Shown: piece after piece, positions 1-63,174 of the stretch
Layout of the letters: each line of letters opens with the position of its first letter
Numbering within the stretch: position 1 is the stretch's first letter
Assembly (NCBI GenBank): GCA_049523555.1
Contig: JBEKMU010000002.1
Coordinates: 1 to 63,174 of the forward strand
Direction: 5' to 3'
DNA from: Verrucomicrobiota bacterium
GTDB taxonomy: Bacteria > Verrucomicrobiota > Verrucomicrobiia > Limisphaerales > UBA11358
Length of the DNA: 63,174 bases
Made by a program: the position numbers and the translations under genes
Notes under the pieces: generated by a model
Database searches by the model: none
Told to the model about the DNA's origin: nothing
What the model saw: the letters and a program-made list of their open reading frames with translations, nothing else

Positions 1-21
1 TTATAGGAATGCGCACATAGG

Positions 22-1521
22 ATGAACTTGGACAAGAAATTTGTTACAGTGTTCCTACTGTTTATACTAATATTGGGTTCCCAATATTGGCAAGTTGCGC
101 TAGTACCCCCTTTTATAGAGAACCTCAGATTTGTCTTAAAGACATTCGTGTATGAATCGGATACTCAATTGATTGTTGTATTGATAGCGGTGACTTATCT
201 GGCCGTACTCTTGTGGATGGAATATAAACTGATGCAAGAGCGTGAAAACAGCATTGCCGCAGTACCGGCATGGCGAAGCCCTTTTCTGTTGAAGCATGCG
301 CATTTTATCACTTTCGTAATGCTGTGTGTCGTCCCGTACCTGGCTTGTTTTGATCCAACTTCAACTTCCACAGATTTGCTGGTGCTCCTAACGGCGATGG
401 CCATCGGGAAGGGCTTCGCAATATGGAATCGGAAAGTCAGTCTCAGCGGGCACACAGGCGAAATCCGGCGAATCGTTTTAGATGCGCTTGTTCCTGCTCT
501 GGCTTTTGTTGGCTCGTTTCAGCCAAATTGGGAGAAATGGAATCAACTTTATAAATACCATGATTACTTGCGGTGGACCGGCCTTTTTCCTAACCCTAAT
601 AATTTTGGAGTGGTAATGGGAGTCGGGGTTGTGTTATCGGTCGGGCTGCTGGTTATACGATTGCAAGGCAAGTGGTGTTTTTTGAGGCAACAAACCGTCA
701 AAACCTCTTGGCGATCTTGGGCCATGCTCAGCGTTGTCTGCCCGATGGTTTTTCTGGGGCTGCTGAAAAGCTTCAGCCGCGGAGCTTGGCTAGGGACTTT
801 TCTCGGCCTTATCTATCTGGGAGTTTCTTTGAGAAAGTTATACAACGCCATGCCGGTTTCCTGCAAAAAGAATGTGGATGCCCTGCGGTCAACTTTTGGC
901 CTTAATCAAGAAGCGAAACCTCTTCTGAGAAAGAAGTCTGTAAAGTTCGCGGCTCTGTTTGCGGCGTTGACACTATTGGCACTATTGGCAGGATTCGCGT
1001 GTATTTCCGCACGCCATGCCGAGCAGCTTATTCTAAAGAGGACATTATCGGTAGCTAATGCGACTGATTTGTCCTGGCGAAATCGTATCAGCGCGTATGT
1101 CGGAGCACTCCAGATGATTAATGACCGGCCATGGGCCGGATTCAGTTGGAACCAGTACGAACTTATGTACTCGGAATATTACATGGATTCGCGATTGACC
1201 GATGGCAGTGTGATCTCATCGAATAGTTATTTTATGCTCGGCATAGGAGTCGGATTGCCGGCGCTTTATACTTTCGCCGCTTATATATGGCTGAGTTTTG
1301 CCGCGATTCAACTTCCCCGCAATCCCGACTTTCGAGAAAAGACGTCCGAGAATCGAGACTCGAATGACGATATGGTTGGATGGCTTGTTCAGGCGGAGAC
1401 AGTGGTTTGCCGTGCGAGTGCAGTCGTATTATTGGTGGGATTTTGGTTTGATGACGGCCTTTTTCTGTTGCCTTTGGCTGTCGTATTTTGGACCTTGCTT
1501 GAATTAATCGTGCCCGATTGA
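22..1521 (+). CDS. O-antigen ligase (Wzy_C)-family polytopic membrane protein
   Basis: 499-aa ORF with many hydrophobic helices. The central segment 'SFSRGAWLGTFLGLIYLGV' resembles the O-antigen ligase-like family. Lies outside the ICE. Confidence 0.55.
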   Translation: MNLDKKFVTVFLLFILILGSQYWQVALVPPFIENLRFVLKTFVYESDTQLIVVLIAVTYLAVLLWMEYKLMQERENSIAAVPAWRSPFLLKHAHFITFVMLCVVPYLACFDPTSTSTDLLVLLTAMAIGKGFAIWNRKVSLSGHTGEIRRIVLDALVPALAFVGSFQPNWEKWNQLYKYHDYLRWTGLFPNPNNFGVVMGVGVVLSVGLLVIRLQGKWCFLRQQTVKTSWRSWAMLSVVCPMVFLGLLKSFSRGAWLGTFLGLIYLGVSLRKLYNAMPVSCKKNVDALRSTFGLNQEAKPLLRKKSVKFAALFAALTLLALLAGFACISARHAEQLILKRTLSVANATDLSWRNRISAYVGALQMINDRPWAGFSWNQYELMYSEYYMDSRLTDGSVISSNSYFMLGIGVGLPALYTFAAYIWLSFAAIQLPRNPDFREKTSENRDSNDDMVGWLVQAETVVCRASAVVLLVGFWFDDGLFLLPLAVVFWTLLELIVPD

Positions 1522-1735
1522 TGTAACTCGGCTTTTTCAGCCCAAGTGATGTGATAGTCTGGGAGGAACGCACCAGACAACTGGCTGGATGGCCCCCCGA
1601 ATCATGAGGCGGGTGTTCATCCGACCGCGCTATGTGAAAACACCTGTGGGATGGAGGGTCAAGCCTGAAAGCCCCGGCGGCGAGGTAACGCGAGCCGGAG
1701 GCGAAGCCAGCACGGTCCAAACAGCTGACGTGACT

Positions 1736-2188
1736 TCACTTTTTCGGGCCACCTGATGTGTTAGTTTGGGACTTTTCGGCGCTTTTTGTGATTTGAGATG
1801 CAAGTCTTATCCCATATAGCAAAATCATCGCGATTACCCGCACGGGCGCTTTACACAGTTTGTCCATCCCCAATCCCCACAGCCGATTCAGCAGCAACAA
1901 AAACTCTGGCCGTAATACCTCGAAGGTTTTTAGATCTCCTTCGATCGTGATTATGATTTGTTCGTACGGATAATTCTCCTCCAAGAGGCGTTCTGCACGG
2001 AAAATAATCTTTCGGAATAATTCCCGGACTTGGGGGCTGGTTCCTTCGCACAGAGCTCTGATGCGCTCATCTTCACGTCGCTGCGCGAGGAGACGGGCGT
2101 GGGCATCGATTCGGGGGATGCGTAATTCCCGCCGCGGGCGTTTAATAACAGGAACGATAATGTTTTTTGAGACTGGATTTGATTGCAT
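1736..2188 (-). CDS. hypothetical protein
   Basis: 150-aa ORF with protein-like composition, tandem with the next ORF. No recognisable domain. Confidence 0.35.
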   Translation of the reverse strand: MQSNPVSKNIIVPVIKRPRRELRIPRIDAHARLLAQRREDERIRALCEGTSPQVRELFRKIIFRAERLLEENYPYEQIIITIEGDLKTFEVLRPEFLLLLNRLWGLGMDKLCKAPVRVIAMILLYGIRLASQITKSAEKSQTNTSGGPKK

Positions 2189-2203
2189 GTTTTGAACAAT
2201 AGT

Positions 2204-2827
2204 TTATTTGTTGGCCGAATTAGTAATGGATAAGTCCTCCTGTTTGAGCCATTTCAACGCCTGCTGAGCGGCAGCCTCCCGCCGAGCTGAATCTGGCGTT
2301 GCTGTAAACACGGCAGCTTTTGGAGAATTCAAAGTGTCCGCGGCACCAAGGCCTGGCGCAGGCTGTGTGGCGGCTCTAACTGCCCTCAGCCGGTCAAGTT
2401 CTTTTTCCGCAGCTTGGAGTTTCCGAAGAAGAAAACTCTGGTATCGGGTGAGCTTGGAAAATGCGTTACCTTGAATGGCGTCTTGCGCGAACGCGGTCCC
2501 TACGCCTCGCTGTTCCTGCTCGTAAAACCTGTACATCTGGAAAAGCTCGGTGTCCACCAAATTGGCTCGGCGTAGTTGCCAGCGCGTTTCAATGATGGTT
2601 CTGACCTGCTCCTCTTCGAGAACACTGGAAGGGGCGTAAAATAAAACGAGGCGTCGGCCCATTCTGATAAACTCTTCGCGATCCTCGTCCGGCAGGAGCA
2701 CATTGATGGCGTAGAAACCGTGACGAGTCGAATTGCGGGAGGAAATCATCTTGCCGGCAACCGACCTCGGCCCAGTGCTTTTTGACGCGTTTTTGCGATT
2801 GGTCTGTATCTGTTTTTCAGTTGTCAT
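2204..2827 (-). CDS. hypothetical protein
   Basis: 207-aa ORF with balanced composition and a helical C-terminus. No recognisable domain. Confidence 0.45.
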   Translation of the reverse strand: MTTEKQIQTNRKNASKSTGPRSVAGKMISSRNSTRHGFYAINVLLPDEDREEFIRMGRRLVLFYAPSSVLEEEQVRTIIETRWQLRRANLVDTELFQMYRFYEQEQRGVGTAFAQDAIQGNAFSKLTRYQSFLLRKLQAAEKELDRLRAVRAATQPAPGLGAADTLNSPKAAVFTATPDSARREAAAQQALKWLKQEDLSITNSANK

Positions 2828-3213
2828 GACCTATATACAACTGTTACTCCAAAATTACTGTGGGGAGGTCAAATCAGCCTTGTATGCGCAAATTGGTTTT
2901 GGCTACATGGCGGGATAAAATGGCTTCGTTTTGCGGAAAGGATGGAAATAGAGCCAAAGAAGATTTTAGCGTTGTGTTCACCAGATGTCGTTCTGCAAGA
3001 AGGATTTTAATGGTGGAGTGGAGATCAGGATCATCGTCTTCAAACCCATTTGAAACGGAGATGGCCGCCGAAATGAACCCAATTTTGTCGCCACTTTGTC
3101 GCCACATTTTTGGGCTTGCGGTAGGTTGTGATGGGTTGGGATAGGAACAGGGGTCTACCGACGAGATCGGTTGCAACCCCTTAATTCCAAGCTAACTATA
3201 TTGTGCTGAATTC

Positions 3214-3256
3214 GTTGCGGGGGCTGGATTTGAACCAGCGACCTTCAGGTTATGAG
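3214..3256 (-). repeat. Distal att site: partial copy of the tRNA-Met 3' half (anticodon loop to acceptor end)
   Basis: gttgcgggggCTggatttgaaccAGcgaccttcaggttatgag here versus gttgcgggggTAggatttgaaccTAcgaccttcaggttatgag at 56870-56912. The 4 differences are compensatory in the T-stem. Confidence 0.85.
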
Positions 3257-3385
3257 TGTGAAGGTCAGTCCCGCGTTGGCCATCTTCGCCATCTCAATTC
3301 GATAGTTTTCATACGATTTTAATTGGGTTTTCAAGTTCTTCGCCAAAACTTGGAACTTGATGAAACACCGTGAAACTTCTTGCAC

Positions 3386-3410
3386 AAAAACCAACAAAAG
3401 CACCAACAAA
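3386..3410 (-). promoter_or_regulatory. Candidate integrase/excisionase arm-type sites (2 x ACCAACAAA, 12-bp spacing)
   Basis: aaaaACCAACAAAagcACCAACAAA lies ~130 bp inside the distal att repeat. A near-identical pair sits at 56826-56846 next to the tRNA. Confidence 0.45.
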
Positions 3411-3485
3411 TTTCGGCGCAATTCATAGCATTTGAGGATGAAAGCGTCCATAGGAATTCTTGAAAATGAACGCCATTGGGGGGGG

Positions 3486-3761
3486 CTAATTTTTGTTCGC
3501 AATCGCTTCGAGATCGGCCCGCCGAAGCCGAAAGCTGCCGGGCAAAACTTCCACTTTTTGCAACAGCCCTTTGTCAACCATTCGCCAAAGAGTCGTGCGG
3601 CTGACGCCGAGAAATTTAGCAGATGCCGTCATTCCCATTAAAAGCGGGCCAACTGTCTGCGTCATATTTTTCTGATTTTTCCCTTCAAGGATGCTGTCAA
3701 TTGAACCGATTTGTTCCGGCGATGCCTCGAATAACCGTTTCACTCTTTCCTCTGTGTTCAT
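3486..3761 (-). CDS. xis: Excisionase/AlpA-type helix-turn-helix DNA-binding protein
   Basis: 91 aa. 'SAKFLGVSRTTLWRMVDKGLL' is a classic MerR/excisionase-like HTH_17 motif. Last gene before the distal att site. Confidence 0.7.
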   Translation of the reverse strand: MNTEERVKRLFEASPEQIGSIDSILEGKNQKNMTQTVGPLLMGMTASAKFLGVSRTTLWRMVDKGLLQKVEVLPGSFRLRRADLEAIANKN

Positions 3762-3782
3762 CGCGTGTCATTGAAAACGTGT

Positions 3783-6700
3783 TCACACCCGAATCACAGT
3801 CCGCCGAGTCTCCTTGCTTGATTTTATCTGACTCTGTTGCTGTGAAATCTTTTCCTCGGTTTCGTCCTCGGCAGCATCTTCAACCTGGCTTGGCGCTTGG
3901 TTTTTGGTGAGATCAAGTTTTTCCTCAATTTCGGACTGACGCCCGGCAAGGTGGTGGTAACGCTTTTCATGCTCAAAGGGTGCGCCGACTTTGGCCTCAA
4001 ATTCCTTCGCCCGCTTCTGCGAGTCGCGGATGTCGCGTTCAAGTCCTGTGGCACGTTCCTCGAATCCCTGCACGATGGATTCCAGCGAGCGAATTGTTCC
4101 GAGCGCGGTGTCCGTGACCCGCGCGCTGTAACTGTTTTTGCCGTGCAAGAGCAACTCGACCTCGCTGTTGTAAGAGGCGTGCAGCGACAAATCAAACCCG
4201 GCGAATTTTCCAACGCGCGCATTGGCCCCGAAGTTGTTTTTGATTTTTCCCGCGCGCCGAAAAAGCAGTTCACCGGCGACGCCGCGATTGTCGAGCGTCT
4301 GCCCGTCCAGTTCGATGCGGAACTTGTCGCCGGACGTGTCCTGACGCACGGCCAAGTCCTGTTGCAGATTTGCCAGCCGCTCGGTGCATCGTTGGACTTC
4401 CTCGTGCGAATGGCGCAGATTGGCGCGAATACGGTATTGTTCCTCGGCGTGGGCGGAACGCAGCCGGGTGAGCTTCATCAGCTCGGCGTCCACCTGCGCC
4501 TTTTCAATGACGAGCGGATTGCCGGAGGCGATGGCCTTGACCTCGGCATAGGTGAGCGCGGTCGAGTCGAGGTCTTCGATGCGGCGAATGGTCATGTCGC
4601 CACTCATCACTTGGGAAATGAACTTGGCCTTGGTCTCCAACGTCTGCCACATATACGCATCGAACGAGCCTTCGGTGACGTAACGGTAAATCTGCACGGC
4701 GGCATTTTTGTTGCCCTGCCGCAGAATACGGCCTTCGCGTTGCTCCACGTCAGCGGGCCGCCACGGAGCATCGAGGTGATGCAGCGCAACCAGACGCTCC
4801 TGCACATTCGTTCCCGACCCCATTTTCTGCGTGCTGCCGAAAAGGATGCGCGTCTTGCCCGCGTTCACTGAACGAAACAGAGCCAGTTTTGCATTATCGG
4901 CATCGTAATTTTGAATGAAGGCGATTTCCGCCTGCGGCACGCCGCGTTTCACCAGTTTTTCAGCCATGTCATCATAAACGGAGAAGCCCCTGTCCTTTGG
5001 CGTGGACAGGTCACAGAAAACCAGTTGTGTCAGGCGATCATCTTTGGTCGCCTCCCAAATGCGGTAGATGTTTTCGACGGCCAGATTGACTTTGCTTTGC
5101 GGGTCATCCTTGGCCGAAGGCAGCATCAACCGCAAATCGAGCGCGGCCTTGCGTCCCTCGCTCGTGATTTTGAGCATATTGTCTTCCGAAGGATCAACGC
5201 GCTCGGTTTTCAACTTGTGGGCGCGTTCGACCAGCGACTGAACGAACTTTTTCAGGGGTGGCGTGGCGGGCGCGCTGCGAATGGCCGGTTTCTCGCCTTC
5301 CAGTTTTGGTCGCGCCAAATTGAGCATCTGCGCCGTCTGCACGTCGGCCATCTGCCGGAATATCTGCATCAATTCCGGCACGTTGATGAAGCGGGCAAAG
5401 CGCGTGTTGAGCCGGTAGCCCGCGCTGTCCGGCGCGAGTTCCATCGCCGTCACCGGCTCGCCGAACGTCGCCGCCCAGCCGTCAAAATGATGCAGTTTGT
5501 GTTTTTGCAAGTCGTCCGGCTGCAAATACCGCTGCATGGTGAACATCTCGGCCATGCTGTTGGCTATGGGCGTGCCCGTGGCGAAGACCACACCCCCACC
5601 TCCATTGACGGACTGAATATGACGCACCTTGAGAAACATATCAAATGCCCGTTCGCTCGCCGTTTGCGGCAGACCGGCAATGCGCGTCATCTTGGAAATG
5701 TAAAAAAGATTTTTGAAGTAATGCGCCTCGTCCACGAAAAGCCGGTCAATGCCGAGTTCCTCAAAGGTCAACGTGTTGTCTTTTTTGTGGCTGGCGGCGA
5801 GGGCTTCAAGTTTGGCCTCCAACCGCTTCTTGGCCTTTTCAATTTCCTTGACCAAGCGCCGGTTGTCCGTGCCCGCGTGTTCGCGTTTCACGTTTTCCAG
5901 TTCGTCCAACTGCTCCTTGAAAAAGCGAACCTGCGTTTCTTCCGACAGCGGTATCCGTTCAAAGCCGGAATGGGTCACGATGATGGCATCCCAATTGCCG
6001 GTGGCGATGCGGCTGAAAAGTTTCCTGCGGTTCTGCGCCTCGAAATCCTCCCTGCCGGCGACGAGGATGTTTGCGCCCGGATACAGCGTGAGCAACTCGG
6101 TGGAAAACTGGCCGAGCATGTGATTGGGAACGGCGAACATCGGCTTGCGTGCAAGTCCGAGCCGCTTCAGTTCCATCGCCGAAGCAACCATCGTGTAGGT
6201 CTTGCCCGCGCCGACGACGTGGCCGAGCAGCGTGTTGTCCGTTTGCAGGATGCGCCAGACGCCCGCCTTTTGATGCAATTGCAGTCGAACCGCCGAACTC
6301 GCGCCTGGCAGCGTCAAATGTTCGCCGTTGAATGTGCGGACCCGGCTGTGATTGAACGTGTCATTGTAGAGCCGCACCAACCGTTCGCGGCGGTCATCGT
6401 CCGCCCAAACCCATTCCTTGAACTTTTCCTTGATGCGTTCCTGCTTTTCTCTGGCAGCTTCGGTGGCGGTCGGATTGACGACGGGCTTTTTGTCCTTCGT
6501 CATGTCATAGACGGTCGGCGTCTTGAGATTGAGCGCGTCATGGATCAATTCGAGTCCGGTGTAGCGGCTTGTCCCCCAATCCGTCGTGTTGGCCGTTGAT
6601 TGTTTGGCCTCCCAATCCGCCGTGACGTGCCATGAACCGAGCGCGTGAATATGGCTGACTTGAACACCGGATGAAACGCCAAGTAATTCATGGACGAATC

Positions 6701-8608
6701 TCTCCACGTCCGGTTCCGGCAACCAGGTCGCGCCCAAGCGCACGTCAATTTCGGTGGCGGGCAAATCTTGCGGCTGCACCGACTTCAACGCCTCGACGTT
6801 TTCGCGGAAACGCGGGTCGCCAACGCTGGCAGCATCGGCGGCGACGAGTTTTTCGCGGACGTTGCCCGAAAGGTATCGGTCTTCGGTTTCCCATTGATTG
6901 GTCTGTGGGTTGAGAAAAATCATCCCCTTCAAATCGGGCAAAAACTCGTCAACGGACTGGTCGAGCAAACCGGCCATGTGGTCGAGGTCAACGCGGCCTT
7001 TTTCATTGAGCGAGACGAGCAACGCCTCTTTGGGTGTGCCAACGGATTCGATGGGTTTTTTGTCGTGAATGGTTCGCTCGTGGAAAATCGAGGCTTTGGT
7101 TGCGATGCTCCTTTCGTCATCGTAATGCTCCAACGACAGCAGCAGCGGCAAATCAGGATCGCCGTCGAAGGCGTTCTGGTTGACGCGGGCGTTAATCGGG
7201 CCGAAACGGGAAAGGAAACGGTCGTAGGCAAGATTAAGCCGGTCACGCGCCTCGATGACCTGCTCCTCGCTGCTGCCGTCGAGCTGTGAACGCAGGCAAA
7301 CCCGCACCGCGTCGCGCACTTCAATCATTCGCCGGATGCGCGAGCGCGTTTCAACGGGCATATCGTCCAGCGGACGAAGTTTGTCATCTTCACGAATGCA
7401 AACGCGGCCGTCTTCGTGGACGCAAAAGGCGTTGGGCTTGATGTAGTCCGGCGCGGGAATGTTCACGTCCGGGACCCGCGCCGCGACTCGCTGATTTTCA
7501 GCCTGGAAAATGTTTTGCGGAAGCCGCTCAACGGCCTGGGCCAATGCTTCCTCAAAATTACGGCCGTCCGGCACCAAGACCGGCTCGCCGTCCCGATACA
7601 TTCCCCTGGCGAGCCGCATTTTCCCCAACATCATTTCGGGATGGGCGACGAAGTATTCATTGAGCGGAATTTTTTCCTTCTGCTCGTTGATGAAATCCAC
7701 CGATGTTTTCCAAGTTGCGCCGCACGGCGATTCTCCGGCGCGCAACTTGCGGAGCATCACGATGTCGGTGGTGACTTCCGTTCCGGCATTTTTCTTGAAG
7801 GCATCGTTTGGCAAACGGATTGCGCCGAGCAATTCCGCTTTGGCGGCGAGCATCTCGCGCATGGTCGAATCCAGCTTGTCCATTGTGTGATGTGAAGTGA
7901 TGAACATGAGCAGGCCGCCCGGTCGCACCTTGTCCAAGACGGCGGGGAAGAAATAATCGTGGATGGGAAATTTGTGTTTGTTCCAGCGGGGGTCGTGGAC
8001 GGTATAATCACCAAACGGGACATTGGAGATGGCGAGGTCGAAAGATTCGTCGGCGAGTTTGGATTTTTCAAAGGGCTGCTCGCGGATGTCGGCGGCGGGA
8101 TACAACGCTTTGGCGATGCGTGCCGTCAACGGATCAATTTCGATGCCGGTGACGGTGGATTGCCGGAGCATTTTTTCGGGCATGAGGCCGATGAAATGGC
8201 CGATGCCGCAGGCAGGTTCCAGAACCTGTCCGTCCTGAAAACCAAACCGTTGCGCCGCCTGATACATGGCGCTGATGATGGCCGGGGATGTGTAATGCGC
8301 GTTGAGCGTGGTGGAACGGACTTGCTCATACTTCCCGTCAGTCAATTCTTCCCGCAATGCTTTCCGTTCGTTTGCCCATTCCCGGTTGCGGTCGTCAAAG
8401 ACCTGGGGCATCGCGCCCCAACCGACATACTTGACCAGCACGGCTTTCTCATCCGAGGTGGCGGATCTCGCCGCCGCCTCCAGCTTGCGGAGCAACTGGA
8501 TGGCCCTGACGTTTTGCAGGAACTTCTGCTTGGGGCCGCCCGCGCCCAAGCGGTCGTCGTCGGTGATGCGATAGTTGTTGAGATTCCTGTCGCCCTGGTG
8601 GCCGACGG
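3783..8608 (-). CDS. N6-adenine DNA methyltransferase / SNF2-DEAD helicase fusion (DarB-like); start uncertain
   Basis: SAM motif I 'VLEPACGIGHFIG' and catalytic 'SNVPFGD'. Helicase motifs 'GAGKTYTM', 'DEAHYFKN' and 'QREGRILRQGN'. The ORF stays open up to the ATG at 8939, but 8609-8939 overlaps better-supported genes in other frames. Confidence 0.85.
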
Positions 8609-8863
8609 CTAGGTCTCTTCCGCCGGGAGCAGGATGTATTCTTCCCGCACCATTTCCCAAGCGCGGTCGTGCGCCTGTTGCGGCGTCAATCCCTGCTGGA
8701 TGAACTTGGTCCGCAACTCGGCCATTTCGTCCTTTGTTTTCCGTTCCGCCTCCAGCAGCATTTCCTGCAACTGGCCTTTGGCCTCCAGTTCGCGCACCAT
8801 TTTGGGGCGGTGTTCGCGCCAGTGTTTCTCGGCCATCATTCCGTATTGAGTCAGTGTGTTCAT
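8609..8863 (-). CDS. Small helical protein, TnpV-like (recalled similarity)
   Basis: 84 aa. The pattern 'QYGMMAEKHWREHRPKMVRELEAKGQLQEMLLEAE...' resembles TnpV-family proteins of conjugative transposons. Clean composition, unlike the G/R/A-rich alternative frame. Confidence 0.55.
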   Translation of the reverse strand: MNTLTQYGMMAEKHWREHRPKMVRELEAKGQLQEMLLEAERKTKDEMAELRTKFIQQGLTPQQAHDRAWEMVREEYILLPAEET

Positions 8864-8902
8864 AGTGCCTGCGGTTGGAACCGAAAAGTTCCAACTGATT
8901 TT

Positions 8903-9268
8903 CTAAACCTTCTTTGACCGTTTTGTCAACTTTTGGCATTTGCGCCGGGATTGCTTTGGAGGCTCAGGATCGGGCAATGGCGCGGGGCCGCCTTTGGCGA
9001 AATCCGCGTCCAAGTCCTGAATCTCCTGCGGGAAAAATCGGACGATGGGAAGGCAAAAGACCTTTTGCAGCCCGGCCAGGACTGTATCGCTGATTTTGGT
9101 AATGCCCCACTCCATGCGTGCCAGCGACAGACGGCTGATGTCCACACCTTTGCATTGCAACTTGGCCGCCAGCCTTTCCTGCGTCCACTTCTGCTGGTAA
9201 CGCAGATAGGCCACTCTCCGGCCAGTGACGTTCTGGAAACGCATCCCCTTGCCATCCTTAATTTCCAT
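8903..9268 (-). CDS. XRE-family HTH transcriptional regulator
   Basis: 'GRRVAYLRYQQKWTQERLAAKLQCKGVDISRLSLARMEWG' matches the HTH_3 pattern. Start taken at the internal Met (MEIKDG...); the ORF extends to 9307. Confidence 0.7.
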   Translation of the reverse strand: MEIKDGKGMRFQNVTGRRVAYLRYQQKWTQERLAAKLQCKGVDISRLSLARMEWGITKISDTVLAGLQKVFCLPIVRFFPQEIQDLDADFAKGGPAPLPDPEPPKQSRRKCQKLTKRSKKV

Positions 9269-9550
9269 AGGGTATGTTTCCGTCTCGAAAAGCCGGGTGA
9301 AAACCATTCAGGACTATTCTCCTGGCACTGGAAAATGAGCCGTGAAGACAATAAAGGATGGTCGGTTTCTGAACCAAAATGTCCAAAAACTTGGCACTGC
9401 GGGCGCCATGCTGGACAACAGGTTGCATAAAACCCCGGCAAAACAATCACCGGCATGACAATTAACACCGTATTGTTAGCAAGTTTAATGCCTATGGATT
9501 GAAAATCGTTCATCGCCAGTGAGACTAATCCGCCTTCGTCTGCTCCAACG

Positions 9551-9583
9551 CCGGTCTGAACTTCGTCACCGAAGCCAGACCGG
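9551..9583 (-). terminator. Stem-loop just downstream of the last T4SS-operon gene
   Basis: ccggtctg/cagaccgg (8 bp) with inner cttcg/cgaag pairing, 15 nt after the stop at 9598. No U-tract follows. Confidence 0.3.
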
Positions 9584-9597
9584 GCCTTGGAAGACAG

Positions 9598-10020
9598 TCA
9601 AACCCTGACACCTTCCCTTCTGGTTTGGGTTTGGGTTTGCGGCTGCGACTGCGTTTTCTTGTTCAGCCATTTTTCACGTTCCATATTGAGGATGACTTCA
9701 TCACGCTTGTTTTCGGGCACGTCCTTCAAGAGAACGTCATAAGCGGCTTTCAGGTCGGGGTTGTTTTTGATGTTTTGCAGCACGCCGGTATCAACGTATT
9801 GCCGCCGTTCCAAGTGCCGGACTTCGTTCAAGACAACGGTGCGTTCCAGCCGGTCGCGCGGCATCGCCTGAATGTAGTCCCAATCTTTGGGGTGCTTTTT
9901 AATCCAATCGTTAATTTTGCCTTCTGCTTCCGCATTGGTCCGCTGATAGCGGGTTTCGTTGGGCGCAGGCGTTTTGGCAGCAGCGCCATTAGATGGAGGA
10001 GTTCTGGTTGTTGTGCTCAT
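9598..10020 (-). CDS. hypothetical protein (distal gene of the T4SS operon)
   Basis: 140-aa ORF, charged and helical. No recognisable domain. Confidence 0.5.
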   Translation of the reverse strand: MSTTTRTPPSNGAAAKTPAPNETRYQRTNAEAEGKINDWIKKHPKDWDYIQAMPRDRLERTVVLNEVRHLERRQYVDTGVLQNIKNNPDLKAAYDVLLKDVPENKRDEVILNMEREKWLNKKTQSQPQTQTQTRREGVRV

Positions 10021-10089
10021 ATTAGGTATTTATTTGTTATTTGTTTTGGTTGCTTAAATTGCCGGCGCGATAACACCGGCAAAGTGTTT

Positions 10090-10671
10090 TCATGGACTCA
10101 ATGAGTCCGGCGGTTCATTGGTTGGAGAATTGGGCGGTGGCAACGGCTGCACCTGCGTGGTTTCGAGCGCGTCCAGCCGCTTTTTCATTGCGATCACCGA
10201 GGCGCGCAACACCGCCGTTTCCTGCAAATTGGTTTTGATCTGCTGCAACGCGGCTTGAAACTGCGTCAGCGCCGCCGACAGGGTTCTGGCTTCCAACAGG
10301 ATTTGAACGGTCGCCAGCTTTTGGGCGTTGACCTCGGCCAGCACCGCGTCATTGGCGGGCAAAGGATTGAATGCCGCATCGCGCGGCGCGGGTTCCGTGG
10401 GAAAAGCGCCAGAGCCGTCAATGGTGGCCGCCCGCAAGGGCCGCAAATCCCATCGGGTGTTTTCCTCGACGCGATAAACGACGTGCTGCTCGTGCATCAC
10501 CAGGTCATCGTTCGGGTCGGCGTAGCGCCCGACGTGATAGGCGCGGACGACTTCGGGATAACGCACGGTGGAATTATCCGTTGCCGGTGGCGGCTGTTGT
10601 GGCCGTAAGGTGAGCTTGGGCGTGGAACACGCCGTGAGGAACATCAAGGGAATGAGGTAGTATGCTTTCAT
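10090..10671 (-). CDS. Lipoprotein (VirB7/TrbH-position analogue)
   Basis: Lipobox 'LMFLTAC' at the N-terminus. 4-nt overlap with the VirB10-like gene upstream. Confidence 0.5.
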   Translation of the reverse strand: MKAYYLIPLMFLTACSTPKLTLRPQQPPPATDNSTVRYPEVVRAYHVGRYADPNDDLVMHEQHVVYRVEENTRWDLRPLRAATIDGSGAFPTEPAPRDAAFNPLPANDAVLAEVNAQKLATVQILLEARTLSAALTQFQAALQQIKTNLQETAVLRASVIAMKKRLDALETTQVQPLPPPNSPTNEPPDSLSP

Positions 10672-11717
10672 CGTTTGGGGGCGGTTGCGGGTTGCTCGTC
10701 CGTTTCTTCAACCAAGCCCGCGCCGCCAAAGGAAGCATCGGCACGGTCAATGGTTTGCAGGACATAGAGGTAAAACTGTTTTCCGCTTGGCACACGGACG
10801 TAGAACCCGTTCTTTTGAATCGAATCGTTAATCTGCTGTGCGTAGGTTTGCAGAACGGCCTGCGCGCCTTGAAACGGCGCGTTGCCAAGAGTGGGAGCAG
10901 GCATTGAACCCAACAGCGTTTGCTGCTGTTCAGTCAATGCGCTGGCCGCGCCGGAAAGGAAGGTGGCGGCAAACAGTTTGATGTCGGCCATGTTGTCGGA
11001 CTTGATGATTTCACCGCGCAACCCGGCGCTGCCGTCCGTGATGGCCCAACCGCTCTGATTGGTGTTGTTGTCAAACTCGCGGTCCAGGGCGACGGCTTTA
11101 AGCTGCAATTCCTCGCCGTCCTGCCAGACCAGTTTCCAACTGGTGCTGGTGGAAATGCGGTCGCGCTGCCGGTCGGTTTGCGCCATGCCGTGAACCTCCG
11201 TGCCCGCCGGAATAATCAGCCTGCCGCCGTAATAGATGTTCTCGGTGACGAGGCCGACGATGGGCGTCTGCATGGAAGCTGAATCCACCGTGATGACGGT
11301 CTCACAGGGGATCAGCCGTCCGAACGGCGCATAGGACGCGCTTAATTTTTTCGGGCGGGCAGCGCCCGCCGTGCTGTCGGCAAACAGACTGATGGGGGTC
11401 AAGGATTCGGTCTGACGCGGCGGAACATTGGGCAACGGTTGGGGCGACGGACTGGCAAGAGCCGGATTGGAAGACGGGAGCGGCGACTTGGGCGACGGCG
11501 GGTTGAACACCTGCATTGGCCGCGTGACGGACTGCACCACCTGGGGTTTATCGGTGGCGTTGGTTGAGAGCGGAGCGACAGCGATGCCGTCCTCGGAAGA
11601 CGAATGCTGCTTGCGAATGACGCCAAAAATAACCAGCCCGGCAGCGAACACCGCGCCGAAAACGACGAGCTTGCCGCTCTTGGTTTTGAAAAAATTGAGA
11701 AAGTCGCGTGGTTTCAT
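10668..11717 (-). CDS. virB10: VirB10/TrbI-family T4SS protein
   Basis: N-terminal TM helix, Pro-rich linker and a C-terminal beta-barrel region ('PIVGLVTENIYYGGRLIIPAGTEVHG...SGWAITDGSAGLRGEI'), typical of TrbI/VirB10. Confidence 0.8.
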   Translation of the reverse strand: MKPRDFLNFFKTKSGKLVVFGAVFAAGLVIFGVIRKQHSSSEDGIAVAPLSTNATDKPQVVQSVTRPMQVFNPPSPKSPLPSSNPALASPSPQPLPNVPPRQTESLTPISLFADSTAGAARPKKLSASYAPFGRLIPCETVITVDSASMQTPIVGLVTENIYYGGRLIIPAGTEVHGMAQTDRQRDRISTSTSWKLVWQDGEELQLKAVALDREFDNNTNQSGWAITDGSAGLRGEIIKSDNMADIKLFAATFLSGAASALTEQQQTLLGSMPAPTLGNAPFQGAQAVLQTYAQQINDSIQKNGFYVRVPSGKQFYLYVLQTIDRADASFGGAGLVEETDEQPATAPKR

Positions 11718-12619
11718 GGCTGGCCTCTTGGGGAACGAATGGGATGAAAGGGGGCATTGGTGGTCGTGACGACGGGCGGCGGTGGCGGTGGCGGCGACAG
11801 CCGGTTCACCAGGACGGTGAATTGATTTTTCAAGGAAAGATTGTTCCGCCCGCCGTCCGGCGTGCCGGTGACGGCGAAATAAACAATGCTCCGGCCTTTG
11901 GGCAGAACCGTTCCGCTGGCATCGCTGATGGATTGGGGATATAGCCGGTTGCCCGCACGCAAACTAAAACTGTCCGGCTGATAAATCAGCGGCGCAGCGA
12001 TTTCATTGGTGATGGCGACTCGGAAGACCAGCGTGTCCTCGGCGTTGAAACGGAAGGCTGCTTCAATCTGGATTTGATAATCATTGAAGTCACTGACGAG
12101 CGGCTTGCCGTCGTAGGTGGTGAAACCAACATCGGCCACACTTTCGGGCTGTTGCGCTTTGAGCAACGGGAATGCCTTGGCCTTGTCGAGCAGCGACAGA
12201 AGTTTTAGCGGACTGACTTCGGGCGCACGGCCAACGCCTGCCTCCCCCGGCGTCGGCAATGCCGCCATGTTGAGCGAAAGAATGGGCGCGTTGCTTTCGA
12301 TCAACTCGAAAACGTAGGTGCGGTCATTCCACCGGACATTGAGATTGGCGGAGGCTTTGGGAAAAATCGCCCGCACGGAAAGAAAGGCCGAACCTTTGGC
12401 GTGGGCGAGTTGAAACAGCCCCGGCGTTTTGCCGTCCACCGTGATGCCCGCGCCGTCAATGGCATCAATCGGACTTGGGAAACTGATGGTGGTCACGCGA
12501 TTGGTGGCCACCGGCACGGAAACGGCAACGCGGTCGTCCAGCCAGACTTGTTGAATGGCAGGTGAATCAGCCAGCGCAACTGTGGTGGTCAGCAAGAATA
12601 GATTAACGATTGATTTCAT
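11714..12619 (-). CDS. virB9: VirB9/TrbG-like T4SS outer-membrane-complex protein
   Basis: Signal peptide. 'NRVTTISFPSPI...NLNVRWNDRTYVFELI' matches the VirB9 N-domain pattern. Position between the VirB8- and VirB10-like genes. Confidence 0.6.
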   Translation of the reverse strand: MKSIVNLFLLTTTVALADSPAIQQVWLDDRVAVSVPVATNRVTTISFPSPIDAIDGAGITVDGKTPGLFQLAHAKGSAFLSVRAIFPKASANLNVRWNDRTYVFELIESNAPILSLNMAALPTPGEAGVGRAPEVSPLKLLSLLDKAKAFPLLKAQQPESVADVGFTTYDGKPLVSDFNDYQIQIEAAFRFNAEDTLVFRVAITNEIAAPLIYQPDSFSLRAGNRLYPQSISDASGTVLPKGRSIVYFAVTGTPDGGRNNLSLKNQFTVLVNRLSPPPPPPPVVTTTNAPFHPIRSPRGQP

Positions 12620-13265
12620 ATTTGAAGTCGCCCACAGCGGTGGGGAAACGTCCGTTCAAGGCCATGTTGGGATTGCGAATGAGACGCAACCGGAGCGTGA
12701 ACGGAAACGCCTCGGTGAACGCCCTGTCTTGAAAGATGCCGCTGCGGATGATCTGGCCGGTGACGGCGGCGAGCACCTCGTTGTCGCGGGTGGCCAGAAT
12801 GTCAATACGGCCGATTTCAGCTTTTTGGTGAAGCTGCTTGGCGCGGAATTCAACCGCCTCGCTGATGCGCTCATCCTGCGCCTTGCCCAACGCCGGTTTG
12901 AGAAACAGCAATTTGAGCAGGTCGGGATTGTCGAAGTCTTTGGGATTGCGTTCGAGGAAGGCCATTGTCGCAAGCTCGGCCTGTTGGACGTGCAATTGCT
13001 TTGCTTCCTGGAATTGCAGCAACGGACTCAAATAGTAAGTGCCAGCGGGGTCAATGATGACGACGCGCTCGCGCTGCTTGAACTGCGAGACGATGTGGTA
13101 GCGGTCAATGGCCGACAGCAGCAGCACGGCGACGGTGAAGGCAAACCAGAACCACGGCAGCCGGTCGCGCAACACCAGCAGTCGCGTCAAATCGAAGTGT
13201 TTCGGAACGGGCGCTGCGCCGGTTTTCGGTGAAATTGAAATGGGATTGTCGGTTTTCATAATCAT
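12603..13265 (-). CDS. virB8: VirB8/TrbF-like bitopic T4SS protein
   Basis: Single N-proximal TM helix followed by a ~150-aa globular domain. Call rests mainly on position in a Trb-ordered operon. Confidence 0.5.
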   Translation of the reverse strand: MIMKTDNPISISPKTGAAPVPKHFDLTRLLVLRDRLPWFWFAFTVAVLLLSAIDRYHIVSQFKQRERVVIIDPAGTYYLSPLLQFQEAKQLHVQQAELATMAFLERNPKDFDNPDLLKLLFLKPALGKAQDERISEAVEFRAKQLHQKAEIGRIDILATRDNEVLAAVTGQIIRSGIFQDRAFTEAFPFTLRLRLIRNPNMALNGRFPTAVGDFKYEINR

Positions 13266-14350
13266 AATTTGGGAGGCAGGCCGTTGGCCGGGGCGATGGG
13301 CGGCAACTGGCCGGAATGAGCGAGCATTTGACTGAGCAGGCGGCGGACGGCCCTTTCGCCGCTCGGATCACTTCTGGCGTAACCGAGTCCGGCGAAGCCG
13401 GTCACGAGCGAACCGGCGTTGCCAACCCGACTGGCGGTGGAAACCAGATTCAAGGCGCCCGCACTTCCCCCGGCGGCGACCGCCGCAATCGGGCCAAACG
13501 GAGCGGCAGCCACCGCGCCGCCGACCGCCGCCGCCGCCGTCTGCACCACGGCGTGCGCGCCATGCGAAAACAATTCGCTGGCCAGCGCCCCGGAAGAAAT
13601 CACCTTTTGAATCATTACGGGCGCGGCAATGGTGCTGAAAATAATCCAGAAACCGATGGCCGCCGCCCCATAGGTTTTTTGCAAATCGGGCAGATGCGAA
13701 CTCGGGTCAATGTATTCCAGGGTGGGATCGGATATGAAATCCAGCATCCCCTGGGTGACGAGCGCGGCCACGGCCCAACCGAGCGGCCAGAGGAGAACCC
13801 CGGCAAGATTCAAAAGGTAACGGCTGCCGACGTGCTTCAAGGCCGGTATCGCCATGAAGCCGATGAGCAGAGGCGAAAGCGCGTAGCCCATGTTCAAGAT
13901 GACTTTTTGGAAGACGTAACCCCAAAACATCATCAGGGAGGCAAAATGGCCGACGAGGAAAAGGACGGCGGTGATGATGAGGTCGGTGCTGATGTTGTGA
14001 AGCAGCGAGAGAACATTCCACCACGACAACAGCGTGGATGGGTCGCGTTTGATGATTAACAGTTCAAGGAACTGCTTGTAGATTTGCGACGGGTCAACGC
14101 CCAAACCGGAGATGATGGATTCCTGCAACAAATTTTGAACCGCGTTGCCCCATACCGGCAGGAACACGAGCAACGAGGTCAGCACCATGATTCGCACCAG
14201 CAGATGCAGCAAGATTCTTCGACTGAACCGCTGATGCACGGTGACGATGATGCCGGTGACAAACAGGGCGTAGGCCACGCTCAACAGCAAGGTGTGGAGT
14301 TCTCCACATTTGGCGAGGAACGTGGGAAAGATGGTGTCGAACGTGGCCAT
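13262..14350 (-). CDS. virB6: VirB6/TrbL-like polytopic T4SS membrane protein
   Basis: 362 aa with at least 6 TM helices and a Gly/Ala-rich C-terminus. Position after the TrbJ-like gene. Confidence 0.6.
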   Translation of the reverse strand: MATFDTIFPTFLAKCGELHTLLLSVAYALFVTGIIVTVHQRFSRRILLHLLVRIMVLTSLLVFLPVWGNAVQNLLQESIISGLGVDPSQIYKQFLELLIIKRDPSTLLSWWNVLSLLHNISTDLIITAVLFLVGHFASLMMFWGYVFQKVILNMGYALSPLLIGFMAIPALKHVGSRYLLNLAGVLLWPLGWAVAALVTQGMLDFISDPTLEYIDPSSHLPDLQKTYGAAAIGFWIIFSTIAAPVMIQKVISSGALASELFSHGAHAVVQTAAAAVGGAVAAAPFGPIAAVAAGGSAGALNLVSTASRVGNAGSLVTGFAGLGYARSDPSGERAVRRLLSQMLAHSGQLPPIAPANGLPPKL

Positions 14351-14371
14351 AAGCGATGAAGCGTTATAGAA

Positions 14372-15172
14372 TTATTGCGTGGGGAACTGCACCGGCTGGT
14401 CGAGCAACTGAAACGTCACCATGTAATTGCTGGTCGCCTCCTCAAACTCGGCGTTTTGCTGTTCGGTCAACGCCTGAATCTGCTTTTGCTGGTCGTTCCG
14501 ATTCTGGATGTCCTGCACCAGCGCCGAAGCCGCGGCCTGGTTCACCTCGTCATCGGTGCTGGCAAGGTCGCCGTTCAGGCTGGTGAGGACGCCCTGCAAC
14601 TTCTGGACTTGGGCATCGGTGGTGACGTTCTGGAGTTGCTCGGTCGTTTGCGCGATTTGGTCCTTGATGGTTGCGCGGCGTTGCGCCGCGTTGTCAGCGA
14701 CGGCGACATAATTGCTGGCGGAGTTGATGACGGCCGCAAACGGCTTGTATTGGTCGGCAGGCCGCTGGATGGTCTGGCCGCGTGGCGTCTGGAAATTGAC
14801 GCCCACCGTGGCATAGATGCCGTTGTCATTGTAGGTCAGCGCGGCGCTGCCATCAGCGTTGGCCACCAGATTTTCGAGGGTCAATCCCGGCTCAATGTTC
14901 TGCAAATCAGAATCCAAGGCGGGAATCATTGACAGCACGACTTGGGACGGATTGCCAAACAGGGACTCATAATTCTTGAACTCGCTCAACTGGCTGGTGA
15001 GCGTGTCAATTTGCTGCACCTGGTTGTCAATCATGGTGACGTATTTGGCGATGTTCTCGGCTTGGTCCAATATCTGTTCGATGTTCATCGTCGGGTCATA
15101 CACGATCCACTGGGCGCGGGCGGAGAACGCCAGCGGCAGGGCGATGACGATTGCTGCGATTAACTTTTTCAT
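14372..15172 (-). CDS. virB5: TrbJ/VirB5-like secreted T4SS protein
   Basis: Signal peptide followed by 'AQWIVYDPTMNIEQILDQAENI...', a coiled-coil N-terminus similar to TrbJ. Confidence 0.55.
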   Translation of the reverse strand: MKKLIAAIVIALPLAFSARAQWIVYDPTMNIEQILDQAENIAKYVTMIDNQVQQIDTLTSQLSEFKNYESLFGNPSQVVLSMIPALDSDLQNIEPGLTLENLVANADGSAALTYNDNGIYATVGVNFQTPRGQTIQRPADQYKPFAAVINSASNYVAVADNAAQRRATIKDQIAQTTEQLQNVTTDAQVQKLQGVLTSLNGDLASTDDEVNQAAASALVQDIQNRNDQQKQIQALTEQQNAEFEEATSNYMVTFQLLDQPVQFPTQ

Positions 15173-15198
15173 GTTTGTTGTCCTTTCTTTGGTTGTTT

Positions 15199-15633
15199 TT
15201 ATTGGGTGGAGGCTCCGCCTCCTTCGATGCGGAGAAATTGGGTGGTTGGCTGGAAAATCACGCCGTCAATCACCTGCTCCGGCAAATGCACTTCGTAAAG
15301 CTGGACGCGGCCGTCGTCGCCCGCCTTGGCCTGCTGCATGGAGACGTAAAGCCAGTATTGCTGTTTGACGGCATCACTGCGGCCTTTGTCGTAGCCCGTC
15401 TGATAAGATGCGCCGTTCAGTTTGCTGTTGGCGGCGTGGAGTCCTTCGCCGAGCAAAGCGCCGCCCGCCGCGCCGCCGACAATGGCGACTGGATTGTTTT
15501 TTGTCAGCTCGCCGCCGAGGGCCGCGCCGCCCGCGCCCAAGCCGACATCAGTGGCGGTTCGGGTCACGGCGGCGCAGCCCGTGAACAAACAGGCGGCGCA
15601 AGCCAGGGGAATGATGAGCAATGATTTTTTCAT
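15199..15633 (-). CDS. Glycine-zipper lipoprotein (possible entry-exclusion or VirB7-like)
   Basis: Start at the internal Met gives 'MKKSLLIIPLACAACLFTGC' with a lipobox. Followed by GxxxG-rich 'GLGAGGAALGGE...GGAAGGALLGEG'. Confidence 0.55.
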   Translation of the reverse strand: MKKSLLIIPLACAACLFTGCAAVTRTATDVGLGAGGAALGGELTKNNPVAIVGGAAGGALLGEGLHAANSKLNGASYQTGYDKGRSDAVKQQYWLYVSMQQAKAGDDGRVQLYEVHLPEQVIDGVIFQPTTQFLRIEGGGASTQ

Positions 15634-15647
15634 AAGGTTGATGGTTT

Positions 15648-16505
15648 TTAGTTTCCGCACAGGCCGTGGCATTCCTGGTAAAAGCCCGTGAACGTCTGGT
15701 CTCGAAACGATTCGCGTTTCTCAAGGAATGCCTCGGCCAGCGGCACGCACGAGCGATGCACATAAAGTTTTTGTTCGAGGTTCCGGTTGACGACATTGCC
15801 GGGCGTCCGCAACGCCACGTCAATTTCCACGGCACGTTGAAAGCCCGCCGGGTCGTTGTCCCGCAGCCAGCGCCATTCTTCGTTGGAACGGTAGGGACAA
15901 AACACGCACGCCGAACGTGGCACTTCATGGGGGACGCCGTAGGCTTTTAACCGTTGCTGGCACATGGAGCGTGTGATTTGGCGTTCGATGAGTGGGAACA
16001 CCGGCGTTGCCCAGGGAACTTCCGCGAAACGCAACCGCACGCGCGCGGCGCGTCCCGCCTCGTCGAAACTGATGCCCAAGTATTGGTGGACATGGATTTC
16101 GTCGCGCGGAAACCATTGGCGCAGTTTGAGGCCGACAATTTCGTGCCGGATGACGTGCTCAATGACATCCAGCTTGTATTCCTTGGTGCATTGGCGGCGC
16201 AGCATCCCCTTGGGCGAACCGGGTTCATCGGTGGTATAGGCGGGGATGCTGGCGAACCGTTGGCTGGTGGAATTGCGCCCATGCTTCAAATGTTCGCCTA
16301 GTCTGCCGATGGAACGCACCAAGATGCGCGGGCCGTTAAGCGATTGCAGCCATTCCAAGTGCCGATAAACGGGCGTCGGTTCCTCGCCGGTATCGGCAAA
16401 AATGGCGTAATCAATCTGCGGTTTCAGATCGCCGCGCAGGAACATCAGGTAAAGGGTCGTGGACTGGACGCCCGCGCCAAGATTCAGGATGTGAAATTCT
16501 TTCAT
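15648..16505 (-). CDS. PAPS reductase/PP-loop ATPase-family protein embedded in the T4SS operon
   Basis: N-terminal 'ILNLGAGVQSTTL' is a PP-loop-like motif. Cys motifs 'SACVFCPY' and C-terminal 'ECHGLCGN'. 4-nt overlap with virB4. Confidence 0.65.
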   Translation of the reverse strand: MKEFHILNLGAGVQSTTLYLMFLRGDLKPQIDYAIFADTGEEPTPVYRHLEWLQSLNGPRILVRSIGRLGEHLKHGRNSTSQRFASIPAYTTDEPGSPKGMLRRQCTKEYKLDVIEHVIRHEIVGLKLRQWFPRDEIHVHQYLGISFDEAGRAARVRLRFAEVPWATPVFPLIERQITRSMCQQRLKAYGVPHEVPRSACVFCPYRSNEEWRWLRDNDPAGFQRAVEIDVALRTPGNVVNRNLEQKLYVHRSCVPLAEAFLEKRESFRDQTFTGFYQECHGLCGN

Positions 16506-19225
16506 TGGGTTTCCTTTTCCGGGTTGGCGTGGGCGATGATGCCCTCGACAATGTTTGGACTCTGGCGCAGTTCGCGGGCGCGTTTGTCAAAATGCTCGCC
16601 GCTGGATGAACTGCAATAGAGCATCTCGCGCGACGAAATGTTGTGAGCCGTGCCGCAAAGATTTCTGCCGGAGTCGGTGTGAAAATAAGTGAACGGCGAA
16701 TACTTCTGGCCCGATTGATGGTCGGGCAATGGATAATTCATTATCGCGTGCTTGGTGACTTCGGGCAGCGCGATGTCCTGCGCCATGTCTTCCAAGTCGG
16801 CGCGGTCGTTCTGGCGCATGATGAAAAACTGGCGGCTGTTGCCGAATACGGCGGAACGGATGCGCGACTGTTTGAACCGCGCATATTGCTGGACGATGGA
16901 GATGTTCCAACAGTTAAACTTGCGAAGCTGCGCGTAGGATTCCTGGACGATTTCCTGTCCGCCCGGAATATCGAGGAAGCGGGCGACTTCCTCATACACG
17001 TTCCGCTTCCGCAGCGCACGCGGCAGCGTCATGATGTGCTTGCGCGCGTGGTTGGTGATAAGGAAGCCCGCCGCCGCCTTCAACTCCTTGGCCGATTCGG
17101 GAATGTAACCCAACTCGAAATGGGCGATTTTGCCGGTGAGCGAAAGGTTGCTCGTGCCGTCGAACAGACAACCGTAATTTCCATCCCGACACCACGGCAG
17201 AATCAACGTGGCAATTTCGATGATCTGGTCGCGTTCCGAGCCAACGGGGTCGAGCATCATCAATTCCTGCAACATCCGGTGCGTGGGAAACTCGTCGGGC
17301 ATGAAATAGGCGAAAGCGAGATTGCGGACTTCACGGCTGGTCTTTGGTTCTTTTAGAAACCGGAGCACGTCGGCTTCGTTGAACGAACCGAGATACTCTG
17401 TTGCCTCGGTGAGGTGGCTGGCCTTCCAGTCTCGGAAGTCCGCAAAGGTTTCAAGGGTGGTAGCGCCGGGCGGCATCCGCTCAAGCCGGAATTTCTGCAA
17501 AGCCAGGGCATGACGCGCGATGCCGAGCAACTGGTCGTGCCGTTTTTTCTGCCAGTCCTGAAACGCATCCTCGTAAAGCAGGTTCAGATATTTGGCGATC
17601 TGCGCCTGCCGCAGCATTTGTTTGTCCTCCTGACTGGATGTGCCAATCATCCGCGCAACCAGTGCCGTTGAAGCGGATAAATGGTCGGGCGTCAGCGGCA
17701 GACCTTTGGTATCGAGATAATTGATGGTCAAATCACCGTCGGGATGAATGATGATGGGCCGCGCCCCCTCCTCCACCGTCTGCGTGTAGATACCGTAGGA
17801 TAGACCCTCCTCAATGATGACCGTGTAAGCGAAGTAACCTTCGGTCTGCGAAAGCAAATCACAAACAGTCACGGATTTGCCCGCGCCCGACATCCCCAAA
17901 AGCACGGCGTGTTGCGGCGACTGATTATCTTTCGAGCCGGAGAACGTCTTGACGCCCACCAGATTGTTGTTGGGGCCGTCGTAGATGGCCTCGGCGGTCT
18001 TCAGGTGGCCGGTGAACGTGCTGGTCACAGGCAGCATGTCGGCCAGGAATCGGTGTTCGGAGTAAAGTTTGCGATGTTCGTAACGTCCCCAGGTCCAGCC
18101 CGGCCACGTCTGGAAGAAAAGATTTTTGGAAGTGCTCGGCAGATTGGATTCAAAATACTGCGCCGAATTCATCGAATTGATGGCATTCTTAACCGCGCCG
18201 GTTTTGGCGATCAGCCCGTCTTTTGATTTGTCCCAAACTCGAATCACAAAGAGCGCATTGAACGGATACGTCTGCCCTTGCATGAGCGCATGGATTTTCT
18301 TCTGCTTTTTCTCCATCACCGTCAGCAGCGAGATTTTCTTTTCACTGGCATAATCGCCGGCAATGCGGTCGTGTTCTTTTTCCTCCTTGTTGATTTCCTG
18401 GGTGATGGGCAGCGGGTCAATGTTGACGGTAATGGTGAAATCGAGCAGCCGCAGATTGGTGAGCCGCTGGATGATGCCCGGATAGGTTGTGCGCGGCCAG
18501 CGGGTCAGGACGATGACGGAGTGATAATGGCCGTCCAGGTAAAAGCCAAAATCGCTCTGGCCATTGCCTTCGCTGTGCCAGCAATTTTCCTGAATGGAAA
18601 GTTCGGGCGAAAAGTCCGGCGCGGCGTCAAAGTCAAATCGGTCGGCCAGCGATGGATTGAGAAACGTTTTGTAATGCTTGAAATGGTCAACGTCAGTCAT
18701 GGGCAATATGCGCGTGCCGGTGCTGGCAAAAATGTCCATGAGCCGTTTGTGAACGTGCTCAAACTCCCCTTTCAAGTCGTCGAGCAACGTCCGGTAAAAC
18801 TCGCGCAGCGCGGTGTTGCCCGTCATCAGCCTGGGCGTGTTCTCCAATGCGCGCGAAACGTAAAGGATCACGCGCTGCCGCCGCAGCTTGCGTTCGACCA
18901 TTGCCTGCCAGTAACGCACGAACCGCTCGTTGCGCGAACGCTTGGTCCAGACATTTTCAAAGCGTTCGGTCTCCTGCTGGAACCGCAGCAACTCGGCTTT
19001 GTAATCGGAGTCCGAAAAGTATTGGATTTGCAGCCGTTGGCTTTCGTGAAGCGATTCCAGAAGCTGGCCAAGTTGGTCTTGAAATATGTTCAAGTCGGCA
19101 ATCGGACTGTTGGTGAGGTCGGGCGCTTCAAAGACAAAGCCTTTGGCGATGTAACCGCCACGCCGGAGCGAATTGAACAAAATCAAATCGTTCACGAAGA
19201 ATCCATTGGGGGCGCGTTCAAACAT
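16502..19225 (-). CDS. virB4: VirB4/TrbE-family T4SS ATPase
   Basis: 907 aa. Walker A 'GMSGAGKSV'. Size and architecture match CagE/TrbE/VirB4. Confidence 0.9.
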   Translation of the reverse strand: MFERAPNGFFVNDLILFNSLRRGGYIAKGFVFEAPDLTNSPIADLNIFQDQLGQLLESLHESQRLQIQYFSDSDYKAELLRFQQETERFENVWTKRSRNERFVRYWQAMVERKLRRQRVILYVSRALENTPRLMTGNTALREFYRTLLDDLKGEFEHVHKRLMDIFASTGTRILPMTDVDHFKHYKTFLNPSLADRFDFDAAPDFSPELSIQENCWHSEGNGQSDFGFYLDGHYHSVIVLTRWPRTTYPGIIQRLTNLRLLDFTITVNIDPLPITQEINKEEKEHDRIAGDYASEKKISLLTVMEKKQKKIHALMQGQTYPFNALFVIRVWDKSKDGLIAKTGAVKNAINSMNSAQYFESNLPSTSKNLFFQTWPGWTWGRYEHRKLYSEHRFLADMLPVTSTFTGHLKTAEAIYDGPNNNLVGVKTFSGSKDNQSPQHAVLLGMSGAGKSVTVCDLLSQTEGYFAYTVIIEEGLSYGIYTQTVEEGARPIIIHPDGDLTINYLDTKGLPLTPDHLSASTALVARMIGTSSQEDKQMLRQAQIAKYLNLLYEDAFQDWQKKRHDQLLGIARHALALQKFRLERMPPGATTLETFADFRDWKASHLTEATEYLGSFNEADVLRFLKEPKTSREVRNLAFAYFMPDEFPTHRMLQELMMLDPVGSERDQIIEIATLILPWCRDGNYGCLFDGTSNLSLTGKIAHFELGYIPESAKELKAAAGFLITNHARKHIMTLPRALRKRNVYEEVARFLDIPGGQEIVQESYAQLRKFNCWNISIVQQYARFKQSRIRSAVFGNSRQFFIMRQNDRADLEDMAQDIALPEVTKHAIMNYPLPDHQSGQKYSPFTYFHTDSGRNLCGTAHNISSREMLYCSSSSGEHFDKRARELRQSPNIVEGIIAHANPEKETQ

Positions 19226-19228
19226 AAA

Positions 19229-19507
19229 TCAGGTGTGTTGGGATTTGCCGCGTGTGGCCGCGTCCATCACCTGCTGGACGCGGATCAAATCATTCACCAG
19301 TTGTTCCACGGTGCGGGCGCGGTTGATTTCGTTGATGGCGATGCAGGCTTCCTGAATATGCGCCCGCGCCCGCTCCATGTGCGCGCGGGCGGTGCTGCCG
19401 AAACCGTGCGTATGCAGGCCGCCGCGCAAGGCGGCTTCGGCGGCGGTGAGCTGGCCGAGCAATGCCTGCCGCTGGCTTTCAATAACTTTAAGTTCTTCGG
19501 AGTTCAT
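19229..19507 (-). CDS. hypothetical coiled-coil protein (T4SS operon)
   Basis: Start taken at the internal Met 'MNSEELKVIESQRQALLG'. Overlaps the stop of the upstream ORF by 4 nt. Confidence 0.4.
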   Translation of the reverse strand: MNSEELKVIESQRQALLGQLTAAEAALRGGLHTHGFGSTARAHMERARAHIQEACIAINEINRARTVEQLVNDLIRVQQVMDAATRGKSQHT

Positions 19508-19920
19508 GAGCGTCCCTTTGACGGAAGAAGAATTATTGACCGCTCTGAACCCGGCCAATGAATGCGGATGGAGCAAACGAGCGGTCCTTCGACAGCCAAC
19601 CCGCCCGGCGTGTTATCCACCGCGCGGATGCGATTGATTTTTCCATTGGCCAAAAGCTCCGGCAGCAAATTCAAGCGCCAGCCAACCAGCGTGACCGTGA
19701 AGCCGGGACCGGATAAGCACAGTTCCTGGGGCGGGCGACTGGGTTGTTGCCGGCGTATCTCCGTCAAAGTGAAACTCAATTGCCGGAAATCACTTTTGGG
19801 ACGGCCATACGTCTGCCGGTGGCCGATGAATTGAATCAGCGCGGATTCCAACGGCATGGATTCAACCCCGCCAATGGGTTGCGCTTTGGATGGCAGCGAT
19901 GATTGGGCTTCGGGATTCAT
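19504..19920 (-). CDS. hypothetical protein (T4SS operon)
   Basis: 138-aa ORF, translationally coupled on both sides. No recognisable domain. Confidence 0.4.
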   Translation of the reverse strand: MNPEAQSSLPSKAQPIGGVESMPLESALIQFIGHRQTYGRPKSDFRQLSFTLTEIRRQQPSRPPQELCLSGPGFTVTLVGWRLNLLPELLANGKINRIRAVDNTPGGLAVEGPLVCSIRIHWPGSERSIILLPSKGRS

Positions 19921-20252
19921 AAAAGCGGATGCGTGCAGGAATGATGAACTTCGGGACTGAAGCCGCGACCATGCACGGCGTATTCAAAAATGTCGCGGTC
20001 GTAACCGGGTGGCTTGCCCTGCCGCAATCCGAAGATGTAAGCGAGGCAAACCAGCACCGGCACGAGCGCCACAAGGAAGGACACGGTAAGCGATGAACCG
20101 ACGACGACGAGCAACACGAAGAACAGCGTGATGCCCGCGCCGATGCCCGCCACCAACCACCAGAACAAACCGCCTTCCAATCCCCAGGTCCGGCCTTTGG
20201 AGTCGGACGCGGCGTTGGTGTCGGTCAATCGAAGTTCGTTTTTGGCGCTCAT
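19917..20252 (-). CDS. virB3: VirB3/TrbD-like small membrane protein
   Basis: 111 aa with two adjacent TM helices. Position between the pilin-like gene and the virB4 side of the operon. Confidence 0.5.
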   Translation of the reverse strand: MSAKNELRLTDTNAASDSKGRTWGLEGGLFWWLVAGIGAGITLFFVLLVVVGSSLTVSFLVALVPVLVCLAYIFGLRQGKPPGYDRDIFEYAVHGRGFSPEVHHSCTHPLL

Positions 20253-20284
20253 GTTGTTTTGGCCGGAGGTTTATTGGGGTGAAA

Positions 20285-20641
20285 TTAAAAGTTGCCAACA
20301 CCCACCGCGCTGTTGGAATCCAGGCCGAAGATTTTGTAGAAGGCGAAGACGATGGCCGGCGCCGCCGCGATGATTGCGCCGCCGATGATGGACATTTTGC
20401 CCTGGTCAACGTCGCCGCGCCGGATGGCGAAGCCGCCGTAGATGACAGCGAAAATGCCAAGCACGAACCCGAACATCATAATAACGGCCAGACTGTTGCT
20501 GAGGCCGGTCTTGAGGTCGGTGGAATTGAACGTCGTGCTTTGCGCGAAGGCGGGCAGGACGTTGAACGCGAGCAAGGCCGCGACGGTGAGCAGTGAGCGC
20601 AGACGCGCACGAACATTTTTCGGAATGAATGGTTTTTTCAT
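20285..20641 (-). CDS. virB2: VirB2/TrbC-like pilin precursor
   Basis: 118 aa with a long signal peptide ending 'AFAQS' and two hydrophobic helices. First gene of the operon. Confidence 0.55.
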   Translation of the reverse strand: MKKPFIPKNVRARLRSLLTVAALLAFNVLPAFAQSTTFNSTDLKTGLSNSLAVIMMFGFVLGIFAVIYGGFAIRRGDVDQGKMSIIGGAIIAAAPAIVFAFYKIFGLDSNSAVGVGNF

Positions 20642-20711
20642 ATTTTAAGTTTTTTATTATCACGGCGGGTTTTCCGCCAAACACGCGGTCATCCTCTCAA
20701 ATTTTTTGAAG

Positions 20712-20738
20712 CACTTTGTTCATTTTTTGAACAAAGTG
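20712..20738. promoter_or_regulatory. 27-bp palindromic operator candidate (copy 1) in the T4SS / AAA-ATPase divergent promoter
   Basis: CACTTTGTTCA-ttttt-TGAACAAAGTG. The same arms and flanks recur at 50479-50505. Confidence 0.6.
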
Positions 20739-20767
20739 AAAAAATCTTTCTGGCAGGATGGGAGGCC

Positions 20768-21679
20768 ATGAATACAACGACTTTTGATGCCCAAAGGCTC
20801 GAACGCCTCCGCAAAGTGGATGGCGTGCTGCGGACGGAAATTCGCGGACAGAACCAGGTTTTGCCGCGCGTGGTCTCGGTGGTGCGGCGAGGCGAATTGA
20901 GCCTGACCAAGCCCGCGCGCCCGCGCGGCAGCTTTTTATTGCTCGGACCTACCGGCGTGGGAAAGACTGAAACCGTGGTTGTGCTGACCAACCAGATTTT
21001 CGGCGCGGAAAAACTTTTCCGTTTCGATATGTCGGAATTTCAAACCCAAGAATCGTTGGGACTGCTGCTCGGTGCGCGGCTCGGCGAGACTGGCTACCTG
21101 GGCGCGGTGCGCGAACGCGCCGCCGAAGGATCGCTGTTGTTCGACGAAGCAGAAAAGGCGCATCCGCGCGTGTTGGACATTATGTTGCAACTGCTGGATG
21201 CCGCGCGTATCACGGTGGCGACGGGCCGGACTTTGGATTTCAGCGGATTTTATGTCTGGCTGACTTCCAACATTGGCTCGGCGGAATTGATGACCCTGCA
21301 ACATTCCAATGACGCGACATTGGAACGCCATGTCCTTTCGCGGGCGCAACAGGCGTTGCGCCCGGAAATTTTTGCCCGCATCACCGAAAAACTGGTGTTC
21401 GGTCGCTTGAGTTACGAACACCAGTTGGAGATTGCCGAAAAGTTTTTGTCGCGCGAAATTGAATTTCTTGCCGCACGCGGTCACACGCTCGAATTGGATA
21501 AAACCGTTTTGCCTTTTCTCGTGCGAAAAGGTTTTCATCCCAAGCTCGGTGCGCGCCCGATGCGCGACGCCGTTGAAAAGCAGGTCGGCGATGCGCTGGC
21601 CGAGCACCTGCTCGCCGGAAAAAATTCCGGCGGCAGGTTGCAGGTGGATGAATCCCGCGACTGTCTCATTGTCCGTTGA
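20768..21679 (+). CDS. Standalone AAA+ ATPase, ClpA/ClpB D2-type (AAA_2 + ClpB_D2-small)
   Basis: Walker A 'LLLGPTGVGKTE', Walker B 'LLFDEAEKA', 'LTSNIG' and C-terminal 'GARPMRDAVEKQV'. No N-domain, D1 or middle domain. Confidence 0.8.
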   Translation: MNTTTFDAQRLERLRKVDGVLRTEIRGQNQVLPRVVSVVRRGELSLTKPARPRGSFLLLGPTGVGKTETVVVLTNQIFGAEKLFRFDMSEFQTQESLGLLLGARLGETGYLGAVRERAAEGSLLFDEAEKAHPRVLDIMLQLLDAARITVATGRTLDFSGFYVWLTSNIGSAELMTLQHSNDATLERHVLSRAQQALRPEIFARITEKLVFGRLSYEHQLEIAEKFLSREIEFLAARGHTLELDKTVLPFLVRKGFHPKLGARPMRDAVEKQVGDALAEHLLAGKNSGGRLQVDESRDCLIVR

Positions 21680-21959
21680 ACAATCGCCTTGTGGCGGCAC
21701 GTTGCCGCCGCGCGGCCAGTCGCGCCGCTTTTGCCGCCTTGCGCTCCCGCAATTTCTCCATGTGGATTTTGTCGGCCTTGCTGCGTTTCATCCACCAAAG
21801 CACGTCGTGGATTCGGGCGGTGTCTTTGGTGCGGCAGCCAAACTCGCGGATGCTGATAAGGTCGCCCCGCTCAAAGGCGGCAACCAATTTGCGGGCGTGT
21901 TTTCCATAGCCGTAAGTTTCGACGGTTACGCGCCGGATGGTTTTGGTAATCGGTGTCAT
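21666..21959 (-). CDS. hypothetical basic protein
   Basis: 97 aa. 4-nt overlap with the upstream gene and tail-to-tail overlap with the AAA+ gene. Confidence 0.45.
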   Translation of the reverse strand: MTPITKTIRRVTVETYGYGKHARKLVAAFERGDLISIREFGCRTKDTARIHDVLWWMKRSKADKIHMEKLRERKAAKAARLAARRQRAATRRLFNGQ

Positions 21960-22549
21960 AACACGAAGTCAATTTGTTGCGGTTGGTTTTCAAGGGCGGA
22001 TTCCCCTGCCAGCAACCGGCGCATTTCCTCCTGCGTCCGGGGCATTGGCCGTGCGCCGCATTCCGCCAGTTCCTTGAACCGCGCGGCGCGGCCATTCTCT
22101 GACTGCGGATCAAATCGGTTGCCGACAAATTCCGTGTAGGTGCAATCCGAAGCAAAACAACCGCCGTCGGCGTAAAGCACTCGCGCCAGATGCCGCCACT
22201 CCGCCAGCGTCAGGTTGGATGCGACAAAGAGGACTTTCGCGCCAAGTTTGAAAACCCTCCCCTTGTAGGCCGCTTCGCGCCCTTCATACGAATACGGGAC
22301 ATTCTCCGCGCCGCGATATTCGTCGGGCGGGATGAGCGGGTAACAGTTGACTTCGGCGGCGAGATATTTGGAATAATTGCAGCCGCAGTTGGTGAATAAA
22401 CGCCCCTCATGCGTGAACACCTTGATTTTGGGGAACGTGTCCGCGCAATAGGCGGCGGCAATGTCGCCTTCGGGCACGCGCCAGAGGCCGGTTGAAAATC
22501 GCCGCCAATGGGTGACGATGCGCGGCGGGTTGGATTGAACCGTGTTCAT
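21956..22549 (-). CDS. hypothetical Cys-rich protein
   Basis: 197 aa, translationally coupled within the DUF932 operon. Confidence 0.5.
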   Translation of the reverse strand: MNTVQSNPPRIVTHWRRFSTGLWRVPEGDIAAAYCADTFPKIKVFTHEGRLFTNCGCNYSKYLAAEVNCYPLIPPDEYRGAENVPYSYEGREAAYKGRVFKLGAKVLFVASNLTLAEWRHLARVLYADGGCFASDCTYTEFVGNRFDPQSENGRAARFKELAECGARPMPRTQEEMRRLLAGESALENQPQQIDFVL

Positions 22550-23364
22550 GGCTTCACCTCCACTTCTTCAATCGTTGCGCCGTCGAGATATTCCCGATGA
22601 AAAACCGTGCCGACTTTATTGTGCCAGCCCATTTCTTCATGGTAGTGACTGACGAGTCTGCCATTCAGACAACGGCAACGAATCAGCACGCGGCCAAGTT
22701 GATTGGCACGGTCAATGTCCGCCTGGCTGGTGTAAATAACCTTCCCGTAAAAGCGTTCGGTGATTTTGAGCAACTTCGCGGGTTTGGGTTCCTGATAGCT
22801 GTTGGGAACCATTTGCGGTCGCGGGGCGGGCAAATCGGAAACAACGCTGGCAAGACTGTGATAGTTGACCTCGTGGAGCGATTCGAGCAAGCCCGCTTTC
22901 GCGCCTTCATCCCATTGCGCCGGGTAAGCGACGCCTTCCCAATCGGCGGACGCGACTGTTTCATTCCAATCCACTTTGCGGCCGTCCGGGTAAGCGGCGC
23001 GAAGCAATGTATCGGCGTCGTGGCCGCAGTCGCGGCAAAAACGCGCGAACAAAGCCAGCGCGCAAGTCGTGGTCGAACCGTCGCACGCTTGGGCAAGCTG
23101 ATAAGGACGCGGCGAAAAAGTTCCGTATTTGAGCACATGATTTTTCGCAACCTGCAACGACACCTTTTTGTAGCGATGCACCAAATGTTTGATGCCGCCG
23201 TCGCATTTGGCGAAGCCCTCGAAAACCAGCTCGCGTCTTCCGTAGGGACACCGCCACAAATACAAATCCAACTCCGGCGTCCGTTCGTGCAAAGTGTTCT
23301 TCAACTCGTCAACGGCGTATGTGTGATTGAAGTCAATGGCCTGGTCGTTCTTGATAGCGTTCAT
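22546..23364 (-). CDS. hypothetical protein
   Basis: 272 aa, second gene of the DUF932 operon. Confidence 0.5.
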   Translation of the reverse strand: MNAIKNDQAIDFNHTYAVDELKNTLHERTPELDLYLWRCPYGRRELVFEGFAKCDGGIKHLVHRYKKVSLQVAKNHVLKYGTFSPRPYQLAQACDGSTTTCALALFARFCRDCGHDADTLLRAAYPDGRKVDWNETVASADWEGVAYPAQWDEGAKAGLLESLHEVNYHSLASVVSDLPAPRPQMVPNSYQEPKPAKLLKITERFYGKVIYTSQADIDRANQLGRVLIRCRCLNGRLVSHYHEEMGWHNKVGTVFHREYLDGATIEEVEVKP

Positions 23365-23436
23365 AATTTTGATTCTTGAAATGGTTCATGGTTAAGGGAG
23401 CGTTCCCGCGCGGTGGCGGGAACGCCCCGTTGTTCA

Positions 23437-24294
23437 CTACTCGGCCAGAACGATTGCCTCGTGATTGGCAACCCGTTCGGCGAGATTCCAAAGCTCGCGG
23501 TTCAAGCGGATGTTCTGGTCGAGGCCGGAAATGGCGCGGGTGCGCGGGAAACGGCGTCCGTCCTCACGGCGGCGTGACCAGTCACGTTGACCGCCGCGAA
23601 TCAAATGCTCCTGAACGCGATTGAAGACATGCCAAAGGTCGTTGCCGGCATCTTCATTGCGGCGACAATCCAAAAGTTTTTGCGGATTGATCGGGGCTTT
23701 GTCGGTGTCCTCGAAACGCAATCGCAACGCGGCTTTGGCGAAGGTTGCAATCTCGGTGCAGTCAAGCTGCCGTTCTTTGAAAGCGTCCACGCGCGCGGTG
23801 ATGGCCGGAACTTGTTCCAGCAATTTGAAGCTGGCTTCAATCACTTCGTCCGGCGTGAAACCACTGTGCCGGATGCAGACGCGCTCAAAGGTGGCGTCAG
23901 CGATAATCATGCCGTTGCCGCAAACAAACCGGAACAAACCGGCGTGCAACTGATACGCGCTGGAACGGTCATGTGAATTGATTAAGACCAATTCGGGCGA
24001 GTATTCATTCCCGACAGGTTGCGCCTCACGCCGCTGGAAACGGAGCAGGTGCTTTTGAAAGCCGCGCCGGTTGTCGAGCCTCACGATTTGTTCGGAAGCC
24101 TGAACCGGAGACCAGCCCGATTCACGAAGCCGCGAAACAATTTGCGCCGTGGGAACGAACGCATAACGCTCGCTCACGTCCGGCAGCGGCGAAGCTGCAA
24201 ACACGGACGGCGCAAGGCTGCGGATTTGCTCGTCGGCCAATTCAGCGCGGCGAACGAATGTTGTTGATGTAGTGAACATATATTTGCCTTTCAT
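23437..24294 (-). CDS. DUF932/DUF945-family protein (typical ICE/plasmid gene)
   Basis: 'LINSHDRSSAYQLHAGLFRFVCGNGMII' matches the conserved DUF932 core. Confidence 0.8.
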   Translation of the reverse strand: MKGKYMFTTSTTFVRRAELADEQIRSLAPSVFAASPLPDVSERYAFVPTAQIVSRLRESGWSPVQASEQIVRLDNRRGFQKHLLRFQRREAQPVGNEYSPELVLINSHDRSSAYQLHAGLFRFVCGNGMIIADATFERVCIRHSGFTPDEVIEASFKLLEQVPAITARVDAFKERQLDCTEIATFAKAALRLRFEDTDKAPINPQKLLDCRRNEDAGNDLWHVFNRVQEHLIRGGQRDWSRRREDGRRFPRTRAISGLDQNIRLNRELWNLAERVANHEAIVLAE

Positions 24295-24339
24295 TTACTT
24301 TGTTATTTGTTTTCTTTGCACGCGCAGCGACAGGTGTGC

Positions 24340-24478
24340 GCGATGAAAACCTAAAGGCAGGGCTTTGGCGTTGGCGGAAAGGTCAAGGAGGAACGGAAGC
24401 GGCGAGTCCTGTTTGAGCCGACCCGTAGTATCCTTGACGTTTCCGCCAACGACATATAATCGCCCGCCTTTTCATCGC
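24340..24478 (-). other. Extended imperfect hairpin (~140 nt) in the DUF932 leader region
   Basis: Outer arms gcgatgaaaa/ttttcatcgc. Inner 20-bp arms gttggcggaaaggtcaagga/tccttgacgtttccgccaac (1 mismatch) with a 41-nt loop. Confidence 0.5.
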
Positions 24479-24564
24479 TGCGAACGCGGGCGGCATCCCG
24501 CTGCATGAGTTGGAACTATGAATTGTCCAGGGAGTGACTACTCAAAGATGGAAAATTGAAACAC

Positions 24565-24668
24565 GCTTCGGTCAGCGGTTGGCGGGCGGAAGAAGTGGAG
24601 TGCAGGCGCAGAGACGATTTTAGGAACGGAGCCGGAACGCAACGCCGCCGCCAACCGCTGACGGAAGC
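24565..24668 (-). ncRNA. Conserved structured element, copy A (ssDNA or RNA hairpin; function unknown)
   Basis: ~21-bp stem and ~55-nt G/A-rich loop. Homologous to 55100-55201, with compensatory stem substitutions and a conserved loop. Confidence 0.55.
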
Positions 24669-24806
24669 GGACGCGGCTGCGTTTCCAGCATTCCGCGCGG
24701 GACGAGCGGGCGGGAAATGACGGAAGGCGGGCCGGAGCGATATTAGCGAGGCCGCCGTGTCAGTTCCAGCCCGTTGGTCCCGGCGGCTTTATTCATCACA
24801 GCATAT

Positions 24807-24814
24807 AAAGCTTT
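24807..24814. repeat. IS66 target-site duplication (left), AAAGCTTT
   Basis: Identical 8-mer immediately flanks both IS ends. Confidence 0.85.
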
Positions 24815-24877
24815 GTAAGCGTCACGCGGAGCACCTCTATCGGATAAAGTCATAGATGTCGTAGCATAACAGCTACG

Positions 24878-25261
24878 ATGAATACGACACTTGGCGATGA
24901 AACAACTATCTTGAAGACAGACGTGCTGGGGCGGGTGAAGACGCCGCCGACGCGCCGGGAACAGTTGCTGGACGAGTTTGAGCGGAGCGGATTGACTGGG
25001 CAGAAGTTTGCGGAGGTGGTGGGCATTAAATACCCGACGTTTGCGACGTGGGCGCAAAAGCGGCGTCGGGCGCGTGGCGCGTATCGGGCAGTCAAACGTC
25101 CCAAACAACTGCGTTGGCTGGAGGCGGTGGTGGAGCCGGAGCGCGGCGATAAAAGTCCACTCGTCTTGGAGTTGCCCGGTGGAGCAGAGGTTCAGATCAA
25201 TGATGTCCAACAGGCGGTGTTGGCGGCGGCCTTAGTGCGGGCACTGGCCAAGCCATGTTAA
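24878..25261 (+). CDS. tnpA: IS66 accessory protein TnpA (Orf1)
   Basis: 127 aa. 'RREQLLDEFERSGLTGQKFAEVVGIKYPTFATWAQKRR' is typical of IS66 Orf1. Confidence 0.85.
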   Translation: MNTTLGDETTILKTDVLGRVKTPPTRREQLLDEFERSGLTGQKFAEVVGIKYPTFATWAQKRRRARGAYRAVKRPKQLRWLEAVVEPERGDKSPLVLELPGGAEVQINDVQQAVLAAALVRALAKPC

Positions 25262-25611
25262 GTTTTTCGGGCAGCCTGAAGGTGTTTGTGGCCGTGGAAG
25301 CCTGCGACATGCGCAAAGGGTTCAATGGTCTGCACGCGGCGGTGACGGAGCGATTGGGCGAAGACCCGCGTGGCGGGGCGCTGTTTGTGTTCAGCAACCG
25401 GCGGCACACGCGGATCAAAATCCTGTGCTGGGATGGCACCGGGCTGTGGGTGTTGACCAAGCGGCTGGAGCGCGGGACGTTTTCCTGGCCAAAGAACGTG
25501 GAACCTGGGATCGCCAAACTGAAGTTGACGCCGCAGGCGCTGGCGCTGTTGACCGACGGAGTGGATTTGCGCGGAGGGAAGTTGCGTCCGTGGTATGAGC
25601 GCGAGACGTGA
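25255..25611 (+). CDS. tnpB: IS66 accessory protein TnpB (Orf2)
   Basis: 118 aa. 'DMRKGFNGLHAAV...LFVFSNRRHTRIKILCWDGTGLWVLTKRLERGTFSWP' is the IS66 Orf2 signature. Confidence 0.9.
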   Translation: MLSFSGSLKVFVAVEACDMRKGFNGLHAAVTERLGEDPRGGALFVFSNRRHTRIKILCWDGTGLWVLTKRLERGTFSWPKNVEPGIAKLKLTPQALALLTDGVDLRGGKLRPWYERET

Positions 25612-25673
25612 AAAACGCCGCGCGAAAATTCTTTTGCCAAGTTTGAACATCTGACGCCGCGGCGCGTCAGAGT

Positions 25674-27203
25674 TTGCAACCGATGACGTCGCGCGAACAG
25701 GAACTCGCCCGCCAGTTGGAAGAATGCCAGGAGGCATTGGCGCAGAGCCGTCGCGAGAATGAACTCCTGCGTCAGAAGATAGACCTGCTCATTCGGCGCG
25801 TGTTCGGTTCGAGCAGCGAGCGGCTGGATCGCGCGCAACTGGAACTGCTTTTGAAACTGCCAGAGGGTTTGACCGGCCCGGAGCCGGTTGAACCTTCAAC
25901 TTTCAAGGTAACTTCCCGAAATTCGCGGAAGGAACGCACACCCCGTTTGCCGGAGAACCTGCCGGTGGTGGAAGAAGTAATTGACCCCGAGCCGGTGAAG
26001 TCCCGGCCCGAACAATGGCGTTGCATCGGCCAGGAAGTCAGCGAGCAACTGGACTTTGAACCGGCGCGCTTTCTGCGCCGCCGGACCATTCGCCGCAAAT
26101 ACGTTCACCGCCTTGACCTCAACCGCGCGCCGTTAATCGCACCGTTGCCCGAACGTCTGCTGGATCGCAGCCTGCCCGCGCCGGGGCTGCTGGCGCACAT
26201 TTTGGTGGGCAAATACTGCGACCACTTGCCGCTCTATCGGCAGGAACACATTTACGCGCAACGTCACGGAGTCCATCTGCCGCGTCAGACGCTGGCGCGC
26301 TGGGTGGAGTTGGCCGCCGATTGGCTCCAACCGATTTACGCACACATCCGCACCGGCGTTTTGGCCGGCGGCTATGTGCAGGTGGATGAAACGCCGATAG
26401 AATATCTGGCACCGGGCAACGGCAAGACCCGGCAGGGCTATCTCTGGACGGGCAGTCGTCCTGGGGGCGACGTGTTTTACCGTTGGGAAACCAGCCGCGC
26501 TGCCGCGTGCCTGGATAACGTCATTCCCTTGAATTTTAGCGGCACGCTGCAATGCGATGGCTACTCTGCGTATCGTGCCTTTGCCAACAGCCGGGCCGGA
26601 GCGATTGAACTGGCCGGCTGCTGGGCGCATGTGCGACGAAAATTTTATGAAGCGATGGAACAAGCGCCCCGGACCACGGCCTGGCTCGTGCGCCAAATCC
26701 AGCAGCTCTACCGGATTGAAGCGCATCTGCGCGAACACCGCGCCGGTCCCCGGCTGCGTCAAGCCCTGCGTGCCAGTCAAAGCTGCCCCATCGTCGAACG
26801 GATCGAACGCGCCTTGATCCGACTCAAAGCCAGCGGACGCCATCTGCCGCAGAGCTTGCTGGGCCAGGCCATTGATTACGCCTTGGGCCAGTGGCCCACC
26901 TTGGAAGTGTATCTGGCCAACGGCCGGGTGGAGTTGGATAACAACCTGGTCGAAAACGCCATTCGCCCCACAGCCATCGGCAAGAAGAACTGGCTTTTCA
27001 TCGGCGATGCCGATGCCGGTCAACGCAGTGCCATCCTCTACACCCTCATCGAAAGTTGCCGGCGACGCGGCGTTGACCCTTTCGCTTATCTTCGTGACGT
27101 GCTCACGCGCCTGCCCAACATGACCAACCATCAAATCCCCGAAGTGACCCCGCAAGCCTGGAGCAAAAGACAACCGCCGGTGCAACGCCAAGCCGCATCA
27201 TAA
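25674..27203 (+). CDS. tnpC: IS66-family DDE transposase TnpC
   Basis: 509 aa with an N-terminal leucine-zipper-like helix. 'YVQVDETPI', 'GYLW', 'LQCDGYSAY', 'CWAHVRRKF' and 'NNLVENAIRP' are conserved IS66 blocks. Confidence 0.9.
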   Translation: MQPMTSREQELARQLEECQEALAQSRRENELLRQKIDLLIRRVFGSSSERLDRAQLELLLKLPEGLTGPEPVEPSTFKVTSRNSRKERTPRLPENLPVVEEVIDPEPVKSRPEQWRCIGQEVSEQLDFEPARFLRRRTIRRKYVHRLDLNRAPLIAPLPERLLDRSLPAPGLLAHILVGKYCDHLPLYRQEHIYAQRHGVHLPRQTLARWVELAADWLQPIYAHIRTGVLAGGYVQVDETPIEYLAPGNGKTRQGYLWTGSRPGGDVFYRWETSRAAACLDNVIPLNFSGTLQCDGYSAYRAFANSRAGAIELAGCWAHVRRKFYEAMEQAPRTTAWLVRQIQQLYRIEAHLREHRAGPRLRQALRASQSCPIVERIERALIRLKASGRHLPQSLLGQAIDYALGQWPTLEVYLANGRVELDNNLVENAIRPTAIGKKNWLFIGDADAGQRSAILYTLIESCRRRGVDPFAYLRDVLTRLPNMTNHQIPEVTPQAWSKRQPPVQRQAAS

Positions 27204-27280
27204 GTGTCGTAGCATAATACCTCTCACGCTTATGACCCCGGCCGTTGCTCTGTCAAGTAGGTGCTTGGCGTGACGCTTAC

Positions 27281-27288
27281 AAAGCTTT
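27281..27288. repeat. IS66 target-site duplication (right), AAAGCTTT
   Basis: Identical to 24807-24814. Confidence 0.85.
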
Positions 27289-27460
27289 TGTCGGCGGCGG
27301 AATGCTCCGACGCCAGTTCAGTCGAAAGCGGGTAAAAGTGAAAATTTACTGGCGATGCGTTGGTTGTGAATTTACCAATCAAAAAGGCAGGTCGAGAAAC
27401 GCCAACTTTGGATGAGTCAAGCAACTGCTTTGCGATGGCTGTCTCTGACGGTGGACACCA

Positions 27461-28093
27461 TCATTTCAAAACTCTCTGGCGTCTGTTTAATCGCGTTAAT
27501 GCGATCAATCCGAGAGCCAAACTGCCGAGGGCAATCGTGGATGGTTCGGGTGCGGGTTGTATCCCTCCCTGGTTAAATTGAATTTGCAAATCTGGCGCTG
27601 GCGAAACGGACGAGAACTGCGATGCTCGCGCCGTTTGGAGGAGAATCGTTTCTATCATTACTGCGCCCGCTGAATCTCCACCATAGGTCTCGCCTGCAAT
27701 GGAATTCACGTCCCCAACTGCTGGCTGAAAAATTCGCAGATTGAGTGAAGGATTTTGAACGCTCACGTCAATCAAATTGAGCGTTGGCGCGATGCTTTCA
27801 ACTTCGGATGGATTTAGGAGCGGGAGCGGCGACAGGGATGAGCCGTCATTTCTTGCCAGCCGGTGGGAAAATTCGGCAGGCCATGCTTGTCTTTCAGAAA
27901 CTTGCTGCTCTGGCTGAAATGCGGCGAGCGCGGTATTAACCGTTGGGATGAACATTTCGACTGATTCATAACCGCTGATTGTCGTCGAGGATAGCGCGGT
28001 TTGAAGACTTGAAAGTTTTTCATCCGCGTGCGCTGAAAAGACACTCGCAACAAACACGAATGCCAAGGCGATTGTTGTGGCATTCGGTTTCAT
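27461..28093 (-). CDS. PEP-CTERM sorting-domain secreted protein
   Basis: Signal peptide from the internal Met. C-terminus 'PAPEPSTIALGSLALGLIALTRLNRRQR' has the PEP motif, a TM helix and a basic tail. Confidence 0.7.
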   Translation of the reverse strand: MKPNATTIALAFVFVASVFSAHADEKLSSLQTALSSTTISGYESVEMFIPTVNTALAAFQPEQQVSERQAWPAEFSHRLARNDGSSLSPLPLLNPSEVESIAPTLNLIDVSVQNPSLNLRIFQPAVGDVNSIAGETYGGDSAGAVMIETILLQTARASQFSSVSPAPDLQIQFNQGGIQPAPEPSTIALGSLALGLIALTRLNRRQRVLK

Positions 28094-28180
28094 TCTCACG
28101 CGGGAAAGTGTGAAGGGAAACTTGTTTCTTTGCAATATATTTTGACAGGCGGCAACCGCCTCGGTTGAGGACTCGTTTTT

Positions 28181-29017
28181 TCATTCCAGATTGATAAACA
28201 GGTGGCTTTCGCCCATGTCCTTCTCGTCCGGCAACATTGCGCCGCCTCGTTGGGCGCATAAGTCCTGGCAAATCTTTCGCAATGCCTTCCGTTTTGCCGA
28301 CGCCTTCGGCAGTTTGACCAATAGCCGGTCGGCAAATTGCTTTCCGCGTTTGCCCGAATAAATGAGGGCGGCAATGACGGTTTCCGCTCCGGCGACGTAT
28401 AGCGATTCCACAAATTGAAGCGCCGCCTTTGCCGTGCGAAACCTTGCGAGCGAGCGAAGATCGGGATTTTTGGCCGCACTCAGCCATTGCCGGGCTTCGG
28501 CATGGGATTTGGCCAAGAGGGATTCCATGAACAATTCATACTCCCTGAGTTTCAAGGCCGGCCCCTCGCGGGCGACTCGGCCTGCCGGTTCTCCTTCGTG
28601 TTGCGGCCAGTCGGGATGTTTCCGGGCGGCTTTCAGATAGGCGGCGCGGGTCACGTCCACATTGCTGATGTAGTAGATTTCTTGAACCAGCGTGCCGTCC
28701 CGCATCCAATTTCGCATCCGTCCGAAAAATTTGCCGTTGAACGAATTTATCTCCAGCCTCAATTTTCCGTTCTGATGCCAATACTGCTGCCTGCCGGTGC
28801 CGTGGTTCATGGTGAAGGAACCGAGCAGCCGTCCCTTTTCATCCCATTGCTGGCTGATGCCGTGCAACCGTCCGTGGCGATAACGCAATACCTCGGACAG
28901 TTGGCCGTTATGGTGCCAGGTGCGGTTAAGACCGTGGAATTCCCCTCCCACTTCCCTGTTTTCCTCGTGGATTCGCCCGTTCCGATAATAAAACCGTTCT
29001 ATGCGACGTTTCGGCAT
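28181..29017 (-). CDS. MORN-repeat (YwqK-antitoxin-like) protein with an extra C-terminal helical domain
   Basis: Repeated 'G..hG....wh.nGql' units: 'YYRNGRIHEE', 'FHGLNRTWHHNGQLSE', 'GRLHGISQQWDEKGRL', 'QYWHQNGKL'. Confidence 0.7.
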   Translation of the reverse strand: MPKRRIERFYYRNGRIHEENREVGGEFHGLNRTWHHNGQLSEVLRYRHGRLHGISQQWDEKGRLLGSFTMNHGTGRQQYWHQNGKLRLEINSFNGKFFGRMRNWMRDGTLVQEIYYISNVDVTRAAYLKAARKHPDWPQHEGEPAGRVAREGPALKLREYELFMESLLAKSHAEARQWLSAAKNPDLRSLARFRTAKAALQFVESLYVAGAETVIAALIYSGKRGKQFADRLLVKLPKASAKRKALRKICQDLCAQRGGAMLPDEKDMGESHLFINLE

Positions 29018-29302
29018 GTCACTAAATCAACTGCGTTGTCAGCGTGCCCGCCAATGTTGAACATTCGAGCGCGCCAGCGTTTCAACCAATCTTTCTTAAA
29101 GGCTTGCGATCAGAAAACCGCATATTTGTGTCAGCAGAACATCCGTCGAACCCTGCCCAAGATGGAGAATCGCAAATTTCCTGAATGACATGCCCCAATC
29201 AGCAAATCGCCACTTGGATCAGCCACAAGTTTATTCAATCTGAAGCATAGATGCGAATTTTTTTTGCAAAATTCCTCTGATGATTGCACAGAATTTCACC
29301 GC

Positions 29303-30394
29303 TCAAAATGGCCAGTTGATGCCGATGGTAAAATAAAATTGTCCGCCCAAATTCAGCCGTCCTTCCCGGCCAGCACCGCTGAAATTGGCATCGCTCATCG
29401 GCGAATATTGCACTCCCGCATAAATATCACCGTTTGCCACCGCGTGATACATCACCGTCGCGTTCACATACCCGCCATACACCATGTCGGTTGTCCCAAA
29501 CCGGCCTGTATTGTGAGCACCAACACCGTTGATAGTGATGGTTTCGTCGTATTTGTAATCGCCCGACACAATGCCGATGGCGGGGCCGGCTCCGACTGAC
29601 ATGCCGACATGCTCGGTCAAATCCCAATAAAATGATGGGCCTAATCGCACTGCGTAGAGCATCACGTCCAGCGAGCGAGTTCCAGTGACAGTTTGATTGT
29701 AAAGCGGCTGGCTCGTCACCGTTGGCGGTGTGTTGGGGATCATTGCTGAACTGCCGCTAGGGTTGCCGTAATAAGGCGCTCCCGGAATGACCACGTTTCC
29801 AACATTGAAGGTGTAGGTGGATTGATTGACGGTTGCCGAGATGGGATGGTTGTCGGTGATGCTGATGGGCAGCAGGTCAAAGCCCAGTTCCCACCCCACA
29901 CGGGCGTGCTTCCAATACCAAAGGTTGTCGCCATAGGCCATGTCGAATCCAGGGAACAGCCCGCCGTCTTCATTGGCGCTGCTGGATGCAGAAAACGACG
30001 TGGTGGCGTGCATGGTCAAGGTCTGGCCATTGTATTGCGAGGCGCTCTGATAGCCCCAATAAGTTGTGCCGCCGCCGACATCGCCAGTGCTGTCCACCCG
30101 CACGTAACCATCATCATAAATTCCGTTCGCGGGATTGTTGCCGGAAACGTTGAACTGCCCTTTCATGCTGAAGTTGGCGCTGATATTCATTCCAACCAAC
30201 GCGCCGATGCGGAAGTGGCGCGTCCAATCATCGGCATCCTGGGGGATTCGGATAAACGCGCTTGAATCCGGTTTTCCATAAACTTCTGGTTGCGCCGAGG
30301 CGAACGGTGCAAAGCCCGCTACACAAACCAGCCAAATCCACAAGGGCAGACAGGCGCGGCGGATTCTCGTAAGGTGATGCGTCAACATTTGCAT
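29303..30394 (-). CDS. Putative outer-membrane beta-barrel protein
   Basis: Signal peptide 'LWIWLVCVAGFAPFASA', alternating beta-strand pattern and C-terminal 'FTIGINWPF' ending in Phe. Confidence 0.5.
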   Translation of the reverse strand: MQMLTHHLTRIRRACLPLWIWLVCVAGFAPFASAQPEVYGKPDSSAFIRIPQDADDWTRHFRIGALVGMNISANFSMKGQFNVSGNNPANGIYDDGYVRVDSTGDVGGGTTYWGYQSASQYNGQTLTMHATTSFSASSSANEDGGLFPGFDMAYGDNLWYWKHARVGWELGFDLLPISITDNHPISATVNQSTYTFNVGNVVIPGAPYYGNPSGSSAMIPNTPPTVTSQPLYNQTVTGTRSLDVMLYAVRLGPSFYWDLTEHVGMSVGAGPAIGIVSGDYKYDETITINGVGAHNTGRFGTTDMVYGGYVNATVMYHAVANGDIYAGVQYSPMSDANFSGAGREGRLNLGGQFYFTIGINWPF

Positions 30395-30398
30395 GGCA

Positions 30399-31796
30399 TC
30401 ATGGATTTTGGAATACGCGATAAAAGCGCACGCTGGCATTTGTTGGCGCGCTTACTGTTGTGGGCGGGCCGTAATCAATCCATTGCGTCCGGTTGGCCGG
30501 AGCCACGATGGATGGCGGCGCAATCATGGCGTTGGAAAACAATACGTTGTCGCTGTAAACCACCGTGTAGGTTTGGTTGGTGGTGGTGGGCCATTCAATC
30601 AGCATATTGCCATTGGACAACTGGACGATGCGCGAAATGTTGATATTCGTGCTGATTGACGCCGCCCTCGGTGGAGTCCATGCGGGCAATGGCACAGCGA
30701 AAGCGTGCAACTGCGAATTGGTGAACGGGAAATAACCCCTGGGATAAAATTGCAGCAATAAGCTCACACTCTGTCCCGCCGCAAGCTGGGCACTGTAATA
30801 AACAAAGGGACTACCGTTATTCGTGCCGACAGCGTTGAACAACTGATTGGTTAAGCCCGTTACCACGATACGCGCGGCGGGAACGGATGACGGGCCGGCG
30901 TTTGACAACGTGATGGTTTGCTCCGTAAGCGCGTTTTGAAAATTGATGATTTGCGTGGAATTGGTCAAGGCGATGAGCGTGCCGGGGAGATAGGCGATGA
31001 CGGGAACGTTGGTGCTGGCAAAATTGTTGGCCGTGTTGGTGTCAAGCACGGCTGATCCTATGGAAGCGGAAAGAAGGAGTGTGGCAACATTGGTCGGCTG
31101 AATTGTGAATTGTAAATTCGTGTAACCTCCGCTGGCCAGCGTGCCCAAATTGAAAACCAAGTTGCTGCTGACGACGGTATAATTGGCCGGGATGGTGCCT
31201 CTCAATATCACGCCGGGCGGCAAGGTATTGGTTAGAACAACGCTGGTTGCGGCATTTGGTCCCAAATTGGTTGCCGTGACTCCGTAGGTCGTCCAATCGT
31301 TGGTGATAACCGCCTGAGCCGGGCCGGTAATCATCACGCCAAGATCAACCGTGGGTATCACCGCATTGGTGACCAGAACCACGGTGTTGGTGGAAGCGGT
31401 GCTGGCTGCGGTGCTGGAAGCAACCGTGACGGTGTTGGTGATAAATCCAGCCGCCGTAGGTTCGGCTGCAACGGCCAGGAGCACCGTTCCGCCGACGACG
31501 AATGGGCCGAGGTTGAATCGAACCGTGCTGCCACTGATTAAATTGGTTCCCTGACTGTTGGTCGCGTTCAAAATCTGGACTGATGGGGGCAGCGTGTTCG
31601 TCACCACCGCATCCTGCAAAAAGAAGCCTGTCGAATTGGTGACGTTGATGGTGAAAGTCAACGAATTGCTAACTTGGATGGAGGTTGCGGAACTGGTGAC
31701 AGAAAGACCAAAACCCTGCGCGTCAGCGCGCAACGAGGCGGCAGTCAAGCCCACTGCGAGCATCATCAGCGTTCGGAAATGAGAAAAAAGCTTCAT
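30399..31796 (-). CDS. DUF11 (conserved repeat domain) secreted protein
   Basis: Signal peptide from the internal Met 'MKLFSHF...'. Repeated 'VTNTLPPSVQIL' and 'VLTNTLPPGVIL' DUF11 hallmarks. C-terminal '...RFYRV' module. Confidence 0.65.
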   Translation of the reverse strand: MKLFSHFRTLMMLAVGLTAASLRADAQGFGLSVTSSATSIQVSNSLTFTINVTNSTGFFLQDAVVTNTLPPSVQILNATNSQGTNLISGSTVRFNLGPFVVGGTVLLAVAAEPTAAGFITNTVTVASSTAASTASTNTVVLVTNAVIPTVDLGVMITGPAQAVITNDWTTYGVTATNLGPNAATSVVLTNTLPPGVILRGTIPANYTVVSSNLVFNLGTLASGGYTNLQFTIQPTNVATLLLSASIGSAVLDTNTANNFASTNVPVIAYLPGTLIALTNSTQIINFQNALTEQTITLSNAGPSSVPAARIVVTGLTNQLFNAVGTNNGSPFVYYSAQLAAGQSVSLLLQFYPRGYFPFTNSQLHAFAVPLPAWTPPRAASISTNINISRIVQLSNGNMLIEWPTTTNQTYTVVYSDNVLFSNAMIAPPSIVAPANRTQWIDYGPPTTVSAPTNASVRFYRVFQNP

Positions 31797-31865
31797 GCTA
31801 CGAAGAATGCCATTCCGAGAATCATGTCGCAGTGAGTTTGCAGAAATTTCGCCGGAATGCAACCT

Positions 31866-32273
31866 TCAATGCTGCGCCGCTTCGGTCACGCTCACGTCTC
31901 TGGCGATGTTTGCCAGCTTGCCGCCTGCCAAAATCACACGGGAAAAGCTCACCTTCGCCGTTAGATTGGTTGACGTGAACGGCTGTGGGTTGGTGATGAC
32001 AAAGTTAAATGTCGTTCCGTTTTTTGGCCCCAAAGCGGGCTGGCTTTTCGCGCCGCCAACGACCCACTTGACTGACTGCCCGACCATTTTGCCTTGCTCG
32101 TCCAGCAAAAAGCAAAAGGCGCGGGCGGATTCAACTTTTTCAGCGAGATTGTTGGTTATGGCCAATGGAATAATGGCCTTCTGTCCGACGATTTTAGGCG
32201 GCGAAACGGTCACGGCCAATTGAGCCGATGTGGTGAAACCGCAAACCAACAAAAGGCAAAATAGGATTTTCAT
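31866..32273 (-). CDS. Small secreted protein
   Basis: 135 aa with signal peptide 'MKILFCLLLVCGFTTSAQ' and a beta-rich body. Confidence 0.5.
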   Translation of the reverse strand: MKILFCLLLVCGFTTSAQLAVTVSPPKIVGQKAIIPLAITNNLAEKVESARAFCFLLDEQGKMVGQSVKWVVGGAKSQPALGPKNGTTFNFVITNPQPFTSTNLTAKVSFSRVILAGGKLANIARDVSVTEAAQH

Positions 32274-32282
32274 AGTGTTACA

Positions 32283-32813
32283 CTAGAATTCAGGCTTAAA
32301 GTCTGGATTGCCCCAAACTCTTTTCACCTGTCCGGGTTTCAATTGCACTTGACTGGCATCGAACTTTTTTAGGTTTTCCAAAAAATTAGTGAAAGAATCT
32401 CCAATTTTGAAAAGATTTGAAAAAGTGGCAGGTTCGTCTTCTTCGGCTTCTAACTCATGATCCCAAAAAAAGATTTGGCCAAATGTTTTAGGTTGCAAAG
32501 AAAGGCAAACAATGTTCCCACATGAAGCATCACCAATTGGTAAAACATCTTTAGGAACACGGTCAGTGAGAGCAGTGCGCCGAGAAAGCAAATCTCCCCA
32601 TTTCGACTTTTCCAATAAGCCGTAAAAAAGGTCCACTCCCGCAGCATTCTGTTGATCAGGAATCGGAAATTCATTGCTTTCCGGCTTTCCGCCATTGAAA
32701 GTGAGCAAGAACATTTGATAATCGCCTGGGAGCTTTGCACCTATCACAGCTTCAAATTCCCGAATGACTGCTGAATCAACTACTTTATTTGGTTTTACAA
32801 TTTGAACTGCCAT
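32283..32813 (-). CDS. SMI1/KNR4 (SUKH-1) family immunity-type protein
   Basis: 'IREFEAVIGAKLPGDYQMFLLTFNGG', 'LPIGDASCGNIVCLSL' and 'GQIFFWDHE' match SMI1_KNR4. Start taken at the internal Met. Confidence 0.8.
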   Translation of the reverse strand: MAVQIVKPNKVVDSAVIREFEAVIGAKLPGDYQMFLLTFNGGKPESNEFPIPDQQNAAGVDLFYGLLEKSKWGDLLSRRTALTDRVPKDVLPIGDASCGNIVCLSLQPKTFGQIFFWDHELEAEEDEPATFSNLFKIGDSFTNFLENLKKFDASQVQLKPGQVKRVWGNPDFKPEF

Positions 32814-32826
32814 ACACGGGATAATG

Positions 32827-33195
32827 CTATTTTGATTTCTTGCTGAAACGAGCAATCCAGCCGTGTTTTCCGTAAAGTTCACCAGATAGCCCATCACTAA
32901 TATCTCGCAAATTATGCGCGGCACTTTCTCCGGGATTATCTATTATTAGTTGAAGGCTTCGCTCTTGCTCGGCTGTGAAAAGTAGATGGTGCAGAGTTGT
33001 ATCTACTATCAGCGGAATTAAGTTGCAAAGTGTATCCCGCTGTTCCGGGGTGAGCGAAACAATTTGTTGTTGAACCCGTTCGGCGGTTGCACCCTTCATT
33101 TCACCAGAAATAAAACGCTCCCAATCGCCAATTGCCTTGTCCCGAACTCTTTTCATCAGAAGTTCGCCAAATTTATCAAGTGATGGATTACTCAT
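32827..33195 (-). CDS. Candidate cognate immunity protein of the RHS C-terminal toxin
   Basis: 122-aa cytoplasmic helical ORF starting 21 nt after the RHS stop. No recognisable domain. Confidence 0.45.
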   Translation of the reverse strand: MSNPSLDKFGELLMKRVRDKAIGDWERFISGEMKGATAERVQQQIVSLTPEQRDTLCNLIPLIVDTTLHHLLFTAEQERSLQLIIDNPGESAAHNLRDISDGLSGELYGKHGWIARFSKKSK

Positions 33196-33216
33196 AACTC
33201 TTTATGATTATATATA

Positions 33217-36200
33217 TTATCTTGGACTGTTCCAAGGAATTCGTGTTGGTTGGGTAACGCCCTGTGCGCGCAGGTTTTTTAACGATTGTGCAACCAACTG
33301 CCTGGCTTCTGCTTCGGTTGCGCCTCCAGCCATCAATGCTTGAACCGCAATTTGCGATTGTGCTTGAAGCGTATTTGCCCCGCCACTTGCAGCCAATTCG
33401 TCGAAAAGGGTGCGCTGCGCTGCCGTCATATCTTGATGGCTCCACCCCATACTTTCCATATATTCTTGGCTAATACTAAATCCTTCGTTGGGATTATAAT
33501 TGAGATCGCCTCGAAAAGCCGATTGAGCATGGACATGATGTCCACCAACATCACCATAAGTTCCCATCAAATCCGCGCCAGCTTTCTCAGTGGCTTCAAG
33601 TGCTCCTTTTGCCGTATCCTCGGTAAGTGATTTGGTAAACGGCTTGGCCACATCTTTCGCTAAAACTTTTACTGAATTTTCAACGAAAACCTTGCCGGGA
33701 ATAAAGTTGCCCACCATGTCCGCTGTGTTTGCTACCCAACTAACACCCGACACGGCCCAAGTCGTTATTCCCAAGCCACTGCCGAAATCGGGATGGGTGA
33801 ATTCATACCCAGCCTCCCGTCTGGCGCTGGTATTCAAAACGGTGTCGGACAAAGATTGACCTATGGCCGAAGCTTCTTGGTATGGGTCATACGCCAGGTC
33901 ATTCCAATGGACATTAATTTGTATATTGCCGTTGCCATCAATATACGGAGTCATCACTATCGGAAGTGTGCCTGCAAGATCCGCCGCAGCCGCGTCACCA
34001 TTCTGGTAATAATTCTGTGAAATGCGCCCGTCGGCGTCGAAACCGTTAATGGGGTCGCCGCCGCAGAATGTGAGATAATTTGGATCGCGCTCGTTCCAAG
34101 CCGAGTCATACGACAACCACATTCCAGCAAAGGGGTCATAAACTCTGGCGCCAATGTTGTAGTAGCCAGTGATGTCCGGCCAATGCCCGCGCCAAGCCGA
34201 GGATTGCGCCACGTCAACACCGTGACCCAACGCCACGGGCCGATAAGCCGGCACCGCGCCGTAACCCGTAGGCCGCGACGAATTCCAAGCCACGACGCCA
34301 TTGGTTACTTCCGCCAAAATGTTTCCGCGAAAGTCGCTGATGACGGGATTGAACAAACTCAAATAGGGCGACACGGCATCGAAGCCGCCCGTTCCATTCT
34401 CTCCACCATACTTGCCGTTTAGGTCGGGGCCGTAGAGTTTCCAGACGGTTTGATCGTTATAGGAAACGCCGAGTTCCAGAAATTCCACCTGCGGGTCGTA
34501 ATACTGGTTGATGGTCGTGGGCGTGACTCCAGCGGTTTGCACTTGGCCGTTGATCATTGGGTAGCATTGCGTGAACAGTCGCCGGTCCAATCCATCATAC
34601 TCCGCGTGCAAATAATAGCCGCTTTGGGTGCTATCAAAGTCAAACACGTCAGTCAGCCGGTCTTTGGCGTCCCAATACAATTGTTGCTGGTGATTGACCG
34701 TGCCGTCGGGTTTGCGCCAGATGCGTTGAGAAATATTTCCGCCTGAGTCGCGCCCGACGGTGGCGGTCTGTTGTGCGAAATTGTTCGTGAACGAATTGGT
34801 CGCCCATGCGGTGAAGAAGCCGCTTGGATGCAATGCCGCAACTTTCAATTGATGCGCGCCGGGCGTCAGTTCCATCAGTGTGCGCCATTGGAAAGGATTG
34901 GAAGGATCGCCGGAACTGTTCGTGGTCACAGCCAACGGCTGGCCGTCCAGCAAGGCTGTCAACGTGGACAGTCCATTCACCCGCCCGTAGGCCGGGTAAC
35001 TAATGCACGTATTGGTCTCGGTGTTGACGCGCGAGAACGGGCTTACGCCGCCGTTCCAATCTGCCGAAGTGGAGTTGGGCGCTCCCATTTGCGTGAGCAC
35101 GCCCGGCCCGGCGGCAACGCCGCTGTCATAAGCGAACGAGTTCGTCCAAGCGGCAGTGCCGTTGAGATTGAGTTGTTCCTGCGCCAACCTGCGGCTCATG
35201 CTTGTGTAGGAGTAAATGTGCGAGTCAGTGAAGTCAGAACGATTAAGCGTGTGGGAATACAGTAATCCGTCGCCAGACCATCCCAGGGATTCAGTCAATT
35301 GTGGCACGCCGCTGACATCGGTAACGATGGAAAAGGGACGGCCTTCGCCGTCCCGTGAAGTGATGGTGGTGGTCTTTGTGCCGACTGCGCGGCTGGTCAG
35401 CAATCCGGCGGTGTCAAAACTGTAACTGCCGCTGCCGGTCGGGTCGCTGGCGTAGATAAGCGCGCCATCCGCGCGCGACGCGAAATTGTAGCTGGCCCCG
35501 TTGATGCCCAACCCGGTGCGCCGTCCGGCGGGGTCCCAGGTCTGGCTGGCACCGGAGAAAGTTGTGCCGTTCCATGTGACGGTTTCGGAACTCAACTGTC
35601 CGTAAGCATCAAAGGTGCGTGACACGACTTTGGGGTCCGCTCCAACATCGTTGCCAGTGTTCTGTTCGGTGATGTTGGTCACGAACCCGCGCGGATCGTA
35701 ATTCCAGAACGTGTCAACATGTGTATAATTAAAATCAGTGCGCGAAATGGAAGCCTGATGCAGACGGTCATCGTAACTATACGTGCTGACCAAACCCCGC
35801 CCATCGGTTTTGGTGTCGAGCAATCCGGCGAACGAATTTCCGCCGGGATAATAGGTGTAGGTGTTCGTGCGCGTGCTGACGCCGCCGGCACCGACGAGGC
35901 AATCTTGCAGAACTTGGCCGGCATTGTTGTAAATGGCCGTCCATTGCAAACCACCCGGCATGGTGCGGTTAGTCATGTCGCCCATCGGATTATACGCAAA
36001 AGTGGTAAGCGCGTTGTCGCGGTCAATTTTGCCAATGAGTCGGTTCAATCCATCGTAACTAAAACTCGTGGCCGTCCAAGTTGTGACTGCGCCACTGGCC
36101 GAAGAATCGTGCTGCGCGGAAGCAAGATTTCCCGCAAGGTCATACTGATTCAAGGTGAACTCCGCCGCATTCGCCGACGGGTAGGCAATGGATAGGACTG

Positions 36201-39200
36201 TATGCCCGTCGTTGTCGGTATAGGTCGTGTTGACGATGGCGGACGCACCCGAACCATCAGTAGTAGTGACGCTGTTATGGTCGGGCGAGTAAGCCATGTA
36301 TTTTTCGCGCACAAGCGCCCCGGAAGGGCTGTAAATTTGGGAGCCGGTAACGCGCCCCAAAGCATCCATTGTTGTAACGGTGCTTTCGCCGAGTGCATTG
36401 ACGTTCGTCAGCGAGCGTCCGGCGGCATCATAGAAATTGGCAACAGCCTGCTGGAGAATATTGGTGACATAGGTGATGTTCGTGCCAGGGACTCCAATTC
36501 CGCCGCCGCCGCTTTCCGAAACCGTGACAATCGTCGGGCCTGCTGTAACTTTGACGCGGTCAAGTCCGTCATAAGCGGCGGTAAAAACATTGCCTCCTTC
36601 ATCCGCTTGTTGAACCGCATTGCCACGAAGATCAAGTTGAATGGAATTGGTAACTTCCGGCACACCTGCGGCGGAATAAAATATCCGGGTAGCAATAAGG
36701 TTGACATCATCATAGGTCGTCTGCCAGTAAGCTCCGTTGCCCTGAATTTCTTTGTTTATACGTCCATCAAAGTAGTAACGCCAGGCGTTGGTCGAGCCGT
36801 CAGGATTGCTGCGATACTCTGGCTTGCCGGTGTCGGTATAAAGTGTGACCGCCACTCCACCGAGCGCATTGGTATGCGTCTGGACTAATCCACCCGGTTC
36901 ATAACTGAACCCTTCCGCGCTCAAGACGGTGACGCCATCCACGTCGAGATGTTTGGTCTGCACCAGCCGACACAAGGCATCCCAGGTGTTGGTTGTCATC
37001 GCGCCACGCGGATCAACAGCCAGCGTCAGGTTTCCGAGTGGGTCATATTGGTAAAAACTTTGGGCGTATTGGTTGTAACCAGCGGGCGCTTCAACTCCGC
37101 TGCCGTCGCTCTTGGCCTCGGAACGCCAGTGAATTTCCGTCGAGCGGCGTCCCATGCCATCGTAATCAAGGAACACATAATCTTCGGGGTTGTAACGCGG
37201 GCCATCCACCCAAGTCAGTTCGCCGTTGTCGTTGTAATAATTGAAGCTCCACGACAGCGCATTGCCGAACTCGTCGAAGTCCTCCTGTGCGGTTGGCCGA
37301 TTGAGCGCATCGTAATCAAAGAACTTGACCGCACCCAAAGCGTCCACCTGATTCACCATTTGCCCGCGCTCGTTGTAGAAGAAAGTATTGACGACATTCG
37401 GGTCGCCGGTGCCGGTATAGCGGATGGATTGGGTGATGAACCCATGTCCATCATACGTCAAATCATTGGTGGCGGCGTCGGCTGAACCATAGGCGCGAAT
37501 CAAGCGCGTCAGGACACCAAATGCCCGATTCGTCTGCGTGGTGTTGCCGTTCACCACAACATTCGTCGCATTGCCGTAGAACATGAAGCTGGTGCTGATC
37601 GGCGTTGCTCCGGCATAGCGAATAACTTGTTGCGGCATGAAGGTAAACGTTGGGTCATAAACAGTCACGACACTGTTGCCAACAGGGTCGGTTATTTGAA
37701 CCGGCAAACAGTTCGTGTTGTAAATGGCCGTGTTCGTGGCTGTCTGTGAGGCAATACCATCGCCGGTGAGGTCGCCGGTCACAATAGTATTGGTGACGTT
37801 GCCGTTTGAATCATATTGATACTGGCTGACAAGGCCGCGCTTGTCCGTGCGCTGTCGCACACTGCGCGGGTAGTAGCCGGCGGCACTTGTGTTGGTGGTG
37901 AACCAGACCTGCTGAATCATTTGTCCGAGCGGGTCGGTGATTTTGGTGATTAGATTGTTGGTATATTCGTAACGGTTGGTGTGATTGTTCCCGTCAATGA
38001 CAAGCGTGTAGCCGGTGATAGTGTTAGTCCAAGAATTGGTGATGTTAAAATTATTCGCATAAACAAATGCCGCCGTGAGAATGGGATTCAAATCCAGACC
38101 GGCGGTGGACAACTGGTTGGTGACACGCCGCTGGCTATCATAGGCGTTGATCAGTTCGCGTCCGTCCGGTTTATCTTCCTCAACGATAAGATGCGTGGAG
38201 TAAGTCGCCGTGCCGCCGGTGACGGCCTGCGTGCCGTGCAGATACTGGTAGGAGCGTGTGGAGTTGTCCGGCAGTGTAACACTGACCAAATCGCCATAGT
38301 CATCATAGTAATAATACATCCAACGACCGTCGCCGGTGTAAGCGTCAATGATGTGGCCGTAAACGTCGTAATCGAAACCAAGAAAGTTTCCATTGCTGCA
38401 CTGGATGCGCTGCATCTGGCCGAAATTGGCATCCGCCGAATTTGTGTCGTAGGCAAACGTGTAGTAATTGCCACGGCAATCAGTCCATTGGAGCAGATAA
38501 GGTCTGGCATTGGTAACTGCGCCGCTGTTGAATTTCATGAATTGGAAGACACGGACGCTGCCGTCAGCGCCATAGAGAGTATAGTTGGTGACAGAGCCGT
38601 TGACGGAGCGCAGGATGTAATCACGCAACCGATTGGCCAAGCCGCCCACGCCCGCGACGGTGTTGTTGTTCAATTGCGGGTTGGCGGCAAGCGTGGGAAA
38701 CCACATATTGGTGCTGGCGCTGTTGGTGCTATGCACATAAGCCAGCACTGCTCCGTCCATGTCCGCCGCATAGATGTTGGTGCTGTTTTTGCTGAGGCTC
38801 AAGTAGGGCATGATGTTGAGCATCCAGCCGCGGCCGAACTGGTTGTCAGCCACATTCTGGCTGGAATAATTGCGGCGCAAGGCCAGCGGTATCGGGCCGG
38901 GCAACTGCAAGTCGGTTTCGCTCACATAAAATTCGCCGGTGATGTTGTTCACCGGGTCGGAGACCTGCGCGCCCGACTGCGACGGGTCGTTGGGAGTTCT
39001 CAAGTTACCGTTCTGCTCGCTGGCCAGAATGTCCGAGGACAAGGCCGAGGACGAAGTGCCCGCCGTGGTTCCAAGCTGCTGCGAAACGCTGGTCGCCCAA
39101 GCGGTGGTAAATGGATCAACCACAAACGTGCTGGTCTGGCTGGCTACGGACGGCGCATCATAACTGGCGATTTCGTCGGGCACCGTGGCCGTCTGGCTGG

Positions 39201-42200
39201 CCGGCTGGTTTAACGCGGCTGAATAATCATTGTTATTGTCGCTCACATTGTAGTTGGGGGTGTTGGCGGCTGCCACGGTGTTGGCCGGCAAATTCTGGCC
39301 GGCAAATCCTCCGTTCATGCTGTTGGGAGAAATCAGCGCCCCATAGTAATAAGGATCCAAAATCAATGCTCCCATTCCTTTATAGACGGAATTAGTTATC
39401 GGCCCCGGTGTCATAAAGACGGTCACATAACCGTAGGTTGAGGAGTTTTTCAAATTGCTTGTAAGCTGCTGCCAAATGCTTGAATCCCAACTCTGCAACT
39501 GCTTCCCTTGATAATTCGTCGTGCCCTGAGCAACGTAGTTATAGATGTTTAACGGCACGATTCCCAACCCCCTGCTTTGTGCTAATTGCAACAGCCGGAC
39601 GGTGGAAACAGCGTTGGTCTGCTGATAGAAACGGTTGATGGCCTGGTGTTCCTCGGCAGAGCCGTCCACAATTTTAAGCAAATTGTAATTCCATTCTGAC
39701 ATTGTGTAGTTCTGCCCCGAATCCGGGTGCAGCGTGTCATTGCCCGCCGCCATCGTTTCGTAGAAAAACATATCCACACAAGGCAGGATGGGGTCGGTGC
39801 CATTGCTCAAATTGCCATTGCTGTCCCGCGCCGGTATTATTTTTGACAAGCCAGCCGCAAAATACGAAAGCTGGGCAAATTTTTGCCATTGCTGGTTTAA
39901 CTGGCTGAACTCGCTGTCTTTTTCGTAATACGACATCCCGGCCAGATACATCAATGCCCCTTCATAGACATCGGGCGACATGCTGCCGGCCTGCGAAGGA
40001 TTGGCATTCAACTGACTTTGCATCTGCCATAAATCCGCCGCGTGGACGTTGAGCATGTCGCGCGTCACCTGCCCGTAATTCAGGCAAATGGCCGCCTGGT
40101 CGCCGACCCGGAGCGGTCGTTCAATGTCAATCTCGTTATAGCCGCTGAGACTTAGAAACGTCAGCGTCGGGTCAATGGCATACGACGGTGTGATGGCGCG
40201 ATGGCGGTGATACTTGAAGCGCACCCCCAATGAGTAGTCATTCGCGTCGAAATTCAAAGTAAGCACTTCCTTCGACAACAGGTTGGTGTCATTGCTGAAC
40301 GCAAATTGACTGGTGATGTTGGTGCGGAAAGGCATCAGGATGAGATTTAACTGCACGTTGCCGCCGACAACGGACTGGTTGATATAAAATTCGCGGTTGT
40401 GCAAATCCACCAGCCGCATGTCTCCAGTCTTGATGTCCTTGGTCGGGTCGGTCTGGCTGTAAACTTCGACGCTCATCGTGTCGAAAACGTTGGTCAACGC
40501 CGGATTGATGTTGGTGAGCGTGCTGGAAGAAAGATTTTCAACCGGCGTGCTGACATTGGTCACCCAGGTCGGAGTCGGAAAATCCTGCCAGCGCGCGCAG
40601 TAATGCTGACGATTGATTATTTTGACGCCGATGTCGTCCACAGAGACACCCGGATGATTTTGCAAAAGGGTCTGCTGCAAATATCTTGGGAAAATAACGC
40701 GCGGGGTGTTGTCACCATCCACTGCCAGCGACATGAGGTTCGTGTTGCTGTAAATATAATCATGCACCCATTCGTAGGCGTTGCTGTAATTGGTGGGCAT
40801 TTCATCGAACAAATTCAGCCCTTCATTGATTTGATAATCCTTCAGCCACGGGAAAATATGCACCCAATTGGTGCCGATGTAGGCGGCAACCCACGGATAG
40901 TTCACCGCAATCATTGTATTGGTGGTGTAAAGCTGCCCGGCTTCATTGATGTCACCATGCACTTGGAATTTGAGCATCTGGCTTAACCGGGCATCCAAAA
41001 TTTGCATTCCGTTGTGCGGAGCAAATTCATACACGGCGGGCACGCCCGCTTGCCGCAGCAAATAAACCAGCAGCGCGCATTGCTCGATGGGCGAACCCTG
41101 TTTTTCCAAAAATGTTCCCAATGCGCCGCGTGTTACTCCCGGCGGGTTGATGGAATTTTCAGCGACGTTTCCATTGTCGTTGACATCAATCGGATCGGTA
41201 AGGCCGACTTGATTGATGACGTAATTGGCCAGCGCAATCGGGTCATTGCCCATGCTGGCCACAAAGTTGTCCAAAATCGGATGCCGCCGCAGTTCGGGGC
41301 TGTTGTCCAGGTTGGTTGCGGACGATGGCGTGAAACTCACGACATTAGTGACTGGCGGCGTGTTGGTCAGCATTTCCGACAGGGTTTTGCCTGCGTAAAA
41401 CGGCGGCAAGGGACTGCCGTTAAAATGAGGCTGGTCGAGAAATGTCGAACGCCACGGCGGTCGCTGCTCAAACTCCAACGAGTAGAGCAGGGAGTTTGTC
41501 ATCTGTCCGCTGCCGTTCACCACCATCGGATTGCTTATGTCGGCGGGATTTCCGGCGATGCCAACGATGTAGTAGTAATTGGTGGCCTGACTGCTCGCGG
41601 TGTGCGTCAACACATACGCGCCCCTTGAATTCTCACCCCAATTCAAATTTGGAATGCCCGCTAGAATGGTTGTCAATCCGTAGGCATTGGTTGTGAGTTG
41701 AAAACCGTTCGTCATGTAGGTTTGCCACAAGTTGGTGTTGGACACTGCGGGCGGGTAAATACTAACTGAGCCAGCCAGTTGATAATTGGTGCAGTAATAT
41801 GCCTGAACCACGACCGGCTGATTGGACAAAATCGGGTCGCCCGCATAGATGCCAAAACTGTAAGGCTGGCTGAAATACAACGGCGTTCCACCGACCCGTT
41901 CGCCAAAGGCGACAATGGGATTGTTGAACGCGATCCCGTTGGCGGTGTTTGTTGCGTTGTAGTGGTAGAGTGTCTGGCTGCTCCAGGATGAAAGTCCAGG
42001 ATACAAGGCCGAGCAGTTGCCGTTCAAATTGCTATACACGGTTCCCGTTTCGTATTCCAAAGGGATCACTTGCGACCAGTAGGTCGGGTCGCTGCCGCTG
42101 CCTCGCCAATACATGTCTGCCGGCGATACGACCGAATTGGTGGTTGAACCATTCGGCAGAAGGGTCACGGTGGCATTGGTCGTGAGTCCCGGAAAATACG

Positions 42201-43290
42201 CGCTGCTGCTGTTCAGCGACAAGACAACGGTCTTGGCGGCTGATAAACTGGCATTGATAACCGAAACATTCAGATTGGTGCTGGTTTGATTCGCTGCGAA
42301 TGTGACTGACGTGGGCAAGGCCGTGTAATCGCTGCCCGCCGTCGCCGTGCCGCCGACAATCAGATTTGCCGTGAGTGCATTGCTCAATCCGCTGCTGCGG
42401 GTGATTGTGAATTCTCCGACGTAGTAGTTATTTGGCGAAGCGTATTGAGCCGGAGCGGTGACGCTGAGTATCGGCACATCTTGCAAGACATTAATGGTTA
42501 CGGTGTTATTGGTGCTGATTTGGTAGGTTCCTTGAGCATCAAGCGCGAGCGTCAGCGTCAGTATTTTTGTGCCAACCATATTCGCGTTTGCCACTGCCGT
42601 AATTGGAATATCCACATAACTGCTGCCCGCATTGATGGTGGCGCTCCCACTCAATGAACCCGTGTAGTCACTGCCGTTAACCGCATTGCCGCCCAACGAA
42701 TAATAAACCGTTTGCGTTTGAAGTGAATCTCCACGAACAATGCGGATCGTCGCGCTGTTGGGGCTTTCCCCCCTGACTATATCTGCGCTGTTGTAATAGT
42801 TCGTGCCGGAAACGATAACAGCATTATAGAGCGAATAGTTGTTGATAATGGTAACTGTGCAAGTGGCGTTGCCAACTATCTGCCGGGCCGTTCCCCAAAA
42901 ACCCAATACAATGGTGCGGCTCGGAAAGTTGGTGGTGATTAACAATGGAATTGGAATATACAAGGTTGTGTTATCCAAATTACCGAGTTGCGCGAACCCG
43001 TTGCGCTCGCCGCCATTTGCCACCCACGTTGTATTGGTATAGTCATCTATAAAAATTCTAGCGGTTGAAGGTCCCGGTGAAAAATTTGAATTCGTGCTGT
43101 GCGCGAAGATGCTCGCGCCGGCGCCAAGGGTGCCGCCGCTGCCAACCACTGGCACATTAATCGTTCCGTCGGTTGGATGCACGGTCATGGAACTGGAACC
43201 AAAACTCACATTTCCGACACTTTGTGCGTTGGAAAACACTGTTGCGGAAAGGAACAGAAGCAGCGAGATATGCAGCGATTTCATAGTCAT
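33217..43290 (-). CDS. Giant polymorphic toxin: signal peptide, Calx-beta repeats, transglutaminase-like domain, RHS/YD-repeat shell, variable C-terminal toxin
   Basis: 3357 aa. Calx-beta-like 'GGNAVNGSDYTGSL' and 'GGTATAGSDYTALP'. TGase-like 'EQCALLVYLLRQAGVPA'. RHS entry 'DPVNNITGEFYVSETDLQLPG', many YD repeats, and core end 'GARVYDPFAGMWLSYD...GGDPINGFDADG'. Confidence 0.9.
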   Translation of the reverse strand: MTMKSLHISLLLFLSATVFSNAQSVGNVSFGSSSMTVHPTDGTINVPVVGSGGTLGAGASIFAHSTNSNFSPGPSTARIFIDDYTNTTWVANGGERNGFAQLGNLDNTTLYIPIPLLITTNFPSRTIVLGFWGTARQIVGNATCTVTIINNYSLYNAVIVSGTNYYNSADIVRGESPNSATIRIVRGDSLQTQTVYYSLGGNAVNGSDYTGSLSGSATINAGSSYVDIPITAVANANMVGTKILTLTLALDAQGTYQISTNNTVTINVLQDVPILSVTAPAQYASPNNYYVGEFTITRSSGLSNALTANLIVGGTATAGSDYTALPTSVTFAANQTSTNLNVSVINASLSAAKTVVLSLNSSSAYFPGLTTNATVTLLPNGSTTNSVVSPADMYWRGSGSDPTYWSQVIPLEYETGTVYSNLNGNCSALYPGLSSWSSQTLYHYNATNTANGIAFNNPIVAFGERVGGTPLYFSQPYSFGIYAGDPILSNQPVVVQAYYCTNYQLAGSVSIYPPAVSNTNLWQTYMTNGFQLTTNAYGLTTILAGIPNLNWGENSRGAYVLTHTASSQATNYYYIVGIAGNPADISNPMVVNGSGQMTNSLLYSLEFEQRPPWRSTFLDQPHFNGSPLPPFYAGKTLSEMLTNTPPVTNVVSFTPSSATNLDNSPELRRHPILDNFVASMGNDPIALANYVINQVGLTDPIDVNDNGNVAENSINPPGVTRGALGTFLEKQGSPIEQCALLVYLLRQAGVPAVYEFAPHNGMQILDARLSQMLKFQVHGDINEAGQLYTTNTMIAVNYPWVAAYIGTNWVHIFPWLKDYQINEGLNLFDEMPTNYSNAYEWVHDYIYSNTNLMSLAVDGDNTPRVIFPRYLQQTLLQNHPGVSVDDIGVKIINRQHYCARWQDFPTPTWVTNVSTPVENLSSSTLTNINPALTNVFDTMSVEVYSQTDPTKDIKTGDMRLVDLHNREFYINQSVVGGNVQLNLILMPFRTNITSQFAFSNDTNLLSKEVLTLNFDANDYSLGVRFKYHRHRAITPSYAIDPTLTFLSLSGYNEIDIERPLRVGDQAAICLNYGQVTRDMLNVHAADLWQMQSQLNANPSQAGSMSPDVYEGALMYLAGMSYYEKDSEFSQLNQQWQKFAQLSYFAAGLSKIIPARDSNGNLSNGTDPILPCVDMFFYETMAAGNDTLHPDSGQNYTMSEWNYNLLKIVDGSAEEHQAINRFYQQTNAVSTVRLLQLAQSRGLGIVPLNIYNYVAQGTTNYQGKQLQSWDSSIWQQLTSNLKNSSTYGYVTVFMTPGPITNSVYKGMGALILDPYYYGALISPNSMNGGFAGQNLPANTVAAANTPNYNVSDNNNDYSAALNQPASQTATVPDEIASYDAPSVASQTSTFVVDPFTTAWATSVSQQLGTTAGTSSSALSSDILASEQNGNLRTPNDPSQSGAQVSDPVNNITGEFYVSETDLQLPGPIPLALRRNYSSQNVADNQFGRGWMLNIMPYLSLSKNSTNIYAADMDGAVLAYVHSTNSASTNMWFPTLAANPQLNNNTVAGVGGLANRLRDYILRSVNGSVTNYTLYGADGSVRVFQFMKFNSGAVTNARPYLLQWTDCRGNYYTFAYDTNSADANFGQMQRIQCSNGNFLGFDYDVYGHIIDAYTGDGRWMYYYYDDYGDLVSVTLPDNSTRSYQYLHGTQAVTGGTATYSTHLIVEEDKPDGRELINAYDSQRRVTNQLSTAGLDLNPILTAAFVYANNFNITNSWTNTITGYTLVIDGNNHTNRYEYTNNLITKITDPLGQMIQQVWFTTNTSAAGYYPRSVRQRTDKRGLVSQYQYDSNGNVTNTIVTGDLTGDGIASQTATNTAIYNTNCLPVQITDPVGNSVVTVYDPTFTFMPQQVIRYAGATPISTSFMFYGNATNVVVNGNTTQTNRAFGVLTRLIRAYGSADAATNDLTYDGHGFITQSIRYTGTGDPNVVNTFFYNERGQMVNQVDALGAVKFFDYDALNRPTAQEDFDEFGNALSWSFNYYNDNGELTWVDGPRYNPEDYVFLDYDGMGRRSTEIHWRSEAKSDGSGVEAPAGYNQYAQSFYQYDPLGNLTLAVDPRGAMTTNTWDALCRLVQTKHLDVDGVTVLSAEGFSYEPGGLVQTHTNALGGVAVTLYTDTGKPEYRSNPDGSTNAWRYYFDGRINKEIQGNGAYWQTTYDDVNLIATRIFYSAAGVPEVTNSIQLDLRGNAVQQADEGGNVFTAAYDGLDRVKVTAGPTIVTVSESGGGGIGVPGTNITYVTNILQQAVANFYDAAGRSLTNVNALGESTVTTMDALGRVTGSQIYSPSGALVREKYMAYSPDHNSVTTTDGSGASAIVNTTYTDNDGHTVLSIAYPSANAAEFTLNQYDLAGNLASAQHDSSASGAVTTWTATSFSYDGLNRLIGKIDRDNALTTFAYNPMGDMTNRTMPGGLQWTAIYNNAGQVLQDCLVGAGGVSTRTNTYTYYPGGNSFAGLLDTKTDGRGLVSTYSYDDRLHQASISRTDFNYTHVDTFWNYDPRGFVTNITEQNTGNDVGADPKVVSRTFDAYGQLSSETVTWNGTTFSGASQTWDPAGRRTGLGINGASYNFASRADGALIYASDPTGSGSYSFDTAGLLTSRAVGTKTTTITSRDGEGRPFSIVTDVSGVPQLTESLGWSGDGLLYSHTLNRSDFTDSHIYSYTSMSRRLAQEQLNLNGTAAWTNSFAYDSGVAAGPGVLTQMGAPNSTSADWNGGVSPFSRVNTETNTCISYPAYGRVNGLSTLTALLDGQPLAVTTNSSGDPSNPFQWRTLMELTPGAHQLKVAALHPSGFFTAWATNSFTNNFAQQTATVGRDSGGNISQRIWRKPDGTVNHQQQLYWDAKDRLTDVFDFDSTQSGYYLHAEYDGLDRRLFTQCYPMINGQVQTAGVTPTTINQYYDPQVEFLELGVSYNDQTVWKLYGPDLNGKYGGENGTGGFDAVSPYLSLFNPVISDFRGNILAEVTNGVVAWNSSRPTGYGAVPAYRPVALGHGVDVAQSSAWRGHWPDITGYYNIGARVYDPFAGMWLSYDSAWNERDPNYLTFCGGDPINGFDADGRISQNYYQNGDAAAADLAGTLPIVMTPYIDGNGNIQINVHWNDLAYDPYQEASAIGQSLSDTVLNTSARREAGYEFTHPDFGSGLGITTWAVSGVSWVANTADMVGNFIPGKVFVENSVKVLAKDVAKPFTKSLTEDTAKGALEATEKAGADLMGTYGDVGGHHVHAQSAFRGDLNYNPNEGFSISQEYMESMGWSHQDMTAAQRTLFDELAASGGANTLQAQSQIAVQALMAGGATEAEARQLVAQSLKNLRAQGVTQPTRIPWNSPR

Positions 43291-43305
43291 GGTGATTGTT
43301 TGACG

Positions 43306-43782
43306 TTATTGTAGCGCCGCGCCGTTGGTTGGACTGTCTATCGTCACCGCCAATATCCCCAAACTTGGATTGTTCGGGTCGGCAATCTCCCAGAGAGGAA
43401 TGCCGTTGGTATCCAGCACCGCCCGGTAAAATCCAGCGGAATACGGGCCGATGGGCAGAATGAAAGAGGTCTGGCTGTTGGTTCCCACCGCCGCGACTGT
43501 CCACGGATAATCCGTTGTATTGCCTAGAACCGGCGTGGACCATAATTCGTAGCTCGCCGTGCCCACCCCATTCGTGACGGTGATCAAAAGCTGGTTCGTG
43601 CCCGTTGGCGCTATCGTCAGCACCGGCGGCGTGCTTTGTGCCACCGCCAAACAAACCGTCAAGGTTGTCACGGCCAACGCCAAAATGATGGCCGCGATTT
43701 TTGGCGGCAACTTTGTGCGCCGCGCCCTACCCGTTTGCTTGGGGATGGTTTTCAGTGTTGGTGGGGTTGTTCGATTGTTCAT
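43306..43782 (-). CDS. Secreted/anchored small protein co-transcribed upstream of the RHS gene
   Basis: Internal Met start with a basic N-terminus and a TM/signal segment 'IAAIILALAVTTLTVCLAVAQS'. Contains the 'YELWST...FYRAV' module. Stop lies 13 nt before the RHS start. Confidence 0.5.
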   Translation of the reverse strand: MNNRTTPPTLKTIPKQTGRARRTKLPPKIAAIILALAVTTLTVCLAVAQSTPPVLTIAPTGTNQLLITVTNGVGTASYELWSTPVLGNTTDYPWTVAAVGTNSQTSFILPIGPYSAGFYRAVLDTNGIPLWEIADPNNPSLGILAVTIDSPTNGAALQ

Positions 43783-44069
43783 AAGTTGCTCCTGCTTTTT
43801 ATATTCTGTTTGAGGTGAGGTGAAAACCGTTGCTGTGAGATGGATATAATTCACGAGTGAAGCGTCCCATTGAAAACCCGCTTGTCCCCGCAATCACATT
43901 TGTGGTTTTGGTCACAGTGTTGCTTTCCCGAAAGGTTCGCGTGATTCTGAACATTTTGTCCTGCCCGACGCAAGCAAAAAAGAATGAAGCCCTCCCGCTG
44001 AACGTGTGCATGTGAACACAGCTTTTCCCAGTGACCGCGTTACCGTCGTCAACGGTGAAAAGGCCCTCA

Positions 44070-44360
44070 ATGAATCTGGTCGGCTCGCAGGTGCGGAAAT
44101 GGCGCAAAAAAAGGGGATGGTCGCAGGAAATTTTGGCCACGAAGCTCCAACTGCGCGGCTGGAACATAGGCCGGGATTCGTTGGCGAGCTTGGAATTGCA
44201 GCGGCGCAGGGTGCCGGATTGTGAAATGCTTTATCTGGCGCGAGTTTTGGGTGTCCGGCTCGAAGATTTGTTCCCCAAAAATCTCCCTCTAAACAAAATC
44301 GGCCCGCAGTTTCAATCGGGCCAGAGGTTGGCGATTTTTCCCACCAGGGTGGAACAATAG
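44070..44360 (+). CDS. XRE-family HTH regulator
   Basis: 'VRKWRKKRGWSQEILATKLQLRGWNIGRDSLASLE' matches HTH_3. Divergent from the RHS operon. Confidence 0.7.
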   Translation: MNLVGSQVRKWRKKRGWSQEILATKLQLRGWNIGRDSLASLELQRRRVPDCEMLYLARVLGVRLEDLFPKNLPLNKIGPQFQSGQRLAIFPTRVEQ

Positions 44361-44378
44361 TCGTTGTCTGGCGCTGGT

Positions 44379-44801
44379 TCATGCCATTGAGCTTTCGGAA
44401 ACCGTTCCGGTTAAGTTGGAATCCTTTCTGCCGGTGGCGTGTGAAAGAATGCGCGAAACAAAATTTGATGGATCAAACGGTTTGGTGATGTAATCTGCCG
44501 CGCCAACGTCAAGGCCGTGCTGTTGATCTTCGATGGTGGTGTGGTCGGAAACAAAAACGACGGGCGTATGACGCGACAGGTGCCTTTGTTTAAGTTCGCC
44601 GCAAATTTCAAGACCAGTGATGTCGGGCAAATCAATCTCCAATAGAATGAGGTCGAATTCGCTCTCCTGAGCTAATTCCATTCCCTCTTTTCCAGTCGCA
44701 GCAACCACCACATCACACCCGGCGTGTGACAGCATATGCACCATCATCATCACCAGCGGCGTGTCGTCTTCGACGATGAGAAGTTTTGTTTTTTCTGCCA
44801 T
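44379..44801 (-). CDS. Orphan single-domain response regulator (CheY-like receiver)
   Basis: 'LLIVEDD', phospho-acceptor 'LILLEIDLPD' and 'YITKPF'. No output domain, and no histidine kinase in the window. Confidence 0.85.
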   Translation of the reverse strand: MAEKTKLLIVEDDTPLVMMMVHMLSHAGCDVVVAATGKEGMELAQESEFDLILLEIDLPDITGLEICGELKQRHLSRHTPVVFVSDHTTIEDQQHGLDVGAADYITKPFDPSNFVSRILSHATGRKDSNLTGTVSESSMA

Positions 44802-44900
44802 ACAAAGTTTTGGACGTTTCCCTTATTTCACACGAAGGCTGATTTCTTGTAAAGGAAAATCATCACGCATACGTTACGATGTTTTTGCCACTTTTCAGAT

Positions 44901-45113
44901 GTGCAACGCAACCTGGACAAGCAACTGGCGAAATTTCTGCGAAAAGAGCGGGGTGGTCTTTCTTACGCGGAATTTGCAAAAAAGGTCGGTATTTCGCACC
45001 AAACTCTTTTTCGCATTGAGCACGGCGAACATCATCTGACTTTGGACAAATTGGAAACGGTGCTCGTGAAATTGAAAATTCATCTGAAAGATATTTTCCC
45101 AAACGAATTTTAG
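44901..45113 (+). CDS. XRE-family HTH regulator (70 aa)
   Basis: 'LRKERGGLSYAEFAKKVGISHQTLFRIEHGEHHLTLDKL'. Confidence 0.75.
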   Translation: MQRNLDKQLAKFLRKERGGLSYAEFAKKVGISHQTLFRIEHGEHHLTLDKLETVLVKLKIHLKDIFPNEF

Positions 45114-45137
45114 GCTGTGGTCTTGTGTGTGAATTGA

Positions 45138-45275
45138 TGCTGCTTGCTGATTTTGGAGAGCTACAAATATATCGGAAAGGTCGAGCGGGGTTGCGTGAAC
45201 ATTTCACGGGATTCTTTGATGCGGATTGACAAAGCCGTGAAAGTGAAGGCCCACACCTTGATTGGCGAATTCTGA
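45138..45275 (+). pseudogene. Truncated XRE-family gene fragment (C-terminal half only)
   Basis: The open frame without a start codon translates to '..SYKYIGKVERGCVNISRDSLMRIDKAVKVKAHTLIGEF*'. This parallels 'PVYMGQIERGYRVPTVDVLLRIARALKVHLRDIVSEL' of the 45474 gene. Confidence 0.45.
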
Positions 45276-45473
45276 CGATTATCGGACAGGCGGCTTCGAG
45301 AAAAAGGGGTATTATTTTTCTGGCCGGGGATTTTTCATTCCCTTGTGTCGCCACGATCACCGTCCGGTTCATGCCCCCCACATCTAAATCTTTCTCAAAA
45401 GAACGCAAGCACAAAATGATAGCTAATAGAATCTGTGCGCTTCTATTGCACCCTGCTTGGCTTATAGCCAGTC

Positions 45474-45692
45474 GTGGTCACAAAAAAAGATCGAAAACTT
45501 TTGGGCGAAGGAATCCGCAAACACCGCAAGCTGGCCGGTTTGACGCAAGAGAAATTGGCCGAGCGGATTGACATCAATCCTGTTTATATGGGGCAGATTG
45601 AGCGCGGCTACCGGGTGCCGACGGTGGATGTTCTTCTGCGGATCGCGCGGGCATTAAAAGTTCACCTGCGCGATATTGTCAGTGAACTTTGA
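45474..45692 (+). CDS. XRE-family HTH regulator (72 aa)
   Basis: 'IRKHRKLAGLTQEKLAERIDINPVYMGQIERGYRVPTVDVLLRIARAL'. Confidence 0.75.
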   Translation: MVTKKDRKLLGEGIRKHRKLAGLTQEKLAERIDINPVYMGQIERGYRVPTVDVLLRIARALKVHLRDIVSEL

Positions 45693-45795
45693 CCGGAGCG
45701 CGCAAAGCAGGCGACTGAACACAGCAGAAATCAATGCCGCTTCGGTGAACAACCGGCTATTGACTTTTAATTCAACAACCCCCTATTTGAACGGC

Positions 45796-46140
45796 ATGAA
45801 TTTAATTGCAAATCTGTCTGCAAAGCAACTTCGGCGCGCTGCCGCGATTAAGGACAAAATCCAATCGCTCGAAAATGAGCTTGGCCGGGTTTTGGGTTCT
45901 CCTACAAAACCCGCAGCCGTTGCTGCTCCGAAGAAAAGACGCAAAATGAGCGCGGCAGGCCGAGCTAGGATTGCGGCTGCTGCAAGAGCGCGGTGGGCGA
46001 AAGTCAAAGGGAAAAAATCAAAGACTGCTCCGGCACGAAAGCCAAAGCGTCAAATGAGTGCCGCTGCGAAAGCAAAGATTTCCGCTGCCGCAAAAGCAAG
46101 ATGGGCGAAGATTAAAACGGCGAAAAGTCCAAGTGCCTGA
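45796..46140 (+). CDS. Small basic protein with duplicated 'KMSAAxRAxIAAAxxARWAKxK' motif
   Basis: Start at the internal Met 'MNLIANLSAKQLRRAAAIKDKIQSLENEL'. Two tandem Lys/Arg/Ala-rich repeats. Likely nucleic-acid binding (inference). Confidence 0.5.
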   Translation: MNLIANLSAKQLRRAAAIKDKIQSLENELGRVLGSPTKPAAVAAPKKRRKMSAAGRARIAAAARARWAKVKGKKSKTAPARKPKRQMSAAAKAKISAAAKARWAKIKTAKSPSA

Positions 46141-46681
46141 AAAAACACAAGTAGAAGCAGCCCCATTACGCCTTAAAGGAAGTGACCTTAAAGTGGGTGG
46201 TCGTTATTTGCATCGCAACGGCCTTTTTGTTCGTGAGATTGAGGCCATCAAGGGTGACACCGTTTTCTGGCATGATGATTTGAGTAGTGGACAGTGCGGC
46301 AAACAAGTTTTTCTCCGGCAATGCCCGTCAATTGCTCCGGCCTCTGCTCCGGTCGCAAAATCTCCGACAACCGCGCAATCACAAACAACTCACGAGGAAT
46401 TTACAATTCGAGACGAGGCCAACGCGCTCACCGCCTTCGCGTTTCGCAACGGTTTCCTTGAAGACCTTCACGCCGGAAAGCCATTGCCGATAGCGCAACA
46501 ATCCGGTTTCAGCCGGATTTCGGATGATGAAATGCGCCGGTTGATGATGGAAGCCTCCGAGAAATTGGCGCGGCTCTTGAAGATGAAGCACGAAGACCCG
46601 CAGAAATACGAGGCGTTCATCCGGCAATACAACAAAAATTACTGCCGTTCTTGGAAGCGCGACGGCTATCGAGCCAAATGA
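46133..46681 (+). CDS. hypothetical protein (GTG start proposed)
   Basis: The frame is open from 46058, but the upstream part overlaps the previous gene. The GTG at 46133 overlaps that gene's stop. Confidence 0.4.
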   Translation: MPEKTQVEAAPLRLKGSDLKVGGRYLHRNGLFVREIEAIKGDTVFWHDDLSSGQCGKQVFLRQCPSIAPASAPVAKSPTTAQSQTTHEEFTIRDEANALTAFAFRNGFLEDLHAGKPLPIAQQSGFSRISDDEMRRLMMEASEKLARLLKMKHEDPQKYEAFIRQYNKNYCRSWKRDGYRAK

Positions 46682-46783
46682 ACGTATCAGGTTTCCGGTG
46701 GAAATGGCTAATGCGCTACATTCTGGCAGCCCAAAATGGCTGGTTTTCAAGTGCCGATGGGATTTTGCTGAATACGTGGGAGT

Positions 46784-48238
46784 CTAAAACCGCTTCCACC
46801 ACGAAAACCATTTTGAGATTTTTTCGTCTGGTTCAAGTGGTGGCAGCGTTATCCGTCGAAATCCTTTTTCGCAATGCACCAGCACACATTCATGGTCGCG
46901 GAGCGCGCGGAGTTGATACGGCTTGATTTTGTGCTCCTCGGTTTCGGAATAATTCACATTGCGCTTTCCGGCACTCGAACCCCATGAGCGTTTGAACACA
47001 CGTTTTTTGCCGAGAAAATCGGCAGCTTGAACCGCGTCGGCTTCATCGGCGGAACGGAAAATCATCCGGTTGCGAAGATTCAACGTCAGCACTTTGGATT
47101 TGTCGTTTCCCAAAGGCGGGATGAGCGATGTGGTGGACTGCGCGGCGGCGACGATGGTGGCGCCCGCCTCGCGGATCACGTCCACGCAATTGTAATCGCT
47201 CGTGCCGTCCTCGCTGGCCGTCATAAACCGCTGTGCCTCGTCCGCCCACAGGATGAGCAGATTGTTTTTGCCACGCTGATTTTTGGCCTGGTCAAACCGG
47301 CGCAGCGCATGATGGTAAAAAAGCAGTTTCAAAAAGGTGTTCACATACCGCCGCTCGGTCTGGAATTTCTGCGGCATGGTGACGAGGATGATTTTGCCGG
47401 TGTCAATTGCCGAAAAATCGAAGGTGCTGTTTTCGACGCAAAAGATTTCCGCCACTTCGGGCGTCAGGAAGTATTGCAGATAATTCCCGATGGTTTCCCG
47501 GACGCCGCCAAGCTGTTCCGCCGGCTGGTCGAGGAAACGGTGTTTGAAATGGAAATTCAGGGCGTAACGGCGTGGCGTCTGCAAGGGAAGTTTGTTCAAA
47601 AATTCCAATTCCTCGTCCAACTTCGGTTTGCTGGAAAGCAAATCCAGCGCGCCGGATAACGTCACGGGCCGTTGCAATTCGGCGAGCAATTCCAAAGCAT
47701 AAGCGATGTGCGTTTGCGCCTGATTTTTGAAAAAACCTTTGTCCCCGCCCTGGCCAAGACTGGTGGCCGTGTCCACCACAAATTTCGCATACGTCGTGAA
47801 TGGGATGCTGCGGTCGCCGGTGAGATTGAACCGATGCAATGATTGTTCGTTTTGGCCGTCGGCCTGAATTTGCAAATGAATTAAATCGGTTTCGCGTTGA
47901 TAGTGCCGCGCCATCGCCGAAAGCGTTTCCCAATAGACGCCTTTTTCATCAATGCACAGGCCGCCCCATTTGTCCTCGTTTTGAAACACCTGGTGCGCCA
48001 GTTGGTTGATGCCGGAAGTGGTCTTGCCGGAGCCGGTATCGCCGGTGATGAGCCAGCCGCGGCAGAATTGATTTCGTCTCCAAGTCAGGCCGCCAAGTTG
48101 GGCGACATGGCGTTTGCCTAGCAAAACCCTCGCGGTGATGATGAGCAACAAAAGGGCATATCCAAGCGCGAAGCCGCGCAGTGATTTGGACAAGGCTGGA
48201 AGATGAACCGGGTGGAACGGGATGAAATCAAGTTTCAT
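46784..48238 (-). CDS. virD4: Type IV coupling protein (VirD4/TraD/TraG family)
   Basis: N-terminal TM helix, Walker A 'ITGDTGSGKTTSG' and Walker B-like 'LLILWADEAQRF'. Confidence 0.8.
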   Translation of the reverse strand: MKLDFIPFHPVHLPALSKSLRGFALGYALLLLIITARVLLGKRHVAQLGGLTWRRNQFCRGWLITGDTGSGKTTSGINQLAHQVFQNEDKWGGLCIDEKGVYWETLSAMARHYQRETDLIHLQIQADGQNEQSLHRFNLTGDRSIPFTTYAKFVVDTATSLGQGGDKGFFKNQAQTHIAYALELLAELQRPVTLSGALDLLSSKPKLDEELEFLNKLPLQTPRRYALNFHFKHRFLDQPAEQLGGVRETIGNYLQYFLTPEVAEIFCVENSTFDFSAIDTGKIILVTMPQKFQTERRYVNTFLKLLFYHHALRRFDQAKNQRGKNNLLILWADEAQRFMTASEDGTSDYNCVDVIREAGATIVAAAQSTTSLIPPLGNDKSKVLTLNLRNRMIFRSADEADAVQAADFLGKKRVFKRSWGSSAGKRNVNYSETEEHKIKPYQLRALRDHECVLVHCEKGFRRITLPPLEPDEKISKWFSWWKRF

Positions 48239-48570
48239 AAAAACTTTCCGATGAGAAAACCGGCGAGCGCGGCGGTGAAGGTGGCAATGATGGCGGTCGG
48301 CAACTCCACCGCCCGAATTTCTTTCAATGCCCGTTCCTTCAAAATCTTTGTGGCTTCGGTCAAAGCCGCAATGTCTTTTTCAAATTCATCGAGCGAAGGC
48401 ATCTGCCGGTGGCGGATTTCATCCCAATGGTTTTGGTGAATCCGAAACAAATCCAGTAATAATAAAATCGGGTCATCATCCTTGATTTTGAACTGCTCCT
48501 TCCATTTGGCGATGGCCAGCAAAAAATCCTCATCAAAGTCAGGCGGCGTTGTCTGGTCAGGCGTGTTCAT
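48235..48570 (-). CDS. hypothetical protein with C-terminal TM helix
   Basis: Start taken at the internal Met 'MNTPDQ', overlapping the ParA-like stop. C-terminus 'LPTAIIATFTAALAGFLIGKFL'. Confidence 0.45.
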   Translation of the reverse strand: MNTPDQTTPPDFDEDFLLAIAKWKEQFKIKDDDPILLLLDLFRIHQNHWDEIRHRQMPSLDEFEKDIAALTEATKILKERALKEIRAVELPTAIIATFTAALAGFLIGKFL

Positions 48571-49268
48571 GATTTTCCCGGCAGCAACAAGTCGGTGACG
48601 GATTCGATTTGGGCGTAAAATTTGCGCTGCCACGTTTGCAGCCGCTGACGGTCCAGCAAGTGCATGTGGCCGTCGGCCACGGCGGGCGTGATGGTGAGAT
48701 TGTTGTGACTCAATTCCTCCACAAGCCAGGGTTGCAATTTGGACATGGTGATTTCCTTTGCGCCAAGCTCCCTTAACAACCGCTTGCGGATGACCGTGTT
48801 TTCAAAAAAAGGGAAAGTATCGCTGTGAACGGTGTTCCGCAGCACGACGTAGGAACACACGTTTTTGAGTTTGTCGGTGACGCGGTTAAGCTGGTCAATG
48901 CTGTCCGCCTCCTGGTTGATGGGCATGATGAGTGTCAGCGCGGTGGACAAGTTTTTAAGTGTCAGCGGCAAATCAATATCGTCGAAATAATTGAAAAAGA
49001 CCTCGGTGGACGCGGCGCGGCAGTCAACGACTACGAGATCAGTCTTGTCCAGCGCGCGAATCATGGCGTCCAGTCCGCGCGGATGGGACAAATCCAAAAA
49101 TTGCACGTCGTCGCCATGAAAGCGTTTCAACGTGGAGTTTTCGTTGTCGCAGTCGCAGGCGGCGAACTGGATATTTTTGTCTTTGAGGTATTGGACGAAG
49201 TTGACGGCAAAGAAACTTTTGCCGACACCGCCCTTGCCATTAAAAATTAAATCAAGGCGTTTGGTCAT
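48567..49268 (-). CDS. ParA/MinD-family P-loop ATPase
   Basis: Deviant Walker A 'NGKGGVGKSFFAVN' at the N-terminus. Confidence 0.8.
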   Translation of the reverse strand: MTKRLDLIFNGKGGVGKSFFAVNFVQYLKDKNIQFAACDCDNENSTLKRFHGDDVQFLDLSHPRGLDAMIRALDKTDLVVVDCRAASTEVFFNYFDDIDLPLTLKNLSTALTLIMPINQEADSIDQLNRVTDKLKNVCSYVVLRNTVHSDTFPFFENTVIRKRLLRELGAKEITMSKLQPWLVEELSHNNLTITPAVADGHMHLLDRQRLQTWQRKFYAQIESVTDLLLPGKS

Positions 49269-49720
49269 ATTGTTTCTCCGGGTGGTAGTTGCTCAACTTT
49301 GGCAATTCGAGGCCCGCGCGACGCGAACGCAGAGGTTTCCGTCGGCACAGGCGCGGGTTTTGGGGTCATGGCCGGCGCGGGCGGCGGCGTGAGTTTGGCC
49401 GGAGCAACCGGCGCGGTTTTTTGCGAGTTGGCACGGTTAGCACGATTCGCTGGACGGCGGTTAGCGGATGATTTGCGCGGACGTTTTTCATTCAAAAAGC
49501 GGTGGCAGAATTTCATGACGGAAACATCGGATGTGGGAATGCCATTTTGGGTTAGCAAATCGCTAATGGAGCGGTAGGAAACGCCCTGCTTGCGGAGCGC
49601 GGCAATGTCTTCCTTGAGGGTTAGCAACCGCGAAGCACGCAAGTTGGCGTTTTGGGTTAGCAATGCCGCAGCATGGCGAAAGCGATCCAGTGCATCAGGC
49701 GGAATAGCATCGAGGTTCAT
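49265..49720 (-). CDS. HTH-containing protein with Pro/Ala-rich tail (candidate iteron/centromere or oriT-binding protein)
   Basis: 'LRKQGVSYRSISDLLTQNGIPTSDVSVMKF' resembles a resolvase-type HTH. First gene of the operon, directly downstream of the iteron array. Confidence 0.5.
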   Translation of the reverse strand: MNLDAIPPDALDRFRHAAALLTQNANLRASRLLTLKEDIAALRKQGVSYRSISDLLTQNGIPTSDVSVMKFCHRFLNEKRPRKSSANRRPANRANRANSQKTAPVAPAKLTPPPAPAMTPKPAPVPTETSAFASRGPRIAKVEQLPPGETI

Positions 49721-49725
49721 AACGC

Positions 49726-49832
49726 GATTAGCATGGGCATAGCAAATTGGTTAGTGGCCGGCGCAAGCATTGAGTTAGCACTCTGGTTAGCATTGCGGTT
49801 AGCAATTGAGTTAACATCGCGGTTAGCTGGCA
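49726..49832. repeat. Iteron array: 9 units in strict 12-bp register, consensus nnnnGGTTAGCA
   Basis: Octamer starts at 49726, 49737 (degenerate), 49749, 49762 (degenerate), 49773, 49785, 49797, 49809 and 49821. Additional GGTTAGC copies at 49435, 49459, 49549, 49619, 49655 and 49880. Confidence 0.75.
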
Positions 49833-49941
49833 ATGTTCGCGGGCCGATTTGCACGCGAATGGCAAATGCACCCCGGCGCGGTTAGCGCAGAATCCTTCGG
49901 TAACGAAGGGGTAAAGCTTACGTGCGAAAAAAGGTTCATTC

Positions 49942-50451
49942 TCATACTGATTGAGCCACTTGCTGCTTCCGCTGTTGGAGCAATTCTTCACGCCAGTTTT
50001 GCAACTGCATGGAGACCTTTTCGATGTGGCTGGTTTGTTCGATGGTTCGGGCTTCGATGTGCCCGGCATATTGGTCGCCCAATTCCGTATCCGGCAATTG
50101 CATGACGGAGTGGGCGGCGTGGTCGTTGATGCGCTGGTCGAGCATCTTCAAGACTTCGATGGCGGTGCGTAATTCGGCGGTGGTGGGTTGCATGGTGATA
50201 CGGGGCTGTTCCAGGGGCCGTGTTGCTGACTCCCGGATTGATTTGGTTTGTTCGGCGGTGAGTGGATGCGCCCAGGTATCATCGAGGCCAAGCCGGGTGG
50301 CAGCTTCCTCGGCGGCGATTTTCGTTGGCGCTGCGACAACCGCGCGCAACGGATCGCCCATGACGCGGGCGTATTCCCGGTCGGTGAAGTAAATCCCCCA
50401 TAGTTGTTCGCCCGGCTTGGGCGTCGGAGGCATGGACTGGTTTATTTTCAT
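49942..50451 (-). CDS. hypothetical protein divergent from the relaxase
   Basis: The ORF is open to 50559. The internal Met 'MKINQSMPP' is preferred because the upstream part spans the palindromic operator. Confidence 0.45.
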   Translation of the reverse strand: MKINQSMPPTPKPGEQLWGIYFTDREYARVMGDPLRAVVAAPTKIAAEEAATRLGLDDTWAHPLTAEQTKSIRESATRPLEQPRITMQPTTAELRTAIEVLKMLDQRINDHAAHSVMQLPDTELGDQYAGHIEARTIEQTSHIEKVSMQLQNWREELLQQRKQQVAQSV

Positions 50452-50478
50452 ACCACCAGTAAACCAGCTTTTTTGAAT

Positions 50479-50505
50479 CACTTTGTTCATTTTATGAACA
50501 AAGTG
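50479..50505. promoter_or_regulatory. 27-bp palindromic operator candidate (copy 2), 29 bp upstream of the relaxase start
   Basis: CACTTTGTTCAT-ttt-ATGAACAAAGTG. The extended ~40-bp block is shared with 20702-20744. Confidence 0.6.
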
Positions 50506-50533
50506 AAAACGGGGCTTTGGCATACTTTCCTTC

Positions 50534-53344
50534 GTGGTTACGGCCAAAACGCAATACAAATTGACGAACGCAAAGGAATACTTTGAGGAGCATCTTTGCG
50601 TGGGGGATTACTATGATGAAGGGCAGCGGGTGACAGGCCAGTGGTTCGGCCTGGGTGCGGAACGGCTCGGTTTGTCCGGCAAAGTCGGCGCGGAAGCATT
50701 TCTGCGTCTCTGCGAGAACCTGCATCCGGCTTCGGGCGACACATTGACGCCACGCCTGAATACCATGCGGATGGATAAGGCCGGGGGCAACGCCACCAAT
50801 CGCCGGATTTTTTACGATTTCACGTTCTCGCCGCCCAAATCGGTTTCGGTCGCCGCATTGGTCGGCGCGGATAACCGGATTTTGGAAGCCCATGCCCAGG
50901 CCGTCCGGTCGGCGATGAAGGAATTTGAAGCCTTCGCCACAACGCGCGTGCGGGTTGGCAAGGCGGACTGTGACCGCTCCACCGGCAATTTTGTCGCCGC
51001 CGCGTTCACGCATGACACCTCCCGCGCCCTGGACCCGCACCTGCACACGCATTGCATCGTCTTCAATGCAACTTTTGATGCCGTGGAAAACCGCTGGAAG
51101 GCGCTGCAAAATTATGAACTGCTGCGGGCGCGGAAATTTGCCGAGAACGTCTATTACCATGAACTCGCCCGCAAGCTGCGCGGGTTTGGTTATGAGATTC
51201 GCAACCTGGCGCGCGGCGATTTTCAAATCGAAGGCATTTCGGAAGCGGTCTGCGAACGCTTTTCCAAACGGGATGCGGAAATTGACAGGGCATTGGCGAA
51301 ACTGCTGGCCGATAAGCCGGAATTGACGGGCGCAAACTTCAAGGCGTTGCGCGCTCAACTGGCGGTCGAGACGCGCGCTAAAAAACAAAATGATTTGAGT
51401 CGGGCGGAATTGCGGATGCTATGGGACTCACAATTGAATGAGACCGAACGCGCCGCCTTGCGCCAGCCTCCGAAACATTCGGAAAAAATCACTGGCAACC
51501 GGATGAGCGTGGGTGAAGCCGTTCAGTGGGCGGAGGATCATCTGTTTGACCGCAACTCGGTCGCGCTGGAATGCCAATTATGGCAACAGGCATTGGACCG
51601 GGGGCGCGGTGAAAATTTCTCCGTGGATGAACTCAAGGAAGTTACCCGCCAGCGTCCGTATATTCGCAATTCAGAACGTCCCGCTGAAGTGACGTTGCGG
51701 GAAGTGCTGTTGCGGGAAATGGAAATTGTTCAAACCGTCAAGGATGGCGCGGGCAATTGCCGGCCATTGGTGGAACATTCCTACACGGCCAATCCAAAGC
51801 TGGATGCGGAGCAACGCCTGGCTCTGGATGCGCTGCTGCGTTCCACCAACGCCGTTTCCCTTTTCCGTGGCGGCGCGGGCACGGGTAAAAGTTTCGTCCT
51901 GCGCGAGCTGGTCGAGCAAGTCCGGCATTCGGGCAGGCGCGTGGTCGTCCTCGCGCCGCAACGTCAGCAAGTGGTGGCGATGGAACAGGCGGAATTTCCA
52001 TCGCCGACGACGGTGACAAGTTTTTTGCTCAAACATGAACTGGTTGAGGGTGCGGTGGTCGTGGTGGACGAGGCCGGGCAGATTGGCGGTCGTCAAATGT
52101 CTGAATTGCTCCGGCTGGCGCATGAGCGAAATGCGCGGGTGATCCTGTCAGGCGACACGCGCCAGCATGGAGCGGTTGAAGCGTCGGATGCGTTGCTGGC
52201 CATTGAACGGTATTCCGGCGTCAAGCCGGTCGAACTCCACACGATTCGCCGCCAAGACCCGGCGCTTGGCCGCAGTAAGAAAGAAAGTTCCAAGATCAAG
52301 CAGTATCGCAAGGCAGTCGAAGTGGCGGCGGCAGGCAAACTGGCCGAATCGTTTGAACGGCTGGACAAAATGGGTGCGGTGGTTTCCTGCGGGTTGGGCG
52401 AGCAAGCCGACAAGCTGGCCGATGAATATGTCCGGCTGGCGGAAGAAAAGGCTTCCGCCGTCGTGGTATCGCAGACCTGGGCGGAAGTGCATCGCGTCAA
52501 TTCAAAGGTGCGTGATGGACTTAAAGGGAAGGGATTGCTCGGTGCAAATGATGTCACTGTTGAAGCATTGGACAAGCTGGATTTAACGAACGCGCAGAAG
52601 CGTGACCAGCGATTTTATCCGAAGGATGCGGTGGTTGTGTTCAACCAGAAGGTGCGGCAGGCTGAACAGGGAAAGCGTGGGAAACTGGCGGGCATCGTCA
52701 AGGCCGGGATTCTTATCAAGATTGGTGGTAAAACTGTCATTATCTCAAACAAGGTGCTTGATAAAATCACCGTTTGCCTGCCGCGCGAAATTCCCGTCGC
52801 GCAAGGCGACAAATTGCATCTCAAGGCCAATCGCAAGCTGGCCTCCGGCGCTCGCGTCACCAACGGCGAATTGGTCGTCGTCAAATCAGTTCACGCCAAC
52901 GGGAAAATTGAGCTAACCGACGGCCGGGTTCTGGACAAAAGTTTTCGTGAATTTCTGCCCGGCTACGCCGTCACGTCCTACGGCTCACAGGGCAAGACGG
53001 TGGATTATGTTCTTTTTTCCGATTCCACCATCAAGGCGGCTACCAACGCGCAACAATGGTATGTCACCATTTCGCGCGGGCGGCGCGGCGTCCGCATTTT
53101 CACGCCGGACAAGGAGCAATTGCGCGAGAATTTGGCGCGTTCCGGCCACAGGCCGCTGGCGTTGGAATTTGCCGGTGGCCTGCGCCCGCTCAATCACAAT
53201 CCGCTTTGGGACCGGCTGCATGGCTGTCTCCTGCGGTTTGGCCGACATGCCGCCAATACGTTTTGCCGATTGAAACAATCCCGTCATCATTCTCAACCAG
53301 AACAAAAACATGAACACCAAATCTCCCGAATGTTACATCACTGA
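50534..53344 (+). CDS. MOBF-family relaxase-helicase (TrwC/TraI type)
   Basis: N-terminal 'AKEYFEEHLCVGDYYDEG', His-triad 'HDTSRALDPHLHTHCIVFN' and RecD-like helicase 'FRGGAGTGKSF' and 'VVVDEAGQ'. Confidence 0.9.
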   Translation: MVTAKTQYKLTNAKEYFEEHLCVGDYYDEGQRVTGQWFGLGAERLGLSGKVGAEAFLRLCENLHPASGDTLTPRLNTMRMDKAGGNATNRRIFYDFTFSPPKSVSVAALVGADNRILEAHAQAVRSAMKEFEAFATTRVRVGKADCDRSTGNFVAAAFTHDTSRALDPHLHTHCIVFNATFDAVENRWKALQNYELLRARKFAENVYYHELARKLRGFGYEIRNLARGDFQIEGISEAVCERFSKRDAEIDRALAKLLADKPELTGANFKALRAQLAVETRAKKQNDLSRAELRMLWDSQLNETERAALRQPPKHSEKITGNRMSVGEAVQWAEDHLFDRNSVALECQLWQQALDRGRGENFSVDELKEVTRQRPYIRNSERPAEVTLREVLLREMEIVQTVKDGAGNCRPLVEHSYTANPKLDAEQRLALDALLRSTNAVSLFRGGAGTGKSFVLRELVEQVRHSGRRVVVLAPQRQQVVAMEQAEFPSPTTVTSFLLKHELVEGAVVVVDEAGQIGGRQMSELLRLAHERNARVILSGDTRQHGAVEASDALLAIERYSGVKPVELHTIRRQDPALGRSKKESSKIKQYRKAVEVAAAGKLAESFERLDKMGAVVSCGLGEQADKLADEYVRLAEEKASAVVVSQTWAEVHRVNSKVRDGLKGKGLLGANDVTVEALDKLDLTNAQKRDQRFYPKDAVVVFNQKVRQAEQGKRGKLAGIVKAGILIKIGGKTVIISNKVLDKITVCLPREIPVAQGDKLHLKANRKLASGARVTNGELVVVKSVHANGKIELTDGRVLDKSFREFLPGYAVTSYGSQGKTVDYVLFSDSTIKAATNAQQWYVTISRGRRGVRIFTPDKEQLRENLARSGHRPLALEFAGGLRPLNHNPLWDRLHGCLLRFGRHAANTFCRLKQSRHHSQPEQKHEHQISRMLHH

Positions 53345-53660
53345 TACACAAGCGCGTTGCTTGCGCGTTCAAATGACGGCAACCCGTTGGCTCGTGCTGC
53401 CGCTGGATCAATTCGTTTTTGCTGATCTGGACAGTGACGGCAAGGAACAAAAACTCCGTTTGGTTTTTGCCACGCATGAAATTTTGATTTCCGGCCACGT
53501 TTTGCAGCGGATTGAAACGGCCATTCACCGGCTGGAATTGTCCGGCCTGATGAAATTGCCGGAGAAATATCACGCGTTGATTGGCGAAGGTCAGCCAAAA
53601 ATCCGGGACATTGTGGTCACTGAAAGCAAACCTGCTTCTGGACAGAGTCAGCTTAACTGA
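53310..53660 (+). CDS. hypothetical protein
   Basis: 116 aa. Overlaps the relaxase 3' end by 35 nt. Confidence 0.45.
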   Translation: MNTKSPECYITDTQARCLRVQMTATRWLVLPLDQFVFADLDSDGKEQKLRLVFATHEILISGHVLQRIETAIHRLELSGLMKLPEKYHALIGEGQPKIRDIVVTESKPASGQSQLN

Positions 53661-53776
53661 GCATCACAGGTTTGGGAATTCTGTGTGGAATCGCGGTAAT
53701 TCTTTGGCTCGCGGTTTCGGTCTGCCTACTGGTGATGAAAATGTCACCCCCTTCGGGCTTTTGACGAGCCTGAATT

Positions 53777-54109
53777 GTGTGTAGGTTGGACGCCGTGAAA
53801 AACAAATGGGATTATCTCTGCCGGCTGAAATTAGCAATTGAGCAATTGCACAAGTGCTCTGCCCGCTATCTTCGCACTCAATCAGTTGATGAAATAATCC
53901 GTGGGGAAACGGTGTGGATTGGAGACGTTGAGGTTTATGCGCTCACCGGACATCCCAAAGCCAAACGTTGCTACGCATGGAAACGCCGCGAGGAAAAGAA
54001 TGACGAGGCCGAACGGTTCGTTGTCATGCTGAAAATCCCGCCTGTGATTTCACCAGAAACCGCCGTCCGTATTTCAATCGCCGCCAGTGTCAGAAAGGAC
54101 GAGAAATGA
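53777..54109 (+). CDS. hypothetical protein
   Basis: 110-aa ORF. 'VWIGDVEVYALTGHPKAKRCYAW' resembles a widespread small conserved hypothetical family (from memory). Confidence 0.4.
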   Translation: MCRLDAVKNKWDYLCRLKLAIEQLHKCSARYLRTQSVDEIIRGETVWIGDVEVYALTGHPKAKRCYAWKRREEKNDEAERFVVMLKIPPVISPETAVRISIAASVRKDEK

Positions 54110-54127
54110 GAGTTTATGAACTGTGTT

Positions 54128-54439
54128 TCAGCCCTGATGGTGTTTTTTTGGTGGCAGTTCGTTCGATGCTTTAATCATTTCGTCCAATAACTTTTTGAAT
54201 TCTTCCAGACCAGTTGAGGGAATAATGATGGTGTCGTGGCGATCACCAACGCCTTCGGTAATGCGTAGAAGCCGTCCGCGCAGGTTTTCCTTGAGTGTAA
54301 AGACAAAGGTCTTGCGCTCAATCTGCACCTGGTTGGATTTAAGCGTGTCTTCCTGAACGAATGGACGCAGTGGCTGTGACGCATGGGGTTGGTGATACGG
54401 CGGGCGGTGGAAGGGTGAGGGGCGTTCGTTTGAAATCAT
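54128..54439 (-). CDS. PUR-alpha/DUF3276-like ssDNA/RNA-binding protein
   Basis: 'IERKTFVFTLKENLRGRLLRITEGVGDRHDTIIIPSTGLEEFKKLLDEMI' fits the PUR repeat pattern (F.f.lkeN.rGrflrItE ... ip..gl.eF). Confidence 0.65.
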   Translation of the reverse strand: MISNERPSPFHRPPYHQPHASQPLRPFVQEDTLKSNQVQIERKTFVFTLKENLRGRLLRITEGVGDRHDTIIIPSTGLEEFKKLLDEMIKASNELPPKKHHQG

Positions 54440-54495
54440 AAAATCGCGCGTTGCTTCTGACGCGCCAGCATGACGAATTTCATTTCCGCCTTCAA

Positions 54496-55026
54496 CTATT
54501 TATATTTTACAATGGCGTCATTGATGCTCACCACGATCTTTTCAATGTAAGCCTTGTTTTTGGAAGTGAGCGCATGGACTTCGCCCGCCGTGCTCGCAAG
54601 ACAGACATGATACGTGGGTTTTGCCCTGCACATTCCAAAGATAGTTCCACAAACAATGATGCCGGCAGCCGCGTAGGTGATGATCGCCGATGGAGAGATT
54701 CCACCGTATGAAAGAAATTCCCCGATGAAGAAAAGGATGATGCCAACAAAGAGAAGCAGGATTGCCCCCAAAACCCCTGGCGGTGTGTATGTCATGCTTA
54801 CTGACGTGATGTTTCGCAGCGCATAGGTCGTTCCGCCAATAACCACTCGTGTTGTGGTTACGGCAACAACATTGTCGAAATAAATCCTTTGCTCCTGCGT
54901 TTGAGTAGGCAGCGGCGGCGGCACGGGTCGCTGCTGTGGTGCGCCACAATGCGGACAAGCGATGGCTTCCGTGCTGACGGATTGGCCGCATTCCCTGCAT
55001 TGGATCAATGCCATAGGCCAACACAA
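54496..55026 (-). CDS. Zinc-ribbon membrane protein
   Basis: 'CRECGQSVSTEAIACPHCGAP' zinc ribbon followed by two TM helices. Confidence 0.6.
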   Translation of the reverse strand: MCWPMALIQCRECGQSVSTEAIACPHCGAPQQRPVPPPLPTQTQEQRIYFDNVVAVTTTRVVIGGTTYALRNITSVSMTYTPPGVLGAILLLFVGIILFFIGEFLSYGGISPSAIITYAAAGIIVCGTIFGMCRAKPTYHVCLASTAGEVHALTSKNKAYIEKIVVSINDAIVKYK

Positions 55027-55099
55027 ATACTCATTGGGCCTAAAAATGAAAAGTCAACAAAGCGATTGCACAAAATTATGGCGGCCTTGCCTTGATTTT

Positions 55100-55201
55100 G
55101 CTTCGGCCTGCGGTTTGGCGAACGGGAAAGTGGAGCGCAGACGCAGAGACAATTGGAACGGAGCGGAGCGAAACGACCGTCGGCAAACCGCAGGCGGAAG
55201 C
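55100..55201 (-). ncRNA. Conserved structured element, copy B
   Basis: Arms GCTTCGGCCTGCGGTTTGGCG / CGGCAAACCGCAGGCGGAAGC. Loop GTGGAGCGCAGACGCAGAGACAATTGGAACGGAGCGGAGCGAAACG. Homologous to 24565-24668. Confidence 0.55.
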
Positions 55202-55359
55202 ACGCCGATCATTCGGCGCCATGCGATGCCGCTCGTGACGAGCGCGCTTTTTGCGAAACGGAACGGGCGTGGTCGTGAGGGAAACAGGGCCGACCGTCAG
55301 CCCGTGAAGTGCAGCAAGAAAGCGCGTTGGTCACGGCGGAAGGCTGGTGAAAAAACATT

Positions 55360-56751
55360 TTACAACGCTGCCATCAGTTTCTTCATCCGCGCCTTGTCCT
55401 TTTTCCAAGTTTTCACCGTCATTCTTGCGAGAATCTCCCGTATTTCATCCTTGGGAGATTTTTGTCCATTTGTCAGTAGTTTTGGCATGGCTGACTGCAA
55501 CGCCTGCCGGAACGCTTCCTGCCCCGGCTGAAAATAATGCTTCAACACAACGTCCGTCGTTTTGTGACCTGTCACTTTTTGCACTAGCTCCAGCGGCACA
55601 CCAGCGGTCAACGCCAGTGTTACCCATGTGACGCGGAAACTGTGAAAATCCCGCACGCTCGCCCGCCGCAATCCTTCTTTTCGTGCCACATGAATTTCTC
55701 CCCGAATAACACACGTTTCACCGTTTGGGTGCAAACGCCGAATTGATGTTTCCGACTTTTGCGGCTCTTCGTCCTCGTCTCGAAAACCCGCCGCAGCCAA
55801 AACTTTGCGAACGCGCCAAGTAATGCCATCGGGATTTTCTTGATACATAAACGCTTGTTCGGGAAACACATAGTCATTATCTGATTTCCGGTCTTTGGCT
55901 TTCGATTTTAGTTCGTCATAGAGCAAAGGAAAAACTGGAATGCTCACCGTCTGTCCCGTCTTTGCTGTTTTCACCGTGACGAATCGCTGCTGTAAATCCA
56001 CGTCTTTCCATCGGAGCAAACAGCAATCTCCGCGTCGCATCGCAGTGCATATTCCAGTCACCAATACGGGCTGTATAAATTCGTCCGAACGAGCGGCGTC
56101 CAAAATTGCCGCCAATTCGTCCGGTGAATATGGCTTGCGAAAAATTGTTTCGGTTTCTCGCGTCGGCAAGTTTGAAAATGGATTGATTGCTCCAACCGGA
56201 AGCAGATGTTTGAATGTCGTCCGCAATAGTTTTAGTGTTTCATTCCACGTTTTGGCAGTAACGCCGCGCTTGGATTCTGCGTCCAAAAATGACTGCACGA
56301 CCGAACGGGTCAAATGCGCTATTTCTGTAGCCTTCACATTTTCGCTGCGGACAAATTCTGCAAATCGTTTGAGCGTGGACTGACATTGCGACGAATAGCG
56401 TTCGTTCAGTTTGCGCTTGCGCGGAATTTTCGCCCACTCTTGGGAGAGATTTTCCAGCGATACCGTTTTGATTGCCTCGCCGGTTTTTATCTCATACAGC
56501 TTTTCCACCAAACGCACCGAGCCTTGTTTGGTGCGCGCTTCTTCTACAACGCTGTCCAACTTTGCCCGCGCTGCTACGCGGGATCGCTCAAAATCCAAAT
56601 CGCCTTCATCCTTCAAGGACAATGATGCAGGGGGAGTTCCTTTGACTTTTACGCCAAGATTAAGGCATTGACGTTGGCCGCTGATTTCAAAGCGGCCATA
56701 CCAAAACGGGCGAACCCGTCCATCTTTTTCGATTCGCAATTCAAGAGGCAT
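55360..56751 (-). CDS. int: Tyrosine recombinase (phage-integrase family), ICE integrase
   Basis: 463 aa. 'TAMRRGD' (Arg), 'HSFRVTWVTLAL' (His-x-x-Arg) and 'GHKTTDVVLKHY' (His...Tyr). Adjacent to the tRNA. Confidence 0.9.
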   Translation of the reverse strand: MPLELRIEKDGRVRPFWYGRFEISGQRQCLNLGVKVKGTPPASLSLKDEGDLDFERSRVAARAKLDSVVEEARTKQGSVRLVEKLYEIKTGEAIKTVSLENLSQEWAKIPRKRKLNERYSSQCQSTLKRFAEFVRSENVKATEIAHLTRSVVQSFLDAESKRGVTAKTWNETLKLLRTTFKHLLPVGAINPFSNLPTRETETIFRKPYSPDELAAILDAARSDEFIQPVLVTGICTAMRRGDCCLLRWKDVDLQQRFVTVKTAKTGQTVSIPVFPLLYDELKSKAKDRKSDNDYVFPEQAFMYQENPDGITWRVRKVLAAAGFRDEDEEPQKSETSIRRLHPNGETCVIRGEIHVARKEGLRRASVRDFHSFRVTWVTLALTAGVPLELVQKVTGHKTTDVVLKHYFQPGQEAFRQALQSAMPKLLTNGQKSPKDEIREILARMTVKTWKKDKARMKKLMAAL

Positions 56752-56825
56752 AATAATGTGATTTCAAGTTGCAATGTTACTACCTGAAACTTGCCGAAAC
56801 GATTGGAATAAAGATAAGCGAAAAA

Positions 56826-56846
56826 ACCAACAAAGCAACCAACAAA
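56826..56846 (-). promoter_or_regulatory. Candidate arm-type sites (2 x ACCAACAAA, 12-bp spacing) next to the tRNA-proximal att site
   Basis: aaaaaACCAACAAAgcaACCAACAAAagc lies 22-45 bp from the tRNA 3' end. Same orientation as the pair at 3390-3410. Confidence 0.45.
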
Positions 56847-56867
56847 AGCACTCATTTTACCATAAAT

Positions 56868-56944
<77 letters not shown>

Positions 56945-56980
56945 ATCAAAAAGTCGCGCTCTCAAATTGCGGAACTGGAT

Positions 56981-57063
56981 CCCGCACGGCGGGACCAGCG
57001 ATCCCGCTCTGCGGGATTATGAGCCTGATCCCGTAACGCGGGAGGCTGCTCCACCCCGCGATC
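56981..57063 (-). other. Degenerate tRNA-Met-like segment interrupted by three TCCCGC/GCGGGA mini-hairpins
   Basis: Shares GATCGCGGGGTGGAGCAGCC and TCAGGCTCATAA with the adjacent tRNA. The D-arm and 3' half are replaced by TCCCG-cgtta-CGGGA, TCCCGC-aga-GCGGGA and TCCCGC-cgt-GCGGGA. Confidence 0.4.
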
Positions 57064-57113
57064 AGGGAACAGGCCACTTTGCCCGGCAAGCGGAAGCGAC
57101 GCAAGGATTTTCG

Positions 57114-57761
57114 TTAAAACGGGCAGATTCCATATCCAATCCAGTAACCGATAAGCTTTGGGTATTCCCAATAGACGCGCCGCGCAAACCGCCGGCCCGA
57201 CCAGTCGGCGCGCGCATAGGCAACATAAGACGGGCGTGAATAAAATTTTATCTCCGGCGCGTAATGCCGGAAACACGCCAGCGCCCGCCGCGAATGATAC
57301 CACGAAGTGACCAGGATGACGCGGCCCGGTTTTTGTTCGCGGAGCAGCTTGACGGTCAACTCCGCATTTTCCCGGGTCGTGCGCGATCGGGTTTCCAGTC
57401 CGATCACATCCGCCGGCACGCCATCCTCGATCAACAACTGCCGGTTGATTTCGCAATCGCCCAAGCCGCTAACGATGATGCGCGGCGCGGCGTGTTCCTT
57501 GAAAAGCTCCGCCGCGCGCTCCGGCCGCTCGGCCGAACCGCCGCCGAGAACCACCATCACGTCCGCCTGCGCCGGCCCGCTGTCCACGCACAAAAACTTT
57601 TGGGGAAAAACCATTGCCGCCACGGCCAGCGCCAGCAGCAGAACAAAAACGATGATGACGATTCGCCCGATTCGTTTTTTCACGCGGGGAAAAAGACTAT
57701 TCCAAACAGTGGATTTCCGCCAGTGGCGACAAATTTGTTGTGTTTTGCACTGAGAAAACAC
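57114..57761 (-). CDS. DUF218 (YdcF/ElyC/SanA-like) membrane-anchored protein
   Basis: N-terminal TM helix, then 'ADVMVVLGGGSAERPERAAELF...RIIVSG' and 'ILVTSWYHSRRA'. Confidence 0.7.
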   Translation of the reverse strand: MFSQCKTQQICRHWRKSTVWNSLFPRVKKRIGRIVIIVFVLLLALAVAAMVFPQKFLCVDSGPAQADVMVVLGGGSAERPERAAELFKEHAAPRIIVSGLGDCEINRQLLIEDGVPADVIGLETRSRTTRENAELTVKLLREQKPGRVILVTSWYHSRRALACFRHYAPEIKFYSRPSYVAYARADWSGRRFARRVYWEYPKLIGYWIGYGICPF

Positions 57762-57827
57762 GATTGCCCTTGGTTTCTTTCACACCCATTTTGCTGTGAC
57801 TGGGCGCAGCAGCCATGCAAGAAGAGT

Positions 57828-60800
57828 TTATTGCTCGGCCGCCCGATAAAACTGGATGGGCAGATTCAAAGCGTTGGAATCCGAAAACTGCAATGAACCG
57901 GAAAGCGGCGGATTGGTGAAAATTGGTATCCAATCCATCAAATTGGTCGAGGCGTAAATAACCACGGCATTCGTTGCATAGATGCCGTCCAATTCCAGGT
58001 TGAAACCATTGCTTGTCATTCGAATATTGTTCGAGATGGCATTGAAGGCAAATGGTTGCACGGTCAGCGTGGCACTGGCGTTAATGGAATTGAAAACGTT
58101 GCTCACCAGGATGCCATAATTCCCGCTGTTCGCCAGTTGCACGCCAAGCAGCGTCAGCGAAGTATTGGTTGCGCCCGGAATGTTTGTTCCATTGAATCGC
58201 CACCGATAGTTCAATGGCGGTGTGCCATCAGCGGTGACGCTGAAAACGACGTTCGCCCCTTGGGGAGCGGTCTGACTGGTCGGCGGGGCGATGATGGTTG
58301 CCAATGAACCAGGCGTCCAAGTAACCTGATCCAACCAACCGGTAATAGTGTCGGGCATAAAAAGATAAGTGTCCCAGCGCAAGGTATGGTTATCGCCTGA
58401 AAGATAAAAAGTTCTTTGCTGCCAACTCGATGCCGCGCCTGCCTGACTCGTCCCATCAACGGAAAATCGCAGGTAACCTAGGCCCATAAACGGTGTGGCT
58501 TCCCACCAGAACGTCAATATGCCCGGGCCAGTGACCGTGGTTTGCAGCGAAGCTTGGTTTCCATAGCTTACCGGTCCACAGCTTGCGGCAGCGACGCCGT
58601 CGTGTGTATTGGTCGTTTCCGGAGACCACGCTACATTTCCGGCGTTCGTCCACAGCAGATTCGTTGCATTCAAAGCGCCGGCCAAGTCGATGACAGTCAA
58701 GATTGCATTTGAGCTGATTGCGTTTCCATAGAGGTTGGTCACAATGACATCGTAGCTCCCCTGATTTGTAAGTTGGGCATTTATAATTATCAACGAATTA
58801 TTGGTGGCACCAAAAATATTGGTTCCGTTGAATTGCCATTGATAACTTAATGGGGGGGTGCCGATCGCTGCGACATTCATGGCAATGTTTGTTCCTACCA
58901 CAACTGTTACATTGGTAAGCTGGACGGTTATAGCGGGTGGATGAGTAACCACTGTAAGAATTGCGTTGGAGCTGGTGATTGCTCCGTAGCTGTTGCTTGC
59001 CATGAGACTATAATTCCCGGCGTTGGTTGGCTGCACATTAACGAAATTCAATGATGCGTTGGTCGCGCCGATGATGTTGGTTCCATTAAATGACCATTGG
59101 TAACTCACCGGCTGCGCACCAAGAACAACCGCCCTAAGTGAGACGCTCGATACAGCATCGACTGATTGACCCACGGGCTGGCTGGCAATAATTAGCGGTC
59201 CGCCTTCTTCGAGCGCCAGGCTGTGGCCGGATCCTCCTGCAACAGCTACGACCTCATTCAGCCCTGTTGGGACATTGGTTTGACCAGAATCATTCAGTCC
59301 CCACGCAATCACTGAACCATCGCTTTTGACCGCCAAACAATGGTAAGCCCCTGCTCCAACGGCCACCACATCACTTAGTCCTGCCGGCACATTTGTTTGG
59401 CCATAGGTGTTATCGCCCCATGCAACCACCGTCCCATTGCTCAAGAGTGCCAAACTATAAGATACGCCGGCGGCAATTGCCACGACATTGCTTAAACCCA
59501 CGGGCACATTCGTTTGACCATAATTGTTATCTCCCCAAGCGACCACCGTACCGTCGCCTTTAAGTGCAAGATTGTGGTTGTAACCAGCCGCGATGGCGAC
59601 AACATTGCTGAGTCCGATGGGAACATTCGTCTGGCCATAGGCGTTGTCTCCCCAAGCAATGACACCGCCGCCAGCGTTGAGCGCCAGACTGTGATTGAAA
59701 CCCGCTGAGATGGCGGTGGCGTTAGTTAAGTTGGCAGGTACGTTTATCTGACCGTAAGCATTATAACCCCAAGCAACCACTCCCCCGCCAGCCTTAAGTG
59801 CAAGATTGTGGTAGCCACCAGCCGCGATGGCCACAATGTTGCTTAATCCAGCAGGCACGTTCGTTTGATGGGAAGAATTATCTCCCCATGCGATTACTGT
59901 TCCATCGCCCTTGAGCGCCAAACTGTGTGATAGACCTGCGGCAATTGCCATTGCATTAGTCAAGCTGGTGGGCACATTGGTTTGCCCGTAGGTATTTCGT
60001 CCCCACGCAACCACCCAGGAACGTGGCACCGTCAAAACAGCATTTGAGCTGGTCGTGACACCGTATTGGTTGCTGACAACCAGACTGTAAACACCTTCAC
60101 TGCTCCATTGCAAATTTGTCAAAGTCAGCAATGCGTTGGTCGCGCCAACAATGTTGGTCCCGTTCAATTGCCATTGGTAGTTCATGGGAACAGAACCAAC
60201 CAGATTGGCAGCGAAGGCCAAATTACCCCCTCCAAAAATGGTTAAATTAGTTGGTTGACTTGCAAATATTGGCGGAGAGGTGATTACGTTCAAAGTTGCG
60301 TTGGAACTGGAAACGGTACCGATGGCATTACTCGCCACCATCGTATAATTGCCTGCGTCGGCCGGTTGTACGCTGGTCAGAACCAGTATGGCATTTGTCG
60401 CTCCATCTATATTTGTTCCATTGAATTGCCATTGATTATTCAATGGCGGCGGCCCGACCACACCCACGTTAAGATTAACTGGCATCCCACTATAGACTGT
60501 CCAGTTGAGCGGCTGTCTCACTATGAAAGGAGAACCGTCGTTTAGAAGTGCCAAGCTATGTCTCGCCCCTGCGGCAATAGCTATTACATTACTCAACCCA
60601 GGAGGCACTATGCTCTGGCCGTAATCAGGGTAATTCCCGGTACCGCCAGTTCCTGCCCCCCAAGCAATAACGGTTCCACTGCTCTGGAGTGCCAGACTAA
60701 AATATTCTCCAGCGGCAATCGCCACTACATTACTCAAACCGACTGGGATTTCTGTCTCTCCATAGGAATCATCCCCCCAACCGACCACAGTGCCATCGCT

Positions 60801-62459
60801 CTTAAGAGCTAGATTGAAAGAATACCCAGATGCAATGGCCACCACGTTGCTCAAACCGATGGGGATATTCGGTTCTGCGTCCCATCCAACTATCGTTCCG
60901 TCCTTTTTCAATGCCAAACGTTGGTTTACCCCAGCAGAAATCGCAATCACGTTGGTCAACCCGACAGGAACGGTTGTTGCTCCCCAGCCAACTACGGTGC
61001 CGTCACTCTTAAGTGCCAGACTGCAACTCGGATTGGGAAGACAATCACAACCGTCTGCTGCGATCGCTACGACATTGCTCAATCCAATGGGAACATTCGT
61101 CTGGCCAGCTGAATTGCCGCCCCACGCAATTACTGTGCCATCGGCTTTTAATGCCAAACTGCATTCCCAACCAGCTGCAACTGCAACAATGTTGCTCAGG
61201 TTATTTGCAAAGGCAGAAACACCATTGTTGTTGTCTCCCCAACCAACAACCGTCCCGTCACGATTGAGAGCCAAGCTGTGGCTTCCGCCCGCCGCAATAC
61301 GAGTTGCATAGGCCAGATCTGCTGGAGGATATATTTGTCCTGCATAATTGCCGTAGATATCATTTGTAGAACCCCAACCGACGACCATGGAAAGAAACTG
61401 AGAATATAGCGTAACATTTGAGCTTAAGATTGAGCCGTTTACGTTGCTGGCAATCAAAGCATAATCCCCATCATTGATTAACTGCGCATTCGTCAGTGTA
61501 ATAAAACTGTTGGTAGCTCCATCTATATTTGTCCCGTTGAACTGCCACTGATAAATTATAGGCAAGGAACCAATGACAGTGGCAAATATATTGACATTAA
61601 AATTCGCCGAAAGAACCTGAATGGTTGGCTGGGTTATAATTTTAGGTGGCGACGGGGTTACGATCAGAGTTGCGTTCGAGCTGATAATCGAATCGTAGAG
61701 ACTGGACACCACCACACTGTATTTCCCTTCATTGCAAGATTGAACATTGTTTAGCGTGAGCGATGAATTAGTGGCACCGTTGATGTTTGTACCATTAAAG
61801 ATCCATTGATAAGTGAAAGGAGGCGCTCCATATGCCGACACGGCAAATGCCGCCGAGTTCCCAGCAATGCTGGAATAATTAGTTGGCTGCGCATTAATCA
61901 GCACGGCATTTATAACTGCTACATTTAGATTGTCCATGGCGAAGAACGTCCCGTCACCTAAATATCCGGGATGGCGGGTTCCACCCGAAGCCGAGAAAAC
62001 CACTGTATCTACCCCTTGACAGTTAAAGTTGATCATCGTTCCCGATGTAGCACTCAAATTGAAGGTATTGCTATACGTCAAGTTGCCATTCAAAAAACCT
62101 TCCACTTGCATTTGCAAGTTATCCCTCCATCCGGCAGCAAAATAACCAGCATTTAAGTTGAACAGCCCGCTGCTGATCGTTGCGGTTCCACCGCCGCCAT
62201 TGGCGACAAAGTCGCTACCGGATAAAAGTGCGTTGACAAAACCGTTTGGATTATTGAACCAGTTTACAGCTTGGGGATAAAAATTATTCCAAATCAGCCC
62301 GTTGTAAGGATTTGATACCGGAATACCCCCACTAACGTATAGGTCGTCAAACGTAATTATTGTGGCAAAAGTTGACGATGACAGCAGCACACAGAATTCC
62401 AGAATCAGTAGGATACTCTTCCTAATTTTCCAAACCGATTTTTTATTTGAAGAATTCAT
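57828..62459 (-). CDS. Giant secreted RCC1-repeat / Ig-like (I-set) repeat protein
   Basis: Many 'GWGDNxYGQTNVPxGLSNVVAIAAGxxHSLAL' RCC1 blades and repeated 'YQWQFNGTNIxGATNxxLxLxNxQ' Ig modules. Signal peptide from the internal Met. C-terminal '...QFYRAAEQ'. Confidence 0.85.
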   Translation of the reverse strand: MNSSNKKSVWKIRKSILLILEFCVLLSSSTFATIITFDDLYVSGGIPVSNPYNGLIWNNFYPQAVNWFNNPNGFVNALLSGSDFVANGGGGTATISSGLFNLNAGYFAAGWRDNLQMQVEGFLNGNLTYSNTFNLSATSGTMINFNCQGVDTVVFSASGGTRHPGYLGDGTFFAMDNLNVAVINAVLINAQPTNYSSIAGNSAAFAVSAYGAPPFTYQWIFNGTNINGATNSSLTLNNVQSCNEGKYSVVVSSLYDSIISSNATLIVTPSPPKIITQPTIQVLSANFNVNIFATVIGSLPIIYQWQFNGTNIDGATNSFITLTNAQLINDGDYALIASNVNGSILSSNVTLYSQFLSMVVGWGSTNDIYGNYAGQIYPPADLAYATRIAAGGSHSLALNRDGTVVGWGDNNNGVSAFANNLSNIVAVAAGWECSLALKADGTVIAWGGNSAGQTNVPIGLSNVVAIAADGCDCLPNPSCSLALKSDGTVVGWGATTVPVGLTNVIAISAGVNQRLALKKDGTIVGWDAEPNIPIGLSNVVAIASGYSFNLALKSDGTVVGWGDDSYGETEIPVGLSNVVAIAAGEYFSLALQSSGTVIAWGAGTGGTGNYPDYGQSIVPPGLSNVIAIAAGARHSLALLNDGSPFIVRQPLNWTVYSGMPVNLNVGVVGPPPLNNQWQFNGTNIDGATNAILVLTSVQPADAGNYTMVASNAIGTVSSSNATLNVITSPPIFASQPTNLTIFGGGNLAFAANLVGSVPMNYQWQLNGTNIVGATNALLTLTNLQWSSEGVYSLVVSNQYGVTTSSNAVLTVPRSWVVAWGRNTYGQTNVPTSLTNAMAIAAGLSHSLALKGDGTVIAWGDNSSHQTNVPAGLSNIVAIAAGGYHNLALKAGGGVVAWGYNAYGQINVPANLTNATAISAGFNHSLALNAGGGVIAWGDNAYGQTNVPIGLSNVVAIAAGYNHNLALKGDGTVVAWGDNNYGQTNVPVGLSNVVAIAAGVSYSLALLSNGTVVAWGDNTYGQTNVPAGLSDVVAVGAGAYHCLAVKSDGSVIAWGLNDSGQTNVPTGLNEVVAVAGGSGHSLALEEGGPLIIASQPVGQSVDAVSSVSLRAVVLGAQPVSYQWSFNGTNIIGATNASLNFVNVQPTNAGNYSLMASNSYGAITSSNAILTVVTHPPAITVQLTNVTVVVGTNIAMNVAAIGTPPLSYQWQFNGTNIFGATNNSLIIINAQLTNQGSYDVIVTNLYGNAISSNAILTVIDLAGALNATNLLWTNAGNVAWSPETTNTHDGVAAASCGPVSYGNQASLQTTVTGPGILTFWWEATPFMGLGYLRFSVDGTSQAGAASSWQQRTFYLSGDNHTLRWDTYLFMPDTITGWLDQVTWTPGSLATIIAPPTSQTAPQGANVVFSVTADGTPPLNYRWRFNGTNIPGATNTSLTLLGVQLANSGNYGILVSNVFNSINASATLTVQPFAFNAISNNIRMTSNGFNLELDGIYATNAVVIYASTNLMDWIPIFTNPPLSGSLQFSDSNALNLPIQFYRAAEQ

Positions 62460-62484
62460 TTTATTGGCCGTCCATTCGACAATC

Positions 62485-62721
62485 TTAAAGCGCCAAAGCA
62501 TGGTTGCCGCCAGCAGAGACGGAAATCACATTTCTCAACCCTGACGGCACATTAGAATTGCCGTCCCACGCGACTACAATTCCTCTTACTGCCCATGACT
62601 TGCCTGCCATAGCCGGCCAAATAAGCATAATGATAAGTGCGTGAACTCTCCTCCAAAGGGTCTTGGCCGATGTGTTCATACGATTTGAAAACGCAGATTT
62701 CAGCCTGAACGAATTTCTCAA
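62485..62721 (-). pseudogene. Short ORF carrying a single RCC1 blade (gene fragment?)
   Basis: 'IVVAWDGNSNVPSGLRNVISVSAGGNHALAL*' ends 17 nt inside the maximal downstream ORF (open to 62501), in a different frame. Confidence 0.3.
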
Positions 62722-62832
62722 AAATATACTTATACATTACCTGTTGATAATTAACAAGATTCATTTATTGCCTTATGAAAAACAAAAAACGCGAACGGTT
62801 GCCCGTTCGCGCTTGAATTGATTCCGCCAGGA

Positions 62833-63072
62833 CTAGTTGGCTTCTTTTCCCGCTTCTTCCTTGCCCGCCATTTCCTGATCGCGCTCGGCCATCGCGGCCT
62901 TGCGCGACAATCGCACGCGCCCTTTTTCGTCCACGCCAAGGCATTTGACGGTGATTTCATCGCCGACCTTGACGATGTCTTCGGTCTTTTTGACGCGGAA
63001 GTTGGCGAGTTCGCTGATGTGGACGAGGCCGTCCTTGCCGGGCAGGAACTCGACGAACGCGCCGAATTCCGC
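62833..63072 (-). pseudogene. pnp: 3' end of polynucleotide phosphorylase (S1 domain), preceded by an in-frame stop
   Basis: Minus-strand translation '[65 protein letters not shown]...*' is a typical PNPase S1 tail. A TAG sits at 63073-63075, and the sequence upstream is not colinear with PNPase. Confidence 0.5.
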
Positions 63073-63174
63073 CTAAAAACCGAGCTTCCAGGTGCGATCC
63101 GCGTTTGAGCGCCGGAAATCCTGTCCAATCGTCCATCCCGAAAAACATCCTTGCCAGCGTATATGAGTGTGGTA

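Follow-up and report, generated by a model that had tools for sequence, protein, structure and literature searches.

A three-hairpin module repeated in integrative conjugative elements of Verrucomicrobiota, a candidate signal of the transferred strand

The hairpin that occurs twice in the DNA studied here (the window: 63,174 nt of contig JBEKMU010000002.1, assembly GCA_049523555.1) is the 3' third of a discrete, non-coding module of three hairpins, which measures 223 to 240 nt in the window and has a family consensus of ∼245 nt. This module probably acts in the form of folded single-stranded DNA (ssDNA), helping an integrative conjugative element (ICE) to establish itself after transfer. Our leading reading, which we hold tentatively, is that it is an sso/ssi-type signal on the transferred strand and would prime complementary-strand synthesis. 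A second hairpin family, found next to the first, looks like an ssDNA promoter.

A dispersed module of conjugative elements

Both modules of the window lie in one ICE, bounded by 53-nt direct repeats (3209-3261 and 56865-56917) and by a tRNA-Met (56868-56944) and an integrase gene (55360-56751). The relevant features are as follows.

3209-56917: ICE carrying both modules; T4SS genes on the minus strand
23437-24294, minus strand: DUF932 gene (PF06067, E 1.4e-43), the first gene downstream of the promoter-like hairpin
24337-24483, plus strand: Frpo-like 147-nt hairpin of a separate repeat family, between module A and the DUF932 gene
24565-24787, plus strand: module A, with sharp ends
24565-24668, plus strand: module A, hairpin 1 (24-bp stem, conserved G·G near the base, purine-rich apical region)
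24669-24693, plus strand: module A, short middle hairpin (ACGC/GCGT) and linker
24694-24787, plus strand: module A, hairpin 2 (base CCGCGCGGGACGAGCG.../...CGTTGGTCCCGGCGG; helices 1-3)
50534-53660, plus strand: TrwC-type (MOBF) relaxase gene and a conserved downstream gene of 116 aa
54128-55026, minus strand: operon downstream of module B (zinc-ribbon membrane protein and PUR-like protein)
54128-54439, minus strand: PUR-like ssDNA/RNA-binding protein, directly behind module B
54496-55026, minus strand: zinc-ribbon small membrane protein
55100-55339, plus strand: module B, with sharp ends
55100-55201, plus strand: module B, hairpin 1
55205-55218, plus strand: module B, middle hairpin (GCCGA/TCGGC)
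55229-55339, plus strand: module B, hairpin 2, ending 20 nt from the integrase stop codon

The initial annotation had pointed out the two copies of hairpin 1, and its description of their sequences proved accurate. Copies A and B share the stem base GCTTCGG...CGGAAGC and the purine-rich apical sequence GTGGAG.GCAG.CGCAGAGAC, both keep a G·G mismatch, and the stem swaps between them (T-A to C-G and A-T to T-A) are compensatory. Compared with dinucleotide shuffles, A and B fold with z of about -5 to -6 on either strand, and a 19-base loop pattern, searched with up to three mismatches, matches only at these two sites (chance expectation, 0.01). The additional similarity of ∼80 nt claimed beyond the hairpin is real and larger than had been thought, since it comprises the small middle hairpin and a second long hairpin of ∼95 to 110 nt, itself with compensatory changes between A and B. 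As had been described, both copies lie upstream, in the sense of the minus strand, of the DUF932 and zinc-ribbon/PUR operons; the latter operon was correctly placed, and only the frame of its zinc-ribbon gene had to be corrected, to 54496-55026. A conventional sigma70-like promoter (TTGACT...) lies between module B and this operon.

With nhmmer profiles, 71 module copies were gathered across the window and 54 loci, nearly all of them in Verrucomicrobiota metagenome-assembled genomes. An element often has several modules (14 sources have at least two), and every copy with a readable context sits in a conjugative element. These homologues, together with the covarying stems described below, bear out the initial view of a non-coding structured repeat belonging to a conjugative element. 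Module ends are sharp and the flanks unrelated between copies. Within one element the copies are only ∼70% alike, and each type is kept at the same position in different elements: A-type copies after the MORN gene, B-type copies after the integrase gene, and others after the T4CP gene. Being position-specific, the paralogues are old functional copies and not recent insertions. One metatranscriptome contains homologous contigs, which are unstranded and possibly include DNA.

Plus-strand open reading frames overlap the modules (24556-24720 and 55092-55238), and a conserved small protein was rejected because their frames differ relative to the conserved sequence. That the hairpin belongs to no Rfam family was confirmed with covariance models: the whole window at gathering scores returned only tRNA, region A searched against Rfam 15 at E ≤ 10 gave two sub-threshold matches to microRNA models (E of 0.52 and 5.4), which we take as chance, and a typical module copy with its promoter hairpin had no match at E ≤ 10. 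No match to the module was found in plasmid records by blastn or in viral contigs by a pattern scan.

Covariation, strand of folding, and orientation

Covariation supports all three hairpins of the module. Pairs changed on both sides amount to 42 of 78, against 28.1 in shuffles, none of 500 shuffles reaching the observed count, and the covariation score of 0.165 is well above both controls (0.074 for shuffles and 0.04 to 0.06 for slid partners). In the family alignment, the stem of hairpin 1 (helix 5) has 11 of its 24 pairs changed on both sides and the middle hairpin (helix 4) 4 of 5. In hairpin 2 of module A, the internal loop that reads CAA/CTC on the gene-sense strand becomes G·G, A-T, and G·T on the plus strand.

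The better folder is the gene-antisense strand, i.e., the plus strand of the window, in 58 of 58 copies. Its advantage amounts to 21 kcal/mol with RNA parameters and 8.8 kcal/mol with DNA parameters; this difference is partly compositional, the antisense strand being 41% G and 27% C, and the gap in shuffle z-scores is modest (-6.5 for the antisense strand versus -5.3 for the sense strand). The mismatches point the same way. Gene-sense A·C, equivalent to G·T on the antisense strand, occurs 160 times versus 73 for gene-sense G·T, even among pairs predicted from the sense strand (sign test, P = 0.024). Expressed per paired cell on the gene-sense strand, A·C accounts for 6.6% and G·U for 2.1%, the reverse of what structured RNAs show, and three near-invariant gene-sense A·C positions become G·T on the antisense strand. 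Non-Watson-Crick pairs are mainly G·T on the window plus strand. Wobbles of the G·U type also fit an RNA made from the plus strand, for which the same bias is expected.

Orientation follows strict rules. Modules are co-oriented with VirB4 at 13 of 13 loci and opposite to the ClpB-like gene (18 of 18) and to TrwC (5 of 5); the TrwC relaxase gene and its 116-aa companion never share the strand of the module's gene sense. B-type modules are located 23 nt to 1.4 kb past the end of the trwC operon in four of five elements. Genes convergent with the module, judged by Pfam since codon-position GC failed to separate real from shadow reading frames, stop 10 to 190 nt from it; they encode a YhcG nuclease, TIR, WYL, LysR, and IstB proteins, and the gene that follows trwC and the ClpB-like gene are also among them. 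Beside many copies no convergent gene is found at all, and variable defence-like cargo directly adjoins modules. A priming site accounts for the convergent neighbors, which a promoter or a leader does not. Together with the antisense folding bias and the G·T wobbles, these frequent neighbors make a leader RNA unlikely; of the two readings left side by side in the initial annotation, an ssDNA site (ssi/sso) or a leader RNA, the former is therefore favored.

Several sequence features are shared within the family. The apical part of hairpin 1 is 67 to 79% purine on the plus strand, with GGN-like runs such as GGAGCGGAGGGCGGAGAG, and the loop of hairpin 1 contains TAGCG in many copies, A and B not being among them. 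B-type copies carry a terminator-like CGCTCGTGACGAGCG followed by a T run on the plus strand, and most copies are without a U tract after either long hairpin. A PUR-like gene neighbors modules in five sources.

A neighboring promoter-like hairpin

An Frpo-type promoter had also been considered for hairpins A and B. This reading falls: in agreement with the earlier observation that their stems are devoid of sigma70-like -35/-10 elements, none is present in either long stem on either strand, an inspection that also took in the family consensus, and the hexamers belong to another hairpin family, absent from the initial annotation, whose member in the window lies 80 nt from the module A hairpin on the DUF932 side. 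On the plus strand, TTGACG (24434-24439) and a 15-nt spacer are inside a 24-bp stem (arms 24366-24389 and 24431-24454), and TATAAT (24455-24460) is unpaired just past it; an outer stem pairs GCGATGAAA (24340-24348) with TTTCATCGC (24470-24478). The family has 29 copies, and CTTGAC and TAnAAT are conserved in the 23 that were aligned, with the spacer fixed at 15 nt. Helix 2, the stem that contains the -35 element and the spacer, covaries, with 9 pairs changed on both sides, and covariation of the spacer with a distant arm only makes sense if the hairpin forms.

Promoter-like hairpins are found on the gene side of a module in 29 of 29 cases and on the same strand in 34 of 34; cargo of up to 6.7 kb may part the two. 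In duplex form, the conserved hexamers point at the module, and a YhcG gene lies in between in five elements. As a stable fold, the 24337-24483 hairpin would present the -35 and -10 elements with transcription directed towards the genes. Judging from these features, it looks like an Frpo-like ssDNA promoter, which would fire towards DUF932 only when the plus strand is single-stranded. The word ACGGAAGC occurs in both hairpin families, and the window shows no enrichment of it.

Frpo and ssi1-3 were reportedly covered by Masai and Arai in 1997. Frpo, ssi1-3, and the class 2-3 ssDNA promoters belong to IncF and IncI plasmids (PMC9849209; PMC12672017; PMC11541004), and Frpo-type elements have been proposed to play a double role, both transcribing and priming (PMC9849209; PMC12672017). 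Like them, the hairpins described here are long, recur at dispersed sites of a MOBF conjugative element with an orientation that never changes, and precede establishment genes; Frpo1 of F is followed by a DUF932 gene. They differ in that the stems of the A/B hairpin lack -35/-10 elements, and in that Frpo is ∼330 nt long whereas the neighboring hairpin measures 147 nt, with its -10 left unpaired at the stem end. An nhmmer search of the F leading region with our family profiles gave nothing at E ≤ 10, that is, no homology to Frpo1/2 or ssi1-3. As a control, the F plasmid confirmed only the strand logic, the ∼330-nt hairpin, and the DUF932 neighbor, since a simple hexamer search missed the published -35/-10 boxes of Frpo.

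Candidate functions of the module

Structural properties expected of an sso or ssi are found in the module: it is non-coding, one of its strands is the better folder in all 58 copies compared, the wobbles are biased, and the orientation is invariant. We infer that the module folds as DNA, that the transferred strand is the window plus strand, the template of most genes of the element, and that the module primes synthesis on it. The promoter-like hairpins next to the modules are a separate indication of that strand. According to our working model, the plus strand would be single-stranded during conjugative transfer or rolling-circle replication and the module would fold on that strand, forming hairpins resistant to SSB whose conserved loop bases may be recognized by a priming activity. 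Host primase, a primosome, or RNA polymerase could serve, possibly assisted on the (GGN)-rich loop by the element's PUR-like ssDNA-binding protein. A primer would be laid down at the module, and the complementary strand would then be made towards the 5' end of the transferred strand, so that the adjacent operon and its conventional promoter would become duplex DNA. Redundant copies would be spread over the element, and the 24337-24483 type of hairpin would drive the DUF932 gene, or the gene of a MORN protein, directly from the same strand.

The plus-strand orientation fits an ssDNA promoter and a transferred-strand signal if the plus strand is the one transferred, and no recognizable oriT or nic was found in the element. 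In F, the T-strand is the template of both the relaxase gene and the leading genes, which share one strand, whereas here trwC is opposite to DUF932; the relaxase orientation differs from that of both F and R388. The prediction consequently needs an ICEBs1-like layout, in which either the transferred strand encodes the relaxase or oriT lies downstream of the relaxase gene. Neither upstream of trwC nor beyond the trwC operon did we find a conserved hairpin-plus-nic arrangement. A 41-nt palindromic repeat upstream of trwC was discarded as oriT because a copy precedes the ClpB-like gene too and relatives lack the repeat, which makes an operator more likely. A search for a primase gene found none in the element: a 3,357-aa protein is RHS toxin-like cargo, a 1,718-aa protein combines a methyltransferase and an SNF2 helicase, and the "Zn-ribbon" gene encodes a small membrane protein.

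Sites of G4 and phiX174 type (ssi) are assembly sites for primase or the PriA primosome on ssDNA, where they start complementary-strand synthesis; each groups two or three hairpins that resist SSB, all on one strand, and has no promoter hexamers. By what is established about these sites, the module resembles them as a hairpin cluster on one strand lacking hexamers, and differs in that no sequence relation is known and no conserved single-stranded start trinucleotide is evident. A parallel in layout is sso1 of ICEBs1 (PMC4595007), an orientation-specific region that has three predicted stem-loops and is located at the relaxase gene's 3' end; another region is redundant with it in function. Like sso1 and the sso of rolling-circle plasmids, the module is non-coding, orientation-specific, structured, and a few hundred bases long, and it shares with sso1 the three predicted stem-loops. 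B-type copies, like sso1, lie just past the relaxase gene; the redundancy of sso1 parallels the several module copies per element; and sso1 also serves an ICE, one that must become double-stranded before integrating. Among the differences, there is no sequence similarity, the known sso motifs (RSB and CS-6, TAGCGT) being absent from the module, sso1 is single whereas each element has several dispersed paralogues of the module, and ICEBs1 differs in host phylum and T4SS type.

A different explanation, which we consider unlikely without dismissing it lightly, is that the module is an RNA element on plus-strand transcripts, antisense to the backbone genes. It could be a 3' end, terminator, or insulator structure acting on transcripts that run convergently (those of the trwC operon, the ClpB-like gene, and inverted cargo such as YhcG), or a free noncoding RNA from the duplex promoter TTGACG-N15-TATAAT pointing towards the module. 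The better folding of the plus strand and the G·U type of its wobbles, including the conserved ones, suit this explanation as well, as do convergent genes ending 10 to 23 nt from hairpin 1 in several elements, the duplex hexamers directed at the module, the terminator-like CGCTCGTGACGAGCG with its T run in B-type copies, and the homologues in metatranscriptome contigs. However, a strong promoter-like site in that direction lies within 220 nt of only ∼10 of 69 copies, and these ∼10 sites are all embedded in hairpins with the fixed 15-nt spacer, which is poor for duplex promoters. Most copies, moreover, have no U tract, many have no convergent gene, a simple terminator does not need three hairpins with conserved loop sequences, and the spacer of the neighboring promoter covaries with a distant arm.

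Still less likely, in our view, is that the module acts on the transferred strand without being an origin, as a sequence-specific landing pad for the PUR-like protein, SSB, or RecA modulators that would protect or organize the incoming strand or boost an adjacent ssDNA promoter much as an upstream activating element does. What is known of strand and orientation speaks for it as it does for a priming signal, and the purine-rich apical region with GGN-like runs, the PUR-repeat genes next to modules, and the presence of a module upstream of 29 of 29 promoter hairpins are consistent with such a role. Yet 71 modules are found against 29 promoter hairpins, so modules occur without one, up to 6.7 kb of cargo can separate the two, and their shared word is not enriched in the window. 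A related and comparably doubtful proposal is that the PUR-repeat protein, and not the hexamers of RNA polymerase, reads the module, which would then be a new class of sequence-specific ssDNA signal. The protein would replace the plasmid SSB of enterobacterial leading regions, bind the transferred strand at its GGN-rich loops, and recruit the host replisome or shield the strand. If true, this and the hairpin-embedded promoter would make up a complete establishment system programmed by ssDNA.

A cis-regulatory RNA on the sense strand, i.e., a leader, antiterminator, or processing site in backbone operon mRNAs, seems very improbable. Constant co-orientation with the T4SS and most backbone genes, the position of the modules upstream of operons in the window, and covarying stems would agree with it, but the sense strand is the weaker folder in every copy compared, its A·C and G·U frequencies are the reverse of those in structured RNAs, the next downstream gene is often convergent, operons have their own promoters between module and gene, and Rfam gives no match. 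We give hardly any credence to a mobile or recombination element (a MITE or PATE of the IS200/IS605 type, or an attC-like ssDNA site capturing cargo): sharp ends, unrelated flanks, multiple copies, imperfect strand-specific hairpins with conserved mismatches, and adjoining defence-like cargo recall one, but terminal inverted repeats, target duplications, and a conserved flanking target are all lacking, the diverged copies keep their positions between elements, the orientation is invariant, all copies with readable context are within a conjugative element, and the sequence is far more conserved than that of attC sites.

To our knowledge, signals that work only on single-stranded conjugative DNA have been described in a handful of IncF and IncI plasmids and in ICEBs1, with ssDNA promoters demonstrated only in enterobacterial plasmids. 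For the ICEs of most phyla, we know of essentially no account of how the incoming strand is converted to duplex and its first genes are expressed, nor do we know of any study of conjugation in Verrucomicrobiota. An ICE family of uncultured members of this phylum has two conserved families of hairpins, and their comparative signatures do not lend themselves easily to other explanations: a three-hairpin module with a bias in the strand of folding, and a hairpin whose promoter hexamers are conserved while changes in their spacer are matched in a distant arm. The second family suggests that ssDNA promoters are not peculiar to enterobacteria, and it recovers the association between such a promoter and a DUF932 gene known from F. 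The transferred-strand model predicts which strand is transferred, its compact parts (147 nt and ∼245 nt) would be usable in heterologous ssDNA systems, and the module sequence provides a handle for finding these elements in metagenomes.

The module family and its structure

Both hairpins described in the initial annotation are present, at 24565-24668 and 55100-55201, and share the stem base GCTTCGG/CGGAAGC, the G·G mismatch and the two compensating swaps that it had noted. The loop, described as conserved, contains the word GTGGAGNGCAGNCGCAGAGAC, which occurs at A and B only, with up to three mismatches allowed (0.01 matches expected by chance), and the similarity noted past hairpin 1 continues into a short middle hairpin and a second long one, hairpin 2:

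24565-24787: module A, three hairpins
55100-55339: module B, three hairpins

In gene sense, that of the minus strand, the order is hairpin 2, middle hairpin, hairpin 1, and the base of hairpin 2 is CCGCCGNGACCAACG.../...CGCTCGTCNCGNGCGG. Hairpin 1 of either copy folds on either strand into a ~24 bp stem with a large apical region (z = -4.7 to -5.8 against dinucleotide shuffles). The + strand ORFs that overlap A and B sit in different frames, so the region is non-coding and a conserved small protein was rejected.

The first relatives were diverged copies on four related contigs reached via DUF932; a wider search used a loose pattern matching all five known copies, in one genome per species, and copies in the fetched loci were counted by profile search. 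The family comprises 71 matches in the window and 54 loci, with at least two copies in 14 sources, and separate 8-kb pieces of one contig each carry copies, which implies several modules per element. True copies are nearly all in Verrucomicrobiota MAGs (Limisphaerales, 'Verrucomicrobiae'), the window itself coming from a peat metagenome. Five loci are labeled otherwise, three as plain 'bacterium' and two as 'Bifidobacteriaceae', the latter bins being probably mis-binned because the same backbone genes are present. The remaining pattern matches (Actinomycetota, Pseudomonadota, etc.) are chance matches, which the profile rejects. Searches of a plasmid and a viral collection for the module gave no match, and Rfam searches of the window and module regions gave no family match, in agreement with the initial annotation.

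An alignment of 58 distinct copies shows that the module has sharp edges, with conservation beginning at CCGCCGTGACC and stopping at GACCGAAGC between unrelated flanks. RNAalifold predicted all three hairpins, and double changes preserve pairing in 17 of its 27 conservative pairs. A 78-pair structure was compared with 500 shuffles and with partners slid by 1-3 columns.

Covariation in the 78-pair module structure
Pairs changed on both sides (of 78): observed 42; shuffles, mean 28.1, 0/500 reaching 42; slid, 25-28
Covariation score: observed 0.165; shuffles 0.074; slid 0.04-0.06
Cells in standard pairs: observed 86.9%; shuffles 81.1%; slid 31-41%

The three-hairpin structure is real, and the covariation first noticed in a single stem of two copies holds across the family. 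Within hairpin 2, CGCTCGTGACGAGCG (window 55230-55254; also in the consensus) is self-complementary and may form a structure alternative to hairpin 2; in B-type copies a T run follows, giving it a terminator-like appearance on the + strand.

Setting in the conjugative element

The element that carries the modules is integrative and conjugative, with tRNA-Met as its insertion site:

3209-3261 and 56865-56917: direct repeats, 53 nt, 87% identical, duplicating the tRNA-Met 3' end; element boundaries
56868-56944: tRNA-Met, at the right boundary
55360-56751: integrase
+ strand: TrwC-type relaxase
minus strand: TrwB-like coupling protein
minus strand: Bacteroidetes-type TraG/VirB4
33217-43290 and 3783-8939: RHS-repeat protein (3357 aa) and methyltransferase/SNF2/ResIII helicase (1718 aa), large cargo or establishment genes, the latter adjoining the left end
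24807-27288: IS66 (tnpA/B/C, 30-nt inverted repeats), its insertion point coinciding exactly with module A's upstream edge
54496-55026: 'Zn-ribbon' gene, the true frame (CxxC...CxxC, then two hydrophobic helices)
20702-20742 and 50469-50509: 41-nt repeat with a perfect 11-bp palindrome, CACTTTGTTCA N6 TGAACAAAGTG

Where the window has IS66, a MORN-protein gene directly adjoins the module in relatives; one metagenome contig connects 24807 with the reverse complement of 27289-27318, and an 8-bp target duplication was not seen around the window's IS66. The 160-aa ORF at 54542-55024, which overlaps the 'Zn-ribbon' gene, is an out-of-frame shadow. Outside the element lies a 1557-aa ORF made of 117-nt (39-aa) and 258-nt repeats (57828-62501). 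The 41-nt repeat stands upstream of the only two backbone operons on the + strand, one encoding the ClpB-like ATPase and the other TrwC. Related elements do not conserve the repeat, which is therefore probably an operator, an oriT-related role being possible. Searches upstream of trwC and beyond its operon did not locate oriT.

Across loci, the module is oriented like VirB4 (13/13) and opposite to the ClpB-like gene (18/18) and to TrwC (5/5, window included). Its copies are paralogues, each type tied to its own position: the A type comes after the MORN-repeat gene and before DUF932, the B type after the integrase and before the zinc-ribbon/PUR operon, and others come after the coupling-protein gene. 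In four of five elements, the B type is located 23 nt to 1.4 kb past the point where the trwC operon ends. A conventional promoter of the TTGACT type lies 50-70 nt downstream of B-type copies. The gene downstream of a module is often convergent and real (YhcG/DUF1016, TIR, WYL, LysR, IstB, ClpB-like, post-trwC gene), with the stop of the YhcG/DUF1016 nuclease only ~10 nt from hairpin 1, so a promoter or leader role of the module itself does not fit.

In related elements, the interval between module and promoter hairpin is a cargo hotspot for defense-like genes, often inverted:

Cargo types: YhcG/DUF1016 PDDEXK nuclease, TIR, WYL regulator, HipAB, SMC-like ATPases
Loci (fetched relatives): L043:4986-6665; L018; L019; L023; L104; L106:6289-7287; L094:2102-3223; L003:1030-8562

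A candidate single-stranded-DNA promoter

The promoter hairpin (24337-24483, between module A and DUF932) is a repeat family of its own, with 29 copies in related loci, 23 of them aligned:

24434-24439, + strand: TTGACG (-35), in the 3' arm
24455-24460, + strand: TATAAT (-10), 15 nt after TTGACG

The -35 and the spacer lie inside a 24-bp stem, TATAAT is unpaired directly past it, and two more stems close the structure. CTTGAC and TAnAAT are kept at invariant spacing, whereas the spacer sequence is free to vary yet covaries with the distant 5' arm (e.g., TTTCCGCCAACG vs CGCCCGCCGCCG); nine pairs of this helix changed on both sides, none of 500 shuffles matches its covariation, and slid controls collapse. 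In duplex form the hexamers aim away from the genes across a poor 15-nt spacer, and the minus-strand equivalent has no -10. On the + strand hairpin, polymerase would travel down the stem and exit towards DUF932. This geometry follows the same logic as Frpo-type promoters, whose stem-loops rebuild -35 and -10 elements that are active as single-stranded DNA and silenced as duplex (PMC9849209, PMC12672017, PMC11541004). We regard the promoter hairpin as a strong candidate for a single-stranded-DNA promoter that would serve DUF932 or the MORN-protein gene. It is on the module's gene side in 29 of 29 cases and on the same strand in all 34 pairs, and its sites are the only strong promoter-like ones within 220 nt of modules.

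In the F plasmid (NC_002483), the leading genes share a strand with the tra genes, and both sets are templated by the transferred strand. Near-identical regions lie upstream of ssb and of the gene preceding the DUF932 gene, each with a ~330-nt hairpin of about -120 kcal/mol as DNA, in agreement with the published Frpo2 (ssb) and Frpo1 (DUF932 side) (PMC9849209). The F DUF932 gene (64438-65259; region 11560-13260 of L125, our F locus) is the second gene behind the Frpo1-type hairpin, so the pairing of a single-stranded-DNA promoter with DUF932 recurs in F and in the Verrucomicrobiota element; in sequence, the Verrucomicrobiota hairpin families do not resemble F Frpo.

Strand of folding and proposed function of the module

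The antisense (+) strand of the module is more stable than the gene sense in 58/58 copies, by a mean of 21 kcal/mol (RNA parameters) or 8.8 kcal/mol (DNA parameters) (z of -6.5 vs -5.3 against shuffles), a gap that is partly compositional (antisense strand, 41% G and 27% C). Evidence that does not depend on composition comes from base pairs whose prediction used the sense strand only, where A·C cells (G·T on the antisense strand) outnumber G·T cells by 160 to 73, A·C exceeding G·T at 34 pairs and the reverse holding at 17 (p = 0.024). Three near-invariant sense-strand 'mismatches' are A·C, and hairpin 2 has a CAA/CTC internal loop that turns into G·G, A-T and G·T on the antisense strand. An RNA made from the + strand would also account for this bias and for the better folding, but we consider it unlikely: it lacks a general promoter, the hairpin-embedded sites with 15-nt spacers being the only ones available to it, most copies have no U tract, and conserved loops would be superfluous in a terminator. 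Homologues occur in metatranscriptome contigs, which give no strand information. The folding strand is the key discriminator between the leader RNA offered by the initial annotation and the other readings; a functional sense RNA is expected to show the opposite pairing pattern.

Folding bias and promoter-hairpin geometry, each independent of the other, both suggest that the + strand is the one functional when single-stranded, and we infer that it is the transferred strand. The module carries no promoter hexamers, and a promoter hairpin accompanies some modules and not others; of the promoter or origin first envisaged, the Frpo-type promoter does not apply to the module itself and the single-strand origin is favored. 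Our tentative reading, somewhat short of even odds, is that on the transferred strand the module acts as an initiation signal of the sso/ssi type. A primer made there would be extended towards that strand's 5' end, crossing anything 'downstream' in gene sense, in either orientation, and conventional promoters in the crossed region would thereby turn duplex. The module often adjoins genes coded on the + strand itself; their expression has to await synthesis of the complementary strand. To our knowledge, it matches no known sso type. In definition and look it fits a single-strand origin and may be likened to sso1 of ICEBs1, an orientation-specific region with three predicted stem-loops at the relaxase gene's 3' end that is functionally redundant with a further region (PMC4595007). 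The loop of hairpin 1 is purine-rich (67-79% purine) and GGN-like, and a PUR-repeat protein gene lies behind module B, which suggests this element-encoded protein as a possible specific partner. The predicted polarity, which places trwC on the transferred strand, differs from that of F and R388 and resembles that of ICEBs1, where replication and transfer reportedly run from oriT through the relaxase gene.

Judged by sequence, module and promoter hairpin are new families, the module falling outside Frpo and all Rfam families; by analogy, we propose that the module works like an sso/ssi and its neighbor like Frpo. We know of no previous study of Verrucomicrobiota conjugative elements, and the module is of high interest to the conjugation field and yields a directly testable prediction of strand polarity.

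Follow-up and report, generated by a model that had tools for sequence, protein, structure and literature searches.

We begin with the question of what a 3357-aa Rhs protein, encoded on a conjugative element of a peat-bog Limisphaerales-type Verrucomicrobium, is built to do, and to which class of toxins it belongs. The window, that is, the whole stretch of DNA analysed here, is 63,174 nucleotides long, and the ORF list and its translation give the toxin gene, on the minus strand, exactly the length and end points of the initial annotation (Table 1). A signal peptide comes first, then two Calx-beta stretches and the transglutaminase-like region; the DUF6531/Rhs shell follows, and the toxin domain is C-terminal. 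The three motifs that had served as landmarks are all found, EQCALLVYLLRQAGVPA at aa 736, NYPWVAAY at aa 797 and DPVNNITGEFY at aa 1445, the last being the start of the Pfam DUF6531 match. An assembly artefact can be ruled out, since the whole operon is also present, at 99% identity or more and with 0 indels, on independent contigs from peat metagenomes. Compared with the PDB by sequence, the whole toxin has a single real match, a weak one to 7Q97 that is confined to shell residues.

Table 1. Features of the toxin gene, its neighbours and the ICE that carries them (positions in the window; aa, residues of the toxin).
Feature	Position	Strand	Evidence
Whole toxin gene, 3357 aa	33217..43290	-	ORF list and translation
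Sec-type signal peptide, aa 1-22 (…VFSNA/QS)	43225..43290	-	read from sequence
Variable head, aa 23-384: unassigned beta domain, then two Calx-beta	42139..43224	-	Pfam
Conserved ~930-aa module, aa 385-1320, five domains	39331..42138	-	profile search and AF2
Transglutaminase-like core, aa 634-884	40639..41391	-	sub-threshold Pfam, Foldseek, family conservation
Ser/Thr/Asn/Ala-rich low-complexity linker, aa 1321-1444	38959..39330	-	outside module profile
DUF6531 plug, Rhs/YD-repeat shell and Rhs core, aa 1445-3088, end DPINGFDADG	34027..38958	-	Pfam, TIGR03696
Pre-toxin segment, aa 3089-3230, Gly-rich hydrophobic stretch	33601..34026	-	comparison with relatives; no family match
Swappable toxin tip, aa 3231-3357	33217..33600	-	comparison with relatives and other bacteria
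Cognate immunity candidate, 122 aa, without signal peptide	32827..33195	-	position and shared motif
Second immunity gene (candidate), SUKH-1 (SMI1/KNR4) family	32283..32813	-	Pfam SMI1_KNR4, E = 4.4e-20
orf135, conserved small secreted companion: signal peptide and beta-rich ~115-aa domain	31866..32273	-	locus comparison
Upstream partner, 158 aa: N-terminal signal/anchor segment, Ig-like beta domain, TSP3-like tail	43306..43782	-	locus comparison
tRNA-Met, integration target (att repeat 56865-56917)	56868..56944	-	ARAGORN
Tyrosine integrase gene, adjoins tRNA-Met	55360-56751		Pfam Phage_integrase
Distal ICE attachment-site repeat, copy of tRNA-Met 3' half	3209..3261	.	53-nt direct repeat, 87% identical to 56865-56917
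T4CP	46784-48238	-	Pfam TrwB_AAD_bind
ParA	48567-49268	-	Pfam CbiA/ParA
TrwC relaxase-helicase	50534-53344	+	Pfam TrwC, E = 8.8e-83
VirB4/TraG-like ATPase	16502-19225	-	Pfam P-loop_TraG
TrbI/VirB10-like	10668-11717	-	Pfam TrbI

The toxin starts with MTMKSLHISLLLFLSATVFSNA, followed by QS. The three regions of a Sec signal peptide (n, h and c) can be read from this sequence, with cleavage predicted between A and Q, in agreement with the cleavable signal peptide of the initial annotation. A crude test finds a hydrophobic N-terminal stretch in 106 of the 124 family members with an intact N-terminus. The head that follows is of a different type from one relative to the next (Calx-beta, MAM-like, choice-of-anchor Q, or absent). 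In the present toxin Pfam recognises Calx-beta twice (E = 2.5e-11), at about aa 165-270 and at about aa 283-376, which agrees with the earlier count of at least two such modules; a search of NCBIfam with the head gives 0 matches.

Between head and shell, the initial annotation had described a transglutaminase-like domain followed by a separate region of ~650 aa without assignment. It is correct that aa 820-1440 have no sequence match in Pfam, NCBIfam or the PDB, but the separation does not hold, as the profile search and the AF2 model put the transglutaminase motif and this region into one conserved module. The module consists of a beta domain (aa 385-629), the transglutaminase-like core (634-884), a second beta domain (889-1074), a domain of long helices and beta hairpins (1077-1239) and a small alpha/beta domain (1244-1320), and its AF2 model has a mean pLDDT of 88 and a pTM of 0.88. 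This five-domain make-up, as predicted by the model, is new here. A model of aa 385-1445 built from a shallow alignment of 10 close sequences had a pLDDT of 35 and was discarded, no fold search being made with it. The linker behind the module has a GC content of 0.60 and very low confidence in the shallow-alignment model, and the related genes of loci L003 and L004 are split at this point.

Does the core have a transglutaminase fold? By sequence the Transglut_core match of the toxin stays below the Pfam threshold (E = 0.0095, 16.6 bits against a cut-off of 23), and the module profile finds nothing usable in the PDB. With the AF2 model of the module, Foldseek finds TG2, TG3 and factor XIII at E-values of 6e-6 to 1e-3, and the bacterial transglutaminase-like cysteine protease 3ISR with a probability of 1.0; the animal transglutaminases and 3ISR are the best structural matches. 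The alignments with TG2, TG3 and the factor XIII A subunit extend over ~740 columns, with the beta-sandwich, core and beta domains in the same order and E down to 6e-6. The global TM-scores against these three and 3ISR are just 0.10-0.15 with a sequence identity of about 10%, and the module differs from all four in having Tyr and Phe in place of His and Asp and an extra helical and alpha/beta region of ~240 aa behind the shared part. The transglutaminase fold that was first proposed for the core is thus confirmed at the level of a predicted structure, by the confidence of the model together with the Foldseek matches.

The part that begins with DUF6531 has the anatomy of the Rhs class, a shell of YD/Rhs repeats (RHS_repeat, E = 6.6e-18) with an N-terminal DUF6531 plug (E = 8.5e-17) and a C-terminal Rhs-associated core (TIGR03696 Rhs_assc_core at aa 3027-3088, with DPINGFDADG at aa 3079). 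Its identity is 52-82% across every related locus that reaches into the shell. The C-terminal domain behind this conserved shell is variable, as in polymorphic toxins: L013 and L011 diverge from our toxin already at about aa 3090, while L006 and L005 share the pre-toxin segment and diverge at ~3230 into other tips. The tip is shared only by L010 and L021 among the related loci, and the tips and immunity proteins of the relatives are of other kinds (Tox-PL-2, PT-TG, Imm33-like, Imm26, SocA). The GC content of the tip is 0.49 against 0.55 for the shell, and that of the toxin-immunity cassette is lower overall. The same domain of about 115-120 aa also forms the C-terminus of Rhs and HINT proteins in unrelated bacteria, for example Citrobacter and Snodgrassella. 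Its motif is GxYxDVGGHHVHA…RIPWN with His3251, His3252 and His3254, and GGHHxH is invariant. Pfam Tox-GHH2 (PF15635) matches one of ten members of the tip domain, below its threshold (E = 0.0034), and does not match the tip of the toxin itself; of the PF15635 motifs, s[AGP]HH and HxxxH, the tip has an invariant GGHH and an HHxH…H pattern and no HxxxH. Neither the NCBIfam search with the C-terminal region (0 matches) nor the search of the PDB with a profile of the tip found anything. The tip weakly resembles HNH nucleases, and by its motif it may be a nuclease of the HNH/EndoVII type.

The gene order around the toxin is also informative. Directly behind it, as expected of an Rhs polymorphic toxin, are a candidate immunity gene and then the SUKH-1 gene. 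The 122-aa ORF (GC 0.44) begins 21 nt past the toxin stop, and its DISDGLSGELY recurs in P0161, in a tail that is fused behind the same toxin domain. The SUKH-1 gene (GC 0.41), with SUKH homologues downstream of the toxin in L005 and L012, is probably an orphan immunity gene. NCBIfam gives 0 matches for the immunity proteins, and PADLOC matches no defence system apart from a weak SUKH-type one. The tip and its immunity partner form an uncatalogued pair that also occurs with polymorphic toxins of other bacteria, both of the Rhs and of the HINT-domain kind. Two small secreted companions lie around the toxin. Of 27 loci, 17 have orf135 3' of the variable immunity genes, among them the distant L022 and L027 and, weakly, L026; orf135 has no match in Pfam, NCBIfam or the PDB. 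The upstream partner, whose ATG is preceded by the RBS AGGAG and whose stop lies 15 nt ahead of the toxin ATG, has a homologue directly upstream of the toxin in 23 of the 27 loci with an identity of 41-68%, and it matches no family in Pfam or NCBIfam. That it is a detached head domain of the toxin was considered and rejected, since none of the 169 giants of the family is significantly similar to it. The conservation of these two companion genes around the toxin is new here.

We now consider how widely this design occurs. A profile search finds the module in 517 protein clusters, 283 of them at E < 1e-30, so that the family comprises at least this number, and all of its named members are Verrucomicrobiota. 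The layout seen in 169 sequences (signal peptide, optional head, module, linker of ~130 aa, DUF6531/Rhs) keeps its order nearly always. NCBI names the relatives 'transglutaminase domain-containing protein'. One cultured carrier with a complete genome is Rubellicoccus peritrichatus (CP136920). A homolog search with the module of the distant member P0309 gives three matches. Giant adhesin-like proteins are encoded beside the toxin in distant members. We found no experiment on any family member in the literature.

The present gene lies within an ICE of ~53.7 kb at a tRNA-Met, with the integrase at the tRNA, flanking att repeats and, between them, relaxase, T4CP and T4SS genes. The element proposed at first to be self-transmissible is therefore recovered with its gene set and both repeats, and its transfer is predicted from these genes. 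T4CP, ParA and TrwC form the transfer core near the toxin (together 46784..53344), and the mating-pair-formation genes span 10668..19225. The ICE also contains an IS66 insertion. A survey of homologous ICEs finds the same partner-toxin cassette in at least four related Limisphaerales elements (L002, L006, L013 and L017), downstream of a TrwC-ParA-T4CP backbone and a gene for a REC-only response regulator, and this recurrence of the cargo is new here. The view that conjugation disseminates the module is supported for this group but not for the family at large, as the distant members are chromosomal and not on ICEs.

Several readings of the protein differ from a toxin with an inactive transglutaminase that acts between bacteria. 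One concerns the core, which could be an active enzyme with a non-canonical site, Cys738/His811/Asp818, that frees or processes the toxin or cross-links it covalently to a surface or target protein. The canonical Cys-His-Asp triad of an active transglutaminase or papain-like thiol enzyme is reduced to its Cys: among 143 family members the position of the His is Tyr798 in 97%, as suspected from the altered 'HAW' motif in the initial annotation, and that of the Asp is Phe813 in 96%. The module may nevertheless not be catalytically dead, because Cys738 is kept in 94% of the members with His811 (85%) and Asp818 (94%) close to it. The combined C-Y-H-F-D pattern occurs in 105 of the 143, His811 shares a strand with the canonical Asp position and lies two residues ahead of it in the Pfam-guided register, and the core is the most conserved portion of the module. 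Against this, no member examined has the canonical His or Asp. In 8 members Ser, Ala or Asp stands in place of Cys738, about 22 have Gln, Asn, Tyr, Ala or another residue instead of His811, and the two losses are uncoupled; the fully invariant residues (Pro799, Pro814, Trp815 and Arg721) are structural. We therefore regard an active enzyme as doubtful.

Two further readings concern the route and the target. The apparent signal peptide could be a transmembrane or prePAAR-like segment of an effector for a T6SS or another contact-injection system whose adaptor is encoded elsewhere; hydrophobic N-terminal helices do occur in some T6SS Rhs effectors, and a chaperone role is conceivable for the conserved small upstream partner. 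With the PAAR-Rhs effectors of the T6SS (Photorhabdus Rhs1, PDB 7Q97, and Pseudomonas protegens RhsA) the toxin shares the DUF6531-type plug, the YD-repeat cocoon, the autoprotease motif of the Rhs core, the encapsulated C-terminal toxin and the adjacent immunity gene. It has no PAAR, prePAAR or VgrG-interacting N-terminus, no DUF4150 and no Eag chaperone, and the window shows no linkage to vgrG, hcp or eag; instead it begins with a classic signal-peptide layout, as do orf135 and most of the family, and the partner bears a signal/anchor segment of its own. The 1,440 aa of extracellular-type domains (Calx-beta, transglutaminase-like) that follow are unlike any T6SS loading domain. The reported absence of T6SS, PAAR, VgrG and Tc genes from the window is reproduced in a scan of ~50 ORFs, and at the nine related loci that have gene calls the neighbouring genes (as far as 10 kb out) encode no such domain and no Hcp either. 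An injected effector is thus highly improbable, and the T6SS-independent design first proposed is upheld by the signal peptide predicted across the family. A target in eukaryotes (soil protists, fungi or invertebrates) would agree with a giant secreted Rhs cocoon that is self-contained and needs no T6SS, with the adhesin-like character of head and module, with the grazing pressure in peat soil and with the giant adhesin-like proteins encoded nearby in distant members. Like the TcB-TcC cocoons of Tc toxins and eukaryotic teneurins, the toxin has an extracellular YD-repeat shell around a C-terminal domain without a T6SS. Pfam and NCBIfam, used on the whole protein and on segments, find no SpvB, TcdB mid-N/mid-C, beta-propeller or TcA, and no TcA partner is seen. 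A TcB/SpvB-type N-terminus was likewise rejected, as Pfam has no match and the fold search with the module gives transglutaminases and not TcB. Small cytoplasmic immunity genes, including SUKH, lie directly after the toxin and are exchanged jointly with the tip, the mark of toxins able to hit the producer's own kind, and enterobacterial Rhs proteins carry the same tip. Because immunity genes are present we argue for bacterial targets, and consider eukaryotic ones quite unlikely.

The reading we prefer, and hold to be likely, places the protein in the 'inactive-transglutaminase' class of Sec-dependent polymorphic Rhs toxins and treats toxin and immunity genes together as cargo of the tRNA-Met ICE. 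The Sec/T2SS-dependent class was described by comparative genomics (Zhang, de Souza, Anantharaman, Iyer & Aravind 2012, Biol Direct 7:18, PMC3482391; Table 1 and Fig. 5D) as RHS polymorphic toxins with an inactive N-terminal transglutaminase, for which an anchoring role was hypothesised; Verrucomicrobia are named among the carriers (Ntox10 row). Our toxin has the predicted Sec signal peptide, the transglutaminase fold N-terminal to RHS with its catalytic His and Asp lost, the RHS array, the variable toxin and the downstream immunity gene, a likeness to the proteins of Fig. 5D at the level of described architecture. In that class the transglutaminase domain is sometimes flanked by Ig-type domains. 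The differences are that the paper saw the core alone, which here is one of five domains of a ~930-aa module, that two conserved small secreted companions and an ICE location are added, and that the tip is not clearly covered by the toxin families of the paper. Another candidate precedent for 'inactive transglutaminase' plus Rhs (PMC12096838) was rejected, as it concerns two unrelated Shewanella genes. With the class known and the module in 517 clusters, the architecture is not the unusual one that the initial annotation took it for. As a predicted class exists since 2012, the toxin is a well-documented further example and not a new system, and the discovery is incremental.

WapA of Bacillus subtilis and other wall-associated Rhs proteins of Gram-positive bacteria are Sec-dependent, carry polymorphic nuclease tips with adjacent immunity and act in contact-dependent competition. 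The premise that Rhs toxins are associated with T6SS or Tc systems overlooks such Sec-dependent proteins. Our toxin resembles WapA in its Sec signal peptide, its independence from the T6SS, its polymorphic C-terminal toxin and its adjacent immunity genes. WapA producers, however, are monoderms, in which wall-binding repeats attach the protein to the cell wall, whereas the present toxin comes from a diderm, has Calx-beta and the transglutaminase-like module instead, and has an outer membrane to cross. Antagonism borne by ICEs is also known, from the GA1/GA2 T6SS ICEs of Bacteroidales (PMC8102008) and from a Proteus mirabilis ICE with a CDI system (PMC11278526). In these, as here, a conjugative element spreads a contact-dependent toxin-immunity weapon; they carry a whole T6SS or T5SS, while our ICE carries one Sec-dependent Rhs operon.

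How could such a toxin work? The signal peptide would direct it through Sec to the periplasm, from where it would reach the cell surface or the medium by a T2SS or another route; this is the weakest step, and the toxin has no linked genes for a T2SS or any other secretion system. The Calx-beta head and the module may then hold it on the producer surface, bind the target, or both, as suggested by Zhang et al. (2012). The DUF6531 plug and the Rhs shell would encapsulate the C-terminal region, and the aspartyl autoprotease of the Rhs core, by analogy with Rhs and TcC proteins, would free it at DPINGFDADG. The pre-toxin segment would probably aid entry into the target, and the tip may act as an HNH/EndoVII-type nuclease in the target cytoplasm. 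The cytoplasmic 122-aa protein would protect the producer and its kin, and the SUKH protein would give extra immunity against another toxin. As the cassette rides the ICE, transconjugants would acquire weapon and antidote together, and cells that lose the ICE would become sensitive to neighbours that keep it. The locus is, judged by its predicted parts, a T6SS-independent competition module spread by an ICE, and a swappable tip with adjacent immunity genes supports the competition proposed for it at the outset. A bolder proposal, that the module and the 158-aa and 135-aa companions form a dedicated T6SS-independent pathway by which Rhs cocoons are displayed on the surface and delivered across the diderm envelopes of Verrucomicrobiota, with the core using a relocated Cys738-His811-Asp818 site for processing or covalent target attachment, seems to us rather improbable.

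The family gives concrete material on how an Rhs cocoon may leave its producer and enter its target without a T6SS or a TcA injector, above all in diderms. A confidently modelled five-domain module, two companion genes and a cultured carrier, Rubellicoccus peritrichatus, are in hand, and there is evidence that one clade of such weapons travels on conjugative elements in peat soils.

We start from the toxin gene, which the ORF list and the translation give as one uninterrupted frame. The whole toxin operon is also covered by independently assembled contigs of a peat-metagenome run, which match it at 99% identity or better and show one substitution but no indel, so that the giant ORF is no assembly chimera. 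The finding of the initial annotation is thus real, and it was well described: the two Calx-beta stretches are present, and DUF6531 begins exactly at the proposed Rhs entry DPVNNITGEFY. A motif search places the reported Cys motif at residue 736 and NYPWVAAY at residue 797. By sequence alone the transglutaminase match is sub-threshold (Pfam E = 0.0095, 16.6 bits vs a cut-off of 23), and a segment-wise scan matches no Pfam family in residues 1-160, 390-640, 820-1445 and 3085-3357.

Features of the mobile element (window nucleotides) and of the toxin (residues)
Feature	Position	Description	Basis
Copy of tRNA-Met 3' half	3209-3261	53 nt, 87% identical	
Methyltransferase-helicase fusion gene	3783-8939 (-)	1718 aa, left ICE end	
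Palindrome, two copies	20712-20738; 50479-50505	inside a 41-nt repeat	
IS66-family transposase gene	25674-27203 (+)		
DUF11-repeat surface protein gene and 378-aa ORF	27461-31862 (-)		
orf135	31866-32273 (-)	135 aa, signal peptide	
Toxin gene	33217-43290 (-)	3357 codons	
Upstream partner gene	43306-43782 (-)	158 aa	
Tyrosine integrase gene	55360-56751		
tRNA-Met gene	56868-56944		
Duplicate of tRNA-Met 5' end	57044-57064	21 nt, exact; 116 nt from the original	
RCC1-repeat and Ig-domain gene	57828-62501 (-)	1557 aa	
Calx-beta	toxin N-terminal part	two stretches	Pfam/NCBIfam
Module domain 1	aa 385-629	beta domain	AF2
Module domain 2	aa 634-884	alpha/beta core; Cys738 in first turns of helix (model residues 350-363)	AF2
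Module domain 3	aa 889-1074	beta domain	AF2
Module domain 4	aa 1077-1239	long helices and beta hairpins	AF2
Module domain 5	aa 1244-1320	small alpha/beta domain	AF2
Arg721, Pro799, Pro814, Trp815		100% conserved	143 family members
Cys738		94% conserved	143 family members
Tyr798	canonical His position	97% Tyr, never His	143 family members
Phe813	canonical Asp position	96% Phe	143 family members
His811	nearby	85% conserved	143 family members
Asp818	nearby	94% conserved	143 family members
DUF6531	from aa 1445		Pfam/NCBIfam
RHS repeats			Pfam/NCBIfam
Rhs-associated core	aa 3027-3088		Pfam/NCBIfam

Relatives of the N-terminal part were sought in two ways. A word-indexed search with residues 1-1445 finds only about 22 with similarity beyond Calx-beta, all metagenomic, the few named ones being labelled Verrucomicrobiae; when the trimmed region (alignment A2) is used in an exhaustive profile search, 517 representative clusters are returned at E<=1e-3, 283 of them at E<1e-30, mostly proteins of 2,900-4,000 residues. 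The recurring layout (169 sequences) is a signal peptide, an optional head of 0 to ~2,500 residues, a ~930-residue module, a ~130-residue linker, and DUF6531 with the Rhs shell. In 40 of the 124 members whose N-terminus is intact, the module starts at most 60 residues in; in the others a longer head comes first. In the toxin, a low-complexity linker stands directly after the module. Because one layout recurs in these sequences, the transglutaminase-like domain and the ~650-residue unknown region, which had been listed as two separate entities, are both present but belong to one conserved module (residues 385-1320).

An AF2 model of the module with a shallow alignment is poor (pLDDT 35), and one with a diverse 53-sequence alignment has a mean pLDDT of 88, a pTM of 0.88 and five domains. 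Of residues 820-1440, the region for which structure prediction had been suggested, the part up to residue 1320 lies within the five domains of this confident model. The top 47 PDB matches of the model in Foldseek are animal transglutaminases, with TG2, TG3 and factor XIII at E = 6e-6 to 3e-3 over ~400-860 alignment columns (best ~740); after them comes the bacterial transglutaminase-like cysteine protease 3ISR (probability 1.0). The global TM-scores are low (0.10-0.15), which confines the claim to the fold: the model shows a transglutaminase fold in the module core, while a domain order common to the module and the animal enzymes is only suggestive.

The next question is whether this core could be active. 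It is the best-conserved part of the module, and its catalytic triad is lost: the usual 'HAW' His, described as replaced in NYPWVAAY, falls on Tyr798, and the replacement holds across the family. The substitutions of Cys738 and His811 are uncoupled in the family, which argues against an obligate dyad of these two residues. The core could still have a non-canonical catalytic site, which we hold as unlikely.

The architecture itself had been called unusual, and this headline is not upheld, since the combination of a signal peptide, an inactive transglutaminase and RHS is already described. Zhang et al. 2012 (PMC3482391) report transglutaminase domains at the N-terminus in which at least one triad residue has been lost. 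These domains lie directly behind a signal peptide or TM helix, are followed by an RHS repeat array and are sometimes adjoined by bacterial Ig domains. Their Table 1 places the class under the T2SS/Sec-dependent export route, and its Ntox10 row reads 'Bacteroidetes, verrucomicrobia … RHS … Transglutaminase' (PMC3482391). Likened by its described architecture, the toxin belongs to this class. We found no later experimental work on the inactive-transglutaminase RHS class in the literature; the one other match, PMC12096838, is irrelevant and concerns two unrelated Shewanella genes.

We turn now to the C-terminal end. The last ~115 residues form a compact domain with the invariant pattern G-Y-V-G-H-H-x-H…F…Y…S-I…H…M…Q-R…F…L…S-G…N, and the same domain ends Rhs and HINT-domain proteins of unrelated bacteria, including Citrobacter farmeri and Snodgrassella. 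This tip has no Pfam family. An HNH/EndoVII-type nuclease is its most likely predicted activity, an assignment that we hold as tentative and somewhat short of even because only one of ten aligned tip members touches Tox-GHH2 (E = 0.0034) and the HxxxH motif of Zhang et al. is absent from the domain. When the toxin is compared with the closest loci, two of them (L013, L011) part from it at the Rhs core, residue ~3090, two (L006, L005) are collinear up to residue ~3230 and different beyond, and two (L010, L021) have the same tip. The C-terminal region that would be released therefore has two parts, a pre-toxin segment and then a swappable tip. From a GC content of 0.55 in the shell, the values drop through 0.49 (C-terminal region) and 0.44 (a 122-aa ORF) to 0.41 (the SUKH gene). 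The 122-aa ORF starts 21 nt past the toxin stop and shares DISDGLSGELY with a tail fused behind the same tip in a related protein (P0161), which makes its product the candidate cognate immunity protein; it has no signal peptide, and its cytoplasmic location would imply a cytoplasmic toxin target. Relatives carry different tips and immunity families, among them Tox-PL-2, PT-TG, Imm33-like, Imm26 and SocA, and this exchange of tip and immunity is classic polymorphic-toxin behaviour.

The initial annotation had placed the gene on a self-transmissible element, and the gene content agrees with that prediction. The tRNA-Met gene adjoins the integrase gene, and between it and the att-type copy of its 3' half lie genes for a TrwC relaxase-helicase, ParA, a TrwB/TraD-type coupling protein, a VirB4/TraG-like ATPase, TrbI, DUF932 and the methyltransferase-helicase fusion, with an IS66 insertion. 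The toxin gene is inside these bounds and is therefore cargo of a ~53.7-kb ICE. The survey of homologous ICEs proposed there finds the same cargo: TrwC-ParA-T4CP backbone genes and a REC-only response-regulator gene stand ahead of the cassette in four related loci (all three backbone genes in L002, L006 and L013; only the T4CP reached in L017), and three more (L011, L023, L024) hold backbone fragments. One ICE lineage thus carries the toxin recurrently, in Limisphaerales-type MAGs of bog, palsa and soil origin. Family members at a greater distance are chromosomal: P0306 lies beside serS, and both P0286, from the cultured Rubellicoccus peritrichatus, and P0258 stand beside giant adhesin-like genes. 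The reported absence of T6SS, PAAR, VgrG and Tc genes also stands, with no such domain in the ~50 window ORFs scanned; flanks of up to 10 kb at nine related loci with gene calls contain no T6SS or T2SS genes.

Several other features of the element were observed. A perfect palindrome with 10-nt arms, CACTTTGTTC-N7-GAACAAAGTG, lies directly upstream of a ClpB-D2-like AAA+ gene and of the TrwC relaxase gene (chance expectation 0 matches), and again beside the relaxase gene of a related ICE (L013 1029-1055); it is probably an ICE operator or oriT-associated site. Within the cargo region, the IS66 transposase gene is inserted with the DUF932 gene on one side and the PEP-CTERM genes on the other. 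The fusion joins a SAM-methyltransferase to an SNF2/ResIII-type helicase and could serve the ICE in anti-restriction or DNA modification. Outside the ICE, the duplicated tRNA-Met 5' end may have been left by a previous integration event, and the RCC1-repeat gene, just outside the element as well, has internal DNA repeats spaced by 117 nt.

Two companion genes are conserved. The upstream partner gene is preceded by an RBS and has its stop codon end 15 nt ahead of the toxin ATG; its product combines an N-terminal signal/anchor segment with an Ig-like domain and a TSP3-like tail. Of 27 loci, 23 have a homologue directly ahead of the toxin gene, and none was detected beside the distant members L022, L026 and L027. 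The orf135 gene stands behind the variable immunity genes in 17 of the 27, distant members included. Neither protein has a match in Pfam, NCBIfam, PADLOC or PDB. These companions and the recurrent ICE linkage are new observations. Behind orf135, with very short gaps, come the DUF11-repeat gene and the 378-aa ORF, found in the same order in L006 (19765-22282, 59-63% identity), and then PEP-CTERM and MORN-repeat proteins; these may be further surface-protein cargo of the ICE.

Some observations concern the related assemblies themselves. Bins labelled Bifidobacteriaceae (L010, L012, L017, L024) or Sulfotelmatobacter (L018) hold Limisphaerales-type toxin loci at 58-65% identity and are probably mislabelled or contaminated. 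Two assemblies from the same ENA series have the toxin gene broken in two (L003 10001-20370, 1310+2145 aa; L004 10001-20354, 1437+2001 aa) in or beside the Ser/Thr-rich linker that joins the module to the Rhs shell; frameshift errors are the probable cause, genuine two-gene variants being possible. An 1811-aa Cas12/C2c1 RuvC-like ORF (L001 1-3929), with small HTH genes around it, lies ~6 kb from the P0003 toxin gene. Short contigs from a wetland metatranscriptome (run X6) match stretches of the toxin gene (window 34792-41806) at 95-99% identity and hint that close relatives are transcribed in situ, with DNA carry-over as a possible alternative.

Set beside the observed domain anatomy, family-wide layout, transglutaminase fold with its lost triad, recombination breakpoints, immunity linkage and ICE context, the best-supported reading of the toxin is a Sec-exported, surface-presented Rhs cocoon, which would cross the outer membrane by a route that we infer. 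The head and the inactive-transglutaminase module would anchor the toxin or bind the target, and a putative autoprotease in the Rhs core would free the two-part C-terminal toxin, which would act, probably as a nuclease, in the cytoplasm of competitor bacteria. Kin would be protected by the immunity genes, and the whole cassette would spread via conjugation; the ecological effect, including any 'addiction' role, we likewise infer. What remains of interest in the finding is how large the module is and how it is built, along with the companion genes, the ICE carriage, and the way in which Rhs toxins of this class get delivered without a T6SS.

Follow-up and report, generated by a model that had tools for sequence, protein, structure and literature searches.

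The locus described here lies within the window, by which we mean the whole stretch of DNA that was analysed (63,174 nucleotides). It brings together a translationally coupled operon, an array of short direct repeats, a conserved hairpin and a relaxase gene (Table 1). The operon begins with the gene for a small helix-turn-helix (HTH) protein. It is followed by a Walker ATPase gene that overlaps it by ATGA, then by a small-protein gene that has ATGA overlaps at both ends and occupies the StbC/TraM position, and finally by the coupling-protein gene. The MobF relaxase gene lies 0.8 kb away and is divergent, as it is in all related loci that extend that far. The upstream repeat array ends 6 bp from the ATG of the HTH gene at 49720.

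Table 1. Features of the locus, with positions in the window, strand, and supporting detail.
Feature	Position	Strand	Detail
Type IV coupling protein, TrwB/TraD-like	46784..48238	-	Last gene of the translationally coupled operon
Small protein with C-terminal membrane helix	48235..48570	-	Probable start ATG 48570, 111 aa
TraL/StbB-type Walker ATPase, KGGVGKS (deviant Walker A)	48567..49268	-	Profile search; 233 aa
151-aa DNA-binding protein (putative)	49265..49720	-	Alignments, AlphaFold model, weak generic HTH matches
Two intragenic copies, linker-coding region	49435..49466	-	24 bp apart; in frame GCT AAC = Ala-Asn
Three intragenic copies, HTH-domain-coding	49549..49663	-	TTG CTA ACC = Leu-Leu-Thr
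Upstream phased array	49726..49832	-	Nine ~12-bp units, TGCTAACC on the gene-sense (minus) strand; unit count by eye
First word copy	49880..49887	-	GGTTAGCG on the plus strand; 7 nt after the hairpin stem
Conserved hairpin, 6-bp stem/4-nt loop	49894..49909	.	CCTTCG-TTAC-CGAAGG on the minus strand
Gene between relaxase and hairpin, no assigned function	49942..50451	-	Probable start ATG 50451, 169 aa
Perfect palindrome, 13-nt arms	50478..50506	.	In the 82-bp divergent intergenic region; second copy 20713-20737
MobF (TrwC-type) relaxase-helicase	50534..53344	+	TrwC Pfam E 8.8e-83

The GGTTAGCA repeats are real. Six copies occur in the 63-kb window, all on the plus strand and all between 49435 and 49804, against an expectation of about 0.9, and six or more were reached in none of 100 shuffles. 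The GTTAGC core is at chance level in the window overall (15 copies), but 10 of the 15 fall within 49436-49886, every one of them on the plus strand. A scan for 12-bp-spaced pairs with up to two mismatches returned four successive matches at 49774-49827 and no comparable run elsewhere in the window, and TRF assigned a period of 12/24 to 49766-49827. The nine units that the first-pass annotation had placed between 49726 and 49832 could be recognised by eye. Its description of the array as strictly 12-bp-phased is true of the five strong units, which follow in exact 12-bp steps across 49773-49828 (AGTTAGCA at 49773, GGTTAGCA at 49785 and 49797, AGTTAACA at 49809 and GGTTAGCT at 49821). The other four units (49726, 49737, 49749 and 49762) are weaker and degenerate with steps of 11-13 bp, and for these the phasing is therefore approximate. 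The equation of 12 bp with one helical turn was mistaken, the turn of B-DNA being 10.5 bp. The copy reported at 49880 is indeed present, as GGTTAGCG, 6 nt from the perfect hairpin ccttcg-gtaa-cgaagg.

Comparison with related elements, which the first-pass annotation had called for, covered 28 related loci, all from Verrucomicrobiota MAGs. Position and phase of the repeat are kept in every one of them, while the word itself is clade-specific. The shared layout consists of the hairpin with its 6-bp stem and 4-nt loop, a spacer of 7 nt, and direct repeats phased at approximately 12 bp that reach into the gene. In six clades, the period that fits best across roughly 450 bp lies at 11.6-12.3 bp. 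The words are GCTAAC, GCTTCG, GTTGC(G), GCTGCG, CTGCGC, a TGCC type and a CCGCG type, and in every clade the word begins at the identical 7-nt offset from the hairpin stem. Each word class has its own recognition-helix sequence in the HTH protein (SDVSVMKF, SDTCVTNF, SPSGLMRF and others). The array and the HTH gene form an island of 38-76% nucleotide identity between flanks of 80-95%. Between clades, the HTH protein is 60-66% identical, whereas the ATPase, coupling protein and relaxase reach 85-94%. In one locus (L009), the ATPase is 94% identical to that of the window, yet word and HTH both differ. Word and HTH gene are physically linked, so their co-variation alone is no proof of binding. 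Further, sibling elements residing in the same genome carry different words in six of seven multi-element genomes. Since about 79% of random pairs would also differ, this fits an avoidance of cross-talk but is not evidence for it.

The five copies previously noted inside the 151-aa gene are all there, at 49435, 49459 (GGTTAGCG), 49550, 49619 and 49655, of which the last three appear on the coding strand as TTGCTAACCC, as had been stated. Half of the copies at the locus are coding and produce repeated peptides (LLT and AN), as might be expected if the repeats were a by-product of coding or of chance. They nevertheless use two reading frames (TTG-CTA-ACC and GCT-AAC), run on into non-coding DNA, and contain CTA, the rarest leucine codon (2.9% of leucine codons; chance for three sites about 1e-7). 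In other clades, a different word stands in the same places and the protein motif is retained. L-L-T is coded TTG-CTA-ACC in the GCTAAC clade only among the related loci. A-L-R is coded GCG CTT CGC in every GCTTCG-clade locus and elsewhere in a single one (L027). The in-frame linker copies likewise have counterparts in other clades, where they read GCT TCG (Ala-Ser) or GCT GCG (Ala-Ala). Clustering, shuffles, clade-specific codons and the rarity of CTA together rule out an origin by coding or chance, to which we attach practically no probability. Because the synonymous codons track the clade word, the intragenic copies are, on this comparative evidence, under selection as DNA.

The protein most plausibly served by these sites is the 151-aa product itself. 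Its N-terminal domain, spanning approximately residues 30-78, is a tri-helical HTH. The linker that comes next is disordered, basic and rich in Pro and Ala, and leads to a conserved tail at the C terminus, ETSAF-SRGPRIAKVEQLPPGETI. The AlphaFold model contains helices at 36-44, 49-58 and 65-75 with pLDDT of 80-90, and pLDDT in the linker is below 50. In alignments the HTH domain is conserved, whereas the C-terminal half is disordered and shows little conservation, which is the pattern of the first gene (about 135-175 aa) in modules of the StbABC/TraKLM class. Pfam and NCBIfam returned only weak generic HTH matches, to an IS6 N-terminus in 75 of 78 members and to HTH_38/DUF6471, and no match to DUF5338 or to any ParB or ribbon-helix-helix family. 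This DNA-binder family is one without a Pfam model. A PDB sequence search gave nothing relevant, and no significant match appeared when 72,556 plasmids were searched by tblastn with the HTH domain. Foldseek against the PDB with two AlphaFold models, one of the whole protein and one of the 85-aa domain, found nothing at E <1 and did not return StbA (7PC1), although Foldseek is weak on a small helical domain and this miss does not exclude relatedness. Profile alignment with hhalign against TraK, StbA and a 30-sequence StbA alignment was not significant (E 0.02-0.05, probability about 2%), and E stayed at about 0.02-0.05 when the query profile was widened with remote relatives. The register was nonetheless constant, placing the helices of the 151-aa protein on the end of alpha1, alpha2 and alpha3 of StbA (10.1101/2022.04.29.490116).

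Phased direct repeats are also typical of iteron-type replication origins bound by an initiator. Here, however, no Rep family occurs among the seven neighbouring proteins, and the sole protein that co-varies with the word is the HTH protein with its disordered tail. With a GC of 0.53 the region is not AT-rich, and a relaxase is present instead, which could drive rolling-circle replication. We consider a replication origin highly improbable.

The hairpin is the second fixed point of the locus. Its 6-bp stem and 4-nt loop are found in 28 of 28 loci, and the two inner base pairs occur in four Watson-Crick combinations with zero mismatches. The flanks are conserved as WTTYTGCG on the minus strand and GGT-NNN-GC on the plus strand, and within the window the hairpin is unique. 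A TrwC-family relaxase, a conserved hairpin and a conserved single-strand segment are thus found together, as in a MOBF-type oriT, making the hairpin a candidate for the relaxase-recognition inverted repeat. It could instead be the terminator of the upstream gene. A T-run follows it in several relatives, but a consensus terminator scan of the window does not call it, and its DNA fold is no better than that of shuffles (z -1.0). An Rfam search of 49200-50700 gave no matches. The perfect palindrome in the divergent intergenic region is unlikely to be a nick-site repeat because its second copy lies in another divergent promoter region, and its type reassorts independently of the iteron clade. It is predicted to be the operator of another regulator, outside the iteron system.

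An array that abuts the start codon and enters the gene would make an ideal roadblock. Purely autoregulatory operators are accordingly one way to read it: the HTH protein would coat its promoter and extend over the 5' portion of the gene, serving only to set the level of ATPase and coupling protein, with no role in oriT function or positioning. StbA is likewise a repressor (10.1101/2022.04.29.490116), and no extra copies of the word were found at other promoters in the window. Against this stand the 10-17 sites across about 450 bp, far in excess of what a repressor needs, and the fixed 7-nt distance between the first word and a conserved, covarying hairpin. Further, the HTH protein is paired with an ATPase of the TraL/StbB type and carries a conserved tail suited to a partner. 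An exclusively autoregulatory role therefore seems unlikely to us.

The ATPase had been labelled ParA in the first-pass annotation, a label that does not survive profile comparison. The protein matches the NCBIfam TraL profile PRK13886 at E 5.4e-16 over nearly its full length (residues 4-225 on profile positions 3-239 of 241), with a score under the curated cut-off, which identifies it as a distant TraL relative. The ParA_partition model NF041546 is matched at 25.9 bits, far under its cut-off of 180, and over residues 8-89 only, that is, at the P-loop. Homologues were found by tblastn on 937 plasmids, 793 of them conjugative, with the annotations TraL, MobD or ArsA-related ATPase. These results bear on whether the locus might be a classical type I partition system, in which a true ParA motor and an HTH centromere binder would act on the array as centromere of the excised, replicating ICE, with no direct link to transfer. 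The deviant Walker A motif KGGVGKS would suit such a system. In type Ib systems the centromere is typically made of direct repeats and serves as operator too (10.1101/2022.04.29.490116), and the diversification of specificity resembles incompatibility avoidance. The profile matches and the conjugative company of the homologues point the other way, however, as do the position of the binder gene, before and not after the ATPase gene, and the translational coupling of the operon to the coupling protein. We regard classical partition as quite improbable.

The earlier proposal of an HTH-binding array, either centromere-like or relaxosome-accessory and beside oriT, is thus partly supported: the array is conserved in position and phase, and its word co-varies with recognition helix and codons. 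The repeats are most likely a docking lattice for the adjacent small DNA-binding protein, as far as sequence comparison can tell. More specifically, we think it probable that the array is the cognate DNA lattice of the 151-aa protein, and that this protein, the ATPase and the small membrane protein form a module of the StbABC/TraKLM class beside the transfer origin of an ICE integrated at tRNA-Met. Comparative data back only the head-to-tail loading step of the working proposed here; the later steps are ones that we infer. HTH monomers or dimers would load head to tail on the direct repeats spaced at about 12 bp, starting 7 nt from the hairpin, crossing the promoter region and entering some 340 bp of their own gene, to give one long nucleoprotein filament. 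This filament would repress its own operon, the coupling-protein gene included. It might also mark the excised ICE, by anchoring or positioning it or else by displaying oriT. The conserved C-terminal tail of the HTH protein is probably the contact point of the ATPase, which, by analogy with StbB in R388, may pass the complex to the coupling protein and secretion system. The hairpin would act as the relaxase recognition repeat, with the nick expected a few nucleotides from the first repeat. Word and HTH domain behave like an interchangeable specificity unit, which would prevent cross-talk between sibling ICEs in one cell.

We speculate further, and hold this more tentatively, that the sites make up one unbroken lattice, about 500 bp long and repeating every 11.8 bp or so, which starts 7 nt from the oriT hairpin and extends through the first 340 bp of the binder gene. 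Running through that gene, the lattice would have its word set both codon choice and the linker residues (Ala-Asn, Ala-Ser or Ala-Ala at eight-residue intervals). Lattice and HTH domain would constitute a swappable identity cassette, exchanged between otherwise near-identical ICE backbones. If so, several sibling ICEs could share a cell without cross-regulating or cross-mobilising one another.

Modules of the Stb/TraKLM type decide between staying and transfer of a conjugative element, and have been studied in only a few proteobacterial plasmids. Plasmids carry a StbA/TraK-type helper module beside the transfer origin, and the array and HTH module described here are most likely a new version of it from soil Verrucomicrobiota, extending the same module logic to the ICEs of a barely studied soil phylum. 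The locus also provides a concrete oriT candidate for these elements. At least six natural pairs of word and recognition helix on near-identical backbones offer a ready system for the HTH recognition code. Moreover, the gene is a clear case in which predicted internal binding sites constrain the synonymous codons and the linker sequence of the gene that holds them.

The StbABC/TraKLM class, in which a DNA-binder, an ATPase and a small protein lie by a relaxase gene with a direct-repeat array, is known from R388, RP4, IncN and IncI2 plasmids (PMC3098194). According to published work, StbA is a repressor that binds to the stbDRs, keeps the plasmid stable and holds conjugation in check; transfer requires StbB (PMC3098194; 10.1101/2022.04.29.490116). 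R388 (IncW, MOBF11) resembles the present locus in the order of stbABC (binder, Walker ATPase, small protein), in the 4-nt overlap of the first two genes, in protein lengths (141/231/128 aa against 151/233/111 aa here) and in adjoining a TrwC-type relaxase. In both, an inverted repeat is followed by direct repeats of near-helical phase and then by the gene, and IR2 of R388 matches the hairpin in the length of stem (6 bp) and loop (4 nt) (PMC4176350). In StbA, too, the tri-helical HTH at the N terminus is conserved and the C-terminal half is disordered (PMC3098194; 10.1101/2022.04.29.490116). However, sequence, profile and fold searches show no demonstrable homology between StbA and the 151-aa binder. 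The repeat period is 11 bp in R388 and about 12 bp here, and repeat orientation relative to the gene is opposite. Copies lie within the binder gene here but not within stbA, while R388 has word copies at other promoters and the window does not. StbB has the Walker A motif SGxxGK[ST], in place of the KGGxxK[ST] of the TraL group found here. The coupling protein belongs to the relaxase operon in R388 and to the binder operon here, where an extra gene also separates array from relaxase. Finally, the present element is a Verrucomicrobiota ICE.

IncP-1 plasmids (RP4/RK2) share the traK-traL-traM gene order, and the ATPase is a detectable relative of their TraL. TraK is built like the 151-aa protein, with a Pro/Ala-rich linker joining its HTH domain to a short conserved tail, and its binding site lies between nic and traK (PMC3098194). 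Their relaxase is MOBP rather than MOBF, TRF found no simple phased repeats before traK of pKV29, and TraK belongs to DUF5338, which the 151-aa protein does not match. In an IncI2 plasmid (R721-type), ACCCACA direct repeats with a 12-bp period lie immediately upstream of a small StbA-like first gene accompanied by TraL, and this TraL aligns with the ATPase of the window at 24.5% identity over 97% of its length. This, however, is a MOBP plasmid of Enterobacteria, with all copies upstream and none within the gene. Short direct-repeat arrays serve as centromere and operator in the type Ib partition loci of TP228 (ParF-ParG) and pSM19035 (delta-omega), and the binder has a flexible tail by which the Walker ATPase is stimulated. 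Those loci differ in their ribbon-helix-helix binder, in having the ATPase gene first and in lacking linkage to a coupling protein or relaxase. The first-pass view that a partition-like NTPase linked to transfer by an iteron array is not standard was thus overstated, given the known StbABC/TraKLM class. Three features do differ from the R388, RP4, IncN and IncI2 references: the coupling-protein gene forms part of the coupled operon, sites lie inside the binder gene, and the module resides in a Verrucomicrobiota ICE.

The repeats upstream of the 151-aa HTH gene form a genuine cluster. The 63-kb window has six copies of GGTTAGCA, all of them on the plus strand, against about 0.9 expected, and no shuffle of the window reached this count. 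The GTTAGC core is present 15 times window-wide, which is the chance level, and ten of these copies, again all on the plus strand, fall in a single short interval (see table). A search for cores paired at a distance of 12 bp found four consecutive overlapping matches there and nothing comparable elsewhere in the window; TRF gave a period of 12/24 for the same region. The first-pass annotation had described the array as strictly 12-bp-phased. Reading 49200-50700 directly, we counted nine units by eye, and the description holds for the five strong units, which are set at exact 12-bp steps, but not for the four degenerate ones, which step by 11-13 bp. The same reading bore out three further features described there: five copies within the HTH gene, a single copy upstream of the array, and a perfect hairpin.

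Features of the iteron locus and its surroundings in the window
Feature	Coordinates	Strand	Remarks
Coupling protein, TrwB/TraD-type	48238-46784	minus	in the ATGA-overlapped operon
Small protein, probably 111 aa	start 48570	minus	C-terminal membrane helix; in the ATGA-overlapped operon
ATPase, 233 aa	49268-48567	minus	in the ATGA-overlapped operon
HTH protein, 151 aa	49720-49265	minus	first of four genes with ATGA overlaps
C-terminal tail of HTH protein	49265-49330		final ~25 residues
GGTTAGCA, six copies	49435-49804	plus
GTTAGC, ten of 15 copies	49436-49886	plus
Array, nine units	49726-49832
Cores paired at 12 bp; TRF region	49774-49827
Single copy, GGTTAGCG	49880
Hairpin	49894-49909
Upstream gene	probably 50451-49942	minus	upstream of HTH gene; no family match
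Palindrome, 13-nt arms	50478-50506		in the 82-bp gap between upstream gene and relaxase
Palindrome, second site	20713-20737
Relaxase, MobF/TrwC	50534-53344		divergent from the HTH operon

We take the setting to be an ICE because the window carries a tyrosine integrase adjoining tRNA-Met and a divergent type IV secretion system. The ATPase had been called ParA. It is indeed a Walker ATPase, with a deviant Walker A motif (KGGVGKS), but membership of the ParA family did not stand: the ParA partition model matches only around the P-loop, and over its full length the ATPase is matched best by the TraL family from IncP plasmids (PRK13886, E 5e-16). A tblastn search recovered full-length relatives, annotated TraL or MobD, in 937 plasmids, of which 793 are conjugative.

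With each species represented by a single genome, a locus scan yielded 30 loci, almost all of them from peat and soil MAGs labelled Verrucomicrobiota or Limisphaerales. One record titled 'uncultured Bifidobacterium sp.' (L027, CAZBIC010000002.1) is probably mis-binned or mislabelled, its locus being near-identical to that of a Verrucomicrobia MAG (L026). The order relaxase / upstream gene, HTH, ATPase, small protein, coupling protein is kept wherever the contig extends. Conservation of the upstream gene is limited to residues 121-206; its N-terminal half, at -700 to -500 relative to the HTH start, is absent or replaced in several relatives (L007, L009, L010 and others).

Comparison with homologous loci, as the first-pass annotation had advised, covered the window, 26 scan loci and a second copy that the window's own genome carries. 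In all 28, a hairpin of the form CCCCTT-xx-NNNN-xx-AAGG and then a direct-repeat array stand upstream of the HTH gene, and the repeated word varies by clade. A TGC core is common to all words. Spacings are mostly 12, 24 or 36 bp, and now and then 11 bp. When all sites of a locus were taken together, upstream and intragenic, over ~450 bp, the best period was 11.6-12.3 bp with a coherence of 0.81-0.96 (p = 0.0003-0.024 against random placement, after scanning periods of 8 to 16 bp).

Clade-specific words (minus strand in the window), the related loci carrying them and the recognition helix of the HTH protein
Word	Loci	Recognition helix
GCTAAC	window, L001-L003	SDVSVMKF
GCTTCG	L004-L006, L008, L011, L012, L016, L028	SDTCVTNF
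GTTGC(G), up to 15 upstream units	L007, L009, L010, L020, L021, L024	SPSGLMRF (GTTGCG)
GCTGCG	L017, L022	SDTCVMRF (shared with CTGCGC)
CTGCGC	L026, L027	SDTCVMRF
TGCC type, degenerate	L013-L015, L018, L019, L025	SDTCVINF
CCGCG type	second copy, window's own genome

Each word class for which a sequence is listed has a recognition helix of its own. Nucleotide identity is 38-76% over the array and the HTH gene as far as its conserved tail, and 80-95% in their flanks. Between clades the HTH proteins are 60-66% identical; for the ATPase, coupling protein and relaxase the figure is 85-94%, and among the other neighbouring proteins none varies with the word. The ATPase of L009 is as near to that of the window (94%) as is that of L001, yet word and HTH protein differ. 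Some protein would have to read each clade's word, and the only variable DNA-binding protein predicted nearby is the 151-aa HTH protein. We therefore regard array and HTH protein as most likely a cognate pair, with the caveat that word and gene are physically linked.

The words have also left an imprint on the gene itself. Invariant L-L-T (residues 55-57, 32-34) is encoded as TTG CTA ACC (or ACT) in all four loci of the GCTAAC clade and in none of 22 others. CTA is the rarest leucine codon (2.9% in the window's large genes), and the chance of TTG CTA ACY at all three L-L-T motifs is ~1e-7. Similarly, A-L-R (residues 41-43) is GCG CTT CGC in every GCTTCG-clade locus and, outside that clade, only in L027. 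In the linker the word recurs in frame each 24 bp and reads Ala-Asn, Ala-Ser or Ala-Ala depending on the clade; consequently, the DNA word appears to shape the peptide. Since the intragenic copies occupy two different reading frames, they are selected as DNA. We conclude that the array is real, conserved and selected as DNA.

Pfam holds no family for the 151-aa protein, whose 192 relatives are all unnamed and from metagenomes. In alignments, residues 1-80 form a conserved domain at the N-terminus, the linker after them is basic, variable and rich in Pro and Ala, and the C-terminal tail is strongly conserved. AlphaFold predicts an HTH core of three helices (36-44, 49-58 and 65-75) with confidence, and a disordered linker, and the N-terminal HTH of IS6 transposases is weakly matched by 75 of 78 family members. 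The tail (ETSAF-SRGPRIAKVEQLPPGETI) is near-invariant between clades, and the linker preceding it is hypervariable. TraK and StbA likewise end in a short conserved motif behind a disordered linker, and we propose the tail as a candidate partner-contact peptide. A profile of the HTH domain retrieved 520 cluster representatives. Many of these (P0162, P0167, P0177, P0242 and others) are long, Lys/Glu-rich proteins in which the same module of ~62 aa (LREQGLSY..I..Y....GI.VS..TI...CK.IY) is repeated 3-9 times in tandem. They match the generic HTH_38, HTH_7, DUF7626 and DUF6471 models, and their expected targets would be direct repeats in tandem.

The second HTH homologue of the window's own genome lies on contig C47 (related loci L033, 1100-2360, and L036). 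It has 165 aa, is 37% identical, and carries its own hairpin and 12-bp-phased array; its surroundings lack an ATPase, a coupling protein and a relaxase. An orphan array faces it, with 11 units and likewise a 12-bp period. This array is without a binder gene of its own, mixes the words GGTTAGCA, GGTTGGCA, GAAGCAAC and GGTTAACA, and has a CCCCTTA-TTT-TAAGGGG hairpin behind it. It may be a relic or a decoy, or it may act as oriT for a mobilisable element borrowing the protein of the window's ICE. Beside it, 59 nt (C47 2523-2581) are 81% identical to window 24382-24437, the leader upstream of a DUF932 operon. Several MAGs hold two or three sibling ICEs, each with a different word (L001+L005+L022; L002+L010; L009+L011; L012+L023). 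This is suggestive of cross-talk avoidance, at a frequency statistically indistinguishable from chance, as ~79% of random pairs differ.

The hairpin has a 6-bp stem and a 4-nt loop in 28 of 28 loci. Its outer CCTT/AAGG is invariant and its inner two pairs vary (CG/CG, CG/GC, GC/CG, GC/TA) with zero mismatches; the clade-specific word always starts 7 nt past the stem. The motif occurs once in the window and, with its 5' flank, just twice in the 3.1-Mb genome. In R388, read in the sense of stbA, a hairpin of the same stem and loop lengths is followed after 8 nt by the nick, and stbA comes 298 nt further on, beyond the stbDR repeats (PMC4176350; PMC3098194). RP4-type plasmids have the same polarity. 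Because of this analogy, the hairpin is our best oriT candidate, with a putative minus-strand nick near 49886. The choice of strand is tentative: the plus-strand flank of the hairpin, GGT-NNN-GC-N-T, is conserved at least as well as its minus-strand flank, WTTYTGCG. The hairpin may instead be a terminator, as a T-run lies behind it in some relatives, although the window copy was not called by a terminator scan.

The palindrome was also considered as the nick repeat and rejected, since it has a second copy and its types do not track the iteron clade. Its two sites are divergent promoter regions of the ICE (relaxase / upstream gene; pilin / AAA+). Relatives keep the symmetry and change the sequence (TTGTTCAT, TTGTTCCA, CTGTGCG, TTGTGTAAC, TTGTTTCA), independently of the iteron clades. 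We read it as the operator of another regulator, probably a master regulator that has a specificity series in its own right.

We consider it likely that the array is a docking lattice for the adjacent HTH protein, within a module of the StbABC/TraKLM class. The comparative data back the array, co-variation, codon imprint, ATPase family, synteny and hairpin covariation. In the mechanism we propose, the HTH protein would bind the array, form a filament on it and autoregulate, the ATPase would mediate hand-over to the coupling protein, the hairpin would serve as the relaxase site, and sibling ICEs would avoid cross-talk. The main interest lies in a natural specificity series and in the imprint of putative binding sites on a gene.

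In R388, stbA-stbB-stbC lies beside oriT, with equivalents in IncN, IncP-1 (traK-traL-traM), IncP-9, IncQ-like and IncI2 plasmids. The sites bound by R388 StbA are 9-bp direct repeats in two sets of five, with a period of 11 bp; the protein is required for stability and holds conjugation in check. StbB, a Walker ATPase, is required for conjugation, and its relatives divide into KGGxxK[ST] (TraL, MobD) and SGxxGK[ST] (R388) groups (Guynet et al., PMC3098194). By its motif, the window's ATPase belongs to the former. For plasmid R1, partition and coupling proteins have been shown to be functionally linked (PMC4949242). At its N-terminus StbA has a conserved tri-helical HTH domain (alpha2 41-49, alpha3 57-69), and its C-terminal half is disordered (Quebre et al., 10.1101/2022.04.29.490116). 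Homology of the 151-aa protein to StbA/TraK was below significance by every route tried; the alignment register with StbA is constant, and the predicted helices fall on alpha2 and alpha3. We checked the records of R388, one IncP-1 and one IncI2 plasmid, the last having ACCCACA repeats with a 12-bp period before its StbA-like gene. The window's module agrees with these systems in organisation, sizes and gene overlaps. It differs in having sites within the binder's own gene, which R388 and the IncI2 plasmid lack, and none at other promoters in the window. Moreover, its repeats are reversed relative to the gene, its coupling protein shares the operon, one additional gene separates array and relaxase, and it resides in an ICE, in a host of another phylum.
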